A DNA stretch of 37,430 bases from a virus (taxonomy: Duplodnaviria > Heunggongvirae > Uroviricota > Caudoviricetes), in the IMG/VR virus record IMGVR_UViG_2585427768_000010; one strand, written 5' to 3'. Made by a program: the position numbers and the translations under genes. The notes below the pieces were generated by a model. That model saw nothing but the letters and a program-made list of their open reading frames with translations. It ran no database searches and had not been told where the DNA came from. How positions within the stretch are numbered: position 1 is the stretch's first letter; each line of letters starts with the position of its first letter. This document shows, in pieces, positions 1 through 37,430 of the stretch.

Positions 1-1002
1 TTACCCTCTATTGTCAAAAGGGTTCAATTCAACAGCAGCCTCTAAATGACCTGGAGCAAAATGCGCATAACGCATAGTCATTTTTATATCGCTATGCCCC
101 AGTATTTTTTGCAACACAAGAATATTTCCGCCCCGCATCATAAAATGACTGGCAAACGTGTGACGTAGCACATGAGTTAATTGCCCATCAGGAAGCTCGA
201 TCTTCGCTCTCTTAATTGCAGCGTCAAAAGCCTCATAACATGGTGAAAATAGCGCTCCTCGTTTTTTAGGAAGCATAGCCTGCAATTGAGGTGAAATCGG
301 TACAGTGCGGTTCTTCTTTCCTTTAGTTTTAACAAATGTGATTCGACCGGGCAGTACTTGAGATTGCTTTAATCCTTCTGCTTCACTCCACCGAGCACCC
401 GTCGCAAGCCCAATACGGACAACAACCCCCAAATCTTTATTCCGTGACTCATCACACGCAATCAGAAGGCGTTCAATCTCATCTACATACAGAAACGCCA
501 GTTCCTTTTCTTCCTCACGAAACTTGCGAATACCAGTCAGGGGGTTTTCACCAGACCACTCCCCAAGGCGCTTCAGTTCGGCAAAAACAGCATGTAGATA
601 TGACTGCTCGCGATTAACGGTTGCTTCACTAAGTTTTTTCTTCCCCTTGGGATTCCATTCTCCTGATAGCCTTCTTTCCCGATAAGTAGCAAACATATTT
701 TTGTCAAACTGAGAAGCAAATGGATCTCCCAGCCTGGAACAAATCGCCTCAAGTTTGACTTTGCGCTCTGCACCAGAGGACAAGGTTTTACCGTACATCT
801 CAAACCAACGAGCAATCAACTCAGAAAGACGAGGACCAGAACCATCTTGAAACTCGTCTCCAACTCTACTATTCATTAAACGGCGCTCATAAGAGAGCGC
901 CTCACTTTTTGTCGCAAACTGTTTACGAATGCGTTTTCCCGATGCCCCGTAGGGATAACATTCGCAAAGCCATTTACCTGATGGAATCTTACGAACCGAC
1001 AT
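1..1002 (-). CDS. int: Tyrosine integrase, P2 Int-like (333 aa)
   Basis: Translation shares P2 Int blocks GKRIRKQF, TGARWSEA, VTFVKTKGKKNRTVPIS, HVLRHTFASHFMMRGG, LQKILGH, RYAHFAP; stop codon sits at window positions 1-3. Confidence 0.9.
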   Translation of the reverse strand: MSVRKIPSGKWLCECYPYGASGKRIRKQFATKSEALSYERRLMNSRVGDEFQDGSGPRLSELIARWFEMYGKTLSSGAERKVKLEAICSRLGDPFASQFDKNMFATYRERRLSGEWNPKGKKKLSEATVNREQSYLHAVFAELKRLGEWSGENPLTGIRKFREEEKELAFLYVDEIERLLIACDESRNKDLGVVVRIGLATGARWSEAEGLKQSQVLPGRITFVKTKGKKNRTVPISPQLQAMLPKKRGALFSPCYEAFDAAIKRAKIELPDGQLTHVLRHTFASHFMMRGGNILVLQKILGHSDIKMTMRYAHFAPGHLEAAVELNPFDNRG

Positions 1003-1007
1003 TTTAG

Positions 1008-1355
1008 TTACTTATCACATAAATCAAATGCAGCCTTAGTGACATCCCCCAGACTCTTTTTTAACCCTGGGGCGGCATCATTATCTAGCCAAAATGGATT
1101 ATTGTTATCTAACGGTAACGCACCAAATGTTTTACCTTTTATTCGAGCCAAACCTGTAAGTGCATATAACTTATTATCGTCAAAATTCATCACATAAGGA
1201 TTACCATCAAGACACTGTAATTGAACCTCATCAGTATTAAATGGCCATACCCCATTGAAACTCTCACGTTCAATAGTTTTAAAAGGCATTGCGACGGCGG
1301 AAAAAGAAAACATAGATAAAAAAGTAACTAATAGTTGAACCTTTTTTACTTTCAT
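1008..1355 (-). CDS. Secreted protein resembling the YebY/DUF2511 periplasmic family (115 aa, signal peptide)
   Basis: N-terminal signal peptide MKVKKVQLLVTFLSMFSFSAVA; remembered YebY-like pattern W.FN..EV.L.C..GN.YV.N, DNNNPF, final LC; GAGGT Shine-Dalgarno upstream; co-oriented with repressor and int. Confidence 0.55.
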   Translation of the reverse strand: MKVKKVQLLVTFLSMFSFSAVAMPFKTIERESFNGVWPFNTDEVQLQCLDGNPYVMNFDDNKLYALTGLARIKGKTFGALPLDNNNPFWLDNDAAPGLKKSLGDVTKAAFDLCDK

Positions 1356-1384
1356 ATCATTACCTCAATTTAGCTCAAGTAAGA

Positions 1385-2035
1385 TTACAAATTAAAAAAT
1401 GCCCTAGAAATGACACCACCTACCAAAACCCCTACGCAGATAAAGAATATTATTTCTTTTGGATAAAGTCGGATTAATTCTGAAGCACGAAGTCGGACTT
1501 CTGGTAAGGTCGAACTCTCTGTGTGGCTTGATGCCGATTGTTGCTCTAACCACGACAATGCAGACTGTAACTGAGAACGAGTAAGATCGTTTAAACGTCC
1601 TGTACCGAAATTGATATGGCAATACCGCAGAAGTTTTTGTCGAAGTCCACAGTCTTCACTGTTACGTAGTAATAAACTTACAAGAGCCTTACAGGCATCA
1701 TGATCTTTACATCGCTCAAGCATTGCATGCAGAAAACTCTCCGCTGTTTTATATTGATTTACTGTCATATCATCAATACCAGTTACACCAATCTCCGCAT
1801 GTACTTTTTGCCAAATAATAAACGCTTCAGTATTGCTAGCTTCTGCAATAGCAGCAACCAAGCTATTTAGCTCCTTACGCTGAGCCTTAAGCAAAGGGCG
1901 ATCGTCATCATCATTATTCGAAGGGATTGCGATATTGACGGTCTGAGAACCATCATATCGCTCTATCTGAATATTCTTTTCGTGAAAATCACGCCCAGCA
2001 ACGCGATTGTTTGAACCGTTTGAGTTGACGGCCAT
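1385..2035 (-). CDS. Hypothetical protein with C-terminal hydrophobic anchor (216 aa)
   Basis: ORF with GGGAGGTG Shine-Dalgarno; C-terminal hydrophobic segment IIFFICVGVLVGGVISRAFF; N-terminal NNRVAGRDFHE motif also found at the C-terminus of the upstream repressor. Confidence 0.55.
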   Translation of the reverse strand: MAVNSNGSNNRVAGRDFHEKNIQIERYDGSQTVNIAIPSNNDDDDRPLLKAQRKELNSLVAAIAEASNTEAFIIWQKVHAEIGVTGIDDMTVNQYKTAESFLHAMLERCKDHDACKALVSLLLRNSEDCGLRQKLLRYCHINFGTGRLNDLTRSQLQSALSWLEQQSASSHTESSTLPEVRLRASELIRLYPKEIIFFICVGVLVGGVISRAFFNL

Positions 2036-2050
2036 GTCACCTCCCTACTA

Positions 2051-2455
2051 TCACCTACCCTTAGTTTCGTTATAGTCACGACCAGCGATACGGTTATTAC
2101 CACCAGAAATATTTAACTCACGTCCTGATGGCTGAGTTTCCTTTTCACTGATCGCACCTTTTAAAGCCCCAATCACCGCATTTTTCACATCTAACGAAGC
2201 TGCTCGAAAGCGAGTAATCAACTCCTGCTCATCATCGTTATAAGTTTCAGGTGAGTGAATTCCCAACACAACATACTGAACATCAAGGCCAAAACGAGAC
2301 AGCGCTGCCAAATACGCAGCATCAGGAAAGCTATCTCCTTTCTCATATCTAAGCTGAGTTAGCTTTTTGACTCCACCAATGTCGCTCATGGCAACTTGAC
2401 TAAGTCCCAATCTTTCCCTTTCCTCACGCAACCGCTGACCAATATCATTTTTCAT
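2051..2455 (-). CDS. XRE-family helix-turn-helix immunity repressor (C/CI analogue, 134 aa)
   Basis: N-terminal HTH (QRLREERERLGLSQVAMSDIGGVKKLTQLRYEKG); positioned divergently from the early operon and upstream of int as in P2 C. Confidence 0.7.
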   Translation of the reverse strand: MKNDIGQRLREERERLGLSQVAMSDIGGVKKLTQLRYEKGDSFPDAAYLAALSRFGLDVQYVVLGIHSPETYNDDEQELITRFRAASLDVKNAVIGALKGAISEKETQPSGRELNISGGNNRIAGRDYNETKGR

Positions 2456-2464
2456 ACAAAAACC

Positions 2465-2494
2465 TTGACAGGTATCTTTTTTGATACCAAAATG
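2465..2494 (+). promoter_or_regulatory. Candidate early promoter with embedded operator palindrome
   Basis: TTGACA at 2465-2470 followed directly by perfect inverted repeat GGTATC-N6-GATACC (2471-2488) in the repressor/early-operon divergent intergenic region. Confidence 0.35.
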
Positions 2495-2530
2495 ATTTCA
2501 CGAGCTATTAGATGATCACAATATACCACT

Positions 2531-2737
2531 ATGAAACAAGTTCTTCACGATACCAGATCACGCATTCCGCGTAACACCGCCACAGGTCCAAGACTGGCAC
2601 TTCGGCTGTCCCTCGAGGAGCGAGCCGTCATTGATGAAATGGCAGCTAAAGAACAACGCTCATCCTCTAACATGGCGCGCATGATCTTCCTTCGCGGCCT
2701 AGAGCTAACCCAGAAAGAACAAAACAAATCTTCCTGA
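2531..2737 (+). CDS. Small putative ribbon-helix-helix-like regulator (68 aa), first gene of early operon
   Basis: ORF; segment RLSLEERAVIDEMAAKEQRSSSNMARMIFLRGLE resembles RHH DNA-binding proteins; function inferred only. Confidence 0.4.
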   Translation: MKQVLHDTRSRIPRNTATGPRLALRLSLEERAVIDEMAAKEQRSSSNMARMIFLRGLELTQKEQNKSS

Positions 2738-2753
2738 TCAGGAGGCTAGTGGG

Positions 2754-2957
2754 ATGTCAGGTATAACCATCAATATCAATGTGAATGCCCCCTATGTATC
2801 CCTGCAGAAATATGCAGAGATAACAGGTATCCCTCTTAATACATGCAAAAAGATGTTGGCTGACGGTCGAATTATTATCCGACCCAAACGCGCCAAAATG
2901 GAAAAGCCTGAAGTAAACCTTGTGGCGATGTTAAAAGACGCTTTGGCTAACAGCTAA
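2754..2957 (+). CDS. Cox/Apl/AlpA-like small HTH protein (67 aa), putative excision/transcription regulator
   Basis: GGAGG Shine-Dalgarno; HTH-like YAEITGIPLNTCKKMLADGRI similar in pattern to P2 Cox (FAKLIGKSTGAVRRMIDKGKLPVI). Confidence 0.45.
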   Translation: MSGITININVNAPYVSLQKYAEITGIPLNTCKKMLADGRIIIRPKRAKMEKPEVNLVAMLKDALANS

Positions 2958-2978
2958 AACAATGAACAGAGCACCATC

Positions 2979-3329
2979 ATGAAAAAAAACGCTAATAATC
3001 CATACTCCAAATTTCGTAATGGCGTAGAACGCCATGTACACCACGTCGCTACCAGTGCATCACGTAGTAACAGTCGCTATAACCTGAACGAGACGCACGC
3101 AACACCGGATGGCCACGCTGTAAAACAAATCGGCGAGCATGCCTGGCTGATTGAGAAAGCTGGAATCGTGGTCCACAAATGCCCACGCAATCCGTTTACC
3201 GGAAACCGCATTTTTGCATTGAACTGCGGCGACAATCACTTCGGGCAGGATTTCACATTATACGAAGCACTTCGCACGGTTGATCGTCTGCTTCGCGGGC
3301 AAAGTTTTATTAAACAGGCTGATTTATAA
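2979..3329 (+). CDS. Hypothetical early protein (116 aa)
   Basis: ORF in early operon, co-oriented and tightly spaced. Confidence 0.5.
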   Translation: MKKNANNPYSKFRNGVERHVHHVATSASRSNSRYNLNETHATPDGHAVKQIGEHAWLIEKAGIVVHKCPRNPFTGNRIFALNCGDNHFGQDFTLYEALRTVDRLLRGQSFIKQADL

Positions 3330-3339
3330 CAGGTGCTTT

Positions 3340-3618
3340 ATGACCAAAGAGCATGCACAAGGTGTATTTATCCGTTTTATTGATTTTCGCGGTGAACTGT
3401 TATTACGCGCATCAGCCATTGACGGAGTTGTTCCATCCGAAAAAAACGCAGCTACTTACGTTTATCTGAACGGTACGCGCCTGACTGTGGAGCTTCCGTA
3501 CCAGACCGTACGAGAAATCATTAGCGAAGCTGAAAAGGCACGTCAGGTTAATGGCGATGAACCCTATATCGAAATTATTTGTATGGATTCAGAAGCTGAA
3601 ATTCAGAAAGCAGATTAA
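3340..3618 (+). CDS. Hypothetical early protein (92 aa from ATG 3340)
   Basis: ORF; the internal ATG at 3340 avoids overlap with the upstream gene. Confidence 0.45.
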   Translation: MTKEHAQGVFIRFIDFRGELLLRASAIDGVVPSEKNAATYVYLNGTRLTVELPYQTVREIISEAEKARQVNGDEPYIEIICMDSEAEIQKAD

Positions 3619-3629
3619 AGGGCGTTGTG

Positions 3630-3872
3630 ATGGGCAAAGAATATAAAACTCTCATTAACAAAGCACTTGAGCGTTTTTATTTTCGCTTAAGTGCATCAGG
3701 CGCTCATGCTGAACGTGCGGCCCGTGACTCATTGACCAGAGCAATCCGAAGTCTGTATGACGTGGCTTTTTACGCTGATGATCTGGATGCACTTAACGAA
3801 CTTTCCGAGCTGATCTATGCCGCAGAATGCGGGGAACATATTGAACCGTATAAGCTGGGAAATATCGCATGA
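3630..3872 (+). CDS. Hypothetical early protein (80 aa)
   Basis: ORF with ATG at 3630. Confidence 0.45.
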   Translation: MGKEYKTLINKALERFYFRLSASGAHAERAARDSLTRAIRSLYDVAFYADDLDALNELSELIYAAECGEHIEPYKLGNIA

Positions 3873-3982
3873 GTATATTTATCTCATGGCTTGTTCTGAT
3901 TATTTCGGTGGTCTGCGCCATTGGGATTATGCGAATTATTAATTCAGTAAAAAAGATTGAACGCTTTTTCACTGAAGAATAA
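3869..3982 (+). CDS. Small hydrophobic peptide (37 aa, MSIFISWLVLIISVVCAIGIMRIINSVKKIERFFTEE)
   Basis: Hand-translated; ATGA start/stop overlap with upstream gene; one predicted transmembrane helix; below the 60-aa cut-off of the supplied ORF track. Confidence 0.3.
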   Translation: MSIFISWLVLIISVVCAIGIMRIINSVKKIERFFTEE

Positions 3983-4068
3983 CCGCGCAAATAAGACCCC
4001 AGGTTAAATAAGAAAATGTGAAAACAATCCGCATTCGCGGAGGTATTCGCACACGCCAAGGAGGCGTA

Positions 4069-4272
4069 ATGGCAATTAAGCATTTTCCCGTCGTTCGTTT
4101 CACCTCCAAAGGACGTGAATACGAAGTTGACGAACGCCTGATTACCACAATCGACAAACACCGTTCAGAAAAGGATGCACATCACATCTATCTCACTGAC
4201 GGCACTTACTTTTGCGCCACCAACGTGGTGCAGGTAAATCTTATCAGACAGGTACAGGAGTCACGCAGATGA
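4069..4272 (+). CDS. Hypothetical early protein (67 aa from ATG 4069)
   Basis: AAGGAGG Shine-Dalgarno at 4055-4061 precedes ATG 4069. Confidence 0.45.
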   Translation: MAIKHFPVVRFTSKGREYEVDERLITTIDKHRSEKDAHHIYLTDGTYFCATNVVQVNLIRQVQESRR

Positions 4273-4514
4273 CCATTCTGGACTACATCGCTGCCAATCC
4301 GGGTTGTAGCGGTGGAGAAATCGCCGCAGCACTGAATACACCAACCACAACCATTAATGCGGAGCTACGCCGTCTCTGGCGCAGCGGTTCAGTCATAAGA
4401 AAAGAGCGCAAAACAGGCGGTCGCTTTTCTTATCAGGTAAACCCGATGCCGTTTGGGTGTAGCAACCCACTAACCCAGATGTTCAACCAGCTACTGAGGG
4501 AAATCAGAGCATGA
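4269..4514 (+). CDS. Putative winged-helix DNA-binding protein (81 aa)
   Basis: ATGA overlap with upstream gene; sequence MTILDYIAANPGCSGGEIAAALNTPTTTINAELRRLWRSGSV has HTH character. Confidence 0.45.
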   Translation: MTILDYIAANPGCSGGEIAAALNTPTTTINAELRRLWRSGSVIRKERKTGGRFSYQVNPMPFGCSNPLTQMFNQLLREIRA

Positions 4515-4655
4515 GCACCTCCAACTGCCGGAAACCACGTCGGGCTTCAGCAGCTCATCCGGCAGCAAAACAAACTCCATTAATTCCTGTTCCGGGTCTT
4601 TCCTGCACCTTGTGGCGGGAGGCCTTCGCACATCTGTAACAAGAGGATTGCCGCA

Positions 4656-5021
4656 ATGATTCTCGCCAACGACTTTCTTGAATACCTGCTCAACACAGAG
4701 CGTGATCTTGCCGTTCGCGTGCGTGAACGTTATGACATGTACCTGAAATCCCAGCTTGTACCGCAGCTCGCTGACGGAAAGATTGTTATTGATGGTCGCT
4801 ACATGATTGACAGCCACGAGGGAAATTACAGGCTTTACCGCATTGAAGGTGGCACCCCGTCCGTTATTGGCATTTACCAGCGCCCATCCTCTGCAATCGT
4901 CAATGTGATTGCCGACAGCATCCGCATCACACATCGCCATGCCGACACAGAAGACACCGTGCTGGAAATTCAGCGGCTGGCTACAGTCTGCCGCGACACC
5001 CTGAATGGCATGACGAAGTAA
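4656..5021 (+). CDS. Hypothetical early protein (121 aa) directly upstream of A
   Basis: AAGAGGA Shine-Dalgarno; occupies the position of P2 B-region genes. Confidence 0.5.
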   Translation: MILANDFLEYLLNTERDLAVRVRERYDMYLKSQLVPQLADGKIVIDGRYMIDSHEGNYRLYRIEGGTPSVIGIYQRPSSAIVNVIADSIRITHRHADTEDTVLEIQRLATVCRDTLNGMTK

Positions 5022-5027
5022 ATCACT

Positions 5028-7850
5028 ATGACGGCAGAGTACATCAGGGACTGGCAACAACCGCGCCACGCAGTGGGGCGTGAAGGAACGGGGATCCCCG
5101 CTCCTGAATCCGCGCTTTCCTCCTGGCTGGATGCCTACCGGGCAGAGAACGAGCGCCGCCAGGAAATGGCTGATGCGGCGTTCTCCGCCACGCCGCTGGG
5201 CAACCTGATTAATAAAAGCCTAGACGCACAGGAAAAACAGGACAAAACAATCACACTGGCAGGAGACGCCAGAAAACAGGCACGCGGCGCGGTAGATGAG
5301 GCCATGGCCTCACTGCGCCTGCTGCCGTCCTATCTGCGCGATCCGCTTATTCGCCACCTCTCCTTCCTGCGCAAAAAACAGGAAGCCGATCGTCAGCAAG
5401 GAAAAAACGCCAGGCAGGCAGAACGCTATGCGCGTGGGACCCTGCGCAAAATATTCGAACGTCTGGAGCGCACCGATCACCGCTGGCTGACATCGGGTTA
5501 TCGCTCCCTTGCCGGACGTGAACGCCTGGACGATTTGATTTCCCTGCCGCAACTCAACAAACACCAGATACAGACGCTGGCCACCATGACGGCGGCGATG
5601 TTCAGCAGCACCTTCGAAAAACTCTGCGATGGTTTTGGCGCGACTGATGGCGAGCTGACCATGGATGTAACGCTGAAGGCGTATCAGATGCTGGCCCGCA
5701 TGGCGTTACACTTACACGCCATGCCTCCGCATTATGACGCACTGACAACAGACAAAGACCGGAGGCACGAACCGGACACAGAACTGCTGCCGGGCGCAAT
5801 CCTTCGCCTGACCTGTGCGGAATGGTGGAAACGCAAACTGTGGCTGTTACGTTGCGAGTGGAGAGAAGAACAACTCCGCGCCGCCTGTCTAGTTTCCAGA
5901 AAAACATCGCCCTATCTGAGCCAGGACGCGTTAAGCGAGTTTCGCGCACAGCGCGAGAAAACACGCGATTTCCTGAAAAGTTTCATGCTGGAAAATGAAG
6001 ACGGGTTCACGATTGATCTCGAGACGGTGTATTACGCGGGAGTAAGTAACCCGGTTCACCGTAAGGCAGAAATGATGGCCACCATGAAGGGGCTGGAACT
6101 TCTGGCCGAAGCCCGTGGCGACAAAGCGGTGTTTCTGACTGTCACCTGCCCGTCAAAATACCACGCCACAACGGAGAACGGTCATCCGAATCCCAAATGG
6201 AACGGGGCCACAATGCGCGACTCCAGCGATTACCTGGTTAACACGTTTTTTGCGGCGGTCCGCAAAAAACTGAACCGCGACGACCTGCGCTGGTATGGCA
6301 TCCGCACGGTGGAGCCTCATCATGACGGCACCGTGCACTGGCATATGATGGTCTTTGCACATCCGGAAGAAATCGACACCATTGTGTCCCATACCCGCGA
6401 TATTGCCATTCAGGAAGACCGCCACGAGCTGGGCAATGATATTACTCCGCGCTTTAAGGTGGAGTATGTCGACGGCTCAAAAGGCACGCCAACCAGCTAC
6501 ATCGCCACCTACATCGGAAAGAACCTGGACAGCCGCGCCGTGGATGGCATCGACCCGAAAACGGACAAGCCACGCGTGGACCACGAAACCGGAAAATCAA
6601 TGGCCGAGAGCGTGGAACGCGCCATCGGCTGGGCGCGTCTTCACCGCGTCCGCCAGTTCCAGTTCTTTGGTATCCCCTCCCGTCAGGTATGGCGTGAACT
6701 CCGCCGCCTTGCCAGTCAGATGGCCCGCAACCCGGAAGGTCCACAACGTCTGGAAAATGACGCAATGGATGCGGTACTCGCTGCCGCTGATGCCGGGTGT
6801 TTTGCCACCTACATTGAGAAACAGGGTGGCGTACTTGTTCCACGCAAAGACTACCTGATTCGCACCGCCTACGACCTCGCAGAAGAGCTGAACGATTACG
6901 GCGAGCAAAGCGTACAGATTTACGGGATCTGGTCGCCACAAATCGGGGAATCTTCCCGCGTGTGCACGCACCCGGATAACTGGAAGCTGGTAAGACGTAA
7001 ACCGGAAGCGGAAGACAGCGCCCGCGAAAATGGTTTTGACCTTCAGGGCGGCCCTGCCGCCCCTTGGACTCGTGGCAATAACTGTCCCCGTGTACAGGAA
7101 ACGGACAACAACGGGACAGAACAGCCGGAAGAACGGCCAGCACCGTGGCCGCAGCTCCCTGACGGCGTTGAAGTGAACGAATGGATGCGCTCACTGAAAC
7201 GGCACGAACGCCGGGCGCTGATGCGTTCGCTTCGTGACAAACAGGCAAAAAACAGCAGTGATGAAATGCAGAGCTGGACACAGAGCCGCAAACAGCAGCG
7301 GCCTTTGCCTGATAACCACGAATTACTCGCTAAAGAATGGCGGGAGTCTGCTGAATCTCTCGGCCTGCATATCGGTGAACAGCAGATGCAGCACCTGTTA
7401 CGGGGCGGCAGTCTGTACGTTGACGGCAGCATCATTGCACCGCAGGGATTTGAAATTGTACGCAAACCGGATACCCGACCGGACAGCCGGATCACGCAGC
7501 TCTGGCAGCGCCTGAGCCGTAACCACGGCGTAAGCAGCACGGAGATCCGCCATAACCCGGTCGCCAGCTATCTGGAACAGCTGGGGGCATCAGACCCCGA
7601 AGCCGCCGCACGCCTGGCATCCACACTTCAGCAAGACCAGAACACCATGAAAACACCCGTTACCGTGCTTTCTGACATGCTGCGCGCCATCCGCGACGCA
7701 GAGCACGCACAGAGAATCAGTGAAACCACTGAACGCGCCCGCCGCAAAGCAGACCTGCTGCGAGGTGGCCTGACCAGTGGAAACAAAAAACAGACAGAAA
7801 CGGGATTCACAAATCCCGTAAATGAGCAAAAAACGCGCCGCGATATATGA
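5028..7850 (+). CDS. A: Replication initiation protein A (rolling-circle endonuclease, 940 aa)
   Basis: HxH metal motif (VHWHMMVFAHPEE) and tandem-tyrosine rolling-circle motif (SYIATYIGKN) as in P2 gpA; position after early operon. Confidence 0.85.
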   Translation: MTAEYIRDWQQPRHAVGREGTGIPAPESALSSWLDAYRAENERRQEMADAAFSATPLGNLINKSLDAQEKQDKTITLAGDARKQARGAVDEAMASLRLLPSYLRDPLIRHLSFLRKKQEADRQQGKNARQAERYARGTLRKIFERLERTDHRWLTSGYRSLAGRERLDDLISLPQLNKHQIQTLATMTAAMFSSTFEKLCDGFGATDGELTMDVTLKAYQMLARMALHLHAMPPHYDALTTDKDRRHEPDTELLPGAILRLTCAEWWKRKLWLLRCEWREEQLRAACLVSRKTSPYLSQDALSEFRAQREKTRDFLKSFMLENEDGFTIDLETVYYAGVSNPVHRKAEMMATMKGLELLAEARGDKAVFLTVTCPSKYHATTENGHPNPKWNGATMRDSSDYLVNTFFAAVRKKLNRDDLRWYGIRTVEPHHDGTVHWHMMVFAHPEEIDTIVSHTRDIAIQEDRHELGNDITPRFKVEYVDGSKGTPTSYIATYIGKNLDSRAVDGIDPKTDKPRVDHETGKSMAESVERAIGWARLHRVRQFQFFGIPSRQVWRELRRLASQMARNPEGPQRLENDAMDAVLAAADAGCFATYIEKQGGVLVPRKDYLIRTAYDLAEELNDYGEQSVQIYGIWSPQIGESSRVCTHPDNWKLVRRKPEAEDSARENGFDLQGGPAAPWTRGNNCPRVQETDNNGTEQPEERPAPWPQLPDGVEVNEWMRSLKRHERRALMRSLRDKQAKNSSDEMQSWTQSRKQQRPLPDNHELLAKEWRESAESLGLHIGEQQMQHLLRGGSLYVDGSIIAPQGFEIVRKPDTRPDSRITQLWQRLSRNHGVSSTEIRHNPVASYLEQLGASDPEAAARLASTLQQDQNTMKTPVTVLSDMLRAIRDAEHAQRISETTERARRKADLLRGGLTSGNKKQTETGFTNPVNEQKTRRDI

Positions 7851-7898
7851 AGCGCGCATAAAACAGGCAAAAACGGGATTTCAGAATCCCGTAAACGA
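7798..7898. repeat. Two direct copies of a 28-bp hairpin-containing motif (AAACGGGATT-N5-AATCCCGTAAA)
   Basis: Copy 1 at 7798-7825 (inside the 3' end of A), copy 2 at 7871-7898; each is a 7-bp stem with 5-nt loop. Confidence 0.6.
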
Positions 7899-7926
7899 TT
7901 AATTAATCAACATAAGGAAAAGCGAC

Positions 7927-8328
7927 ATGAAAATTTGTATCGATGACGGCTCCACCAACATCAAGCTGGCATGGACTGAGAACGGCGAACGCCGCAACGC
8001 CATCAGCCCGAACAGCTTCAAGTCGGAATGGTCTGCGCCGTTCGGTGGCACGCAGCCCGCGAACTACATGCTTGATGGCGTGCGCTATGGTTTTGATCCG
8101 GTCAGCGATCGCTTTGTCCAGACAACTGACACGCAATACCAGTACAGCGATGTGAATGTCATTGCCATTCATCACGCGCTGGTCAAATCAGGCATCACGC
8201 CACAGGAGGTGGATGTGGTTGTCACCCTGCCACTGAGCGAGTATTTCGACACAAACGCACAGCCGGACATAGCCAACATCAACCGCAAAAAAAGCCCAGG
8301 ATTCCCGGGGCGGTTCAGAGGAGAGTGA
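7927..8328 (+). pseudogene. ParM/StbA-like actin-type ATPase, N-terminal fragment only (133 aa)
   Basis: Translation aligns colinearly with remembered plasmid R1 ParM residues 1 to about 125 (IDDGSTNIKL, SPNSFK, QYSDVNV, HHAL, TLPLSEY, NINRKK) then ends after 9 unrelated residues. Confidence 0.55.
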
Positions 8329-8330
8329 GA

Positions 8331-8822
8331 ATGCAAATTTCACCGGTTACTCTTCGTGTTGCGAAGGCGTTTATATCCAGACATCACCGACACAATAAAC
8401 CCCCGGTGGGGCATAAATTCAGCATTGGTCTGAGAAATGATGCCGGAGAATTGATAGGTGTGGCGACAGCCGGTAGACCTGTTGCACGACATTTGGACGA
8501 TGGATTAACGCTTGAAGTAAATCGCACATGTACCACAGGAGAACGCAACGCTAACAGCGCACTTTATGGTGCTGTCTGGCGGGCAGCAAAGGCTATGGGT
8601 TATCAACGTTGTATTACGTACACCCAGGCAGATGAATCAGGAGCATCTCTCCGCGCAGCTGGTTTTGTTCGTGTGAAAGAGCTTCCTCCAAGAAAAAGCT
8701 GGGCGGAATCAAGCGTCGCCCTGCGGAGTAAACGCGATCCGGTCGGAAACGGTGGTGTTCCTCGTGTGCTCTGGGAAATCAGGAGAATGAGTACCACTGG
8801 CATTCGCATCAAAGGAGAGTGA
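8331..8822 (+). CDS. Hypothetical protein, possibly GNAT-fold acetyltransferase-like (163 aa)
   Basis: AGGAGAG Shine-Dalgarno; weak GNAT-like pattern (GERNANSALYGAVWRAAKAMGYQRCITYT...ASLRAAGFVRV); fold assignment tentative. Confidence 0.45.
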   Translation: MQISPVTLRVAKAFISRHHRHNKPPVGHKFSIGLRNDAGELIGVATAGRPVARHLDDGLTLEVNRTCTTGERNANSALYGAVWRAAKAMGYQRCITYTQADESGASLRAAGFVRVKELPPRKSWAESSVALRSKRDPVGNGGVPRVLWEIRRMSTTGIRIKGE

Positions 8823-9087
8823 TATGGCAACTTTGACAAAAAAAGAACAAGCATGGTTGAGCGAATTACAGGACGTTCTTGATCGCTGCCCATCACCGAA
8901 AAAAATTGGTTTTTACACCATTGGCGATAAAAGCATTTACCTGTATGACCTGCGCCGCATGGATGAAATCATGGAGGCTCTTGATAATCGTTCGTCAATG
9001 GATTGGTGTGTTGCTGTCCATGATATGAATGCAGGGTTTGATGAAAAGATTTTGTTCCCCTCATCAGTTGAAAGCACAGCAGGATAA
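8808..9087 (+). repeat. Direct repeat copy 1 (about 280 bp, carries the 87-aa ORF)
   Basis: Near-identical to 9495-9773 with a single synonymous difference noted. Confidence 0.9.
8824..9087 (+). CDS. Hypothetical protein (87 aa), copy 1
   Basis: ORF MATLTKKEQAWLSELQDVLDRCPSPKK...; Shine-Dalgarno AAAGGAGAG. Confidence 0.5.
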   Translation: MATLTKKEQAWLSELQDVLDRCPSPKKIGFYTIGDKSIYLYDLRRMDEIMEALDNRSSMDWCVAVHDMNAGFDEKILFPSSVESTAG

Positions 9088-9097
9088 GGACTAACAC

Positions 9098-9508
9098 ATG
9101 ACCACTATTACCAAAGAACGTATTGAATTGTTCATTAAAAATCCGCTTGAAAACGGGCTTACTCGTGACGAACAAATGGAACTGGCACGAATTGCACTGG
9201 CATCGCTGGAAGCAGAGGCAGTTATGTTCTGTATATCAGGACAAAATGTAGATTCAGAAGAACATGTATCAACCAGCAAAGCGGTTGTTGATGCCTGGGT
9301 TGAAGAATGGAATCAGGTTGACGGAAGTCCTGGCGAACCACTGTACAAAACTATGCCACTCTACTATCACGCTGCCTTGCCAGCGCCGGTAGTGCCGGAT
9401 GAAATGTATTGGCAGGATGCGCCAGTTGAAGGCAGCAGCAAAGCGGCTGCATACGCTACAGGCTGGAACGCCTGCCGCGCCGCTATGCTTCATGGGAAAG
9501 GAGAGTGA
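9098..9508 (+). CDS. Hypothetical protein (136 aa)
   Basis: ORF flanked on both sides by the 280-bp direct repeat. Confidence 0.5.
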   Translation: MTTITKERIELFIKNPLENGLTRDEQMELARIALASLEAEAVMFCISGQNVDSEEHVSTSKAVVDAWVEEWNQVDGSPGEPLYKTMPLYYHAALPAPVVPDEMYWQDAPVEGSSKAAAYATGWNACRAAMLHGKGE

Positions 9509-9773
9509 TATGGCAACTTTGACAAAAAAAGAACAAGCATGGTTGAGCGAATTACAGGACGTTCTTGATCGCTGTCCATCACCGAAAAAAATTGGTTTTT
9601 ACACCATTGGCGATAAAAGCATTTACCTGTATGACCTGCGCCGCATGGATGAAATCATGGAGGCTCTTGATAATCGTTCGTCAATGGATTGGTGTGTTGC
9701 TGTCCATGATATGAATGCAGGGTTTGATGAAAAGATTTTGTTCCCCTCATCAGTTGAAAGCACAGCAGGATAA
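9495..9773 (+). repeat. Direct repeat copy 2 (about 280 bp)
   Basis: Near-identical to 8808-9087. Confidence 0.9.
9511..9773 (+). CDS. Hypothetical protein (87 aa), copy 2, identical to the 8824-9087 product
   Basis: Identical translation; true start is the ATG at 9511, not the longer track ORF 9399-9773. Confidence 0.5.
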
Positions 9774-9807
9774 GGACCCAGCAAATATACACAACCTATA
9801 AAACACT

Positions 9808-9834
9808 AAAGCGCCTCAGGGGCGCTTTTTGTTT
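9808..9834 (+). terminator. Rho-independent terminator after the hotspot genes
   Basis: AGCGCC-TCAG-GGCGCT stem-loop followed by TTTTTGTTT. Confidence 0.6.
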
Positions 9835-9866
9835 GCACAAAAGTGCACAAATTTGCACAATTTTTT
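9834..9866. repeat. Three tandem TGCACAA motifs spaced 4-5 nt apart
   Basis: ttgcacaaaagtgcacaaatttgcacaa; a fourth TGCACAA lies at about 9926-9932. Confidence 0.5.
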
Positions 9867-10242
9867 TGAACGACTTTTTACCCTTCCGGCCCGCATGGCG
9901 GCTGGATCCGTCAAGGATCCGTGCGTGCACAAAAAAACGCGCTTTTTCTGCGCGCAGGTGACGGGGGAACAGCCCGCGTTTCAGGGGGTAAATAGCATTC
10001 CCTGAACGATGTCGCAGAGACACAACAGAATGGCCATATTTCTCACGCTGAGCATGAAAAAGGCGTGAGGGCTTTTGATTTGATGGGGTGAAAGGTAAGG
10101 CCGTCAAAATCGCACTGAGGCAGCGAGAACATACAGTCAACGCGGTGGAATTGCGTAAGAGTCTGACCGTCGATGGTGGCGATAAACTGGAAGGCGTCGT
10201 GAAATTATCTGATTGATACAGGAGCTGGAGAGCCGGGGCATA

Positions 10243-10271
10243 AATTTTTTATGCCCCGGCGAAGCAGCAGA
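10243..10271. other. Perfect 13-bp inverted repeat with 3-nt spacer (GCCGGGGCATAAA ttt TTTATGCCCCGGC) in ORF-free region
   Basis: Seen directly; lies in the ORF-poor 9.78-10.33 kb interval where the cos site is expected. Confidence 0.5.
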
Positions 10272-10359
10272 CAAGCGAAGCGCGTCAGCGATACGGCACC
10301 TTGCCGACCATACTTCATAAGTGCAAAATACGAGCAAAGAAATCAATGGAGGCTGTCTT

Positions 10360-10884
10360 ATGGTCATTAATTACAAGCAGTTAAGAGAAAAACGGGAGCA
10401 GGTAAAGGAGAGCTTTCGCCGCAATGAAGATCTGACCCCGCTTGTACGCCTTGCCCAGGGCATTGTTGATGCTTATGAAATCTCGCTGGAGCTGCCATCA
10501 CAGACCTGGACAGATAGCGACGGTAATCGCCAGCATTACGTTTCATGCGGACTGGAAGCAGCCGAAGGATTTCGCAGAATGCCTTTATCCCAGATCCCTG
10601 CCGCTACCCCCAAAGCATGGGGCAGCAATGATGAGCGAAAACTGACTTTTAGTATTGAAACGGTGGTTGACGACACACCTGGCGAAGTCGCGTTCGTACA
10701 CACTCCTGTTTCGATCGCAATGTATAACGATGAAATACAGGTTCGCGTTAATAATAATATCGTGCCACTTAAAGAAGGTAATTCACCCTACACCACCGTT
10801 TGTGAAGCCATTCAATATTACGTTCTCTCTGAAATTGATAATCTCAAGCCTGACGGCACCCAGAAAATGGTTCAACTCTGGTAA
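10360..10884 (+). CDS. Hypothetical protein (174 aa from ATG 10360)
   Basis: GGAGG Shine-Dalgarno before ATG 10360; convergent with Q and sharing a terminator. Confidence 0.5.
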   Translation: MVINYKQLREKREQVKESFRRNEDLTPLVRLAQGIVDAYEISLELPSQTWTDSDGNRQHYVSCGLEAAEGFRRMPLSQIPAATPKAWGSNDERKLTFSIETVVDDTPGEVAFVHTPVSIAMYNDEIQVRVNNNIVPLKEGNSPYTTVCEAIQYYVLSEIDNLKPDGTQKMVQLW

Positions 10885-10889
10885 AAAGG

Positions 10890-10915
10890 ACAGCCCCATC
10901 ACGGGGCTGTTTTTT
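10890..10915. terminator. Bidirectional rho-independent terminator between the 174-aa gene and Q
   Basis: CAGCCCC-ATCA-CGGGGCTG hairpin flanked by A-run and T-run. Confidence 0.6.
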
Positions 10916-11945
10916 CATCAAGAAGAGCATAAGAGTTAAAACGGATCACCTCTTCGCCAAGCCAGTCATTGATGTGCTTCATAGCCTCCATGACGGGCAT
11001 CAGCTCGTTAATTGCGTAAACCCGCGCTGCCTTCTCCACATCGCCAAACGCACTTTTTTCGCCCGGCATCGCCCCCATCAGTTGCGGCGGAACGCGGTGC
11101 GCAGCCAGCACATCATCACGGGATGCCGCCTTAACATTCATGAATTCATCTTTTGCGGTGATCTGCTGGAACGGCAAAATTTGCACCCCCTCTTTGCCCC
11201 CGTTGGGCGCATGAATGAGCACGTTTTTAAACGCACCACCACCACGTGCCCCCTGTAGCGTTTCTTTCAGGGAGTCCATGCTTTCGCGGTTTACCTGCGC
11301 TGCACCGATGTAGATGATGCACCCGGCGTGGGATCCGTTGTCGTAGTACAGTTTTCTGAACATGTCCGCCGAATGAGAAAGGCTGGCCGAGAGTAATGCG
11401 CCAAGATATTCCGGCATGCCGTAGATTTCCTGGTTAATATCCGGATTCATCAGGTGGCACACTTTGCCAGGACGAAACTGAAACGCGTCCTTGCCATCCT
11501 GCACATACCACCATGATTCAAGATCGCTTCCGCGTCGCATGTATTTCGCCAGGGCGTGCCGTAATTTAAGCGGTTCGCCGAGCATATTGCTTCGAAGCTC
11601 AAGGAATGCGTTACCGAACACAAACCAGTCCAGCGCCAGCGCCGAGAAATCCTGCCGGGAAAGCAGCGGGTGCGGGATGTAGCAACCGAGTAATACATTG
11701 CGCTTAAAGTAAAGCGCAGACTGATGCCAGGACGTTTGCCGGGCAGCTCTTGCCAGACCGTACCAGTCCACCGGGGTTTCATACCACCGCCCGTTATCAG
11801 CACAGTACATATTGTCCAGCAGGTCATGCCCGGTCAGGCGATAAGGACCATCAAATGTGAATGCACTGAGCGATGATTCTTTCCTGAGCGCATCAGCGAG
11901 ATCAATGCGTGAACTCATGCGCACTTTTTTATTTTTTCTGCTCAT
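10899..11945 (-). CDS. Q: Portal protein (P2 gpQ-like, 348 aa)
   Basis: Size and position downstream of terminase P on minus strand; ATGA overlap with P stop. Confidence 0.85.
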   Translation of the reverse strand: MSRKNKKVRMSSRIDLADALRKESSLSAFTFDGPYRLTGHDLLDNMYCADNGRWYETPVDWYGLARAARQTSWHQSALYFKRNVLLGCYIPHPLLSRQDFSALALDWFVFGNAFLELRSNMLGEPLKLRHALAKYMRRGSDLESWWYVQDGKDAFQFRPGKVCHLMNPDINQEIYGMPEYLGALLSASLSHSADMFRKLYYDNGSHAGCIIYIGAAQVNRESMDSLKETLQGARGGGAFKNVLIHAPNGGKEGVQILPFQQITAKDEFMNVKAASRDDVLAAHRVPPQLMGAMPGEKSAFGDVEKAARVYAINELMPVMEAMKHINDWLGEEVIRFNSYALLDEKTAP

Positions 11946-13696
11946 CAGAACTCCATAACTGTGAAACGCTCGTTTTCTCCTTCGCCGCCAATTGGTTCGT
12001 TAATGACAGCAAGCATGGTTGCCCACGCAAGGTCGCCGTGGCTGATCCCCCTCGCGCGGTCCGTTTCGTAAGTGATAAAGCCGCCCGGTGTTTTCACCTT
12101 ACGCACGGCGTTAAAGGCTGCGACCAGCTCGCGTTCGGCGCGATCGTATTCCCACCGCCCGGCACGCATTATTTGCAGCATTTTCAGTACCAGCGACCGT
12201 TTTGATGACAGCGTGAAGGTGTACGGAATAGCAGCAGGGAAAAACCGTTTCACTATCTGATAAACAGCCTCCCCGTTCCCGCCCGTCACATCAATGCCGA
12301 TGTGTTCCACGTTGTAGCGACACGTGAACTCTTCAATGACTCTGGCCTGTTCTTCAAACTCCAGCCCCTGAACGCGTCGCGTCTCCACCGTTCGAAAACG
12401 GCCACCAGGAACAGACGGAGGAACCACCACGGACACAGCGCCGCTGTCGCCGTTGCCACTGCTGCCGTTTGCGTCATACCCAATCCATACCGGACGATTC
12501 CCCATCGGGCGGGGAGCAAAAGGTTTCCAGTCTTTCCAGTCGTCGTATCCGTCAACACCACAGCCAATCAGGATATTCAGGTTAAATGCCGATTCCCCTT
12601 CGCGGACAAACTCACACATATAGAGATTGAGGAACTCGTCTTCGGTGTTTTCATCACGAATTTCATCAATATCGGTGTGTTTCCAGCCGTGATTAACCAC
12701 ATCTTCCAGCGTGACAATTTGCCGCCACGTCCGGTCAGGGCAGATAAGCCCGTTATGCAGCGTTTTCCAGTCCACAGAAAAACGCTGGCGTTTATGCGTG
12801 GCCTTTTTCTCGTTCCAGCGGTCGCCGTTCCAGTAGGCGTATGCCTCGTGCGTTTCGGTGGATGGCGTGGAGAAGTAGGTGCGCCGCAGTCCGCTGAGGG
12901 TTGCCATAGCGCCAGCCACCTTGCGCAGTTCAGCAAAGCGACTGACCCAGAAAAATTCATCAAAATAAAAATTGCCCGTATAGGACTGCGCCGACGCAGC
13001 AGAAGTGCCGAGAAAATGCAGCTCTGCGCCGTTGGAGAGGATGATTTTATCGCCCCCTTTCAGCTCCACATCAACTTCAGCCGCGGCCTTCTGAATAATG
13101 CTTTTAAACTGGAACGCCTGACGACGCGACGCAGACAAAAAAATCTGGTTACGCTGGTAAGGTTGCGCCACATCGTCACGCAGCGCCATCAGCAGTGCTT
13201 CCTGTGCAAAATACCAGGTCGCGCCAATCTGTCGGGATTTCAGGATCATCCTGTTACGTATCCCGGCTTCCCTGCAAAGGGTCAGGGAGTCAAACCAGCC
13301 CCGCTGATGCCACTCCAGCCTGCTGATGATTTTTTCCCGCAGTGCGACAATCTGTTCCGGCGTGAAATGATTTTTGAGTTTTTTCGCCCGGCCTTTCTTT
13401 CCTGTGGCCGTCGCATCCGGCTGGCCATCATGCATTTTTTTAAGCTGCCGGGTCAGCAGGTCTATTTCCTTAAAGTCACCGCCTGTTTTATTCTGTTTTT
13501 CAGTAAGCTGGATGAGGCGCGCATCGATGGACTGCGTGACACGCTGCACGGGTGGCGTTTCATCCCACTGGTCGCGTTTTTTCCACGCATAAATCGTGTT
13601 CGGGTTTATTCCCATCAGACGTGATATTTCTGCGGGCGGATAACCCTGCCAGTAAAGTTGCCGCGCACGCTGGCGCACAAAAGCGTCCTGAATCAT
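11945..13696 (-). CDS. P: Terminase large (ATPase) subunit (P2 gpP-like, 583 aa)
   Basis: Size close to P2 gpP and divergent from the capsid operon as in P2. Confidence 0.85.
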   Translation of the reverse strand: MIQDAFVRQRARQLYWQGYPPAEISRLMGINPNTIYAWKKRDQWDETPPVQRVTQSIDARLIQLTEKQNKTGGDFKEIDLLTRQLKKMHDGQPDATATGKKGRAKKLKNHFTPEQIVALREKIISRLEWHQRGWFDSLTLCREAGIRNRMILKSRQIGATWYFAQEALLMALRDDVAQPYQRNQIFLSASRRQAFQFKSIIQKAAAEVDVELKGGDKIILSNGAELHFLGTSAASAQSYTGNFYFDEFFWVSRFAELRKVAGAMATLSGLRRTYFSTPSTETHEAYAYWNGDRWNEKKATHKRQRFSVDWKTLHNGLICPDRTWRQIVTLEDVVNHGWKHTDIDEIRDENTEDEFLNLYMCEFVREGESAFNLNILIGCGVDGYDDWKDWKPFAPRPMGNRPVWIGYDANGSSGNGDSGAVSVVVPPSVPGGRFRTVETRRVQGLEFEEQARVIEEFTCRYNVEHIGIDVTGGNGEAVYQIVKRFFPAAIPYTFTLSSKRSLVLKMLQIMRAGRWEYDRAERELVAAFNAVRKVKTPGGFITYETDRARGISHGDLAWATMLAVINEPIGGEGENERFTVMEF

Positions 13697-13744
13697 TGCT
13701 CCCCCTGAGTAATTACAGGAAGATTACCCGCGCGCGAAACCGTT

Positions 13745-13800
13745 CTCCTTACCCCCCTGTTCTGGCCGTTTTCTTACAACAAAAGCCCTTTGTATCAGCC
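13745..13800. promoter_or_regulatory. Candidate late-promoter activator element in the P/O divergent intergenic region
   Basis: CCCCTGTTCTGGCCGTTTTCTTACAACAAAAG followed by CCCTTTGTATC; the same two motifs recur in the FI/D intergenic region. Confidence 0.4.
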
Positions 13801-13850
13801 TGTTACGCTTTGCCATCATGACTGAAGAACCAGTCAGAGGGGCAAAAACT

Positions 13851-14687
13851 ATGGCTAATGAAAAAAAGACATCCCGCAAAAAGTTTCGCGTGGCTGTCTC
13901 CGGATCAACTGTTGATGGCCGCGAAATCAGCCCGGTACATCTGCGTGAAGCCGCCGAGAACTTCAACCCGGATGTTTACGCTGCCCGCGTGAACGTTGAG
14001 CACTATCTCTCGCCATGCCCGTCAAGCGAATTTTCCGCAATGGGCGATGTCACCGCGCTGAGTACGGAAGATATTACGGAAGGCCCGCTGGCCGGACGTA
14101 CTGCGCTGTATGCAGAAATCGAACCGACCGAGCGCATGAAGCAGCTTGTCGCTGACGGCAAGAAAATCTATTCCAGTATCGAACTGCACCCGCAGTTCTC
14201 CGTTAACGGGCGCGCCTATCTGGTCGGGCTGGCGATGACCGACACCCCGGCAAGCCTGGGCACTGAGCGCCTGAAATTCACGGCACAGCAACGTCAGGCG
14301 GTGATGACGTTCAACAGTATCCAGGGTGAAGCGCCGCTTATCTCCGAAGCCATTGAGTCTGAAATCATCGAAATGGCAGAACAACGCCAGGAAGAAGGCA
14401 CCCAGTGGTTTAACCGCGTAATGGGGATTATTGGCCGTGGCCGCAAAGCGGATGACGCCAGTTTTTCCCGTATTCAGGAAGCGGTGGAAGGCGTCGCAAC
14501 GTCACAGGCCGACATTATCGACCGTTTTAATGTGCTGGAAGCCCGCCATCAGCAGGACCGCCAGAAAATCACGTCACTGACCACAGAGCTGACAGCATTG
14601 AAGGAAAAACTGCGCACGCAGGACGGCGATCCGCAGAACCGCTTCACCGCAACGGGCGCAGCCTCCGACCAGCTGGCTGACTTCTGA
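13851..14687 (+). CDS. O: Capsid scaffolding protein (P2 gpO-like, 278 aa from ATG 13851)
   Basis: GAGGGG Shine-Dalgarno before ATG 13851; position before major capsid gene. Confidence 0.8.
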   Translation: MANEKKTSRKKFRVAVSGSTVDGREISPVHLREAAENFNPDVYAARVNVEHYLSPCPSSEFSAMGDVTALSTEDITEGPLAGRTALYAEIEPTERMKQLVADGKKIYSSIELHPQFSVNGRAYLVGLAMTDTPASLGTERLKFTAQQRQAVMTFNSIQGEAPLISEAIESEIIEMAEQRQEEGTQWFNRVMGIIGRGRKADDASFSRIQEAVEGVATSQADIIDRFNVLEARHQQDRQKITSLTTELTALKEKLRTQDGDPQNRFTATGAASDQLADF

Positions 14688-14710
14688 TAAGACAAAGGAG
14701 CAAATTTTTT

Positions 14711-15763
14711 ATGAATCTGGTGATGTCAGATATTACCCGCAACAAGCTGGGTTGCTATATGGCGAAGCAGGCGTCGCTTAACAATATCCCGGTATCTGCA
14801 CTGGTATCGCGATTTACCGTGGAACCCGCGGTGCAGCAGCGTTTTGAAAACGCCTCAAAGGAAAGTACCGAATTTACGAAAAGAATTAACGTGATCGGCG
14901 TGACCGACCAGAAAGGCGAAAAAATCCTCCTGGACACCACCGGGCCAATTGCGCGCACGAATAGCAGTTATGACGGCATCAAACGCCGTAACCCGAATAA
15001 CGTGATCGATATGAAGTCTCGTCAGTACCAGTGCGAACAGGTGAACTACGATACCTTTATTTCGTACCCACAGCTTGATACCTGGGCGGCCCACAGCGAT
15101 TTTCAGTCCCGTATCAGTACACAGATCGCCCGGCAGGTAGCGCTTGATCGCATCATGATTGGCTTTAACGGCACATCCCACGCCTACGAGTCTGATTTTC
15201 ACACCAACAAGCTGCTTCAGGACGTTAACGTGGGCTGGCTGGAGCACATCAGAACCGATGCCAGCGAGCGCGTAATGAATGACGTGACGCTGACCTCCCG
15301 CAACATGGACAACACTGTGGCGCACGCGGGTAAGTATGCGAATGCCGATGCTCTGGTACAGGATGCGCGCTCATCCCTGCTGGATGAATGGCACAAGGAA
15401 GCTGACGACCTCGTGGTGATTATGGGGCGCAACCTGTTTAACTCGCTGCGTCTGCCCGTGCTGAACAGCATCAGCGGCCAGAATCCCAATGCGGAATTAC
15501 TTGCCGGGCAGCTCATCCTGTCATCGCGCACCATTGGCGGGCTGGGCGTGTTCCTTGCGCCGTTCTTCCCGGATGCAACGATGCTTATCACCTCGTTCAA
15601 CAACCTGTCGATTTACTGGCAGAAAGGTTCAATGCGTCGCCTGATGAAAGACGAGCCGGAATACAACCGCATCGCCACCTACCAGTCCATCAATGACGCT
15701 TATGTCGTTGAAGACTATGGCAAGTGCGCGATGGTCACTGGCCTGAAGTTCGCCGACAGCTAA
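14711..15763 (+). CDS. N: Major capsid protein (P2 gpN-like, 350 aa)
   Basis: Shares P2 gpN blocks FTVEP, GEKI, FNG, LQDVNVGWL, LVVIMGR, FFPDATMLIT, LSIY, YVVEDY. Confidence 0.9.
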   Translation: MNLVMSDITRNKLGCYMAKQASLNNIPVSALVSRFTVEPAVQQRFENASKESTEFTKRINVIGVTDQKGEKILLDTTGPIARTNSSYDGIKRRNPNNVIDMKSRQYQCEQVNYDTFISYPQLDTWAAHSDFQSRISTQIARQVALDRIMIGFNGTSHAYESDFHTNKLLQDVNVGWLEHIRTDASERVMNDVTLTSRNMDNTVAHAGKYANADALVQDARSSLLDEWHKEADDLVVIMGRNLFNSLRLPVLNSISGQNPNAELLAGQLILSSRTIGGLGVFLAPFFPDATMLITSFNNLSIYWQKGSMRRLMKDEPEYNRIATYQSINDAYVVEDYGKCAMVTGLKFADS

Positions 15764-15808
15764 TCAACTCACGGCGGGCATCATGCCCGCCTGTAACGGA
15801 GAGAAAAA

Positions 15809-16609
15809 ATGATTACTCCTGCACAACAACACTGGCAGAACGTGATGGCACAGCGCGCAGGCCGGGCGAATGAAGGTGTGGACCACGCCGCGTGTACCGC
15901 GCATGAAGAGGTGCTGTATCGTCTGCGTCTGGCACAGGCCAGGCTAAAGGCCATACAGGCCAGAAGCGCGAAAGCCGCCATCAAAAAAGAGTTGTTGCCG
16001 GACTTTTCCGGCTGGATTGAGGGAACGCTGGAGGCTGACGGCGGGCAACAGGACGAAGTAATTGCCACGCTGATGGTGTGGGCGATTGACTGCGGCGATC
16101 TTCCGCTGGCGCTGCGTATTGGTGCATATGTGGTCCGTCACAACCTCATCATGCCGGATAACTTTGGCCGTACTGCTGCCACGGTACTGACCGAAGAAAT
16201 CTGCAACCCGGTACTGACGCAGGCCGGGACGGATGCCGACGCGGATTTATCCGCCTTTATCGAACCACTGGACACACTTTGGGAAATTGTCGCCAACCAG
16301 GACATTCCGGACGAAGTGCGCGCCAAATTATGCAAGGCGTGTGCCTTTGCCCGTCGTGGCCTGACCGATGCAGACAACATGGCCTCATCACTGAAGCTGC
16401 TGCGCGAAGCGATGCACCTGAACCCGAACGCAGGTGTGAAACGCGAGATTGCAACCCTTTCCCGCGCCCTGAAAAAAGCCGATTCCGCAGCCGAACCAGA
16501 AGACGCCAGCGCACAGCAGGCGCAGGACGAAAGCAGCAAAAGTAAAAAGACAACGCGGAAGCCTGCAACACGAAAAACCACCGCGACGCAGAAGGCAAAG
16601 CGCGGTTAA
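15809..16609 (+). CDS. M: Terminase small / endonuclease subunit (P2 gpM-like, 266 aa)
   Basis: Position and size; basic C-terminal tail. Confidence 0.8.
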   Translation: MITPAQQHWQNVMAQRAGRANEGVDHAACTAHEEVLYRLRLAQARLKAIQARSAKAAIKKELLPDFSGWIEGTLEADGGQQDEVIATLMVWAIDCGDLPLALRIGAYVVRHNLIMPDNFGRTAATVLTEEICNPVLTQAGTDADADLSAFIEPLDTLWEIVANQDIPDEVRAKLCKACAFARRGLTDADNMASSLKLLREAMHLNPNAGVKREIATLSRALKKADSAAEPEDASAQQAQDESSKSKKTTRKPATRKTTATQKAKRG

Positions 16610-16710
16610 CGACTGACCCCGTCAGCGGGCGGCGTGCGCGGTGTTCCGGTTTGACTCCGTGACCGTTTACACCGCGCACCCACCGCCCGATTTTTTCAGG
16701 AGTGAACCCC

Positions 16711-17205
16711 ATGAGTATGGTTGCCAGAACTAACCCCGGCCCCGCAGAGGACGACATCACCGATACCGATGATGGCGACACTCGCATTTCAGCGGGTGCA
16801 TTCTGGCCGGATATTGTGCTGCGTGAGCTGCGTCTGGCGGTACGACTGCCGGGCCGCGTGACCACCTCCCGCCTGCTGCATACCGCCACCGGGGCCATAG
16901 CACACGTTACCCGCGAGCTGGAAGCATGGCAGCAGGAACAACAGGCGGCTGGCTATCAGACGCTGGCCGATGTTCCGGCCCCTGTAATTAACGGAGAAAG
17001 CGTCAATCTCTGGCACTGGCGCAATGCTGTTTATACCGCCACACGCGCCCTGATTCTGGAGCGTTACCGCGATGCGGACACAACGGACAAGGGCGACCGC
17101 CGGGCGGACGCACTGGATATACAGACATCGGATTTGTGGCGCGATGTGAGCTGGGCCATCTCTGACATTCTGGGACGACCGCGAATGTTTGCGGAGCTGT
17201 GCTGA
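16711..17205 (+). CDS. L: Head completion/stabilisation protein (P2 gpL-like)
   Basis: AGGAG Shine-Dalgarno before ATG 16711; position after M. Confidence 0.8.
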   Translation: MSMVARTNPGPAEDDITDTDDGDTRISAGAFWPDIVLRELRLAVRLPGRVTTSRLLHTATGAIAHVTRELEAWQQEQQAAGYQTLADVPAPVINGESVNLWHWRNAVYTATRALILERYRDADTTDKGDRRADALDIQTSDLWRDVSWAISDILGRPRMFAELC

Positions 17206-17405
17206 TGAAAGTGAAGGCACTGGAAGGCGACACCGTGGATTCGCTCTGTTTCCGGTACTACGGCACGACACAGGGCGTCACCGAAAAGGTGCTGGATGCC
17301 AACCCCGGACTCTGTCAGCAGGTATTTCTGGACGCCGGGCAGGAAGTGGAGATGCCGGAGCCGGAGAAGAAGAAACGAGAAATGATTCAGTTGTGGGGGG
17401 AGTAG
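17205..17405 (+). CDS. X: Tail protein X (LysM-like, 66 aa)
   Basis: Similar to P2 gpX pattern (L.GDT.D..C.RYYG.T.GV.E.VL.ANPGL); ATG overlaps L stop. Confidence 0.75.
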   Translation: MKVKALEGDTVDSLCFRYYGTTQGVTEKVLDANPGLCQQVFLDAGQEVEMPEPEKKKREMIQLWGE

Positions 17406-17407
17406 CA

Positions 17408-17731
17408 GTGAGCACCATTCAAACAGGGATCACAGAGCAGGTTATTGCGTGGCTCTTTGACCACCTGCCAACGGTGTATGCAGTAGGCGCGGCTGTCAGC
17501 ATTTCCGCGCTGATGAGTCTTTATGACGGACGAACACTGGTTCAGACCGTAACGGGATCGCTGGCGTGCGGCGTTCTTGCCATGGCCGTGGCCGGGTCGC
17601 TGCGCTTCTTCGGGATCCCTGAGGATGCAGTGACGTTTTTTGGTGCCTCAATCGGTTTTATGGGCGCAGAGAAAGCACGCGACAAGGTTATTGCAATATT
17701 TGATCGCAGGGTGAAGGAGAGGAACGAATGA
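17408..17731 (+). CDS. Putative holin (107 aa, GTG start)
   Basis: Three hydrophobic segments; immediately upstream of endolysin. Confidence 0.55.
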   Translation: MSTIQTGITEQVIAWLFDHLPTVYAVGAAVSISALMSLYDGRTLVQTVTGSLACGVLAMAVAGSLRFFGIPEDAVTFFGASIGFMGAEKARDKVIAIFDRRVKERNE

Positions 17732-18120
17732 GCAACACATTTAAATTCAGCAGCCGAAGCGAAAAGAATTTGCAGGGTGTAAATCCTGATCTGGTGAAAG
17801 TGACCCGACGGGCGCTGGAAATCTCGGAAGTGGATTTTGGTATCACCGAAGGATTGCGCAGTCGTTATCGTCAGAAGCAGCTCGTGACCACAGGCAAGAG
17901 CCAGACCATGAACAGTCGCCATCTCACAGGGCATGCCGTGGATGTTGTGGCTTATGTTGGCAGCCAGGTGTCATGGGAATGGCCGCTGTACGAAAAAATC
18001 GCAGCAGCATTCAGACAGGCCAGCCAGGAACTGAATATTCCGGTGGAATGGGGCGGCGACTGGAAGACCCTGAAAGACGGACCGCATTTTCAGTTACCAC
18101 ACGGAGCCTATCCGGCATGA
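17728..18120 (+). CDS. Endolysin, peptidase M15-type (L-alanyl-D-glutamate peptidase-like, 130 aa)
   Basis: Zinc-peptidase M15 pattern (SRHLTGHAVDV, WGGDW, GPHFQL); position between holin and spanins. Confidence 0.75.
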   Translation: MSNTFKFSSRSEKNLQGVNPDLVKVTRRALEISEVDFGITEGLRSRYRQKQLVTTGKSQTMNSRHLTGHAVDVVAYVGSQVSWEWPLYEKIAAAFRQASQELNIPVEWGGDWKTLKDGPHFQLPHGAYPA

Positions 18121-18512
18121 AGCTCTGGCCCACGCTTGGCGTCGCTTTCCTTCTGATTACATCCATGCGTCTGTCGTGGTCGCTGGGCCGGGAGAACGCC
18201 AGAAACGAAGCGCAGGCCAGCACCCTGAAAAGTACCGTCGACACACTGAATATCATCAGCGCCGGGGTACAGGATATGCAGCAGGTGCTGGCTCAGCTCC
18301 GCGCGGAAAATCAGCAACGCAATCAGGACGGAGAGGTAAGACGTGAACAGCTACGCAACGATATTGCAAAAGATGAATGCGCCCACGCTTTGCCTGACGC
18401 TCGTTTTACTGACAGGTTGCGCAGGCACGCAGAACGCGCCAGGGCCAGCGCCGTCAGTCCGGCTTATACCGCAGACGCTGACCATGCCGGTAACGCCTCC
18501 CCCCTTCCCTGA
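18117..18512 (+). CDS. lysB: i-spanin (LysB/Rz-like, 131 aa)
   Basis: N-terminal transmembrane segment MKLWPTLGVAFLLITSM then coiled-coil-like charged region; start overlaps endolysin stop. Confidence 0.6.
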   Translation: MKLWPTLGVAFLLITSMRLSWSLGRENARNEAQASTLKSTVDTLNIISAGVQDMQQVLAQLRAENQQRNQDGEVRREQLRNDIAKDECAHALPDARFTDRLRRHAERARASAVSPAYTADADHAGNASPLP

Positions 18513-18654
18513 CCCACCCACATGGGGAAACCTCGGAATATGGGGCGACCGCCTTCTGGATGCACTGGAAACCTGTAACGCGGATAAACGGGCCATTGCT
18601 GAACTGGATAAGAGAATAGCCGAACTGACACACCAGACGGGAGTAACACAATGA
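18343..18654 (+). CDS. lysC: o-spanin lipoprotein (LysC/Rz1-like, 103 aa, GTG start) overlapping lysB out of frame
   Basis: Lipobox LLTGC after signal sequence; proline-rich; starts inside lysB in a different frame and extends beyond it. Confidence 0.55.
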   Translation: MNSYATILQKMNAPTLCLTLVLLTGCAGTQNAPGPAPSVRLIPQTLTMPVTPPPFPDPPTWGNLGIWGDRLLDALETCNADKRAIAELDKRIAELTHQTGVTQ

Positions 18655-20531
18655 CCAGTAAGAACTTTGCACTGATTACAGCCATGACACAGGCTGAACT
18701 GACTCAAAAGGTGAATGAACATCTTGCGAAAGGGTGGCATCTTCAGGGGGAGACGCGGGTTGCCTACGAACCCGGCACCCCGTGGTATCTAATGCAGGCA
18801 ATGGTGGACGATGGCACTACAGACATCTCACCTGATTCCCCCCAGCACGGCAGCGTGCCGGAGTGGTATTACGTGGTGGTACTTGCTGGTCAATCCAATG
18901 CCATGTCATATGGTGATGGAATGCCGCTGCCGGATTCTTACGATGCGCCCCACCCACGCATTAAGCAACTGGCCCGTCGCAACACAGTGACTCCCGGTGG
19001 TAAAGCATGCGCATTTAACGACATCATTCCGGCAGACCACTGCCTGCATGATGTTCAGGATATGAGCGCACTGAATCATCCGAAGGCAGACCTGAGCAAA
19101 GGGCAGTACGGCTGTGTCGGCCAGGGCTTACATATTGCCAAAAAACTGCTCCCGTATATCCCGAATAACGCGGGGATCCTGCTGGTACCATGCTGTCGTG
19201 GTGGTTCGGCATTCACTCAGGGCGCGGAGGGAACATTCAGTACGACCACGGGGACCAGCCAGGATTCGGCGCGCTGGGGTGTGGGTAAACCGTTATATCA
19301 GGACCTGATTGCGCGCACTAAAGCTGCATTACAGAAGAACCCGAAAAATGTGTTGCTGGCGGTGTGCTGGATGCAGGGCGAATTTGACATGAGCGCTGCC
19401 ACCTACGCACAGCAACCGGACCTGTTCACGGCCATGCTGAAGCAGTTCCGTACTGACCTTTCCGGATTTAACGCGCAGTGCCATGGCGGCAGTGCTGCAG
19501 TTGTACCGTGGATTTGTGGCGACACGACGTATTACTGGAAAAACACATACGGCACACAGTATGACTCCGTCTACGGCGCGTACAAAAACAGGGAGAGCGA
19601 CAACGTTTTCTTTGTGCCGTTCATGACCGACGGTAACGGCAACAACACGCCCACCAACTTACCGGCAGAAGACCCGGATATTGCTGATGCAGGTTATTAC
19701 GGCGCGCAATCCCGTAGTAATGGTAATTGGGTATCGTCAAATCGTCCGACACATTTCAGTTCATGGGCGCGCAGGGGCATTATTTCGGATCGCCTGGCAA
19801 CCGCTATTCTGAACGCAGTTGGTCGAACCAGCGCCTTCATCAGCGGTACCGCACCGGAGATTAAACCCTCGCCCGGCGGCGACACTCCATCGGGGCCGTC
19901 TGATGGTGACACATCCGTTCGTACAGTCTCCCTGCTGCCGACAGCCGGAGAGGCTGCTGCGCAGGGCTGGACCATCACCGGCGGCAGTGTTGCGCTGGAA
20001 GATGGTGTGTTTAAGGTTACCAAGCAGAGCAATAAAACCTGGTCCCTGATGCATCCGGTGGATGACGCAGTCTCCCTGCTGACACGGGGTGGCAGACTGA
20101 GCTGTAAGTTTCGACTGTCAGGCGCACTGACCAACAACCAGTTCGGTCTGGGAATTTATCTGTATACCGATGTAGCGTTACCTGACGTCGTGGCGATGAC
20201 CGGGACTGGTAACCCGTTCCTGATGTCGTTCTTCACCCAGACCACAGACGGCAAACTGAATCTGATGCATCACAAGAAAGCCGGAAACACAAAGTTGGGC
20301 GAGTTCGGGAATTACAGTAACGACTGGCAGACGCTGGAGCTGGTGTTCACCGCCGGCAGTGCCACGGTTACTCCGAAACTGAATGGAGTGGCTGGCCCGG
20401 CATTCCAGGTCATAAAAGACAGTCTGACACTGGGGCTGAATGCGCTGACGTTAACTGATATCACTAAAAATGCCGCGTACGGCGTCGATATCGGCAGCCT
20501 GGTGCTGGAAATCAATAATCCCGCAGCATAA
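18651..20531 (+). CDS. NanS-p-like SGNH esterase (putative sialate O-acetylesterase; DUF1737 N-domain plus esterase plus C-terminal domain, 626 aa)
   Basis: N-terminal DUF1737-like segment (AMTQAELTQKVNEHLAKGWHLQGE); SGNH block I VVLAGQSNAMSYG; ATGA overlap with lysC stop; no counterpart at this position in P2. Confidence 0.65.
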   Translation: MTSKNFALITAMTQAELTQKVNEHLAKGWHLQGETRVAYEPGTPWYLMQAMVDDGTTDISPDSPQHGSVPEWYYVVVLAGQSNAMSYGDGMPLPDSYDAPHPRIKQLARRNTVTPGGKACAFNDIIPADHCLHDVQDMSALNHPKADLSKGQYGCVGQGLHIAKKLLPYIPNNAGILLVPCCRGGSAFTQGAEGTFSTTTGTSQDSARWGVGKPLYQDLIARTKAALQKNPKNVLLAVCWMQGEFDMSAATYAQQPDLFTAMLKQFRTDLSGFNAQCHGGSAAVVPWICGDTTYYWKNTYGTQYDSVYGAYKNRESDNVFFVPFMTDGNGNNTPTNLPAEDPDIADAGYYGAQSRSNGNWVSSNRPTHFSSWARRGIISDRLATAILNAVGRTSAFISGTAPEIKPSPGGDTPSGPSDGDTSVRTVSLLPTAGEAAAQGWTITGGSVALEDGVFKVTKQSNKTWSLMHPVDDAVSLLTRGGRLSCKFRLSGALTNNQFGLGIYLYTDVALPDVVAMTGTGNPFLMSFFTQTTDGKLNLMHHKKAGNTKLGEFGNYSNDWQTLELVFTAGSATVTPKLNGVAGPAFQVIKDSLTLGLNALTLTDITKNAAYGVDIGSLVLEINNPAA

Positions 20532-20554
20532 GGAAGAGCAGGAGAGCAAAACAG

Positions 20555-21022
20555 ATGCTTAAGACAAACAGTCTGCGAGAGTCCATGCTTCATGGGTGTC
20601 GGTGGTGCCAGGCTAATCCCGAGAAATTCACCATTTTCGTGGAGAGCGGCAACATTGAAACGACCGGAGAAGCGCCCTCGTTTGTTTACCGCTATCAGAT
20701 GGTGATGTTTGTCATGGATTACGCCGGAGAGCTGGACGACCTCACGCTGCCGCTGCTGGCGTGGTTATCCGAAAATCAGCCACAGTTGTTGCTCAATCCG
20801 GAGCGTAATCAGGACATCAAATTTTCTGCCGTTATCAATGACGATGACAGCGCCGATCTCCTGTTTACGCTCCCCCTGCGGGAACGCGTTCGCATCACGC
20901 GCAACAGTCAGGGCACACCGCAGGCAGAACACCTGCCGGAGCCAAAACCCCGTCTGCCCTCTTCCGAAGGCGACTGGTCGCATGTATTCCAGGATGTGAC
21001 GTGGGGTGAAAGCGATGGATAA
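20555..21022 (+). CDS. R: Tail completion protein R (155 aa)
   Basis: Size identical to P2 gpR and position before S. Confidence 0.8.
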   Translation: MLKTNSLRESMLHGCRWCQANPEKFTIFVESGNIETTGEAPSFVYRYQMVMFVMDYAGELDDLTLPLLAWLSENQPQLLLNPERNQDIKFSAVINDDDSADLLFTLPLRERVRITRNSQGTPQAEHLPEPKPRLPSSEGDWSHVFQDVTWGESDG

Positions 21023-21650
21023 GGCATTCACCAGCGTGGATGAAACCTTTGAGGCTATCCGCGACAGCCTGAATCAGCAGGCCATCAATAACATCGCCAG
21101 AAAGCTGGCACAGGATTTACGTCGCGCCCAGCAGGCACGTATCCGATCACAAAAAGCGCCGGACGGGACCGAATGGACACCACGCAGACGCCGCGTAACC
21201 CGGATACAGGAGCGCATTCGCTTTATCTGGAATAACGAAGCACGCACGCTGAAAAACTGGCATCACGACACGGGGAAATACGGGCGAACCATTACCGGGT
21301 GGGATGAGGATAAAAACAATATCCGCACGTTTTACCGGGATGACATCGACCGTTTTCTGGAAATACGCACCCGGCGCATCAACCAGGACAGCACAAAGCG
21401 CGTCCCCATGTTCGTAAAACTGCGCACCGCCCGCTACCTGAAAGCCCGTGCAGATGCCTCCGGTGTGACGGTGGGTTACAGCGGCGTGGCCGCACGTATT
21501 GCACGCGTTCATCAGTTCGGTGAGCGCGATCAGGTTGCGCCGGGCATTTTCACCGATTACCCGGTACGTGAGCTGTTGGGTATCAGCCAGGCAGATGAGC
21601 GCCTGATTTATAACACGGTGCTGGGCCGGATTGCGGAGGCTGTACGGTGA
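21015..21650 (+). CDS. S: Tail completion protein S
   Basis: Position; start uncertain (GTG 21006 or ATG 21015). Confidence 0.75.
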   Translation: MDKAFTSVDETFEAIRDSLNQQAINNIARKLAQDLRRAQQARIRSQKAPDGTEWTPRRRRVTRIQERIRFIWNNEARTLKNWHHDTGKYGRTITGWDEDKNNIRTFYRDDIDRFLEIRTRRINQDSTKRVPMFVKLRTARYLKARADASGVTVGYSGVAARIARVHQFGERDQVAPGIFTDYPVRELLGISQADERLIYNTVLGRIAEAVR

Positions 21651-22228
21651 GCGCAGAACTCATGCGACTGCTGAGCAACATCATCCGCACCGGGATCATC
21701 TCTGAAGTTGATGAGAAGTCCTGGCGCGTGCGCGTTCGCAGCGGCGAACTGGAAACAGGCTGGTTGCGCTGGAACACCACGCGCGCGGGAGCCTTCAATG
21801 TGTGGCTGCCGCCATCACCAGGCGAACAGGTGGTAATTGCCTGCATTGGCGGCAACCCGGAAACCGCCATGATAATTGGCAGCCTGTGGAGTGATGCCAG
21901 TCCGGCCCCCGGCAAAAGCCTGAAAGAAATCGTGGTCAGCGCGCCGGATGGCGCGGTGTTCCGCTACGACGCAGACGCTGGCGCACTGAGCGCCAGCGGC
22001 ATGAAAACAGCCACCCTGCAGGCATCCGTCAGCGTGACACTGGATACGCCCGTCGTGGAATGCACAAACCTTCTGAGAACAGCGACGCTTGACGTCACAA
22101 AAGGGGGAAAGATGTGCGGCAATATCACGCACAGCGGCGGCAACTTCACCTCAAACGGCATCACAGTGCATACGCATAAACACGGTGGTGTGAAAGGCGG
22201 CAGCGATTCGACAGGAGGCCCGCAGTGA
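21647..22228 (+). CDS. V: Baseplate spike protein V (193 aa)
   Basis: Position; C-terminal HTHKHGG apex motif typical of gpV spikes; start GTG 21647 or ATG 21662. Confidence 0.8.
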   Translation: MSAELMRLLSNIIRTGIISEVDEKSWRVRVRSGELETGWLRWNTTRAGAFNVWLPPSPGEQVVIACIGGNPETAMIIGSLWSDASPAPGKSLKEIVVSAPDGAVFRYDADAGALSASGMKTATLQASVSVTLDTPVVECTNLLRTATLDVTKGGKMCGNITHSGGNFTSNGITVHTHKHGGVKGGSDSTGGPQ

Positions 22229-22575
22229 CAACCCGCTACACAGGAATGAATCCGGACGGGACGGGAAACCTGAATGATATGGAGCACCTGAAACAGTCAG
22301 CCAGGGACATCCTGACCACCCCGCTGGCCAGCCGGGTTATGCGACGGGAATATGGCAGCCTTGTACCTGATTTGATTGACGAACCCATGAATAACACCAC
22401 GCGTCTGCAATGCATGAGTGCTGCCGTGATTGCGCTGACACGATGGGAACCCCGCATTGCCCTGGACGCCATCGACGTTGTCTGGAAAGCGGGAGGCCGC
22501 GCCGGGGTGACGCTGTCGGGCACTGTCATGCAGACCATGCAGAATGTTGAGTTAACCATCACGCTGAGGGAGTAA
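22225..22575 (+). CDS. W: Baseplate protein W (116 aa)
   Basis: Size and position. Confidence 0.8.
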   Translation: MTTRYTGMNPDGTGNLNDMEHLKQSARDILTTPLASRVMRREYGSLVPDLIDEPMNNTTRLQCMSAAVIALTRWEPRIALDAIDVVWKAGGRAGVTLSGTVMQTMQNVELTITLRE

Positions 22576-22578
22576 ATC

Positions 22579-23475
22579 ATGCCTGCTGTTGACCTTTCCC
22601 AGTTACCGGAACCCGCCATCATCGCGAAGCCTGATTTTGAGGCAATTCTGGCTGACACAAAGGCCATGATGATTGCGTCCTATCCTGCCGAACAGCGTGA
22701 AGCCGTCTCCGCCGCGCTGGAGCTGGAATCGGAACCCCTGAACGTTATCGCCCAGACAACAGCGTTTCGTGAAATGCTGTTACGCCAGCGGGTCAATGAG
22801 GGTGCACGCGCCTGCATGTTAAGCCACAGCGCCGGGACAGACCTGGACAACCTCGCGGGCAATATGAACACAAAGCGCCTGGTTATCACTCCGGCAACGG
22901 ATACCACCGACGCGGTGATGGAAAGCGACACATCGCTGAGACTGCGGGCGCAACGGGCGTATGACGGTCTGAGTGTTGCTGGCCCGTCAGGCGCATACGA
23001 GTATTTTGCACGCAGCGCCAGCGGTCTGGTACGCGACGCGCGAGCCATCAGCCCGTCTCCGGCCAACGTGACGGTTTCCATCCTGTCCACTGAAGGCGAC
23101 GGCACAGCAACGGAGGCGTTGCTTAATACCGTTCGCGCCGTTCTGAATGCAGAGGATACCCGCCCGGTGGCCGACCGCCTGACCGTACAGAGCGCCAGAA
23201 TCGTGACATGGCGGCTGAATGCAAAACTGTACTTTTACCCCGGCCCGGAATCCGAACCTATTCTGGCCGCGGCTGAATCGTCGTTCAGGAAGTGGCTGGC
23301 TGAGCAGGGGCTTATCGGTCAGGACGTGGCGTTGTCCGCCATTGCTGCCGCACTGCATGTGCACGGTGTGCAACGCGTGGAGATAATCGAACCCACACAG
23401 AATATGGCCATCAGCGACATACAGGCGGCGCGCTGTGAGTCATTCACCATCAGCGAAGGTGGACGCAATGAGTAA
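22579..23475 (+). CDS. J: Baseplate protein J (298 aa)
   Basis: Size and position. Confidence 0.8.
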   Translation: MPAVDLSQLPEPAIIAKPDFEAILADTKAMMIASYPAEQREAVSAALELESEPLNVIAQTTAFREMLLRQRVNEGARACMLSHSAGTDLDNLAGNMNTKRLVITPATDTTDAVMESDTSLRLRAQRAYDGLSVAGPSGAYEYFARSASGLVRDARAISPSPANVTVSILSTEGDGTATEALLNTVRAVLNAEDTRPVADRLTVQSARIVTWRLNAKLYFYPGPESEPILAAAESSFRKWLAEQGLIGQDVALSAIAAALHVHGVQRVEIIEPTQNMAISDIQAARCESFTISEGGRNE

Positions 23476-24076
23476 TTCGTTGTTACCACCATCAGCCAGC
23501 AATTTCATGCGTTGTGCCGAAGCCGTCGGAACACGCATTACAGACATTCCGGTAGACCTCAACACGCTGTGGTCGCCGGACACCTGCCCGGTGCATCTGC
23601 TGCCTTATCTCGCCTGGGCGTTTTCCGTTGACCGCTGGGATCGCAACTGGCCGGAAGAGACAAAGCGACAGGTGATTCGTGATGCATGGCTGATACACCG
23701 ACACAAAGGGACCATCAGCGCACTGCGAAGAGCCGTGGAGCCTCTCGGCTACCTGATTGAAGTAAAGGAGTGGTGGCAACTCAACGAGGAGCCGGGAACA
23801 TTTCGCATTGTTGTCGGAGTACTTGATCAGGGCATCACCGATGAAATGTATCAGGAACTTGAGCGCCTTATTGCGGATGCAAAACCAGTAAGTCGCCATC
23901 TGACGGGGCTGGCGATCAGCCTGAGTGTGAACGGAAAGATTTTCGTTGGTACGGGATGCTATCACGGCGATGCCCTGACGGTTTATCCCTACACCCCGGA
24001 GTCCATTATTGTCGAAGGGGATTATTTCCCTGCCCCGGCCATTCATTTAATTGATAATCTGAGAGTAAACGCATGA
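23468..24076 (+). CDS. I: Baseplate/tail protein I (202 aa from ATG 23468)
   Basis: Position; ATG overlaps J stop. Confidence 0.8.
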   Translation: MSNSLLPPSASNFMRCAEAVGTRITDIPVDLNTLWSPDTCPVHLLPYLAWAFSVDRWDRNWPEETKRQVIRDAWLIHRHKGTISALRRAVEPLGYLIEVKEWWQLNEEPGTFRIVVGVLDQGITDEMYQELERLIADAKPVSRHLTGLAISLSVNGKIFVGTGCYHGDALTVYPYTPESIIVEGDYFPAPAIHLIDNLRVNA

Positions 24077-25668
24077 CAGTGAAATACTACGCCATTCTGA
24101 CTAATCAGGGCGCGGCACGACTGGCTAACGCGACGATGCTCGGCAGTAAGCTGAATCTGACGCGAATGGCCGTTGGTGATGCAAATGGTGTGTTACCAAC
24201 ACCAGACCCTGCACAAACAAAACTGATTAACCAGAAACGCATTGCACCGCTGAATCTTCTGAGTGTTGACCCTAACAATCAGAGCCAGATTATTGCGGAG
24301 CAAATCATCCCTGAAAGCGAGGGTGGATTCTGGATCCGTGAGATTGGTCTTTATGATGATAAAGGTGTACTCATTGCGGTGGCAAACTGCCCGGAAACGT
24401 ACAAACCGCAGTTGCAGGAAGGCAGTGGACGCACCCAGACTATCCGCATGATTCTGGTTGTCACGAACACCGAAGCCATCACGCTGAAAATCGACCCGTC
24501 TGTGGTTCTGGCAACCCGCAAATATGTGGATGATAAAATCTCAAAGCACGAGCAGTCACGACGTCACCCGGACGCCTCGCTGACCGCAAAAGGCTTTGTT
24601 CAACTTAGCAGTGCCACGGACAGTCAATCAGAAACTGAGGCTGCCACGCCGAAGGCTGTGAAAATCGCGTATGATCTGGCCTGGGGAAAATACACAGCCC
24701 AGGATGCAACAACGACCCGTAAAGGGATCGTACAACTGAGCAGTGCCACCAACAGCACCTCTGAAACGCTGGCCGCCACACCAAAAGCCGTCAAGGCGGC
24801 ATACGACCTTGCAGCCGGCAAGGCCCCCGTCAGCCACACTCACCCATGGAGTCAGATAACGGGAGTGCCTGCTGCCTCGCTGACGGCAAAAGGCACCGTA
24901 CAACTGAGCAGTGCCATCAACAGCACGTCTGAAATACTGGCCGCCACACCGAAAGCGGTCAAGGATGCATACGATCTGGCAAACGGAAAACAACCGGCAG
25001 ATGCCACGCTCACTGCTCTGGCAGGACTTGCCACTGCAGCAGATCGGTTGCCTTATTTTACCGGAGCAGACCGCGCAGCGCTGGCAACCCTTACAGCTAT
25101 TGGTCGCGCTATTATCGCTAAGGGCAGTATAAAAGATGTCCTCAATTACCTTGGTTTGGGGGAAGGCTCTGCATTGCCTGTTGGTGTACCGGTTCCGTGG
25201 CCCACCGCCACACCGCCAGAAGGCTGGTTAAAGTGCGACGGGCGCGCCTTTACAAAAGAACAATATCCTGTTCTGGCCAGAGCCTACCCGACCCTCCGTC
25301 TTCCCGATTTACGCGGTGAGTTTATCCGTGGATGGGACGACGGGCGCAAAGTTGATACAGGACGTAAGTTGCTGTCCGCACAAGGGGCAACGCTGTTAAG
25401 AACAGCAATGCTGGATTATTATAACCAGGACACTACGGGAACCTCGGGGATAGTCGGCATGGGATTCAACAATGAAGATTCCATTACAGACCTTCGTGAG
25501 GGCAGCTTTAAAATGCCGGACGGGACAACATTCAGCGATCCTGTCGTGGCAATGTCAGACAATGGTATGCAGGCTACTATTCTGACCTCTATCAGAAGCG
25601 GGTATGCGAAGGGTATCACTGTCAGACCCCGTAGCATTGCACTTAATTACATTGTGAGGGCAGTTTAA
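24073..25668 (+). CDS. H: Tail fibre protein H (531 aa) with constant N-terminal 360 aa and variable C-terminal receptor-binding region
   Basis: Strong match to P2 gpH (AVGD, GGFW.RE.GLYDD.G.LIAVAN, SKHEQSRRHPDASLTAKGFVQLSSAT, DATLTALAGLATAADR, PYFTG); three internal LTAKG..QLSSA repeats. Confidence 0.9.
   Translation: MTVKYYAILTNQGAARLANATMLGSKLNLTRMAVGDANGVLPTPDPAQTKLINQKRIAPLNLLSVDPNNQSQIIAEQIIPESEGGFWIREIGLYDDKGVLIAVANCPETYKPQLQEGSGRTQTIRMILVVTNTEAITLKIDPSVVLATRKYVDDKISKHEQSRRHPDASLTAKGFVQLSSATDSQSETEAATPKAVKIAYDLAWGKYTAQDATTTRKGIVQLSSATNSTSETLAATPKAVKAAYDLAAGKAPVSHTHPWSQITGVPAASLTAKGTVQLSSAINSTSEILAATPKAVKDAYDLANGKQPADATLTALAGLATAADRLPYFTGADRAALATLTAIGRAIIAKGSIKDVLNYLGLGEGSALPVGVPVPWPTATPPEGWLKCDGRAFTKEQYPVLARAYPTLRLPDLRGEFIRGWDDGRKVDTGRKLLSAQGATLLRTAMLDYYNQDTTGTSGIVGMGFNNEDSITDLREGSFKMPDGTTFSDPVVAMSDNGMQATILTSIRSGYAKGITVRPRSIALNYIVRAV
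25139..25164. other. Invertase crossover site A (hix/gix-like, 26 bp), inside H
   Basis: Reverse complement reads TTCCCCCAAACC-AA-GGTAATTGAGGA; compare hixL TTCTTGAAAACC-AA-GGTTTTTGATAA. Confidence 0.5.
25151..25330 (+). repeat. Tail-fibre recombination repeat, copy A (direct orientation)
   Basis: About 170 bp nearly identical to inverted copies ending at 26767 and 27239. Confidence 0.8.
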
Positions 25669-26282
25669 TGAGTAACACTGCAGTTCTGGATGAAAACGGT
25701 ATCGCCACTGTAGCGGGCGATATCACTGTATATCACTATGACGAGGAAACCCGGGAATACACCTCATCCTCTGTGGAGTATCTCGCCCTTGGGGTGGGTA
25801 CTCCGGCACATTCGTGCGCCGATGCACCGCCGGAGGCAATTTCGGGTTACGTGGTTTGCCGGACTGCCACGCTGAACGGGTGGGAGCATGTGCCTGATCA
25901 CCGCGGCGAGACGGTATACAGCACGGAGAACGGTAACCCTGTTCTGATTACCCAACCGGGTGATTACCCGGCGGACACCACCACAAAACAGCCAGCCACG
26001 CCATGGGATACCTGGAACGGTGAGGCGTGGGTAACCGATACTGAACGGCAGCGAGCCGCAGAACTGGAGGTTGCCAGACAGCAACGCCAGCAACGGGTGA
26101 AACAGGCGATGGCGTCCGTCGATCTTATCAACCTCAAACTGCGTGCTGGTCGCAGTCTGACACCAGAAGAAACGGCAAAACTGAACGCCGTGCTGGATTA
26201 TATCGACGAGCTGAACGCACTGGATATCAGCACGGCACCTGAAATCAGCTGGCCGGAAGCGCCACTGGCACTTGCCAGTTGA
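25668..26282 (+). CDS. G: Tail fibre assembly chaperone G (204 aa)
   Basis: Position after H with 1-nt overlap; typical tail-fibre-assembly C-terminus. Confidence 0.8.
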   Translation: MSNTAVLDENGIATVAGDITVYHYDEETREYTSSSVEYLALGVGTPAHSCADAPPEAISGYVVCRTATLNGWEHVPDHRGETVYSTENGNPVLITQPGDYPADTTTKQPATPWDTWNGEAWVTDTERQRAAELEVARQQRQQRVKQAMASVDLINLKLRAGRSLTPEETAKLNAVLDYIDELNALDISTAPEISWPEAPLALAS

Positions 26283-26288
26283 ACGGTA

Positions 26289-26753
26289 TCACGCCGCCCT
26301 CACGATATAGTTAAACGCGATATTGCGGGGGCGGGTTATGTTAAAGAATGCTCCGTTTAATTCGGCTTTTGCGCGACTGTTTGTTCCACCCAGTATTGCG
26401 TACCACAAATAATCGCTACGGTAATTCCCCGCAAACACCTTATCGCCGCCATAGTCAATATTATTTCCGTTACTCATGTACGAGATATCAAGCGCAGAAT
26501 CGTTATCGTCATGACCGCCGACCAGTGTACCTTTCTGCCATGAAAGCAACTTACGCCCCTCGTCAATCTTGCGCCCGTCGTCCCATCCACGGATAAACTC
26601 ACCGCGTAAATCGGGAAGACGGAGGGTCGGGTAGACTCTGGCCAGAACAGGATATTGTTCTTTGGTGAACGTAGCTCCGTTGCACTGTAACCAGCCTGCT
26701 GGCGGTGTGGCGGTGGGCCATGGAACCGGTACACCAACAGGCAATGCAGAGCC
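26289..26753 (-). CDS. Alternative tail-fibre C-terminal cassette 2 (promoterless, about 155 aa; expressed only after inversion)
   Basis: Begins inside inverted repeat copy B in frame with the H constant region (LGEGSALPVGVPVPWPTATPP); ends RPRNIAFNYIVRAA like H. Confidence 0.65.
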   Translation of the reverse strand, partial: GSALPVGVPVPWPTATPPAGWLQCNGATFTKEQYPVLARVYPTLRLPDLRGEFIRGWDDGRKIDEGRKLLSWQKGTLVGGHDDNDSALDISYMSNGNNIDYGGDKVFAGNYRSDYLWYAILGGTNSRAKAELNGAFFNITRPRNIAFNYIVRAA

Positions 26754-26767
26754 TTCCCCCAAACCAA
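26580..26767 (-). repeat. Tail-fibre recombination repeat, copy B (inverted)
   Basis: Reverse complement matches 25151-25330 with a diverged central patch. Confidence 0.8.
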
Positions 26768-26779
26768 CGTTTTTATGCC
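26754..26779. other. Invertase crossover site B
   Basis: TTCCCCCAAACC-AA-CGTTTTTATGCC. Confidence 0.5.
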
Positions 26780-27225
26780 GCCCTTACGATATAATTAAAG
26801 GCAATATTACGAGGACGGTTTTCATTAGCTGTTGGCACGACACGAGAGGCGTCGAATCCAAGGTCATCGGTTTTGTCTATAGTAGTTGTGTTATTCGGCA
26901 TTCTCGCTGATCGTGTTCCTGCATCGTAAAAAGCCCCTCTGATTGCATCAAAAGACATACCGATCCCGCCATCTGCGAATCCCTCAATATTTCTTATTGC
27001 ATCCCCCTGTGAAGATAATAATTGTCGCCCGGCATCCACACCACGTCCGTCATCCCAGCCACGAATAAATTCACCGCGTAAATCGGGAAGACGGAGGGTC
27101 GGGTAGGCTCTGGCCAGAACAGGATATTGTTCTTTTGTAAAGGCGCGCCCGTCGCACTTTAACCAGCCTTCTGGCGGTGTGGCGGTGGGCCACGGAACCG
27201 GTACACCAACAGGCAATGCAGAGCC
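26773..27225 (-). CDS. Alternative tail-fibre C-terminal cassette 3 (promoterless, about 150 aa)
   Basis: Begins inside inverted repeat copy C in frame; different variable region; ends RPRNIAFNYIVRAA. Confidence 0.65.
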   Translation of the reverse strand, partial: GSALPVGVPVPWPTATPPEGWLKCDGRAFTKEQYPVLARAYPTLRLPDLRGEFIRGWDDGRGVDAGRQLLSSQGDAIRNIEGFADGGIGMSFDAIRGAFYDAGTRSARMPNNTTTIDKTDDLGFDASRVVPTANENRPRNIAFNYIVRAA

Positions 27226-27239
27226 TTCCCCCAAACCAA
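27060..27239 (-). repeat. Tail-fibre recombination repeat, copy C (inverted)
   Basis: Reverse complement nearly identical to 25151-25319. Confidence 0.8.
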
Positions 27240-27251
27240 CGTTTTCGTTTT
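27226..27251. other. Invertase crossover site C
   Basis: TTCCCCCAAACC-AA-CGTTTTCGTTTT, close to hix core AAACCAAGGTTTT. Confidence 0.5.
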
Positions 27252-27305
27252 TATCCCTACCTATACCAACTCTGTATTTTTCACGAAACAAAGAGGATGT
27301 TTTTT

Positions 27306-27905
27306 ATGCAAATTGGCTATATTCGTGTGTCAACAAACGACCAGAACACGGATTTACAACGCAATGCACTGAACTGCGCAGGATGTGAACTGATTTTTGA
27401 AGATAAAATCAGCGGAACGAAATCAACCAGACCGGGATTGAAAAAACTGCTCAGAACGCTATCAGAAGGAGATACGCTGGTTGTCTGGAAGCTGGACAGA
27501 CTGGGCAGAAGTATGAAACACCTGATCACGCTTATTGAGGAATTGCGGGAAAAAGGTGTTAATTTCCGTAGTCTGACGGACAGCATTGACACGTCAACAC
27601 CCATGGGGCGTTTCTTTTTTCACGTCATGGGGGCTTTAGCCGAAATGGAACGTGAATTAATTGTAGAGCGTACACTGGCCGGGCTGGCAGCAGCACGCGC
27701 ACAAGGACGCATTGGCGGACGTCGCCCGAAGTTGACAAAAGAACAACACGAGCAAATAGCGAGGCTGATTAAAAACGGTCATGACAGGAAACAACTGGCG
27801 ATCATTTACGACATCGGCATATCGACGATTTATCGTTATCACCCTGTAGGCGATATACAGGCTGAAGAAACAACCAGACAGACTCAGGAAAATGAAAACC
27901 GCTAA
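27306..27905 (+). CDS. Serine DNA invertase, Hin/Gin/Cin/Pin family (199 aa)
   Basis: N-terminal resolvase catalytic domain (IGYIRVSTNDQ with catalytic Ser, VWKLDRLGRS) and C-terminal HTH (ISTIYRY); AGAGGA Shine-Dalgarno before ATG 27306. Confidence 0.9.
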   Translation: MQIGYIRVSTNDQNTDLQRNALNCAGCELIFEDKISGTKSTRPGLKKLLRTLSEGDTLVVWKLDRLGRSMKHLITLIEELREKGVNFRSLTDSIDTSTPMGRFFFHVMGALAEMERELIVERTLAGLAAARAQGRIGGRRPKLTKEQHEQIARLIKNGHDRKQLAIIYDIGISTIYRYHPVGDIQAEETTRQTQENENR

Positions 27906-27921
27906 TCTGACCATTAGCGGT
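27892..27921. terminator. Bidirectional hairpin terminator between invertase and U
   Basis: AAAACCGCTAAT-ctgacc-ATTAGCGGTTTT perfect 12-bp inverted repeat. Confidence 0.55.
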
Positions 27922-27931
27922 TTTGCGTTAA

Positions 27932-28426
27932 TCAAAACAGCCCTTTAACGGAGCTGGCCGCGCTGTTAAGAGATGATGTCACTTTATCTTTGAAGCCGGA
28001 CAGCATATCGCTGAACGATGAGGATTGCAGGCGCTCCCGCAAATCCTCATCACAGCGTTCAAGAGTCAGTGAAAATTCTATCTTTTTCGCCTTACCATAG
28101 CGATCAAACTCGGAACGGGTCGTATTCGTTTCAGTCAGTACATACATGCCGTAAATCTGCCCGACACCATCAATCAGAGGCCAGGGGCGTCCTGTATATG
28201 CCTGCGTGGTCAGCAACGAAAGCGACACTTCGCCACCTGTAATTTCAGGATAAAGCACGCCGGAAAGCACAATGCGATCATCACCTGCGCCGATATACTG
28301 CCAGCCTGCTGAACGGTTAACGCGTTCATTTTTCACATGCCGCCAGCTTTTGTTTTGCTGTAACTGCTGATGCGGCAGCGTGCGCAGCTCAAAAACAAAC
28401 ATGCCGTAGATCATCATCATGGCCAT
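27932..28426 (-). CDS. U: Tail protein U (164 aa)
   Basis: Position immediately downstream of tape measure; size like P2 gpU. Confidence 0.8.
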   Translation of the reverse strand: MAMMMIYGMFVFELRTLPHQQLQQNKSWRHVKNERVNRSAGWQYIGAGDDRIVLSGVLYPEITGGEVSLSLLTTQAYTGRPWPLIDGVGQIYGMYVLTETNTTRSEFDRYGKAKKIEFSLTLERCDEDLRERLQSSSFSDMLSGFKDKVTSSLNSAASSVKGLF

Positions 28427-28432
28427 GACTCC

Positions 28433-31249
28433 TCAATCTTTATCGTAAAAACTGCCCCGCCCGGCACGGGCGCGCCGTTCCATTTCTGCCCTAACCATTT
28501 CACCGACCAGTTTCGCCAGTTCGCGGGGATTCTGTGTAACAATGTTATGCAGATGAACATGAATTTCACCGCCAAATCCGGAGGCAACAGGCTCCCGGTT
28601 ACGGGAAGTTGCAGGAGCTGATGCCACTGGCGATCGTATGGCCTCCGCCACCGGGCGGGAGCTGGCCGCAACAACAGGGACCAGCGCCGGAGGCAGCGGA
28701 GCCGGAACCACGGGTGTGATATTAATTGCGGGGGCAGGCTTACTGACCTGCGCAATCTTCCGCTCCTGCCACTCCCCACGAACAGCAAGTGCGCGGGGCA
28801 GGTTCTTAAAGACAATATCGCCGGGGCCAATGCGTTTTTTCGTCTCATCAACCAGCTTACCTGTGTTATCAGCAATTTTGCTGAGTCTGCGCAGCGTCCC
28901 GGTATTGCTGTCTGTGAGCGGTTTGTTGTCTTTGGGTTTATCACCTCCGGTGCCATTGCCATTTTCCACAGGCTTCGGCGGATTGATTTTCGCCAGGTCC
29001 CCCTGAAGTAAGGCAACCTTGTCCTGAAGAATGGCCGCACGCTGTGCGTCTTCGATTTTCTTGCGCGCCCTTTCCGCTTCATCCGGAAGGACGCCAAGTT
29101 TTTCAAGTATCCACGCCAGCGTATCCAGTAGCATTTTTGCAGGTGTCAGAACAAGTTGTAACGCACCGCCAAGAACGTTACCGAATATCTCGCCAGCACT
29201 GGTACATTTATCCAGCGTTTCCTTGCTGGACTCCATCGGTGACAACAGCGATTTAAACCAGTTAAACACCTGGCTGATCCCGCTTCCGATTGCGTCAAAA
29301 ACAGGACCAAACCGTTCAAAGGTTTCGCGCAACGGGGTCAGCCTTTCCATAATCCCGCTGAACACCCCGGCAAAAAATGCCCTGATGGGATCCCAGTATT
29401 TCCAGATGAGAACGGCAGCTCCGGCAAGCGCAGCCACGATAAGACCGACCGGACTGAACAACGCCCCGATAGCGCCCCCCAGTAACGAAACGGAACCCGT
29501 CACCATTCCCCATAGTGCTGGCAGGAGTCTGACAGCATTCATTGAACCGGTCAGGAGGGAAAAGCCAAGACGCAGTTTTGCCAGCGGGCCAGCAAGCACA
29601 CCAATAGCCAGCGACAACGAGCCAACCGTTGCAGTCATTGCCAGCAACGCACCGCCTGCTATCAGTAGCTGGCGCGTCAGTACCGGATGGGCCTGCGCCA
29701 GCGAGGTGATTTTTTCAAGCACCCGCGTGAGCCACTGCGTGACAGAACGCAGCGGACCGTCAACCAGATCACTGATGCGAATACGAAGACCTTCCCATGC
29801 GCTGTCGAGATTTTTCAGGTCCCCATCAAGATTATCGGCCATTACTTTTGCGACGCGATCGGCCTCTCCCCTTGCCCCCTGCAATTCTCTGGTCAGTTTT
29901 TGCAGCTCTCCTGAACCAGCCGCAGCAACAAGCGTCTGCAAACCAACGAACGCCTCTTCTCCGGCGATGTCCTTGAAGAAGGAAACCTGGTCCACCTGTC
30001 CGTATTTTTGTGTCGCCTTATAGAGATCAAGCAGCACATCCTCCATCGGGCGCATTTTGCCTCTGGCGTCAGCAACTGACACCCCCAGCTCTTTCAGCGC
30101 ATCAGCCGCAGCTTTTGGCGGTGATGCAAGGCGGGACAGACTTGCGCGCATGGCCGTACCAGCATCGCTTCCACGAAGACCATTATTGGCAAGCATCCCG
30201 GCCATGGCCGCCGCTTCTTCAAGACTGATACCAAGTTTTGCGGCAACCGGACCGGTATACTTCATGGTTTCGCCCAGCGCGCGTAAATCAGTATTGGTCC
30301 GGGTGAATGCCGCTGTCAGCGTATCGCCAACCCGGTCCATTTGATCGGCTGTCAGGTTGAACTGTGTGAGGATATTGGAGCCTATATCCGCCGTCTCGCC
30401 GAGTTCGACGCCACCTGCCAGCGCCATATTAAGAACACCGGGCAATGCGGCCTGAATGGCCTGCGGAGTAAAACCAGCCATTGCCAGAAAGCTCTGCCCA
30501 CTGGCGGCATCACTCGCAGTAAACTGTGTTTCAGAGCCAAGTTTTAACGCCTGCTCACGCAGCGCCTTAAACTGCGGGCTGTTTTTGTCGATTCGCGTCA
30601 GTGCCTGAACGCGGGACATCTCTTTGCCGAACCCGATCGCAGGCTGCAAAAAACGCCCGGCAGCATAGCCGCCCGCCGCTGCCGCACCAATTGCCAGCGC
30701 ACCACCTGTTTTCAGTTTTCCCGCGGTTTCCTGCGCGCGCGAATACCGCTCACGCGCCCGCGTTACACGCGCAAGCGCCTGCCGTTCGCGTTCAAGCTGG
30801 TTGTTGTACTGTTCGGTGCGTCTGATGGCCTGCTGGATGGTGTTATCGCTGCCTGTCAGGGAAATGCCGTGGCGTTTCAGCTCTCCGCCAAGCTCCCGCA
30901 TTTTCTGAATTTCCCGTGTGCGCGATTCATTCAGGCGTTCAAGCCGGGTGCTTAACTGCTGCATCAGCTTTTGTTGTTTTTCGCTGAGCACTGTACCCGT
31001 GCGTTGTAACTGATTAAGGGCGTTAAGCTGGCGTCGTGCTTTCACGATACCCGCATCCGCTTTACTGACAGCGTCGCGGGCGCGCTCAAATGATCGCGCC
31101 TGACGCTCGAGATTTTTGATCGCCCCCTGCGTTCGCTGGATGGAGTCACCAAACTGCCCCATCAGGCGGCGGGCGTTTTCGGCAGGCCGGGTCAGCCTGT
31201 CAACGGCGCTGAAAGCGACCCGGATATCAAGAGTCTTCATTGTCTGCAT
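28433..31249 (-). CDS. T: Tail tape measure protein T (938 aa)
   Basis: Long, Ala/Gly/Leu-rich coiled-coil-like ORF downstream of E/E'. Confidence 0.9.
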   Translation of the reverse strand: MQTMKTLDIRVAFSAVDRLTRPAENARRLMGQFGDSIQRTQGAIKNLERQARSFERARDAVSKADAGIVKARRQLNALNQLQRTGTVLSEKQQKLMQQLSTRLERLNESRTREIQKMRELGGELKRHGISLTGSDNTIQQAIRRTEQYNNQLERERQALARVTRARERYSRAQETAGKLKTGGALAIGAAAAGGYAAGRFLQPAIGFGKEMSRVQALTRIDKNSPQFKALREQALKLGSETQFTASDAASGQSFLAMAGFTPQAIQAALPGVLNMALAGGVELGETADIGSNILTQFNLTADQMDRVGDTLTAAFTRTNTDLRALGETMKYTGPVAAKLGISLEEAAAMAGMLANNGLRGSDAGTAMRASLSRLASPPKAAADALKELGVSVADARGKMRPMEDVLLDLYKATQKYGQVDQVSFFKDIAGEEAFVGLQTLVAAAGSGELQKLTRELQGARGEADRVAKVMADNLDGDLKNLDSAWEGLRIRISDLVDGPLRSVTQWLTRVLEKITSLAQAHPVLTRQLLIAGGALLAMTATVGSLSLAIGVLAGPLAKLRLGFSLLTGSMNAVRLLPALWGMVTGSVSLLGGAIGALFSPVGLIVAALAGAAVLIWKYWDPIRAFFAGVFSGIMERLTPLRETFERFGPVFDAIGSGISQVFNWFKSLLSPMESSKETLDKCTSAGEIFGNVLGGALQLVLTPAKMLLDTLAWILEKLGVLPDEAERARKKIEDAQRAAILQDKVALLQGDLAKINPPKPVENGNGTGGDKPKDNKPLTDSNTGTLRRLSKIADNTGKLVDETKKRIGPGDIVFKNLPRALAVRGEWQERKIAQVSKPAPAINITPVVPAPLPPALVPVVAASSRPVAEAIRSPVASAPATSRNREPVASGFGGEIHVHLHNIVTQNPRELAKLVGEMVRAEMERRARAGRGSFYDKD

Positions 31250-31495
31250 TCCCGCTGCGAAGTGCCGCCCGCTCGCGCCAGCTAACCACTTCGCCGGGCG
31301 TCATCATGAAGATTTCGGCGGGCGACCAGTTAAAAATGGCGGCAATATCCGCCACCAGATCTTCGATGTGCTCAAAGCACACCAGGGTGATTACGCTGCC
31401 GTCTCCTGCACGCTCTTCGCGCCAGAGTCTGGCTCGCTCATAAAATTTACAGCCACAGCGCACAACCGAATAAAATCGCGTGACGACATTTTTTT
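31227..31495 (-). CDS. E' extension in the -1 frame (tape-measure chaperone frameshift product E+E')
   Basis: -1 frame opens at the A7 run (minus-strand 31489-31495) inside E and ends overlapping the T start, as for P2 E/E'. Confidence 0.55.
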
Positions 31496-31765
31496 AATCA
31501 TCACTTCATCCAGTCGTGGCGAGGTCACGCGAGGCAACAGCGTGAACATGGTATCCGCTTTCAGATTCAGCACATCAGACAGCGACAGACCACGCAGGGA
31601 TCCCGCCTGCTCAATAGCCCCGGTGATCTCCACATATGTGATTTTTTCGCCACCACGCTCAATTGGCCGGGAAAGTTTTACACCACGTTCGACAGCCATA
31701 TCCTCACCTGCCGTCACATCATCCGCTACGGTGTTATTCCGGGTTTCAGTATCGATATCTTTCAT
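31391..31765 (-). CDS. E: Tail assembly chaperone E (124 aa in zero frame)
   Basis: AAGGAGA Shine-Dalgarno; position between FII and T; contains slippery A7. Confidence 0.75.
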   Translation of the reverse strand: MKDIDTETRNNTVADDVTAGEDMAVERGVKLSRPIERGGEKITYVEITGAIEQAGSLRGLSLSDVLNLKADTMFTLLPRVTSPRLDEVMIKKMSSRDFIRLCAVAVNFMSEPDSGAKSVQETAA

Positions 31766-31820
31766 CAGTTGTCTCCTTTTCAGTCAGAGGCGACGCACTG
31801 CGCCGCCTGCATATTACTTA

Positions 31821-32333
31821 TCAGCCAAGCCCAAGCGCGGAACGAATGCGGTCAGGCACAATGTCCTTGCCGTCCTTCCGGTAGATGTGGTTCAACAGGT
31901 CGATTTCCAACAGCGGGCGATCGTTAACGCTCAGCTTGTAGTAGGTGTTTTTGACAGCGTAAGTGTGTGATGTGGCTTCGCCCTGTTTGGCCTCCCCCAT
32001 ATCAATTTCCGTCACACGCCCGCGCATCTCGATTTCATACAGATCGCTTTCTGCATCGGTGTAGTATTCACCCGCAAAACGCAGCAGCGTGCCGTCAATC
32101 GTGCCGCCATATTTAAGGAACAGCGCACGAACAGCTCCCCCCATAACAAAACTCGCATCAAGCGCGGAGTCGTCCAGACCGAGATCAATACTTACCGCCC
32201 CCATCATGCCACCACCACGATAGCTGTCGGTTTTGCGCGTCAGTTTGGGCGGCGTGACGGACGTCACCTTACCCACTTCGTTTTCACCATCCACAAACAG
32301 CGTAAAAAAGCGAAGATGTTTTGGTACAGCCAT
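31821..32333 (-). CDS. FII: Major tail tube protein FII (170 aa)
   Basis: Size and position after sheath. Confidence 0.85.
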   Translation of the reverse strand: MAVPKHLRFFTLFVDGENEVGKVTSVTPPKLTRKTDSYRGGGMMGAVSIDLGLDDSALDASFVMGGAVRALFLKYGGTIDGTLLRFAGEYYTDAESDLYEIEMRGRVTEIDMGEAKQGEATSHTYAVKNTYYKLSVNDRPLLEIDLLNHIYRKDGKDIVPDRIRSALGLG

Positions 32334-33517
32334 CAGGCACCTCCCAGCACCGCAAATGCGGGACCAAAGAATTCATCAGTAAACGACTGGTAAAGCTCCA
32401 TGTCTTCCAGCGGGGGAACAGGCGTATATTTGTAGCGAATACGCACGCGCCCCTGACGTAAATTCGTGGTGCCGTTATCCACCACGTCATACCAGCACGA
32501 CGCCCCAATCAGTTTCCCGGCAGTAACCAGTGAATCCAGTTTTGCCCTGATGGCACTGATAACATCTTTCACGTTCGCAGGCGTCAGTGGACTGTCGATG
32601 GTTTCAAACTGCGCTTCCGCAATTGAATCAGCCAGCACCTGTGCGGTTCGGGTATACACCTCAAAGATGTAGGCGTTCGTTTCCGGTGTGCGGTTGCCCC
32701 AGAAGCGGAACCCGTTGCGACGAATAATGGTCGTGATTTCTTTGTTGTTGAGGCTATTGGCATCGCTGTCTTCGGCCTGCAACGACCAGAACACATGCCT
32801 GGACATCCCCAGCACATTTTTAACCGGAACGTTGGACAGTGATTTGTGCCATCCCTGCTCATGGTCAATGTACGCACGAAGGCCGCACGCATAGGCAGGC
32901 GCGGGGAACGTTTCGTTTTTGCCACTTTTCGGGTTGTAGGCGATGAAGTCCGGCCATAAGAGCATCACCTCACGTTCGTTGAATTTCTGGCGGTAGGTAA
33001 TCGCCTCAGCCATCGTGTTACAGCCGTGACATGAGGCATACACAAACGCGCGCAGTTTACCCGCAATCACGCACAGGGATTTTGTCACCGCCTCCGTGTC
33101 CAGCTCCGGCGCGGCCAGAATACGCGGACGGTATCCGATGCTTTCATCCTGCTCTGCAACAAGCAGCGCATACATCCCCGTATAGCTGCCGTCAGATTCA
33201 GAACCACCGATAACCAGTTGATCCTGCGTCTTTCCGTCTTCTTCTTTGTGTTCAGCCACGCGAACGACGATCACCTTTGTGCTCACCTGGTCTGCGATGG
33301 CCTTAAGCGCACGATAAAGCGTCCCCGTTGTCCCGCATTTTCCCAGCACGTCATTGACGCGGGTCAGCAGTGTGGGCTTGTTCAGCGGGAACAGCTTCGC
33401 GTCCGCATCATCCGCCGTTGCCACGATACCGATAACGCTGGAATCAACATCGTTAATCGCTGTTACCAGGTCGGTATTTTCCGTAACACGGGCACCATGA
33501 AAACGAGTTTCACTCAT
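32333..33517 (-). CDS. FI: Tail sheath protein FI (394 aa)
   Basis: Size and position. Confidence 0.85.
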   Translation of the reverse strand: MSETRFHGARVTENTDLVTAINDVDSSVIGIVATADDADAKLFPLNKPTLLTRVNDVLGKCGTTGTLYRALKAIADQVSTKVIVVRVAEHKEEDGKTQDQLVIGGSESDGSYTGMYALLVAEQDESIGYRPRILAAPELDTEAVTKSLCVIAGKLRAFVYASCHGCNTMAEAITYRQKFNEREVMLLWPDFIAYNPKSGKNETFPAPAYACGLRAYIDHEQGWHKSLSNVPVKNVLGMSRHVFWSLQAEDSDANSLNNKEITTIIRRNGFRFWGNRTPETNAYIFEVYTRTAQVLADSIAEAQFETIDSPLTPANVKDVISAIRAKLDSLVTAGKLIGASCWYDVVDNGTTNLRQGRVRIRYKYTPVPPLEDMELYQSFTDEFFGPAFAVLGGA

Positions 33518-33525
33518 AGCTTTAG

Positions 33526-33620
33526 CCCCTTGTATCCGTTAAATGATTCGGCAACAATCATCACCCACCACGCGCGTAATCTCACCCCTGTGCCGTTCTC
33601 CCGATCCGGCGACAACAAAA
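33526..33620. promoter_or_regulatory. Candidate late-promoter elements in the FI/D divergent intergenic region
   Basis: CCCCTTGTATCCG and CCCCTGTGCCGTT...ACAACAAAAAG resemble the motifs in the P/O intergenic region. Confidence 0.4.
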
Positions 33621-33674
33621 AGCAGTAACCCCCTCCGCACGCACATGCGACCATGCCGCACAGGGAGGGAACAG

Positions 33675-34784
33675 ATGACCGATACCACCATGCAATTGCT
33701 CAGTCAGGGCACAGACCCCGTGAAAATGCCGGATTTTGATATTCTCGCGGAGGGTAAAACGCTGTCAGGCGTGGCAGAGCGCCTGATGAGCCTGTCACTG
33801 ACCGACAACCGGGGATTTGACGCGGACCAGCTCACCATCACGCTGGATGATGCGGATTGTCAGTTGCAGCTACCGCCACGGGGCGCGCGCCTGACGGTTC
33901 TCATTGGCTGGAAAGGAGAACCGCTGACAGAAAAAGGCACTTACATTGTTGATGAAATCGCTCACGAAGGACCGCCGGACAGGCTGACTGTTTCAGCCAG
34001 AAGCGCAGATTTTCGGGATGAATTTAACGTTAAACGTGAGGTGTCCTGGCATGATGTGACCGTTGAGCGTGTGGTATCCGCCATCGCTCATCGGTATGGT
34101 CTGAAACCGCAAATCAGCGAAATGCTGATGGATATCGAAATCGACCACGCCGACCAGACCGAAGAAAGCGACATGTCCTTCCTTACGCGCATGGCGGAAA
34201 TGCTGGGCGCAATCACCACGGTAAAAAGCGGTAATCTGTTATTCATTATGCCAGGCGGTGGCGTGAACGCACAGGGCCAGCCGTTGCCATCGTTCGCCAT
34301 CACGCGCAGCAGTGGCGATCGCCATCAGTTCCGCATTGCTGACCGCGAAGCGTATACGGGGGTACGCGCTTACTGGCTTGATCTTAATTACGGGAAAAAG
34401 AAAAAAGTCAGCGTGAAACACCGCAAACCGCCAAAACCCAAAAAGGAGAAAAGCAGCAGCCGTGAAGGTGATTATATGGAAGGCGCGGAAGGCAATGTGT
34501 TTGTGTTACGCAAGACTTATCAGAACGAGCAGGCAGCAAGACGCGCAGCGGCGGCAAAGTGGCAGCAGCTACAACGCGGAGCCGCATCATTCTCCATCAC
34601 GCTGGCATGTGGTCGTGCAGAACTCTACCCCGAAATGCATGGCACGGTAACAGGATTTAAAAGCGAGATTGATAATCAGGACTGGATTATTGCAAAAGCC
34701 GAGCACACCATCGATAACAGCGGCTTTACCACGCAGCTTGAGCTTGAGGCAAAAATCTCGGAATGGATAGCAGAAACAGAGTGA
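33675..34784 (+). CDS. D: Tail protein D (late control gene D, 369 aa from ATG 33675)
   Basis: GGGAGGGA Shine-Dalgarno before ATG 33675; position before ogr. Confidence 0.85.
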   Translation: MTDTTMQLLSQGTDPVKMPDFDILAEGKTLSGVAERLMSLSLTDNRGFDADQLTITLDDADCQLQLPPRGARLTVLIGWKGEPLTEKGTYIVDEIAHEGPPDRLTVSARSADFRDEFNVKREVSWHDVTVERVVSAIAHRYGLKPQISEMLMDIEIDHADQTEESDMSFLTRMAEMLGAITTVKSGNLLFIMPGGGVNAQGQPLPSFAITRSSGDRHQFRIADREAYTGVRAYWLDLNYGKKKKVSVKHRKPPKPKKEKSSSREGDYMEGAEGNVFVLRKTYQNEQAARRAAAAKWQQLQRGAASFSITLACGRAELYPEMHGTVTGFKSEIDNQDWIIAKAEHTIDNSGFTTQLELEAKISEWIAETE

Positions 34785-34826
34785 GCAACTTAGAATAGCA
34801 GCAGCACCACGTTAAGGGAGGTCGCT

Positions 34827-35087
34827 ATGTTCCGTTGTCCGCTTTGTGGCGCATCTGCCCGTATCCGCACCAGTCGTCCGGAAAATGATTCAAACACCGT
34901 GCGGCAAAAGTATTACCAGTGTAACAACCTGGAATGCGGCGTATGCTTCTCAACACTGGAAGCTTTCCATAAATTCACATCAAAACACACCTCCGGCGTT
35001 CACTCTTCAGAAGGTATCCCGTGGCATGAGCTGCCAGCTTCACACAGGGGAAACAATCAGATGAGTTTGCCTTTACCTCAGAATTAA
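34827..35087 (+). CDS. ogr: Late transcription activator Ogr (zinc-finger, 86 aa)
   Basis: MFRCPLCG...YYQCNNLEC four-cysteine pattern as in P2 Ogr (MFHCPLCQ...YHQCQNVNC); AGGGAGG Shine-Dalgarno. Confidence 0.85.
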   Translation: MFRCPLCGASARIRTSRPENDSNTVRQKYYQCNNLECGVCFSTLEAFHKFTSKHTSGVHSSEGIPWHELPASHRGNNQMSLPLPQN

Positions 35088-35278
35088 CAGGCAGAATTGC
35101 CGGAGTAACAAAAAAGCGATAGATTACGCGCGGGTGCCTTTCGGCTGATGGTCGGAGGGAATACCCGAAGGCCAGATGTGGAAAGGCCCCGGAAAACATT
35201 TCTGTTTAACCGAGGCCCTAACATATCTACCTTAAGCAAGTGATAGGTTAGCGCCTCTCCAACAAAGGAGCAAGCGCT

Positions 35279-35419
35279 ATGTCGCAAAAATCGCTTACGG
35301 CCATCACATTCTGCGTGACGGTAATCCTCATCATCTGGATGCTACACGGTTCGCTGTGTGAAATACGGATGAGCTTCTGGGGAGCGGAGTTTGCGGCGTT
35401 CTTACAGTGTAAGCAGTAA
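35279..35419 (+). CDS. Hok/Gef-family type I toxin (46 aa: MSQKSLTAITFCVTVILIIWMLHGSLCEIRMSFWGAEFAAFLQCKQ)
   Basis: Hand-translated; single transmembrane helix followed by SLCEIR and AAFL.C motifs shared with Hok/HokA-type proteins; AAAGGAG Shine-Dalgarno. Confidence 0.6.
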   Translation: MSQKSLTAITFCVTVILIIWMLHGSLCEIRMSFWGAEFAAFLQCKQ

Positions 35420-35506
35420 GGAAACCGCGACGGGGGAGCAATCCCCCGTCAATCGGTTGCTAAGGTTGGCTGAAGTGGCACCCTATCTCACAGACATGAA
35501 CAACAA

Positions 35507-35539
35507 ACCCGCAGCGTAAGAACTGCGGGTTTTCTTTTT
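35507..35539 (+). terminator. Rho-independent terminator downstream of hok-like gene
   Basis: ACCCGCAG-cgtaagaa-CTGCGGGT followed by TTTCTTTTT. Confidence 0.55.
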
Positions 35540-35607
35540 GGAACTATCACTAGCTAGTGTACCGTTAACGGCACATAATGCTCGCACAACAAACCTGTTA
35601 AAAGAGA

Positions 35608-35889
35608 TTACTCAGCATTCTCCTGCTTCCATTGCCGGATCATTTCATCGGTAACATCACCCTCATAACATACCACGTCATACCCTCCATTACGGCTATA
35701 TGCACTGCGTCCACCACATCTACTACCATTCCTTGCATGATTATAAGGACACGCACAATTGCCTGGATAAGATTCAATGGATTCTTTAATTATTTCTTTT
35801 TTGATCTGAGCATCAGACTTTCCTGTTGCTGCATATCCGCTAAAAGATACTAAACAAAGGCAGATTGCCATTAATAAACCACATCGCAT
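35608..35889 (-). CDS. Small secreted cysteine-rich hypothetical protein (about 93 aa from internal Met)
   Basis: Signal-peptide-like MRCGLLMAICLCLVSFSGYAA; the longer 131-aa track ORF has no RBS; start uncertain. Confidence 0.4.
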   Translation of the reverse strand: MRCGLLMAICLCLVSFSGYAATGKSDAQIKKEIIKESIESYPGNCACPYNHARNGSRCGGRSAYSRNGGYDVVCYEGDVTDEMIRQWKQENAE

Positions 35890-36214
35890 ACCGATACACT
35901 CTATTACTAACCAATCATAGCCCACATCATAAAATCGAGATGAGGAGTACAATACCTTTAACAAGAAGGTGTCATAACGATAATATGTCGTGCAATTCAT
36001 CAAAAAAAAGATCTATATCAAAGAGATAGAACTCTTATCAGTGCTTCAGACATCGGCATTCGAGGCAGCAGAAAAACAGTAAATCTGACGAATTTGCCTT
36101 TTCCCAAGATGTTGTCAGATTAAAAAGATAGATTAGCGCAGGTACCTGTTGGTGGATTGCAGGAGGAAAAATGAAGTCGAGTGGAAAAATCCCAGAAAAA
36201 TTTTTGTTTAACAG

Positions 36215-36260
36215 AGGTCCTGGTTCACTATGCGAAATACGGAGGAGCTGCAGAAGAATT
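36215..36260 (+). pseudogene. Degenerate hok-like 3' fragment
   Basis: TATGCGAAATACGGAGGAGCT matches the SLCEIR-coding segment of the hok-like gene (about 25 of 29 nt) in the same frame; no transmembrane N-terminus. Confidence 0.35.
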
Positions 36261-36427
36261 CTGCTTCATCCTTAGAGTTTAAACAGCACGTGCACTACCA
36301 TTGTTTCTGCATATCGCCACACCATCGCCACTCACCCGCCATTGCACAAAATACAAAAAAAAAAAACCCCCCCGAAGGTGGTTTCACGACACTGCTTATT
36401 GCTTTGATTTTATTCTTATCTTTCCCA

Positions 36428-36514
36428 TGGTACCCGGAGCGGGACTTGAACCCGCACAGCGCGAACGCCGAGGGATTTTAAATCCCTTGTGTCTACCGAT
36501 TCCACCATCCGGGC
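36428..36514 (-). tRNA. leuZ: tRNA-Leu (anticodon TAA), 87 nt
   Basis: Reverse complement matches remembered E. coli leuZ sequence (GCCCGGATGGTGGAATCGGTAGACACAAGGGATTTAAAATCCC...CCA). Confidence 0.9.
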
Positions 36515-36526
36515 TCGGGAAGAAAG

Positions 36527-36600
36527 TGGAGGCGCGTTCCGGAGTCGAACCGGACTAGACGGATTTGCAATCCGCTACATAACCGCTTTGTTAACGCGCC
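36527..36600 (-). tRNA. cysT: tRNA-Cys (anticodon GCA), 74 nt
   Basis: Reverse complement matches remembered E. coli cysT (GGCGCGTTAACAAAGCGGTTATGTAGCGGATTGCAAATCCG...). Confidence 0.9.
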
Positions 36601-36654
36601 AAATTCTTCAGGCCTTTCAGCCAGACATCCGCTTGAGGCCGATGTCTTTTAAAC

Positions 36655-36730
<76 letters not shown>

Positions 36731-36881
36731 ATTCATCAAGCAATCAGTTAATCACTTGATTTTATTATCGTCTGGCAATCAGTGCCGCCGTTCGATGCGT
36801 TGCATTCTACTTACCTGGCGCGATGAGTCAACGATATTTTTCACCACTTTTGATCGTTTGCTGAAAATTGCGCCGAAACGA

Positions 36882-37430
36882 TCACTGATCAAGCAAATCT
36901 GCACGCGCAGCGCTCAAATATTGCAACATTGACCACAGAGTCAGTACCGCAGCCACAAAGAAAAGTGCAATACCGGCGTACTCAACCCAAATGTTCGGAC
37001 GCCACAGCAGCCAGGCCAACGCCACCATCTGGGCAGTGGTTTTCACTTTCCCAATCCAGGAGACAGCCACGCTACTGCGTTTACCCAACTCCGCCATCCA
37101 TTCGCGTAGCGCAGAAATAATAATTTCACGGGCGATCATCGTTGCCGCCGGTAGGGTCACCCACCAGCTGTGATAATGCTCGGTTACCAGCACCATGGCG
37201 ATAGCCACGAGAACTTTATCTGCTACAGGGTCAAGGAAAGCACCAAACCGGGTACTCTGGTTCCAGCGGCGTGCCAGAAAACCATCGAACCAGTCAGTCA
37301 CCGCCGCGACGCAGAAAATGAGCGCGGCGGCAAACGGCGACCAGGTGACAGGCAGATAAAAGACCAATACAAAGAATGGGATAAGGATGACACGGAACAG
37401 TGTAAGCAACGTAGGGATATTAAATTGCAT
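36882..37430 (-). CDS. pgsA: CDP-diacylglycerol--glycerol-3-phosphate 3-phosphatidyltransferase (182 aa, complete)
   Basis: Translation [27 protein letters not shown]...[11 protein letters not shown] matches E. coli PgsA; upstream of glyW-cysT-leuZ as in E. coli. Confidence 0.9.

Follow-up and report, generated by a model that had tools for sequence, protein, structure and literature searches.

The window, a stretch of 37,430 nt of viral DNA (IMG/VR record IMGVR_UViG_2585427768_000010), has structural genes that are 96% identical to those of P88, PhiR44_2 and Chuche and, judged from its sequence, is a P2-type E. coli prophage of the P88 / Xuanwuvirus group. The locus described here encodes a tail fibre, a Tfa chaperone, two silent fibre tip cassettes and a DNA invertase:

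24073-25668, plus strand: tail fibre gene H, with Phage_tail_fib, three Phage_fiber_2 repeats and Collar
24073..25150, plus strand: constant part of H, consisting of the N-terminal domain and the Phage_fiber_2 repeats (PF12571, PF03406), which ends at a crossover site
25668..26282, plus strand: G, the sole Tfa gene (Caudo_TAP, PF02413, 98.8 bits), within the invertible segment and convergent with cassette Hv2
26289-26762, minus strand: open reading frame of cassette Hv2 (Pfam Collar)
26773-27291, minus strand: open reading frame of cassette Hv3 (Pfam Collar)
27306..27905, plus strand: serine DNA invertase of the Gin/Hin/Cin/Pin family (PF00239, 174 bits, and PF02796)
27895..27924: terminator-like hairpin, bidirectional, whose 12-bp stem is followed, on the minus strand, by a run of T

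Upstream of H, the H-G operon carries the baseplate genes J and I. The ATG of G overlaps the H stop codon (TAATG), which is the stop of H::Hv1, and it is only for Hv1 that a tip and the Tfa gene are adjacent. The invertase has an N-terminal catalytic domain and a C-terminal HTH domain, as expected of a small serine recombinase, and matches the Mu Gin structures 3UJ3 and 4M6F over residues 1-185 (E = 1e-91). The terminator-like hairpin has the invertase gene on one side and the convergent gpU-T tail operon on the other.

The FI-FII-E-T-U tail operon (27932-33517) is inverted relative to P2 and converges on the V-W-J-I-H-G operon (20555-26282), and the invertible region and the invertase gene sit between the two. 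The number of Phage_fiber_2 repeats in the H shaft (24589-24989 in the window) varies among sister prophages, and H has 531 aa in the window versus 570-574 aa in the related loci L010 and L004. This variation in repeat number is probably driven by direct repeats spaced 132 and 168 nt. An open reading frame of 109 aa antisense to G (25764-26093) is rich in Arg and Cys and without homology, and was judged spurious.

Crossover sites, isomers and related loci

The locus has three crossover sites, one in H and one in front of each silent cassette:

25139..25164, plus strand: site L, in H (TCCTCAATTACC TT GGTTTGGGGGAA), 26 bp and resembling Mu gix
26754..26779, minus strand: site R1 (reverse complement GGCATAAAAACG TT GGTTTGGGGGAA), whose outer half contains the Hv3 stop codon
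27226..27251, minus strand: site R2 (reverse complement AAAACGAAAACG TT GGTTTGGGGGAA), 26 bp

The inner half-site GGTTTGGGGGAA and the TT core are common to L, R1 and R2, and R1 and R2 have the opposite orientation to L. The gix site read from the Mu genome (locus L014) is TTATCCAAAACC TC GGTTTACAGGAA, the inner half of which matches that of L, R1 and R2 at 9 of 12 positions. As in the Din family, the sites are inverted, imperfectly symmetric 26-bp sequences with a 2-bp core, and both orientations are found. Repeats of 229-240 nt that are 90% complementary to H 25148-25387 begin right after the core, which places them within the invertible DNA, where they code for the conserved portion of each tip. 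These repeats (about 235 nt) are not the crossover substrate.

The invertase would exchange DNA at the three 26-bp sites, L in H and R1 and R2 before the silent cassettes. Its gene and site content identify the locus as a site-specific inversion switch of the Gin family, with three sites and four isomers. In common with multiple-inversion systems it has more than two sites, several isomers and alternative 3' ends, here with three sites and four states predicted from the sites:

State 0: H::Hv1-G, with G in sense
State 1: H::Hv2; G and Hv1 face the opposite way
State 2: H::Hv3-Hv2; here too G and Hv1 are inverted
State 3: H::Hv3-Hv1-G; Hv2 is inverted, and a sense G follows the expressed gene at a distance of about 0.5 kb

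The inversions measure 1.6 and 2.1 kb in the window, and state 3 is reached from the present arrangement by two inversions. Only Hv2 never has a sense G downstream, because it converges on G inside the same segment. An earlier note on this DNA had placed G on the non-transcribed strand after inversion; this is correct for both single inversions, and it leaves out the fourth isomer, H::Hv3-Hv1-G, where G is in sense.

All four kinds of isomer are present among sequenced E. coli genomes. A junction-specific search of 5,426 complete genomes found H::Hv1 in 327, H::Hv2 in 103 and H::Hv3 in 22, frequencies of isomers in prophages that are uninformative on virion yield. Hv2 is the expressed tip in about one fifth of the carrier genomes. 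The junction-specific queries were about 740 nt long; queries of 1,400 nt are unsuitable, since up to 82% of such a query can be covered by the wrong isomer on the opposite strand. Locus L004 is in state 1, with Hv2 fused to H, and L010 and L017 are in state 2, while L021, L022 and the P1-like plasmid locus L009 are of the state-3 type. Hv3 is fused to H in L010 and L009. The outer half-sites are redistributed as predicted, and L004 and L010 are joined exactly at L. A scan of genome contigs with G alone returned one short contig.

Locus L015 (NZ_OZ040035.1, 1754-3366) lacks Hv3 and is 472 nt shorter, which is the spacing of R1 and R2 (26766-27238 in the window), and the outer half-site of R2 abuts Hv2. 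It looks like the expected product of recombination between the direct sites R1 and R2 or between their collars. A span of 2,579 nt, as in the Hv3 deletion, also occurs in several genomes (H30, H31, H33). The third cassette of L017 is not the same as that of the window, the prophages being otherwise identical. Locus L003 (NZ_OZ040015.1, 3754-5845) has two identical copies of Hv3, no Hv2 and a G with a replaced 3' end (221 aa), and has arisen either by aberrant recombination or through mis-assembly where isomers were mixed in the population.

The plasmid pKY1497_2 (L009, 5253-7776) is a P1-like phage-plasmid with four cassettes that carries the same Hv1-G-Hv2 module as the window (25153-26765). 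G and Hv2 are 100% identical between the two, the Hv1 insert is 99.3% identical and the Cin-like invertase 74%. The presence of this module in L009 means that the whole invertible module travels between P2-like and P1-like phages. A homologue of the switch in Salmonella Typhi (L007; LT904852.1, 4896-8223) looks decayed. Its Hv2-like cassette no longer has a stop codon and its frame continues across the next site, the following cassette is truncated, and H (277 aa) is without the closing collar strand. The largest tip set in the survey of Tfa loci described below is that of L029 (IMGVR_UViG_2778261533_000005, 636-4352), where six collar-type tips follow one another and are accompanied by one invertase and a single Typhi-type Tfa.

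Collar-type tips and exchange of sequence between them

The resident tip and the two cassettes have the same architecture, and two stretches within their collars bear on exchange between them:

25153..25668, plus strand: resident tip Hv1, with a collar (nt 1-235), a variable insert and the C-terminal strand RPRSIALNYIVRAV (Pfam Collar; alignment to T4 gp37, T4 gp12 and 9CUY)
26289..26765, minus strand: cassette Hv2, with collar, insert and RPRNIAFNYIVRAA (Pfam Collar), without promoter or start codon of its own
26773..27237, minus strand: cassette Hv3, with collar, insert and RPRNIAFNYIVRAA (Pfam Collar), likewise promoterless
25153..25319, plus strand: conversion tract, where the collars of Hv1 and Hv3 (27071-27237, minus strand) are identical in sequence over their first 167 nt
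26664..26681, minus strand: diverged patch in the Hv2 collar, LQCNGATFT versus LKCDGRAFT, with 9 differences in 18 nt

The Collar domain (PF07484) scores 57-60 bits in all three tips. The variable inserts, counted from the end of the collar repeat to the closing strand, are of about 80 aa in Hv1, 70 aa in Hv2 and 62 aa in Hv3, and all three cassettes end in a near-identical stretch of 14 aa, RPR(N/S)IA(F/L)NYIVRA(A/V). Each cassette would thus encode a complete collar-type receptor-binding tip, in which an N-terminal scaffold of about 78 aa and the closing strand RPRNIAFNYIVRA enclose the insert of 62-79 aa.

A profile built from 45 cassette homologues was searched against solved structures. 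It aligned to the short tail fibre 9CUY over hmm positions 10-155, and with both of its ends to T4 gp37 (2XGF; collar residues 27-128 and the C-terminal …KNIAFNYIVRL) and T4 gp12 (1OCY; residues 11-74 and …RPWNISLNYIIK). Since RPRNIAFNYIVRA aligns to the terminal strand in the mature proteins 2XGF, 1OCY and 9CUY, it is the closing strand of the collar and is kept in mature fibres. An AlphaFold2 monomer model of cassette 2, made from the 45-sequence alignment, has a mean pLDDT of 50.5, with residues 54-150 below 50.

The dN/dS ratio is 0.18 for Hv3 against its homologue in L002, and 0.07 for Hv2 against its Salmonella Typhi homologue, with synonymous sites saturated in the insert. These values indicate that the cassettes are under purifying selection and are functional tips, not relics. 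Hv2 is retained in P2-like, P1-like and Typhi elements. The Hv3 frame is open for 54 nt past R2 (27238-27291), up to a TTG at 27291, and the extended frame has a RefSeq entry as a 172-aa 'phage tail protein' (WP_225380832.1). This annotation is probably an artefact of a cassette without a start codon.

The diverged patch, which had been noticed earlier in the repeat copy of Hv2, is real and clustered. When the collar copies are aligned, cassettes 1 and 2 differ at 15 positions in the first 200 nt, and 9 of these are crowded into 18 nt (permutation p = 2e-5). The three other loci with an aligned Hv2 collar (L001, L004 and L009) have the same patch, and L009 is 100% identical over the whole Hv2 collar.

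Better evidence for past gene conversion, which the same note had proposed, comes from Hv1. Over 235 nt, Hv1 and Hv3 differ at 22 positions, none of them before nt 168 (P = 8.5e-14 for this distribution). Hv1 equals Hv3 over the first 167 nt in the window and in L015, and the sister prophages L003, L004 and L010 have eight Hv1-specific variants in this stretch. L019 and L021 have Hv2 variants at nt 45 and 68 (L019 also at nt 131), without the patch. The Hv3-like, Hv1-specific and Hv2-like tracts across these loci indicate that short tracts have repeatedly been copied between cassettes. Gene conversion would homogenise the approximately 235 nt of DNA that encode the scaffold.

One chaperone gene for several tips

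The resident H C-terminus is the only one followed by a Tfa gene, and none lies behind cassettes 2 and 3, as had been claimed. The G stop codon is separated by 6 nt from the stop of cassette 2, and the two cassettes by 10 nt, which leaves no space for a further gene. A search with five different Tfa proteins (phmmer --max) against the six-frame open reading frames of at least 40 aa in the window matched G and nothing else. The cryptic chaperone gene near the cassettes that would have overturned the claim is thereby absent from all six frames.

Related tips do occur next to a Tfa gene elsewhere. In phage SKA5 the Hv3 insert is 100% identical and is directly followed by an overlapping Tfa gene of its own, and in L002 an Hv3-like tip is followed by a Tfa gene that overlaps it in the same way; the Tfa of L002 and SKA5 is 53% identical to G. 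In L043 an Hv2-like tip is directly upstream of G.

The survey of 80 IMG/VR loci that carry a G-family Tfa included 16 with two to six collar-type tips, and each of the 16 has exactly one G-family Tfa, as does the window, the seventeenth case. Among the 80 loci, a second Tfa (of the tfaB type, with a different N-domain) occurs only where a second collar-type tip was not detected; the alternative tip there presumably belongs to a different class, in line with the annotation of L002 and SKA5. One Tfa copy per collar-tip switch is therefore the rule and not an oddity of the window. This single-chaperone rule for collar-type tips is not discussed in the searchable papers.

The Tfa N-domain binds the C-terminal region of the fibre, and the conserved C-domain drives trimerisation, according to the summary of North et al. 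2019 in PMC9608196. In 243 pairs of loci, G N-domains that are at least 90% identical stand beside tip inserts that are less than 50% identical. The converse pattern occurs in none of the pairs among the surveyed loci. The N-domain being the fibre-binding part, the 243 discordant pairs argue that G recognises what the collar tips share. From these gene neighbourhood statistics we infer that G is generic to the collar class, which would account for a single copy per switch regardless of the number of cassettes. G, or possibly no Tfa whatever, would then be enough for every tip.

On balance it is somewhat probable that such a generic G serves all the tips and is supplied independently of orientation, or in trans, when it is inverted. 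In the two isomers with G antisense to the late operon, a low-level supply of G would be required, candidate sources being a promoter that escaped detection, read-through, or, during lytic replication, sister copies of the genome with the segment the other way round. Otherwise, the tips of the G-inverted isomers would assemble without G.

A sigma-70 scan of 24900-28500 for a promoter of inverted G gave one match versus 3.1 expected. A perfect TGT-N12-ACA dyad, the motif of the P2 Ogr-type activator, is found at 27273-27290 between R2 and the invertase start, with its centre about 55 nt from R2. As a late promoter it was discounted, and the match is taken as chance, with six such dyads in the window versus 8.3 expected and none at the other late-operon starts. 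Read-through from the convergent FI-T-U operon was also considered, and is opposed by the terminator-like hairpin at 27895-27924. It is impossible in phage 503046 (L001), and so not a general route, because the switch there is at the prophage end, where host genes flank the invertase.

The fuller proposal, that one collar-generic Tfa in invertible DNA serves up to six tips and works even when antisense to the only known late promoter, is put forward tentatively. A Tfa that works when antisense would therefore have an orientation-independent supply, either from a promoter that is internal or divergent, or through complementation in trans among isomeric copies in one cell. To our knowledge, orientation-independent supply of a chaperone has not been described for any fibre inversion system.

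A second explanation, possible though less likely than a generic G, is that Hv2 and Hv3 fold and trimerise without Tfa, by means of host chaperones or of the collar scaffold alone, and that G is required only or mainly by the adjacent Hv1. The Hv1 insert is longer than that of Hv2 or Hv3, in agreement with this, and collar-type fibres such as T4 gp12 are not known to use a Tfa-family protein. A PilV-collar fusion in a pilus shufflon is likewise described with no mention of a Tfa (PMC9881135). None of the ten Hv2-like cluster members surveyed has its tip next to G, and the same is true of the Hv2 cluster of the window; H::Hv2 is the state of 103 genomes, and the Hv2 cassette is under strong purifying selection, yet can never be co-transcribed with G. 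However, a G dedicated to its neighbour would be expected to track the adjacent insert, and the N-domains of the 243 discordant pairs do not. The translationally overlapping Tfa behind the identical Hv3 insert in SKA5 and behind the Hv3-like tip in L002, and the Hv2-like tip directly upstream of G in L043 also count against Tfa-independence.

It is improbable that the G-inverted isomers are low-yield or non-productive, the switch then being partly an on/off phase variation in which full fibres come only from H::Hv1-G and H::Hv3-Hv1-G. A tip that is never productive would be expected to decay, yet Hv2, which is never with a sense G, has the dN/dS of 0.07 against Salmonella Typhi and has been kept in all three types of element, P2-like, P1-like and Typhi. 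In favour of low-yield states are the antisense orientation of G with respect to the late operon in both G-inverted states, the lack of an alternative promoter in the scanned region, and the restoration of a sense G behind Hv3 in the fourth isomer. The earlier suggestion that the conserved tail acts in each cassette as an intramolecular chaperone signal in place of G is hardly credible, although the near-identical 14-aa motif at the end of all three would fit it. The motif is the last beta-strand of the collar and is retained in T4 gp37, T4 gp12 and 9CUY as solved in their mature form by crystallography and cryo-EM. It is 14 aa long versus about 150 aa for known autocleaving domains, of which Pfam detects none (Peptidase_S74 type) in the cassettes, and it ends a resident tip that still carries G.

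In temperate phages, tailocins and phage-plasmids, host range is determined by invertible tail fibre switches, and it is usually assumed in fibre retargeting that each tip requires its cognate chaperone. If one Tfa serves all collar-type tips, or if none is needed, the tips are plug-in specificity modules that can be swapped without a chaperone. The locus is suited to the question of chaperone need, since Hv2 is never co-transcribed with G and is nevertheless conserved and expressed in about one in five carriers. For such tips, the rule of one chaperone per switch is a modest point, though one that can be tested.

Comparison with known inversion systems

The locus belongs to a known, experimentally documented type of switch. 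A P2-like prophage of EPEC E2348/69 has three inverted repeats and inversions of about 1.8 and 2.2 kb that were validated by PCR (Goldberg et al. 2014, PMC4272514). Four variants coexist, with three C-termini of one protein; neither the chaperone gene nor gene conversion is discussed (PMC4272514). The described design of this 'shufflon-like' switch is the same as in the window, a P2-like element with three partly homologous repeats and two overlapping inversions.

The Mu G segment (Gin/gix), the P1 C segment (Cin/cix) and P88 share with the window a Gin-family invertase just outside the segment and a 26-bp site inside the fibre gene, at the boundary of its constant and variable parts. In Mu, P1 and P88 there are two sites, and each tip has its own Tfa within two symmetric Sv-U / U'-Sv' pairs, whereas the window has three sites, three collar-type tips and one Tfa. 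The contrast that had been drawn with the Sv-U / Sv'-U' pairs of Mu therefore stands, since Mu (L014) has an own Tfa for each tip, as does P88. The Mu/P1 arrangement, in which every alternative tip is followed by its own Tfa, is not found in the window. P88 is the type phage of the genus and has the order H-Tfa > < Tfa'-H', unlike the window.

The Min system of p15B and P1-like phage-plasmids is like the window in having more than two sites, several fibre 3' ends and one Din-family invertase. The p15B Min system has six crossover sites, and the window three. The tips of the window resemble T4 gp37 and gp12 in their N-terminal collar segment and extreme C-terminal strand (…NIAFNYIVR), with the specificity insert between the two. 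The T4 proteins differ in that their inserts are longer, that gp57A is used, with gp38 in addition for gp37, and that no DNA inversion is involved.

Follow-up and report, generated by a model that had tools for sequence, protein, structure and literature searches.

In the F operon of phage P2, the tail genes FI, FII, E, E′, T, U and D are followed by ogr, and all of them lie on the strand that also carries H and G. The U and D genes overlap in this operon, and D is an essential tail gene of P2. The P2 record also describes one activator site that is common to the divergent promoters pP and pO, from which transcription starts 55-56 nt to either side. The dyads recognized at P2 late promoters conform to the consensus TGT-N12-ACA (PMC3931495). 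In Smp131, a P2-like phage of Stenotrophomonas, late genes have been redistributed among operons that keep promoters of the TGT-N12-ACA type, including a shared P/O site (PMC3931495). Smp131 thus offers a precedent for a viable P2-family phage with rearranged late operons, although in Smp131 it is V and W that have moved, and an inversion of FI through U is not reported.

Several other members of the family are known as functional phages. P88, which was obtained by induction of E. coli K88, is plaque-forming with a burst size of ~65 and has been imaged by electron microscopy (PMC5285337). The Citrobacter phage PhiSM likewise produces plaques and can lysogenise K-12 strains (PMC6456863), and for SEN4 and SEN5 both plaques and electron microscopy images are available (PMC5261728). 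The prophage described here is an ordinary member of this known and named group of phages, and its gene order has already been published. In the literature on P88, Xuanwuvirus, PhiSM and SEN4/5, we found no comment on the flipped orientation of the FI-U block that is our subject.

The stretch of DNA analyzed, hereafter the window (37,430 nt), carries a P2-family prophage adjoining the tRNA-Leu/Cys/Gly-pgsA locus, and the only Rfam matches in the window are the three flanking tRNAs. Gene identities were assigned from the ORF list together with PHROGs and Pfam profile searches. The full P2-type late gene set is present (Q P, O N M L X, the lysis genes, R S V W J I H G, the tail genes, D and ogr), and its order is that of P2 except for the flipped FI-U block. 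To the left of this block, a serine DNA invertase of the Gin/Cin/Hin type is encoded on the plus strand (27306-27905; Pfam Resolvase, 2.4e-51, and HTH_7; phrog_125). The block itself occupies the minus strand. It begins with FI, encoding the gpFI sheath (32333-33517; phrog_23, 2.3e-125; Pfam Phage_sheath_1 and Phage_sheath_1C), and continues with FII, encoding the gpFII tail tube (31821-32333; phrog_55, 1.8e-58), whose equivalents are labelled major tail tube in the annotations of P88, PhiSM and E. coli genomes. The gpE tail assembly chaperone follows (31391-31765; phrog_103, 5.6e-36), with an E′ extension (31227-31448) that enters the -1 frame at the slippery heptamer A_AAT_TTT (31448..31442) and stops at a TGA overlapping the T start; the ORF list contains an ORF at 31227-31463 that covers this region. 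The gpT tape measure gene (28433-31249; phrog_28, 3e-219) and U, encoding the gpU tail protein (27932-28426; Phage_P2_GpU, 7.7e-39; phrog_76), complete the flipped operon.

To the right of the block, the plus strand resumes with D, encoding the gpD baseplate hub (33675-34784; Pfam Phage_GPD; phrog_52, 8.9e-164), whose start is supported by the ribosome-binding sequence GGGAGGG. Next comes a gene for an ogr-like zinc-finger late activator of 86 aa and of the Ogr/Delta type (34827-35087, plus strand; Pfam Ogr_Delta, 5e-14), with a match of 52.4 bits against a cut-off of 26.3. Its cysteines C4, C7, C32 and C37 are spaced CX2CX24CX4C, versus CX2CX22CX4C in the P2 activator (PMC3931495).

The original prediction had placed FI, FII, E/E′, T and U on the minus strand between a plus-strand invertase and plus-strand D and ogr, in contrast to a P2 order of FI, FII, E, T, U, D and ogr on the H/G strand. 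The ORFs, PHROGs and Pfam matches bear out the first statement and the P2 record the second. The right boundary likewise falls where it had been put, in the 157-bp divergent spacer between FI and D (33518-33674), with 33674 being the base just before the D start codon. At the left boundary a terminator-like hairpin is indeed found, at coordinates 3 nt from those proposed (27895-27924 rather than 27892-27921). This hairpin has a 12-bp stem, would be usable on either strand, and sits where the invertase and U genes converge, extending over the stop codon of the invertase.

When set beside the P2 F operon, the window shows the same internal gene order, the same E/E′ frameshift arrangement, an Ogr-type activator, and an activator dyad ~83 nt upstream of the FI start codon. 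In P2, however, the operon follows the H/G strand and includes D, which overlaps U, whereas the window has FI-U in the reverse orientation and a solitary D with a start region of its own. Protein identity between the two operons is only 33-50%.

Far closer relatives exist. When the segment from 26000 to 35300 was used as a megablast query against phage genomes, all matched phages belonged to the genus Xuanwuvirus: P88, P884B11, 500465-2, PhiSM, PhiR44_2 and Chuche align with positions 27312-35300 in a single collinear piece at 92-95% identity. Specifically, P88 and PhiSM match the window from the invertase to ogr at 92-94% nucleotide identity with every tail gene in the same order and on the same strand, and they have the same P/O spacer and dyad. 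The D protein of P88 is 99% identical, and an E′ equivalent is annotated in that phage. The differences lie in the accessory genes, such as a gene for a 626-aa DUF1737-SASA esterase that the window has in addition to those of P88, and in the fibre cassettes to the left of the invertase, where P88 and PhiSM have no match over 26000-27306.

The flipped layout is not confined to this genus. It is collinear in plaque-forming phages of three genera of Peduoviridae, namely Xuanwuvirus (P88, PhiSM), Senquatrovirus (Salmonella phage SEN5) and Reginaelenavirus (a Klebsiella phage). Its distribution was surveyed by using tblastn to place tail genes around D homologues in IMG/VR and in one genome per species, where an arrangement was called canonical if U, plus FI where the contig extends that far, lies on the D strand. 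In IMG/VR, every locus whose D protein is at least 63% identical to that of the window is flipped (57/57) and every locus at 54% or below is canonical (23/23); among the species representatives the corresponding counts are 55/55 at 61% or above and 25/25 at 53% or below. Pooling these 160 D-gene loci yields 112/112 flipped at 61% or more and 48/48 canonical at 54% or less. The flipped loci read U, T, E, FII and FI on the minus strand, then D and ogr on the plus strand. Their hosts include Escherichia, Salmonella, Klebsiella, Enterobacter, Citrobacter, Kosakonia, Serratia, Pantoea, Pectobacterium, Brenneria, Edwardsiella, Yersinia, Hafnia, Xenorhabdus, Photorhabdus, Providencia and Morganella, among others.

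Within a single host species the layout is also common. Of 5426 complete E. coli genomes, 1362 contain the 6.6-kb stretch across both junctions in collinear form, including EC958 and strains of O157:H7, O104:H4 and O145. When 701 bp with the FI/D junction at the centre were used as the query, 1370 E. coli genomes matched and 1355 of them had the junction intact; in the other 15 the match extends over less than 80% of the query, and the one example listed is truncated.

These counts bear directly on whether the block was simply mis-oriented during assembly of a prophage that truly has the P2 order. A mis-join is possible in principle given that both boundaries are short intergenic regions, but beyond this only the difference from P2 speaks for such an error. 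The same orientation recurs in single collinear pieces in independently sequenced phages and in the complete E. coli genomes, the FI/D junction is intact in 99% of matching genomes, and neither boundary holds repeats able to mislead an assembler. We therefore give an assembly inversion practically no chance of being correct.

The original prediction had framed the locus as either a real rearrangement with rewired late transcription or an assembly inversion, and had allowed that functional relatives with the same layout would make it a lineage trait rather than an anomaly. Such relatives are at hand in P88, PhiSM and SEN4/5. Because these viable phages, all 112 clade loci and 1362 E. coli genomes share the layout, it is a lineage trait. 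What stands is a real inversion relative to P2 with rewired late transcription; what falls is the view of it as anomalous or artefactual, given that the layout is common to the whole clade. As a practical consequence, a template based only on P2 would flag this layout in about one quarter of E. coli genomes, where neither a rearrangement nor a mis-assembly should be assumed.

The invertase gene that abuts the block raises a different possibility, namely that this serine invertase or another recombinase actively flips FI-U and that the window captures one of two states. Din-family invertases can use secondary sites. The sites expected of such a switch are absent, however. No crossover-like site within 2 mismatches of AAACCNNGGTTT occurs at 27.9 kb or 33.5 kb, and a search for long inverted repeats at the two ends of the block returned only chance-level pairs. 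Crossover-like cores are instead found at 25146-25157, 26761-26772 and 27233-27244, around the tail-fibre cassettes, where the H segment at 25148-25387 also recurs in inverted form at 26542-26770 and at 27003-27242. Furthermore, a single FI-U orientation is observed throughout, both in the 112 clade loci and in the 1355 E. coli genomes with an intact junction. Many members of the flipped clade carry no invertase at all. Salmonella phage Fels-2 (Felsduovirus) offers the converse case: as in the window, an invertase (81% identical) follows alternative fibre cassettes, but FI through D then continue after it in canonical order and without a change of strand. An active switch is thus extremely improbable.

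Fels-2 thereby shows that the presence of an invertase and the flip are not tied to each other. In the flipped clade, the invertase may or may not adjoin the block on its left, and it is unrelated to the inversion. Among 1477 matching E. coli genomes the invertase-U junction is found in 631, and elsewhere the match begins at ~27926, which marks the left boundary of the block as a mosaic joint with variable neighbours. In these respects the original prediction, that hix-like sites and long inverted repeats are lacking at the block ends and that the tail-fibre invertase is probably not responsible, agrees with the repeat and crossover-motif searches and with the location of its sites beside the fibre cassettes.

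Neighbour-joining trees of 142 distinct loci were built for D, which lies outside the block, and for FI, which lies inside it. Both trees separate flipped from canonical loci in 100/100 bootstraps. Four outgroups (P2, Fels-2, phiCTX and a Mannheimia phage) have the canonical order with U and D overlapping, and for this reason the canonical order is taken as ancestral; the trees are unrooted, and polarity comes from these outgroups together with the 48 canonical loci. The recovery of the same split by D and by FI indicates, as the simplest history, one ancient inversion that has spread over Enterobacterales.

If so, a segment comprising the pF promoter and FI-FII-E/E′-T-U would have been inverted in place in a forebear of what is now a large branch of Peduoviridae in enterobacteria. 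One breakpoint would have fallen upstream of the pF activator site and the other at the overlapping junction between the U stop and the D start. The inverted segment would have brought pF along, and the pF control region would have come to rest beside D, after which the arrangement was presumably fixed and carried on by viable phages. This would make the locus a clean and datable case of an operon-scale inversion fixed in a phage lineage that spans most of Enterobacterales. The flip also serves as a simple synapomorphy that sets the Xuanwuvirus/Reginaelenavirus/Senquatrovirus branch apart from the other Peduoviridae examined. GC skew was considered as an age marker for the flip and was rejected, since skew tracks the coding strand whatever the age.

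Tail modules move between phages, and the mosaic joint at ~27926 could be read as the edge of an FI-U module that came from another myovirus and was inserted in the opposite orientation. Identity to P2 and Fels-2 is nevertheless similar inside the block (FI 45-48%, FII 43-45%, U 46%) and outside of it (D 50-53%, J 50-54%, I 54-61%), and such even divergence speaks against a tail module of foreign origin. So do the split shared by the FI and D trees and the spacing between the dyad and the FI start codon, which is 80-88 nt in the clade versus 83 nt at P2 pF. Replacement of the module is accordingly an improbable origin for the block. It would in any case alter only the history of the locus and not its present function.

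Overall, we assign a probability of roughly 0.85 to the reading that the window carries a P88-like prophage of the Xuanwuvirus type with the layout normal for its clade, that this layout goes back to an ancestral inversion in place, and that one dyad most likely drives two late promoters. The last element of this reading concerns the FI/D spacer.

Upstream of D, the plus strand is antisense for 5.6 kb, and a terminator precedes this stretch. Because D is essential, viable phages with this layout should require a promoter for it within the FI/D spacer. A generic sigma-70 scan returned no more matches than shuffled sequence and nothing above chance in this spacer, as is to be expected for activator-dependent promoters. 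The exact P2 consensus TGT-N12-ACA is matched 6 times in the window versus 8.3 expected, with none of the matches in the P/O or FI/D spacers. The dyads in both spacers were recognized only after alignment of relatives, where a perfect TGT-N12-ACA occurs at the position aligned to the window FI/D dyad. Both window dyads read TCT-N12-ACA, with one mismatch to the consensus, and were for this reason missed by the exact search. The wider palindrome GTTNT-N12-ANAAC occurs 4 times in the window versus 0.56 expected. Only two of these matches are intergenic, and they lie in the P/O spacer (13759-13780, centre 13769.5) and the FI/D spacer (33595-33616, centre 33605.5), each as GTTCT-N12-ACAAC(AAAA). 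The FI/D spacer holds a single copy.

On either side of the FI/D dyad, a candidate -10 hexamer can be placed 46 nt from the dyad centre. On the FI side this is GATGAT (33557-33562, minus strand), with a predicted start at ~33550, and on the D side it is GACCAT (33649-33654, plus strand), with a predicted start at ~33661. The P/O spacer of the window provides a comparator, in which TAATCT (13722-13727, minus strand) and CATCAT (13814-13819) lie 45 nt and 47 nt from the dyad centre, respectively, and O starts at the ATG at 13851, matching the P88 annotation. Transcription would be predicted to start here at ~13715 on the minus strand and ~13825 on the plus strand. The dyad-to-hexamer distance in P2 pF is 45.5 nt. 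The predicted geometry of the FI/D spacer resembles that of P2 pP/pO, with a dyad midway between back-to-back promoters.

Conservation follows the same pattern. The 157-bp spacer is near-identical in all Xuanwuvirus-level loci, and across the flipped clade FI/D spacers measure 146-163 bp, nearly all with exactly one T(G/C)T-N12-ACA dyad, which lies 65-84 nt from the D start codon. In an alignment of 16 diverse spacers with a mean column identity of 59%, the invariant columns are those of the dyad, of nAnnAT on the FI side (A2, A5 and T6) and of nAnnnT on the D side (A2 and T6). In each of the 16 spacers, the distance from either hexamer to the dyad centre is 46-47 nt. A conserved block resembling CGCGCGCG is found just upstream of the D-side hexamer.

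From these features we infer that the FI/D spacer is a bidirectional late promoter built like P2 pP/pO, that the Ogr-like protein would bind to its dyad, and that the D-side hexamer probably belongs to an active, activator-dependent promoter. Specifically, the single dyad would fire a leftward promoter for FI through U, with transcription ending at the hairpins beside the invertase, at 27938-27956 or 27895-27924, and a rightward promoter into D and probably on into ogr. In this way D, probably together with ogr, would form a new late unit. We regard it as reasonably probable that one Ogr dyad fires both FI-U and this D(-ogr) unit, and hence that the phage has a second divergent switch of the pP/pO kind. 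The ability of a dyad-symmetric activator site to serve promoters on both sides would explain why the inversion was apparently tolerated.

Alternatively, the conserved D-side columns could be upstream elements belonging to the FI promoter. In that event the dyad would serve FI only, and D would be expressed from an Ogr-independent promoter or by some other route. Such an arrangement would fit the weakness of the D-side hexamer in the window, the separate promoter from which ogr is transcribed in P2, located downstream of D, and a promoter-like site within the 3′ end of the window D gene (34647-34676). On the other hand, A2 and T6 of the D-side hexamer stay invariant at 46-47 nt from the dyad in 16/16 spacers in spite of a mean column identity of 59%, and this hexamer is a mirror image of the arrangement towards FI and resembles the geometry of P2 pP/pO. 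The pattern of dyad, CGCGCGCG and -10 element also recurs at the pV position of SEN5. An Ogr-independent route to D is therefore unlikely, although it retains an appreciable chance.

With a bidirectional FI/D promoter, the shared-site design that P2 uses at P/O only would apparently be used twice in the flipped clade, as judged from sequence. This promoter, a variant of the P2 pP/pO design, may be the only new part of the system; in the literature we found no earlier description of bidirectional late control at FI/D. If the model is correct, ogr would come under the control of an Ogr-dependent promoter, creating a positive feedback loop. Moreover, the entire Xuanwuvirus late regulon would be run by just two symmetric divergent switches, since the S and V genes overlap and a third intergenic dyad is absent.

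Against the promoter model speak the short predicted 5′ UTR of D, at only ~14 nt, the weak D-side hexamer, and the single-base departure of both window dyads from the P2 consensus. In a Klebsiella relative, a perfect GTTGTG-N10-CACAAC is present at exactly the P/O and FI/D spacers. In one subgroup of the flipped clade (L050-L052), the symmetric variant TCT-N12-AGA takes the place of the usual dyad.

The genes from O to G, spanning about 12.4 kb, may be carried on one late transcript, unlike their counterparts in P2. Specifically, the window lacks a spacer that could hold the late promoter pV because S (21006-21650) overlaps V (21647-22228), and the entire window includes only two intergenic copies of the Ogr-type dyad that we take as the late-activator site. 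Together, these features of the sequence make a single O-to-G transcript possible. In contrast, Salmonella phage SEN5, which belongs to the same flipped-block clade, still has a dyad of the pV type separating its S and V genes (position 9263 of its comparison locus, L086).

The start of O that is given by the longest open reading frame, at 13818, is probably wrong: an ATG at 13851 has the sequence GAGGGG just upstream, agrees with the annotation of the related Escherichia phage P88, and fits the predicted start of the late promoter pO. The homologue of replication protein A (5028-7850, plus strand) is 940 amino acids long, whereas P2 A has 761 (a 2286-nucleotide gene). P88 likewise carries the long form, at 2823 nucleotides.

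A tail-fibre shufflon with multiple cassettes occupies 25146-27291. Here a segment of H (25148-25387) recurs as two inverted copies (26542-26770 and 27003-27242) with 90% complementarity, and crossover-like cores are present at 25146-25157, 26761-26772, and 27233-27244. The two alternative C-termini for H (26289-26762 and 26773-27291, both on the minus strand) are promoterless, and neither comes with a chaperone gene, whereas P88 carries one alternative fibre paired with a chaperone. P88 also lacks a gene at the site where the window, after its lysis genes and before R, encodes a 626-amino-acid esterase-like protein (18651-20531, plus strand; phrog_143). Its domains are DUF1737, DUF6645, and a sialate O-acetylesterase-like one (SASA), and the protein is similar to NanS-p, an esterase that Stx prophages carry as a moron.

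The flank at the ogr end (36428-37430, minus strand) carries tRNA-Leu(taa), tRNA-Cys, tRNA-Gly(gcc), and a pgsA-like CDP-alcohol phosphatidyltransferase gene, and is probably the chromosomal attachment side. Since the integrase gene (1-1002, minus strand) sits at the extreme left edge, the second att site lies beyond the window.

The region 3′ of ogr (35111-35297) is 83% identical to the hok/mok-like "prophage host toxic membrane protein" region of Stx phages, and P88 has a MokW-like gene annotated at its counterpart; no Rfam family matched this interval at the gathering score. The gap between D and ogr, 42 bp in the window, is enlarged by 1-4 kb of extra DNA in many Xuanwuvirus-level relatives (comparison loci L007, L013, L014, L016, L017, L021, L023, L024, L025, L030, and L053); accessory genes seem to insert preferentially at this site. 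Another D locus (L090; contig NZ_JBQPOM010000071.1), 97% identical to the E. coli prophage in the window, comes from an assembly of the Gram-positive "Vagococcus sp. WN89Y", where it most likely represents enterobacterial contamination.

Follow-up and report, generated by a model that had tools for sequence, protein, structure and literature searches.

Among the closest described relatives of the locus reported here are hok/sok/mok of plasmid R1 and hokW-sokW of the Stx2 phage Sp5/933W. In the R1 system, translation of mok up to the Shine-Dalgarno (SD) sequence of hok is mandatory for Hok synthesis (PMC9841398). The hokW-sokW pair was experimentally shown to be a type I toxin-antitoxin (TA) system, which aids lysis and phage release after induction (PMC8621323). 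In addition, a survey of Hok proteins reported that hok is enriched in prophages (10.1101/2025.08.07.668861). We analyzed a window of 37,430 nucleotides (the whole stretch of DNA, at its full length), which contains a hok-like gene, referred to as copy 1, and a second copy about 900 bp further on. Our analysis indicates that the segment 35097-35540 is very probably a hok/sok-type type I TA cassette, carried as cargo by a P2-like (P88-like) prophage in leuZ, and that copy 2 is a pseudogene, probably carried in the att-proximal arm of this element.

The DNA of the window is from Escherichia coli: pgsA and the tRNA genes glyW, cysT and leuZ lie at 36428-37430, and strains FORC_069, NCCP15648, 55989 and others share 99.4-99.7% identity with the region. 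The element is framed by the following features:

1-1002, minus strand: integrase of the P2-like prophage, which runs from here to ogr
34827-35087, plus strand: ogr, late-gene activator of the P2-like prophage (Pfam Ogr_Delta, 52.4 bits; ogr/Delta-like in the RefSeq annotation), directly upstream of the hok cassette
36361-36482, no strand: attR, a 122-bp repeat made of the 3' 55 nt of leuZ and 67 nt downstream
36428-36514: tRNA-Leu gene (leuZ)

The 122-bp att repeat ends in the anticodon loop of leuZ. When the attL region of FORC_069 was compared with the window by blastn, a second copy of the repeat was found at attL, adjoining yecA (98.4% identity over 122 bp). In K-12-type strains yecA is located 195 bp from leuZ with nothing between them, and K-12 is contiguous across the att site. 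The presence of the repeat at both ends, together with the empty site in K-12, implies that an island, reaching from int to position 36360, has integrated in leuZ. The preliminary description of this DNA had placed the hok gene next to the prophage end; in fact the island continues to the attachment repeat at 36361-36482, and by these comparisons both hok copies are inside it and absent from K-12. The whole arrangement of 34800-37430 was detected in 325 of 5426 complete E. coli genomes, and the integrase of the leuZ element in 525-599 genomes.

Several other observations were made at the attachment site. O157:H7 was rejected as a phage-free comparison, as IS30 took the place of the 3' end of D, ogr and hok in that genome. 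Phage record 520873, examined for the circular attP of the leuZ-type integrase, proved to be an excerpt of a prophage, with yecA included and its end within hok, and was uninformative on this point. An 8-mer, AACTATCA, occurs both after the phage terminator (35542) and after the att repeat of attL, and was considered as a recombination scar. This reading was dropped, since a similar CTCAC motif is present at that place in phages with other integrases, which points to coincidence or a shared phage motif.

The toxin gene of copy 1 is a short frame downstream of ogr:

35279-35419, plus strand: hok coding sequence, 46 aa, with SD GGAG at 35267-35270; RefSeq WP_000078920.1, 'Hok/Gef family protein'

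Translation of the ORF gave the 46-aa protein MSQKSLTAITFCVTVILIIWMLHGSLCEIRMSFWGAEFAAFLQCKQ. Its residues 7-24 are hydrophobic; the stretch TAITFCVTVILIIWML is followed by GSLCEIR...AAFLQCKQ. Members of the Hok family have about 50 residues, with a single hydrophobic helix in the N-terminal part and conserved Cys in a polar C-terminal part; this layout is present in the 46-aa protein and kept in its homologues. The protein matched Pfam HOK_GEF (PF01848) with 30.1 bits (cutoff 22, E=3.7e-7; residues 7-44 on profile positions 5-42) and phrog_251, 'MokW-like host killing', with E=2.5e-23. The top NCBIfam match was HokA (NF007290; E=6e-9), at 35.8 bits against an equivalog cutoff of 89. As judged from these matches, 35279-35419 encodes a type I toxin gene product of the Hok/Gef family, and assignment of the 46-aa ORF to this family on the basis of one hydrophobic helix and SLCEIR / AAFLQC motifs, as initially proposed, was borne out by the Pfam score above cutoff and the PHROG match. 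The surroundings also agreed with the initial description (about 200 bp after ogr, a good SD and a downstream terminator): the ORF starts 191 bp past the ogr stop at 35087, AAGGAG is located 8 nt before its ATG, and a hairpin at 35505-35532 followed by a T-run lies downstream.

Conservation of this frame was assessed in an alignment of eleven homologous loci (74%-99% identity), taken from P2-like prophages (three sites), phage P88, one Stx2a phage and five plasmids or chromids. The 46-codon frame was intact in nine of ten homologous loci apart from the following defects: the IncI1 version stops one codon early, and the E. albertii version is degenerate. Values of pN/pS for the four most divergent loci were 0.35-0.52, and the frame was kept down to 74% nucleotide identity. 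With regard to toxicity, a V15A variant of the window Hok (72_1621) is among the Hok peptides that were tested by overexpression, and is absent from the list of non-toxic peptides (10.1101/2025.08.07.668861, Table S2). The peptide 72_1589, which corresponds to the Stx2a-phage variant, is likewise among the tested peptides of Table S2, and the preprint names only three peptides as non-toxic, neither 72_1621 nor 72_1589 being one of them (10.1101/2025.08.07.668861).

The same alignment of eleven loci showed conservation of the leader and the 3' elements as well as of the coding frame. The following features of the hok transcript were delineated:

35097-35125, plus strand: inferred hok promoter read from the sequence, TTGCCG (35097-35102), 17-nt spacer, TAGATT (35120-35125)
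35132-35540, plus strand: predicted full-length hok mRNA of about 409 nt, with its 5' end placed by alignment to Rfam RF01794
35132-35146, plus strand: tac-like 5' element GGGUGCCUUUCGGCU, which is invariant in homologues and, in the fold of the full-length RNA, pairs with the fbi-like element
35428-35451, plus strand: stable 3' hairpin after the stop codon (GACGGGGGAG..CCCCCGUC), with four compensatory pairs in alignment columns 355-378
35465-35483, plus strand: fbi-like 3' element (...GGCACCC), complementary to the mRNA 5' end
35505-35540, plus strand: intrinsic terminator, hairpin at 35505-35532 and then a T-run, common to P2-like phages; end of the conserved phage module

Both hexamers of the hok promoter were kept across 10 homologous loci, down to 74% identity. 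A generic sigma-70 promoter scan flagged neither this promoter nor that of the antisense RNA described below, each of which matches 6-8 of 12 consensus positions; the hok promoter was missed because only 8 of 12 positions match. Thus, both promoter calls rest on conservation and positional homology. The interval from ogr to hok contained no predicted terminator. The sok model of Rfam (RF01794) aligned at full model length to 35132-35289 on the plus (hok-sense) strand with E=8.6e-9, its score of 47.9 bits being below the Rfam gathering score of 59.

The predicted mRNA (35132-35540) folds with a minimum free energy (MFE) of -174.6 kcal/mol (z=-8.1). In this MFE fold the first 15 nt are paired with 35465-35483, closing the full-length molecule from 5' to 3' end by tac/fbi-type pairing, the hallmark of hok mRNAs (R1 model, PMC9841398). 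When the last 84 nt were removed, this pairing was lost and the 5' end refolded as a local hairpin. Both the tac-like and fbi-like elements are invariant, and therefore no covariation is measurable for their pairing. Elsewhere, the consensus fold of 11 homologues contained compensatory changes in 15 of its 98 pairs, and those in the hairpin at 35428-35451 included GC to AU and AU to CG replacements. In the predicted folds the SD of hok is buried in a local hairpin, with CUCC paired to GGAG. Homology to the Stx2a-phage, pAR0430 and raiA-prophage loci ends at 35483 and that to other plasmid loci within about 20 nt downstream, such that homology outside P2-like phages stops at or within about 20 nt of GGCACCC (35477-35483). 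P88 and the prophages at serS, raiA and leuZ share the terminator, and their sequences diverge right after it.

Two features were assigned to the opposite strand:

35180-35238, minus strand: predicted Sok-like antisense RNA of about 58 nt, complementary to the leader, with inferred ends
35245-35273, minus strand: inferred Sok promoter, -35 TTGCTC (35273-35268), 17-nt spacer, -10 TAACCT (35250-35245)

The predicted Sok would start near 35238 and end near 35180, with a single-stranded 5' part of about 20 nt, a hairpin (GGCCUCGG...CCGGGGCC) and then UUUCC. Its predicted fold has an energy of -30.3 kcal/mol (z=-4.1). In 8 homologues the hairpin is kept, and the 5' tail varies from subtype to subtype. 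The -10 hexamer TAACCT was invariant in all eleven loci. A -35 hexamer, TTGCTC or TTGACT, was found 17-18 nt upstream of it in 9 of 11 loci, overlapping the SD of hok; the exceptions were TTGCCT in the Stx2a phage and TTTCTC in the degenerate E. albertii locus. The position of this promoter presumably corresponds to that of the R1 Sok promoter. In the search for a sok-like antisense promoter, proposed at the outset, a putative Sok could thus be delineated where R1 Sok has its homologous position. A Sok-like RNA on the minus strand is suggested by promoter-like hexamers and a hairpin, both of them conserved, and by positional homology. Overall, copy 1 has the appearance of a complete hok-type RNA locus, with conserved promoter, fold-back, sequestered SD, 3' hairpin and predicted Sok.

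These elements suggest how the cassette may operate. The plus strand would give rise to a highly structured mRNA of about 410 nt, whose 5' end is paired in silico with the 3' element and whose hok SD is held in a local hairpin. By analogy with R1, the closed mRNA would be translationally inert until trimmed at the 3' end. The minus strand would produce the Sok-like RNA, about 58 nt long. This RNA would be complementary to the part of the leader immediately before the SD, and may pair with the processed mRNA and lead to its decay. According to the literature on this family, the 46-aa product would be a single-pass inner-membrane toxin. The phage may benefit in one or more ways, including prophage retention through post-segregational killing, exclusion of other phages and help with lysis on induction, the last of which has a precedent in hokW-sokW of Stx2 phage Sp5.

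The preliminary description also expected a mok frame overlapping hok. No frame reading through the SD and start of hok was found in the window allele: each of the three frames has a stop codon within 35232-35251, and from 35252 to the start of hok there is no ATG, GTG or TTG. Frames of 59-78 codons that run through the hok start are present in two sister alleles at leuZ (L008 and L009); in the window, P88 and the serS prophage a 1-nt indel (TTAAGC vs TTAGC or TTGAC) closes this mok-like frame. A through-frame into hok is also lacking in the versions of the Stx2a phage, pAR0430 and pB39. An ORF from the conserved ATG at 35175, considered for coupling to hok by termination just before the SD hairpin, was rejected, as neither its frame nor its length is conserved among homologues. 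The mok-less allele therefore appears, by comparison of these alleles, to be a genuine departure from the R1 paradigm. Given that mok translation is mandatory in R1 and mok is absent here, poor expression of the native locus is possible.

In its strong form, this consideration would make copy 1 silent or crippled, that is, an intact toxin ORF that is not translated from its native mRNA for want of mok and a passenger with no present function. The closed frames and lack of a later start codon before hok are in line with such a state, as are the through-frames kept in the close alleles L008 and L009, from which the window differs by the 1-nt closing indel, the mandatory mok translation of R1 (PMC9841398) and the report that chromosomal hokA, hokB and hokC gave no post-segregational killing (introduction of 10.1101/2025.08.07.668861). 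However, the allele carried by the isolated phage P88, and by prophages at several sites, is the mok-less one. Loci that are likewise without a through-frame (Stx2a phage, pAR0430 and pB39) still show conservation of the hok frame, its SD, the RNA pairings and the Sok elements, and hok has its own strong SD at good spacing. We consider a silent copy 1 unlikely. A different proposal, which we also regard as doubtful, is that the 46-aa Hok cluster of P2-like phages works without mok coupling, with Sok acting by duplex-triggered decay or by occlusion near the self-sequestered SD. Under this proposal the cassette might in addition be activated by read-through late in the lytic cycle, serving lysis or exclusion of rivals and not classical addiction; such read-through may occur because hok is located directly behind ogr with no intervening terminator.

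Occurrence of the module outside leuZ is informative about its origin. The unit D-ogr-hok-terminator was detected at leuZ, serS and raiA in E. coli strains, as well as in phage records P88, Chuche, Shae_phiSM, PhiR44_2, 500465-2 and P884B11 with 95-98.5% identity, where homology ends at about 35540. Additional hok cassettes were found in Stx2a-converting phages (84% identity) and on plasmids (74-88%). Synteny with phage genes was thus independent of chromosomal site, as expected of accessory cargo of P2-like phages (Peduoviridae/Xuanwuvirus). Recurrence of the module in P2-like (Xuanwuvirus) phages and at other attachment sites suggests that it is phage cargo and not a chromosomal locus split by a prophage. 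Of the two origins considered in the preliminary description, phage-associated cargo is the one supported by ogr-hok-terminator in P88 and its relatives and in P2-like prophages at serS and raiA. The proposed comparison with prophage-free strains was likewise informative, as neither hok copy is present in K-12-type strains.

Between copy 1 and leuZ the island contains three further features:

35608-35889, minus strand: orf93, a small Cys-rich protein with a signal peptide, located between the hok copies; RefSeq WP_001303543.1, hypothetical protein
36043-36121, plus strand: relic of the 3' end of a second ogr, aligned with 35037-35084
36127-36295, plus strand: hok pseudogene (copy 2), which keeps the -10, a leader of about 95 nt and the 3' 74 nt of the coding sequence

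Comparison of the two hok copies by blastn yielded collinear matches with E=7e-10 (109 bp, in the leader) and E=1.6e-5 (the SLCEIR segment). In a gapped alignment, 35118-35219 corresponded to 36127-36221 (-10 and leader) and 35348-35425 to 36222-36295 (3' part of the coding sequence), with about 78% identity overall. Copy 2 is missing the 128 bp that correspond to 35220-35347 of copy 1, which comprise the 5' end of Sok and its promoter, the SD, the ATG and codons 1-23, i.e., the membrane helix. In addition, a 26-bp gap takes out the -35 of its own promoter. Upstream, the same alignment matched 35055-35084 of the ogr 3' end to 36082-36121, and by-hand translation of the ogr relic gave ...NLTNLPFPK..., which resembles the Ogr C-terminus ...NQMSLPLPQN. 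The second copy noted earlier is therefore real and indeed lacks the membrane helix, but it is not a mere 3' fragment, as it also keeps the ogr 3' end, the -10 and the leader.

The alignments also bear on the idea that an old hok locus was disrupted by insertion, in which a single ancestral locus of the chromosome would have been split by the prophage or intervening DNA and each copy would be one half of it. Their spacing of about 900 bp on the same strand, with the foreign-looking DNA of orf93 between them, fits this idea. Nevertheless, copy 1 is complete from promoter to fbi, and copy 2 duplicates, rather than complements, its leader and 3' coding part, has an ogr 3' end of its own and carries the internal 128-bp deletion. 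The prophage-free site of K-12 is without any hok sequence, and copy 1 moves with ogr to other attachment sites. These findings refute disruption of an old locus, and we give a split ancestral locus practically no credence.

A 34-aa ORF is present by chance in copy 2 (36171-36275), with AGGAGG located 4 nt before its ATG at 36171. This ORF was rejected as a gene: the ATG is changed to ATA in O157:H7, the frame is shifted in L009 and there is no ORF in L008. The relic was 86-95% identical between island variants, compared with 95-97% for orf93 and more than 99% for host flanks; where the relic was 86% identical, neighboring orf93 was 97% identical. By this measure, the relic appears to be the fastest-decaying piece of a mobile segment. 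It was found in 643 of 5426 genomes, is next to leuZ in all inspected examples and is unannotated in all genomes listed. The lack of a conserved ORF and the faster evolution relative to neighbors suggest that copy 2 is a pseudogene. It could instead have gained a new function, either as a small protein encoded by the 34-aa ORF, given its well-placed AGGAGG, or as an RNA decoy for Sok, given that about 40 nt homologous to the Sok target are kept. Loss of the -35 through the 26-bp gap, non-conservation of the ORF in O157:H7, L009 and L008 and the highest divergence in the arm make such a function very improbable. We conclude that, as far as sequence comparison can tell, 36043-36295 is a non-functional remnant of another ogr-hok right-end module.

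Whether orf93 and the relic belong to the present phage was assessed separately. The order ogr-hok-orf93-relic-leuZ was the same in all variants examined, and orf93 matched phrog_27544 with E=7e-58. We favor the view that orf93 and the relic form the att-proximal arm of a leuZ-integrating phage lineage, based on the absence of a third att repeat, the constant architecture and the PHROG match of orf93. The relic would then be a product of old recombination between two P2-like right ends. Alternatively, the segment 35542-36360 might be outside the present phage genome, having been left by an earlier P2-like prophage at leuZ alongside which the present phage integrated. No record of the phage collection covers 35542-36360, all phage matches stopping at about 35540; the relic persists in L007, L008 and L010, whose prophage has decayed or given way to IS elements, and the number of genomes with the relic (643) exceeds that with the integrase (525-599). 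On the other hand, tandem site-specific integration would leave the 122-bp repeat a third time, between terminator and relic, and no such copy is present there. Moreover, the segment differs by 3-14% between strains and flanking host genes by less than 1%, so that it evolves like a mobile element with the same architecture in every variant, and the PHROG matched by orf93 derives from genomes of phages and prophages. That the segment was left by an earlier prophage is thus possible, though less likely than its being an arm of the phage lineage.

The hok gene itself is already known: it is annotated as Hok/Gef in RefSeq, its peptide cluster was surveyed and toxicity-tested, and phage-borne hok/sok loci are established. 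Our findings are thus of little importance beyond correct annotation. Three outcomes are modestly useful. Putative RNA parts (promoters, tac/fbi and Sok) were delineated for the 46-aa Hok cluster; the common phage allele was found to have no mok frame, although the R1 model requires mok to be translated; and the unannotated segment 36043-36295 was recognized as an ogr-hok pseudogene, not to be counted as another toxin locus.

Compared with hok/sok/mok of R1 (architecture as in PMC9841398), the window locus has in common a small single-pass membrane toxin of the HOK_GEF family, an mRNA of about 400 nt closed by tac/fbi pairing, a stable 3' hairpin and a short antisense RNA, predicted in the window, with its putative promoter at the equivalent position, directly before the start of hok. 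It differs in that Hok has 46 aa and not 52, no mok frame is present, and the locus is phage-borne rather than plasmid-borne; furthermore, the Sok -35 overlaps the hok SD owing to a shorter spacer, and the Rfam model scores below the gathering threshold. The likeness to hokW-sokW of Sp5/933W consists in a phage-borne hok/sok locus and in the PHROG name of the window protein, 'MokW-like host killing'. However, HokW is a different paralogue of 51 aa with another leader sequence, found in a lambdoid phage, whereas the window type belongs to a 46-aa cluster that is represented in Stx2a phages by a separate, 84%-identical cassette apart from hokW. Among named subfamilies HokA of E. coli (NF007290) scored best, but with 35.8 bits against a cutoff of 89 the window protein is not HokA. 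In the 2026 Hok survey the closest entry is in identity cluster 72, where 72_1621 differs from the window Hok by V15A only; this survey covered coding sequences only, and Sok and mok of cluster 72, ogr-hok synteny and the relic are outside its scope (10.1101/2025.08.07.668861). Finally, Escherichia phage P88 (NC_026014, Xuanwuvirus) continues after the terminator with a different sequence, and hence a different attachment arm, without orf93 and the relic, but its gp52 is identical to the window Hok and its DNA is 98.5% identical over ogr-hok-terminator.

The stretch from hok to attP is a variable cargo slot in these P2-like phages, because in a relative integrated at raiA (strain 23CRST031, locus positions 3331-4904) a TM2-domain gene separates hok from the conserved phage terminator, and a com/DNA-methyltransferase pair lies 3′ of this terminator. 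In the window, the following gene is located between the hok cassette and the hok relic:

35608-35889, minus strand, orf93, encoding a 93-aa protein

The N-terminus of the orf93 protein resembles a signal peptide, and the protein contains the Cys-rich motif YPGNCACPYN...RNGSRCGGRSAYSR. No family was found for it in Pfam or NCBIfam; it matched phrog_27544 (E=7e-58), a PHROG without assigned function. Since orf93 is conserved at 95-97%, which is better than the surrounding DNA, this gene probably represents a genuine phage moron.

In E. coli O157:H7 (Z1813), an IS30 element occupies the place of the 3′ part of D, ogr and the intact hok cassette (positions 1491-3031 of that locus). The toxin locus has been lost in the O157:H7 lineage, as only orf93 and the hok relic of this region are retained in the same prophage after replacement by IS30.

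The island is bounded by an unusually long att repeat of 122 bp, identified by comparing window positions 36361-36482 with attL of strain FORC_069. This repeat reaches 67 nt beyond the 3′ end of leuZ, through the terminator of the tRNA operon. Its copies differ in a tract that reads A12C7 on the phage side versus A7CCACCC in the host copy, and with the A12C7 tract of the phage-side copy the reconstituted leuZ has an altered terminator stem. In addition, the 8-mer AACTATCA was present twice, once directly behind the phage terminator and once directly behind the int-side att repeat, in each case preceded by a T-run (window 35535-35549 versus the FORC_069 attL junction). Its occurrence at both places may reflect chance or a common arm motif.

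With regard to the hok leader, the Rfam family named 'sok' (RF01794) aligned to the hok-sense strand at 35132-35289, covering the leader as far as the hok AUG, and not to the strand that would encode Sok. A frame resembling mok, the leader frame overlapping hok in R1, was open in two sister alleles at leuZ (L008 and L009), where it is 59-78 codons long, beginning in the leader and continuing across the hok start, in the region homologous to window 35175-35280. A 1-nt indel closes this frame in the window allele. The mok frame is erratic inside a group of hok alleles sharing 92-99% identity.
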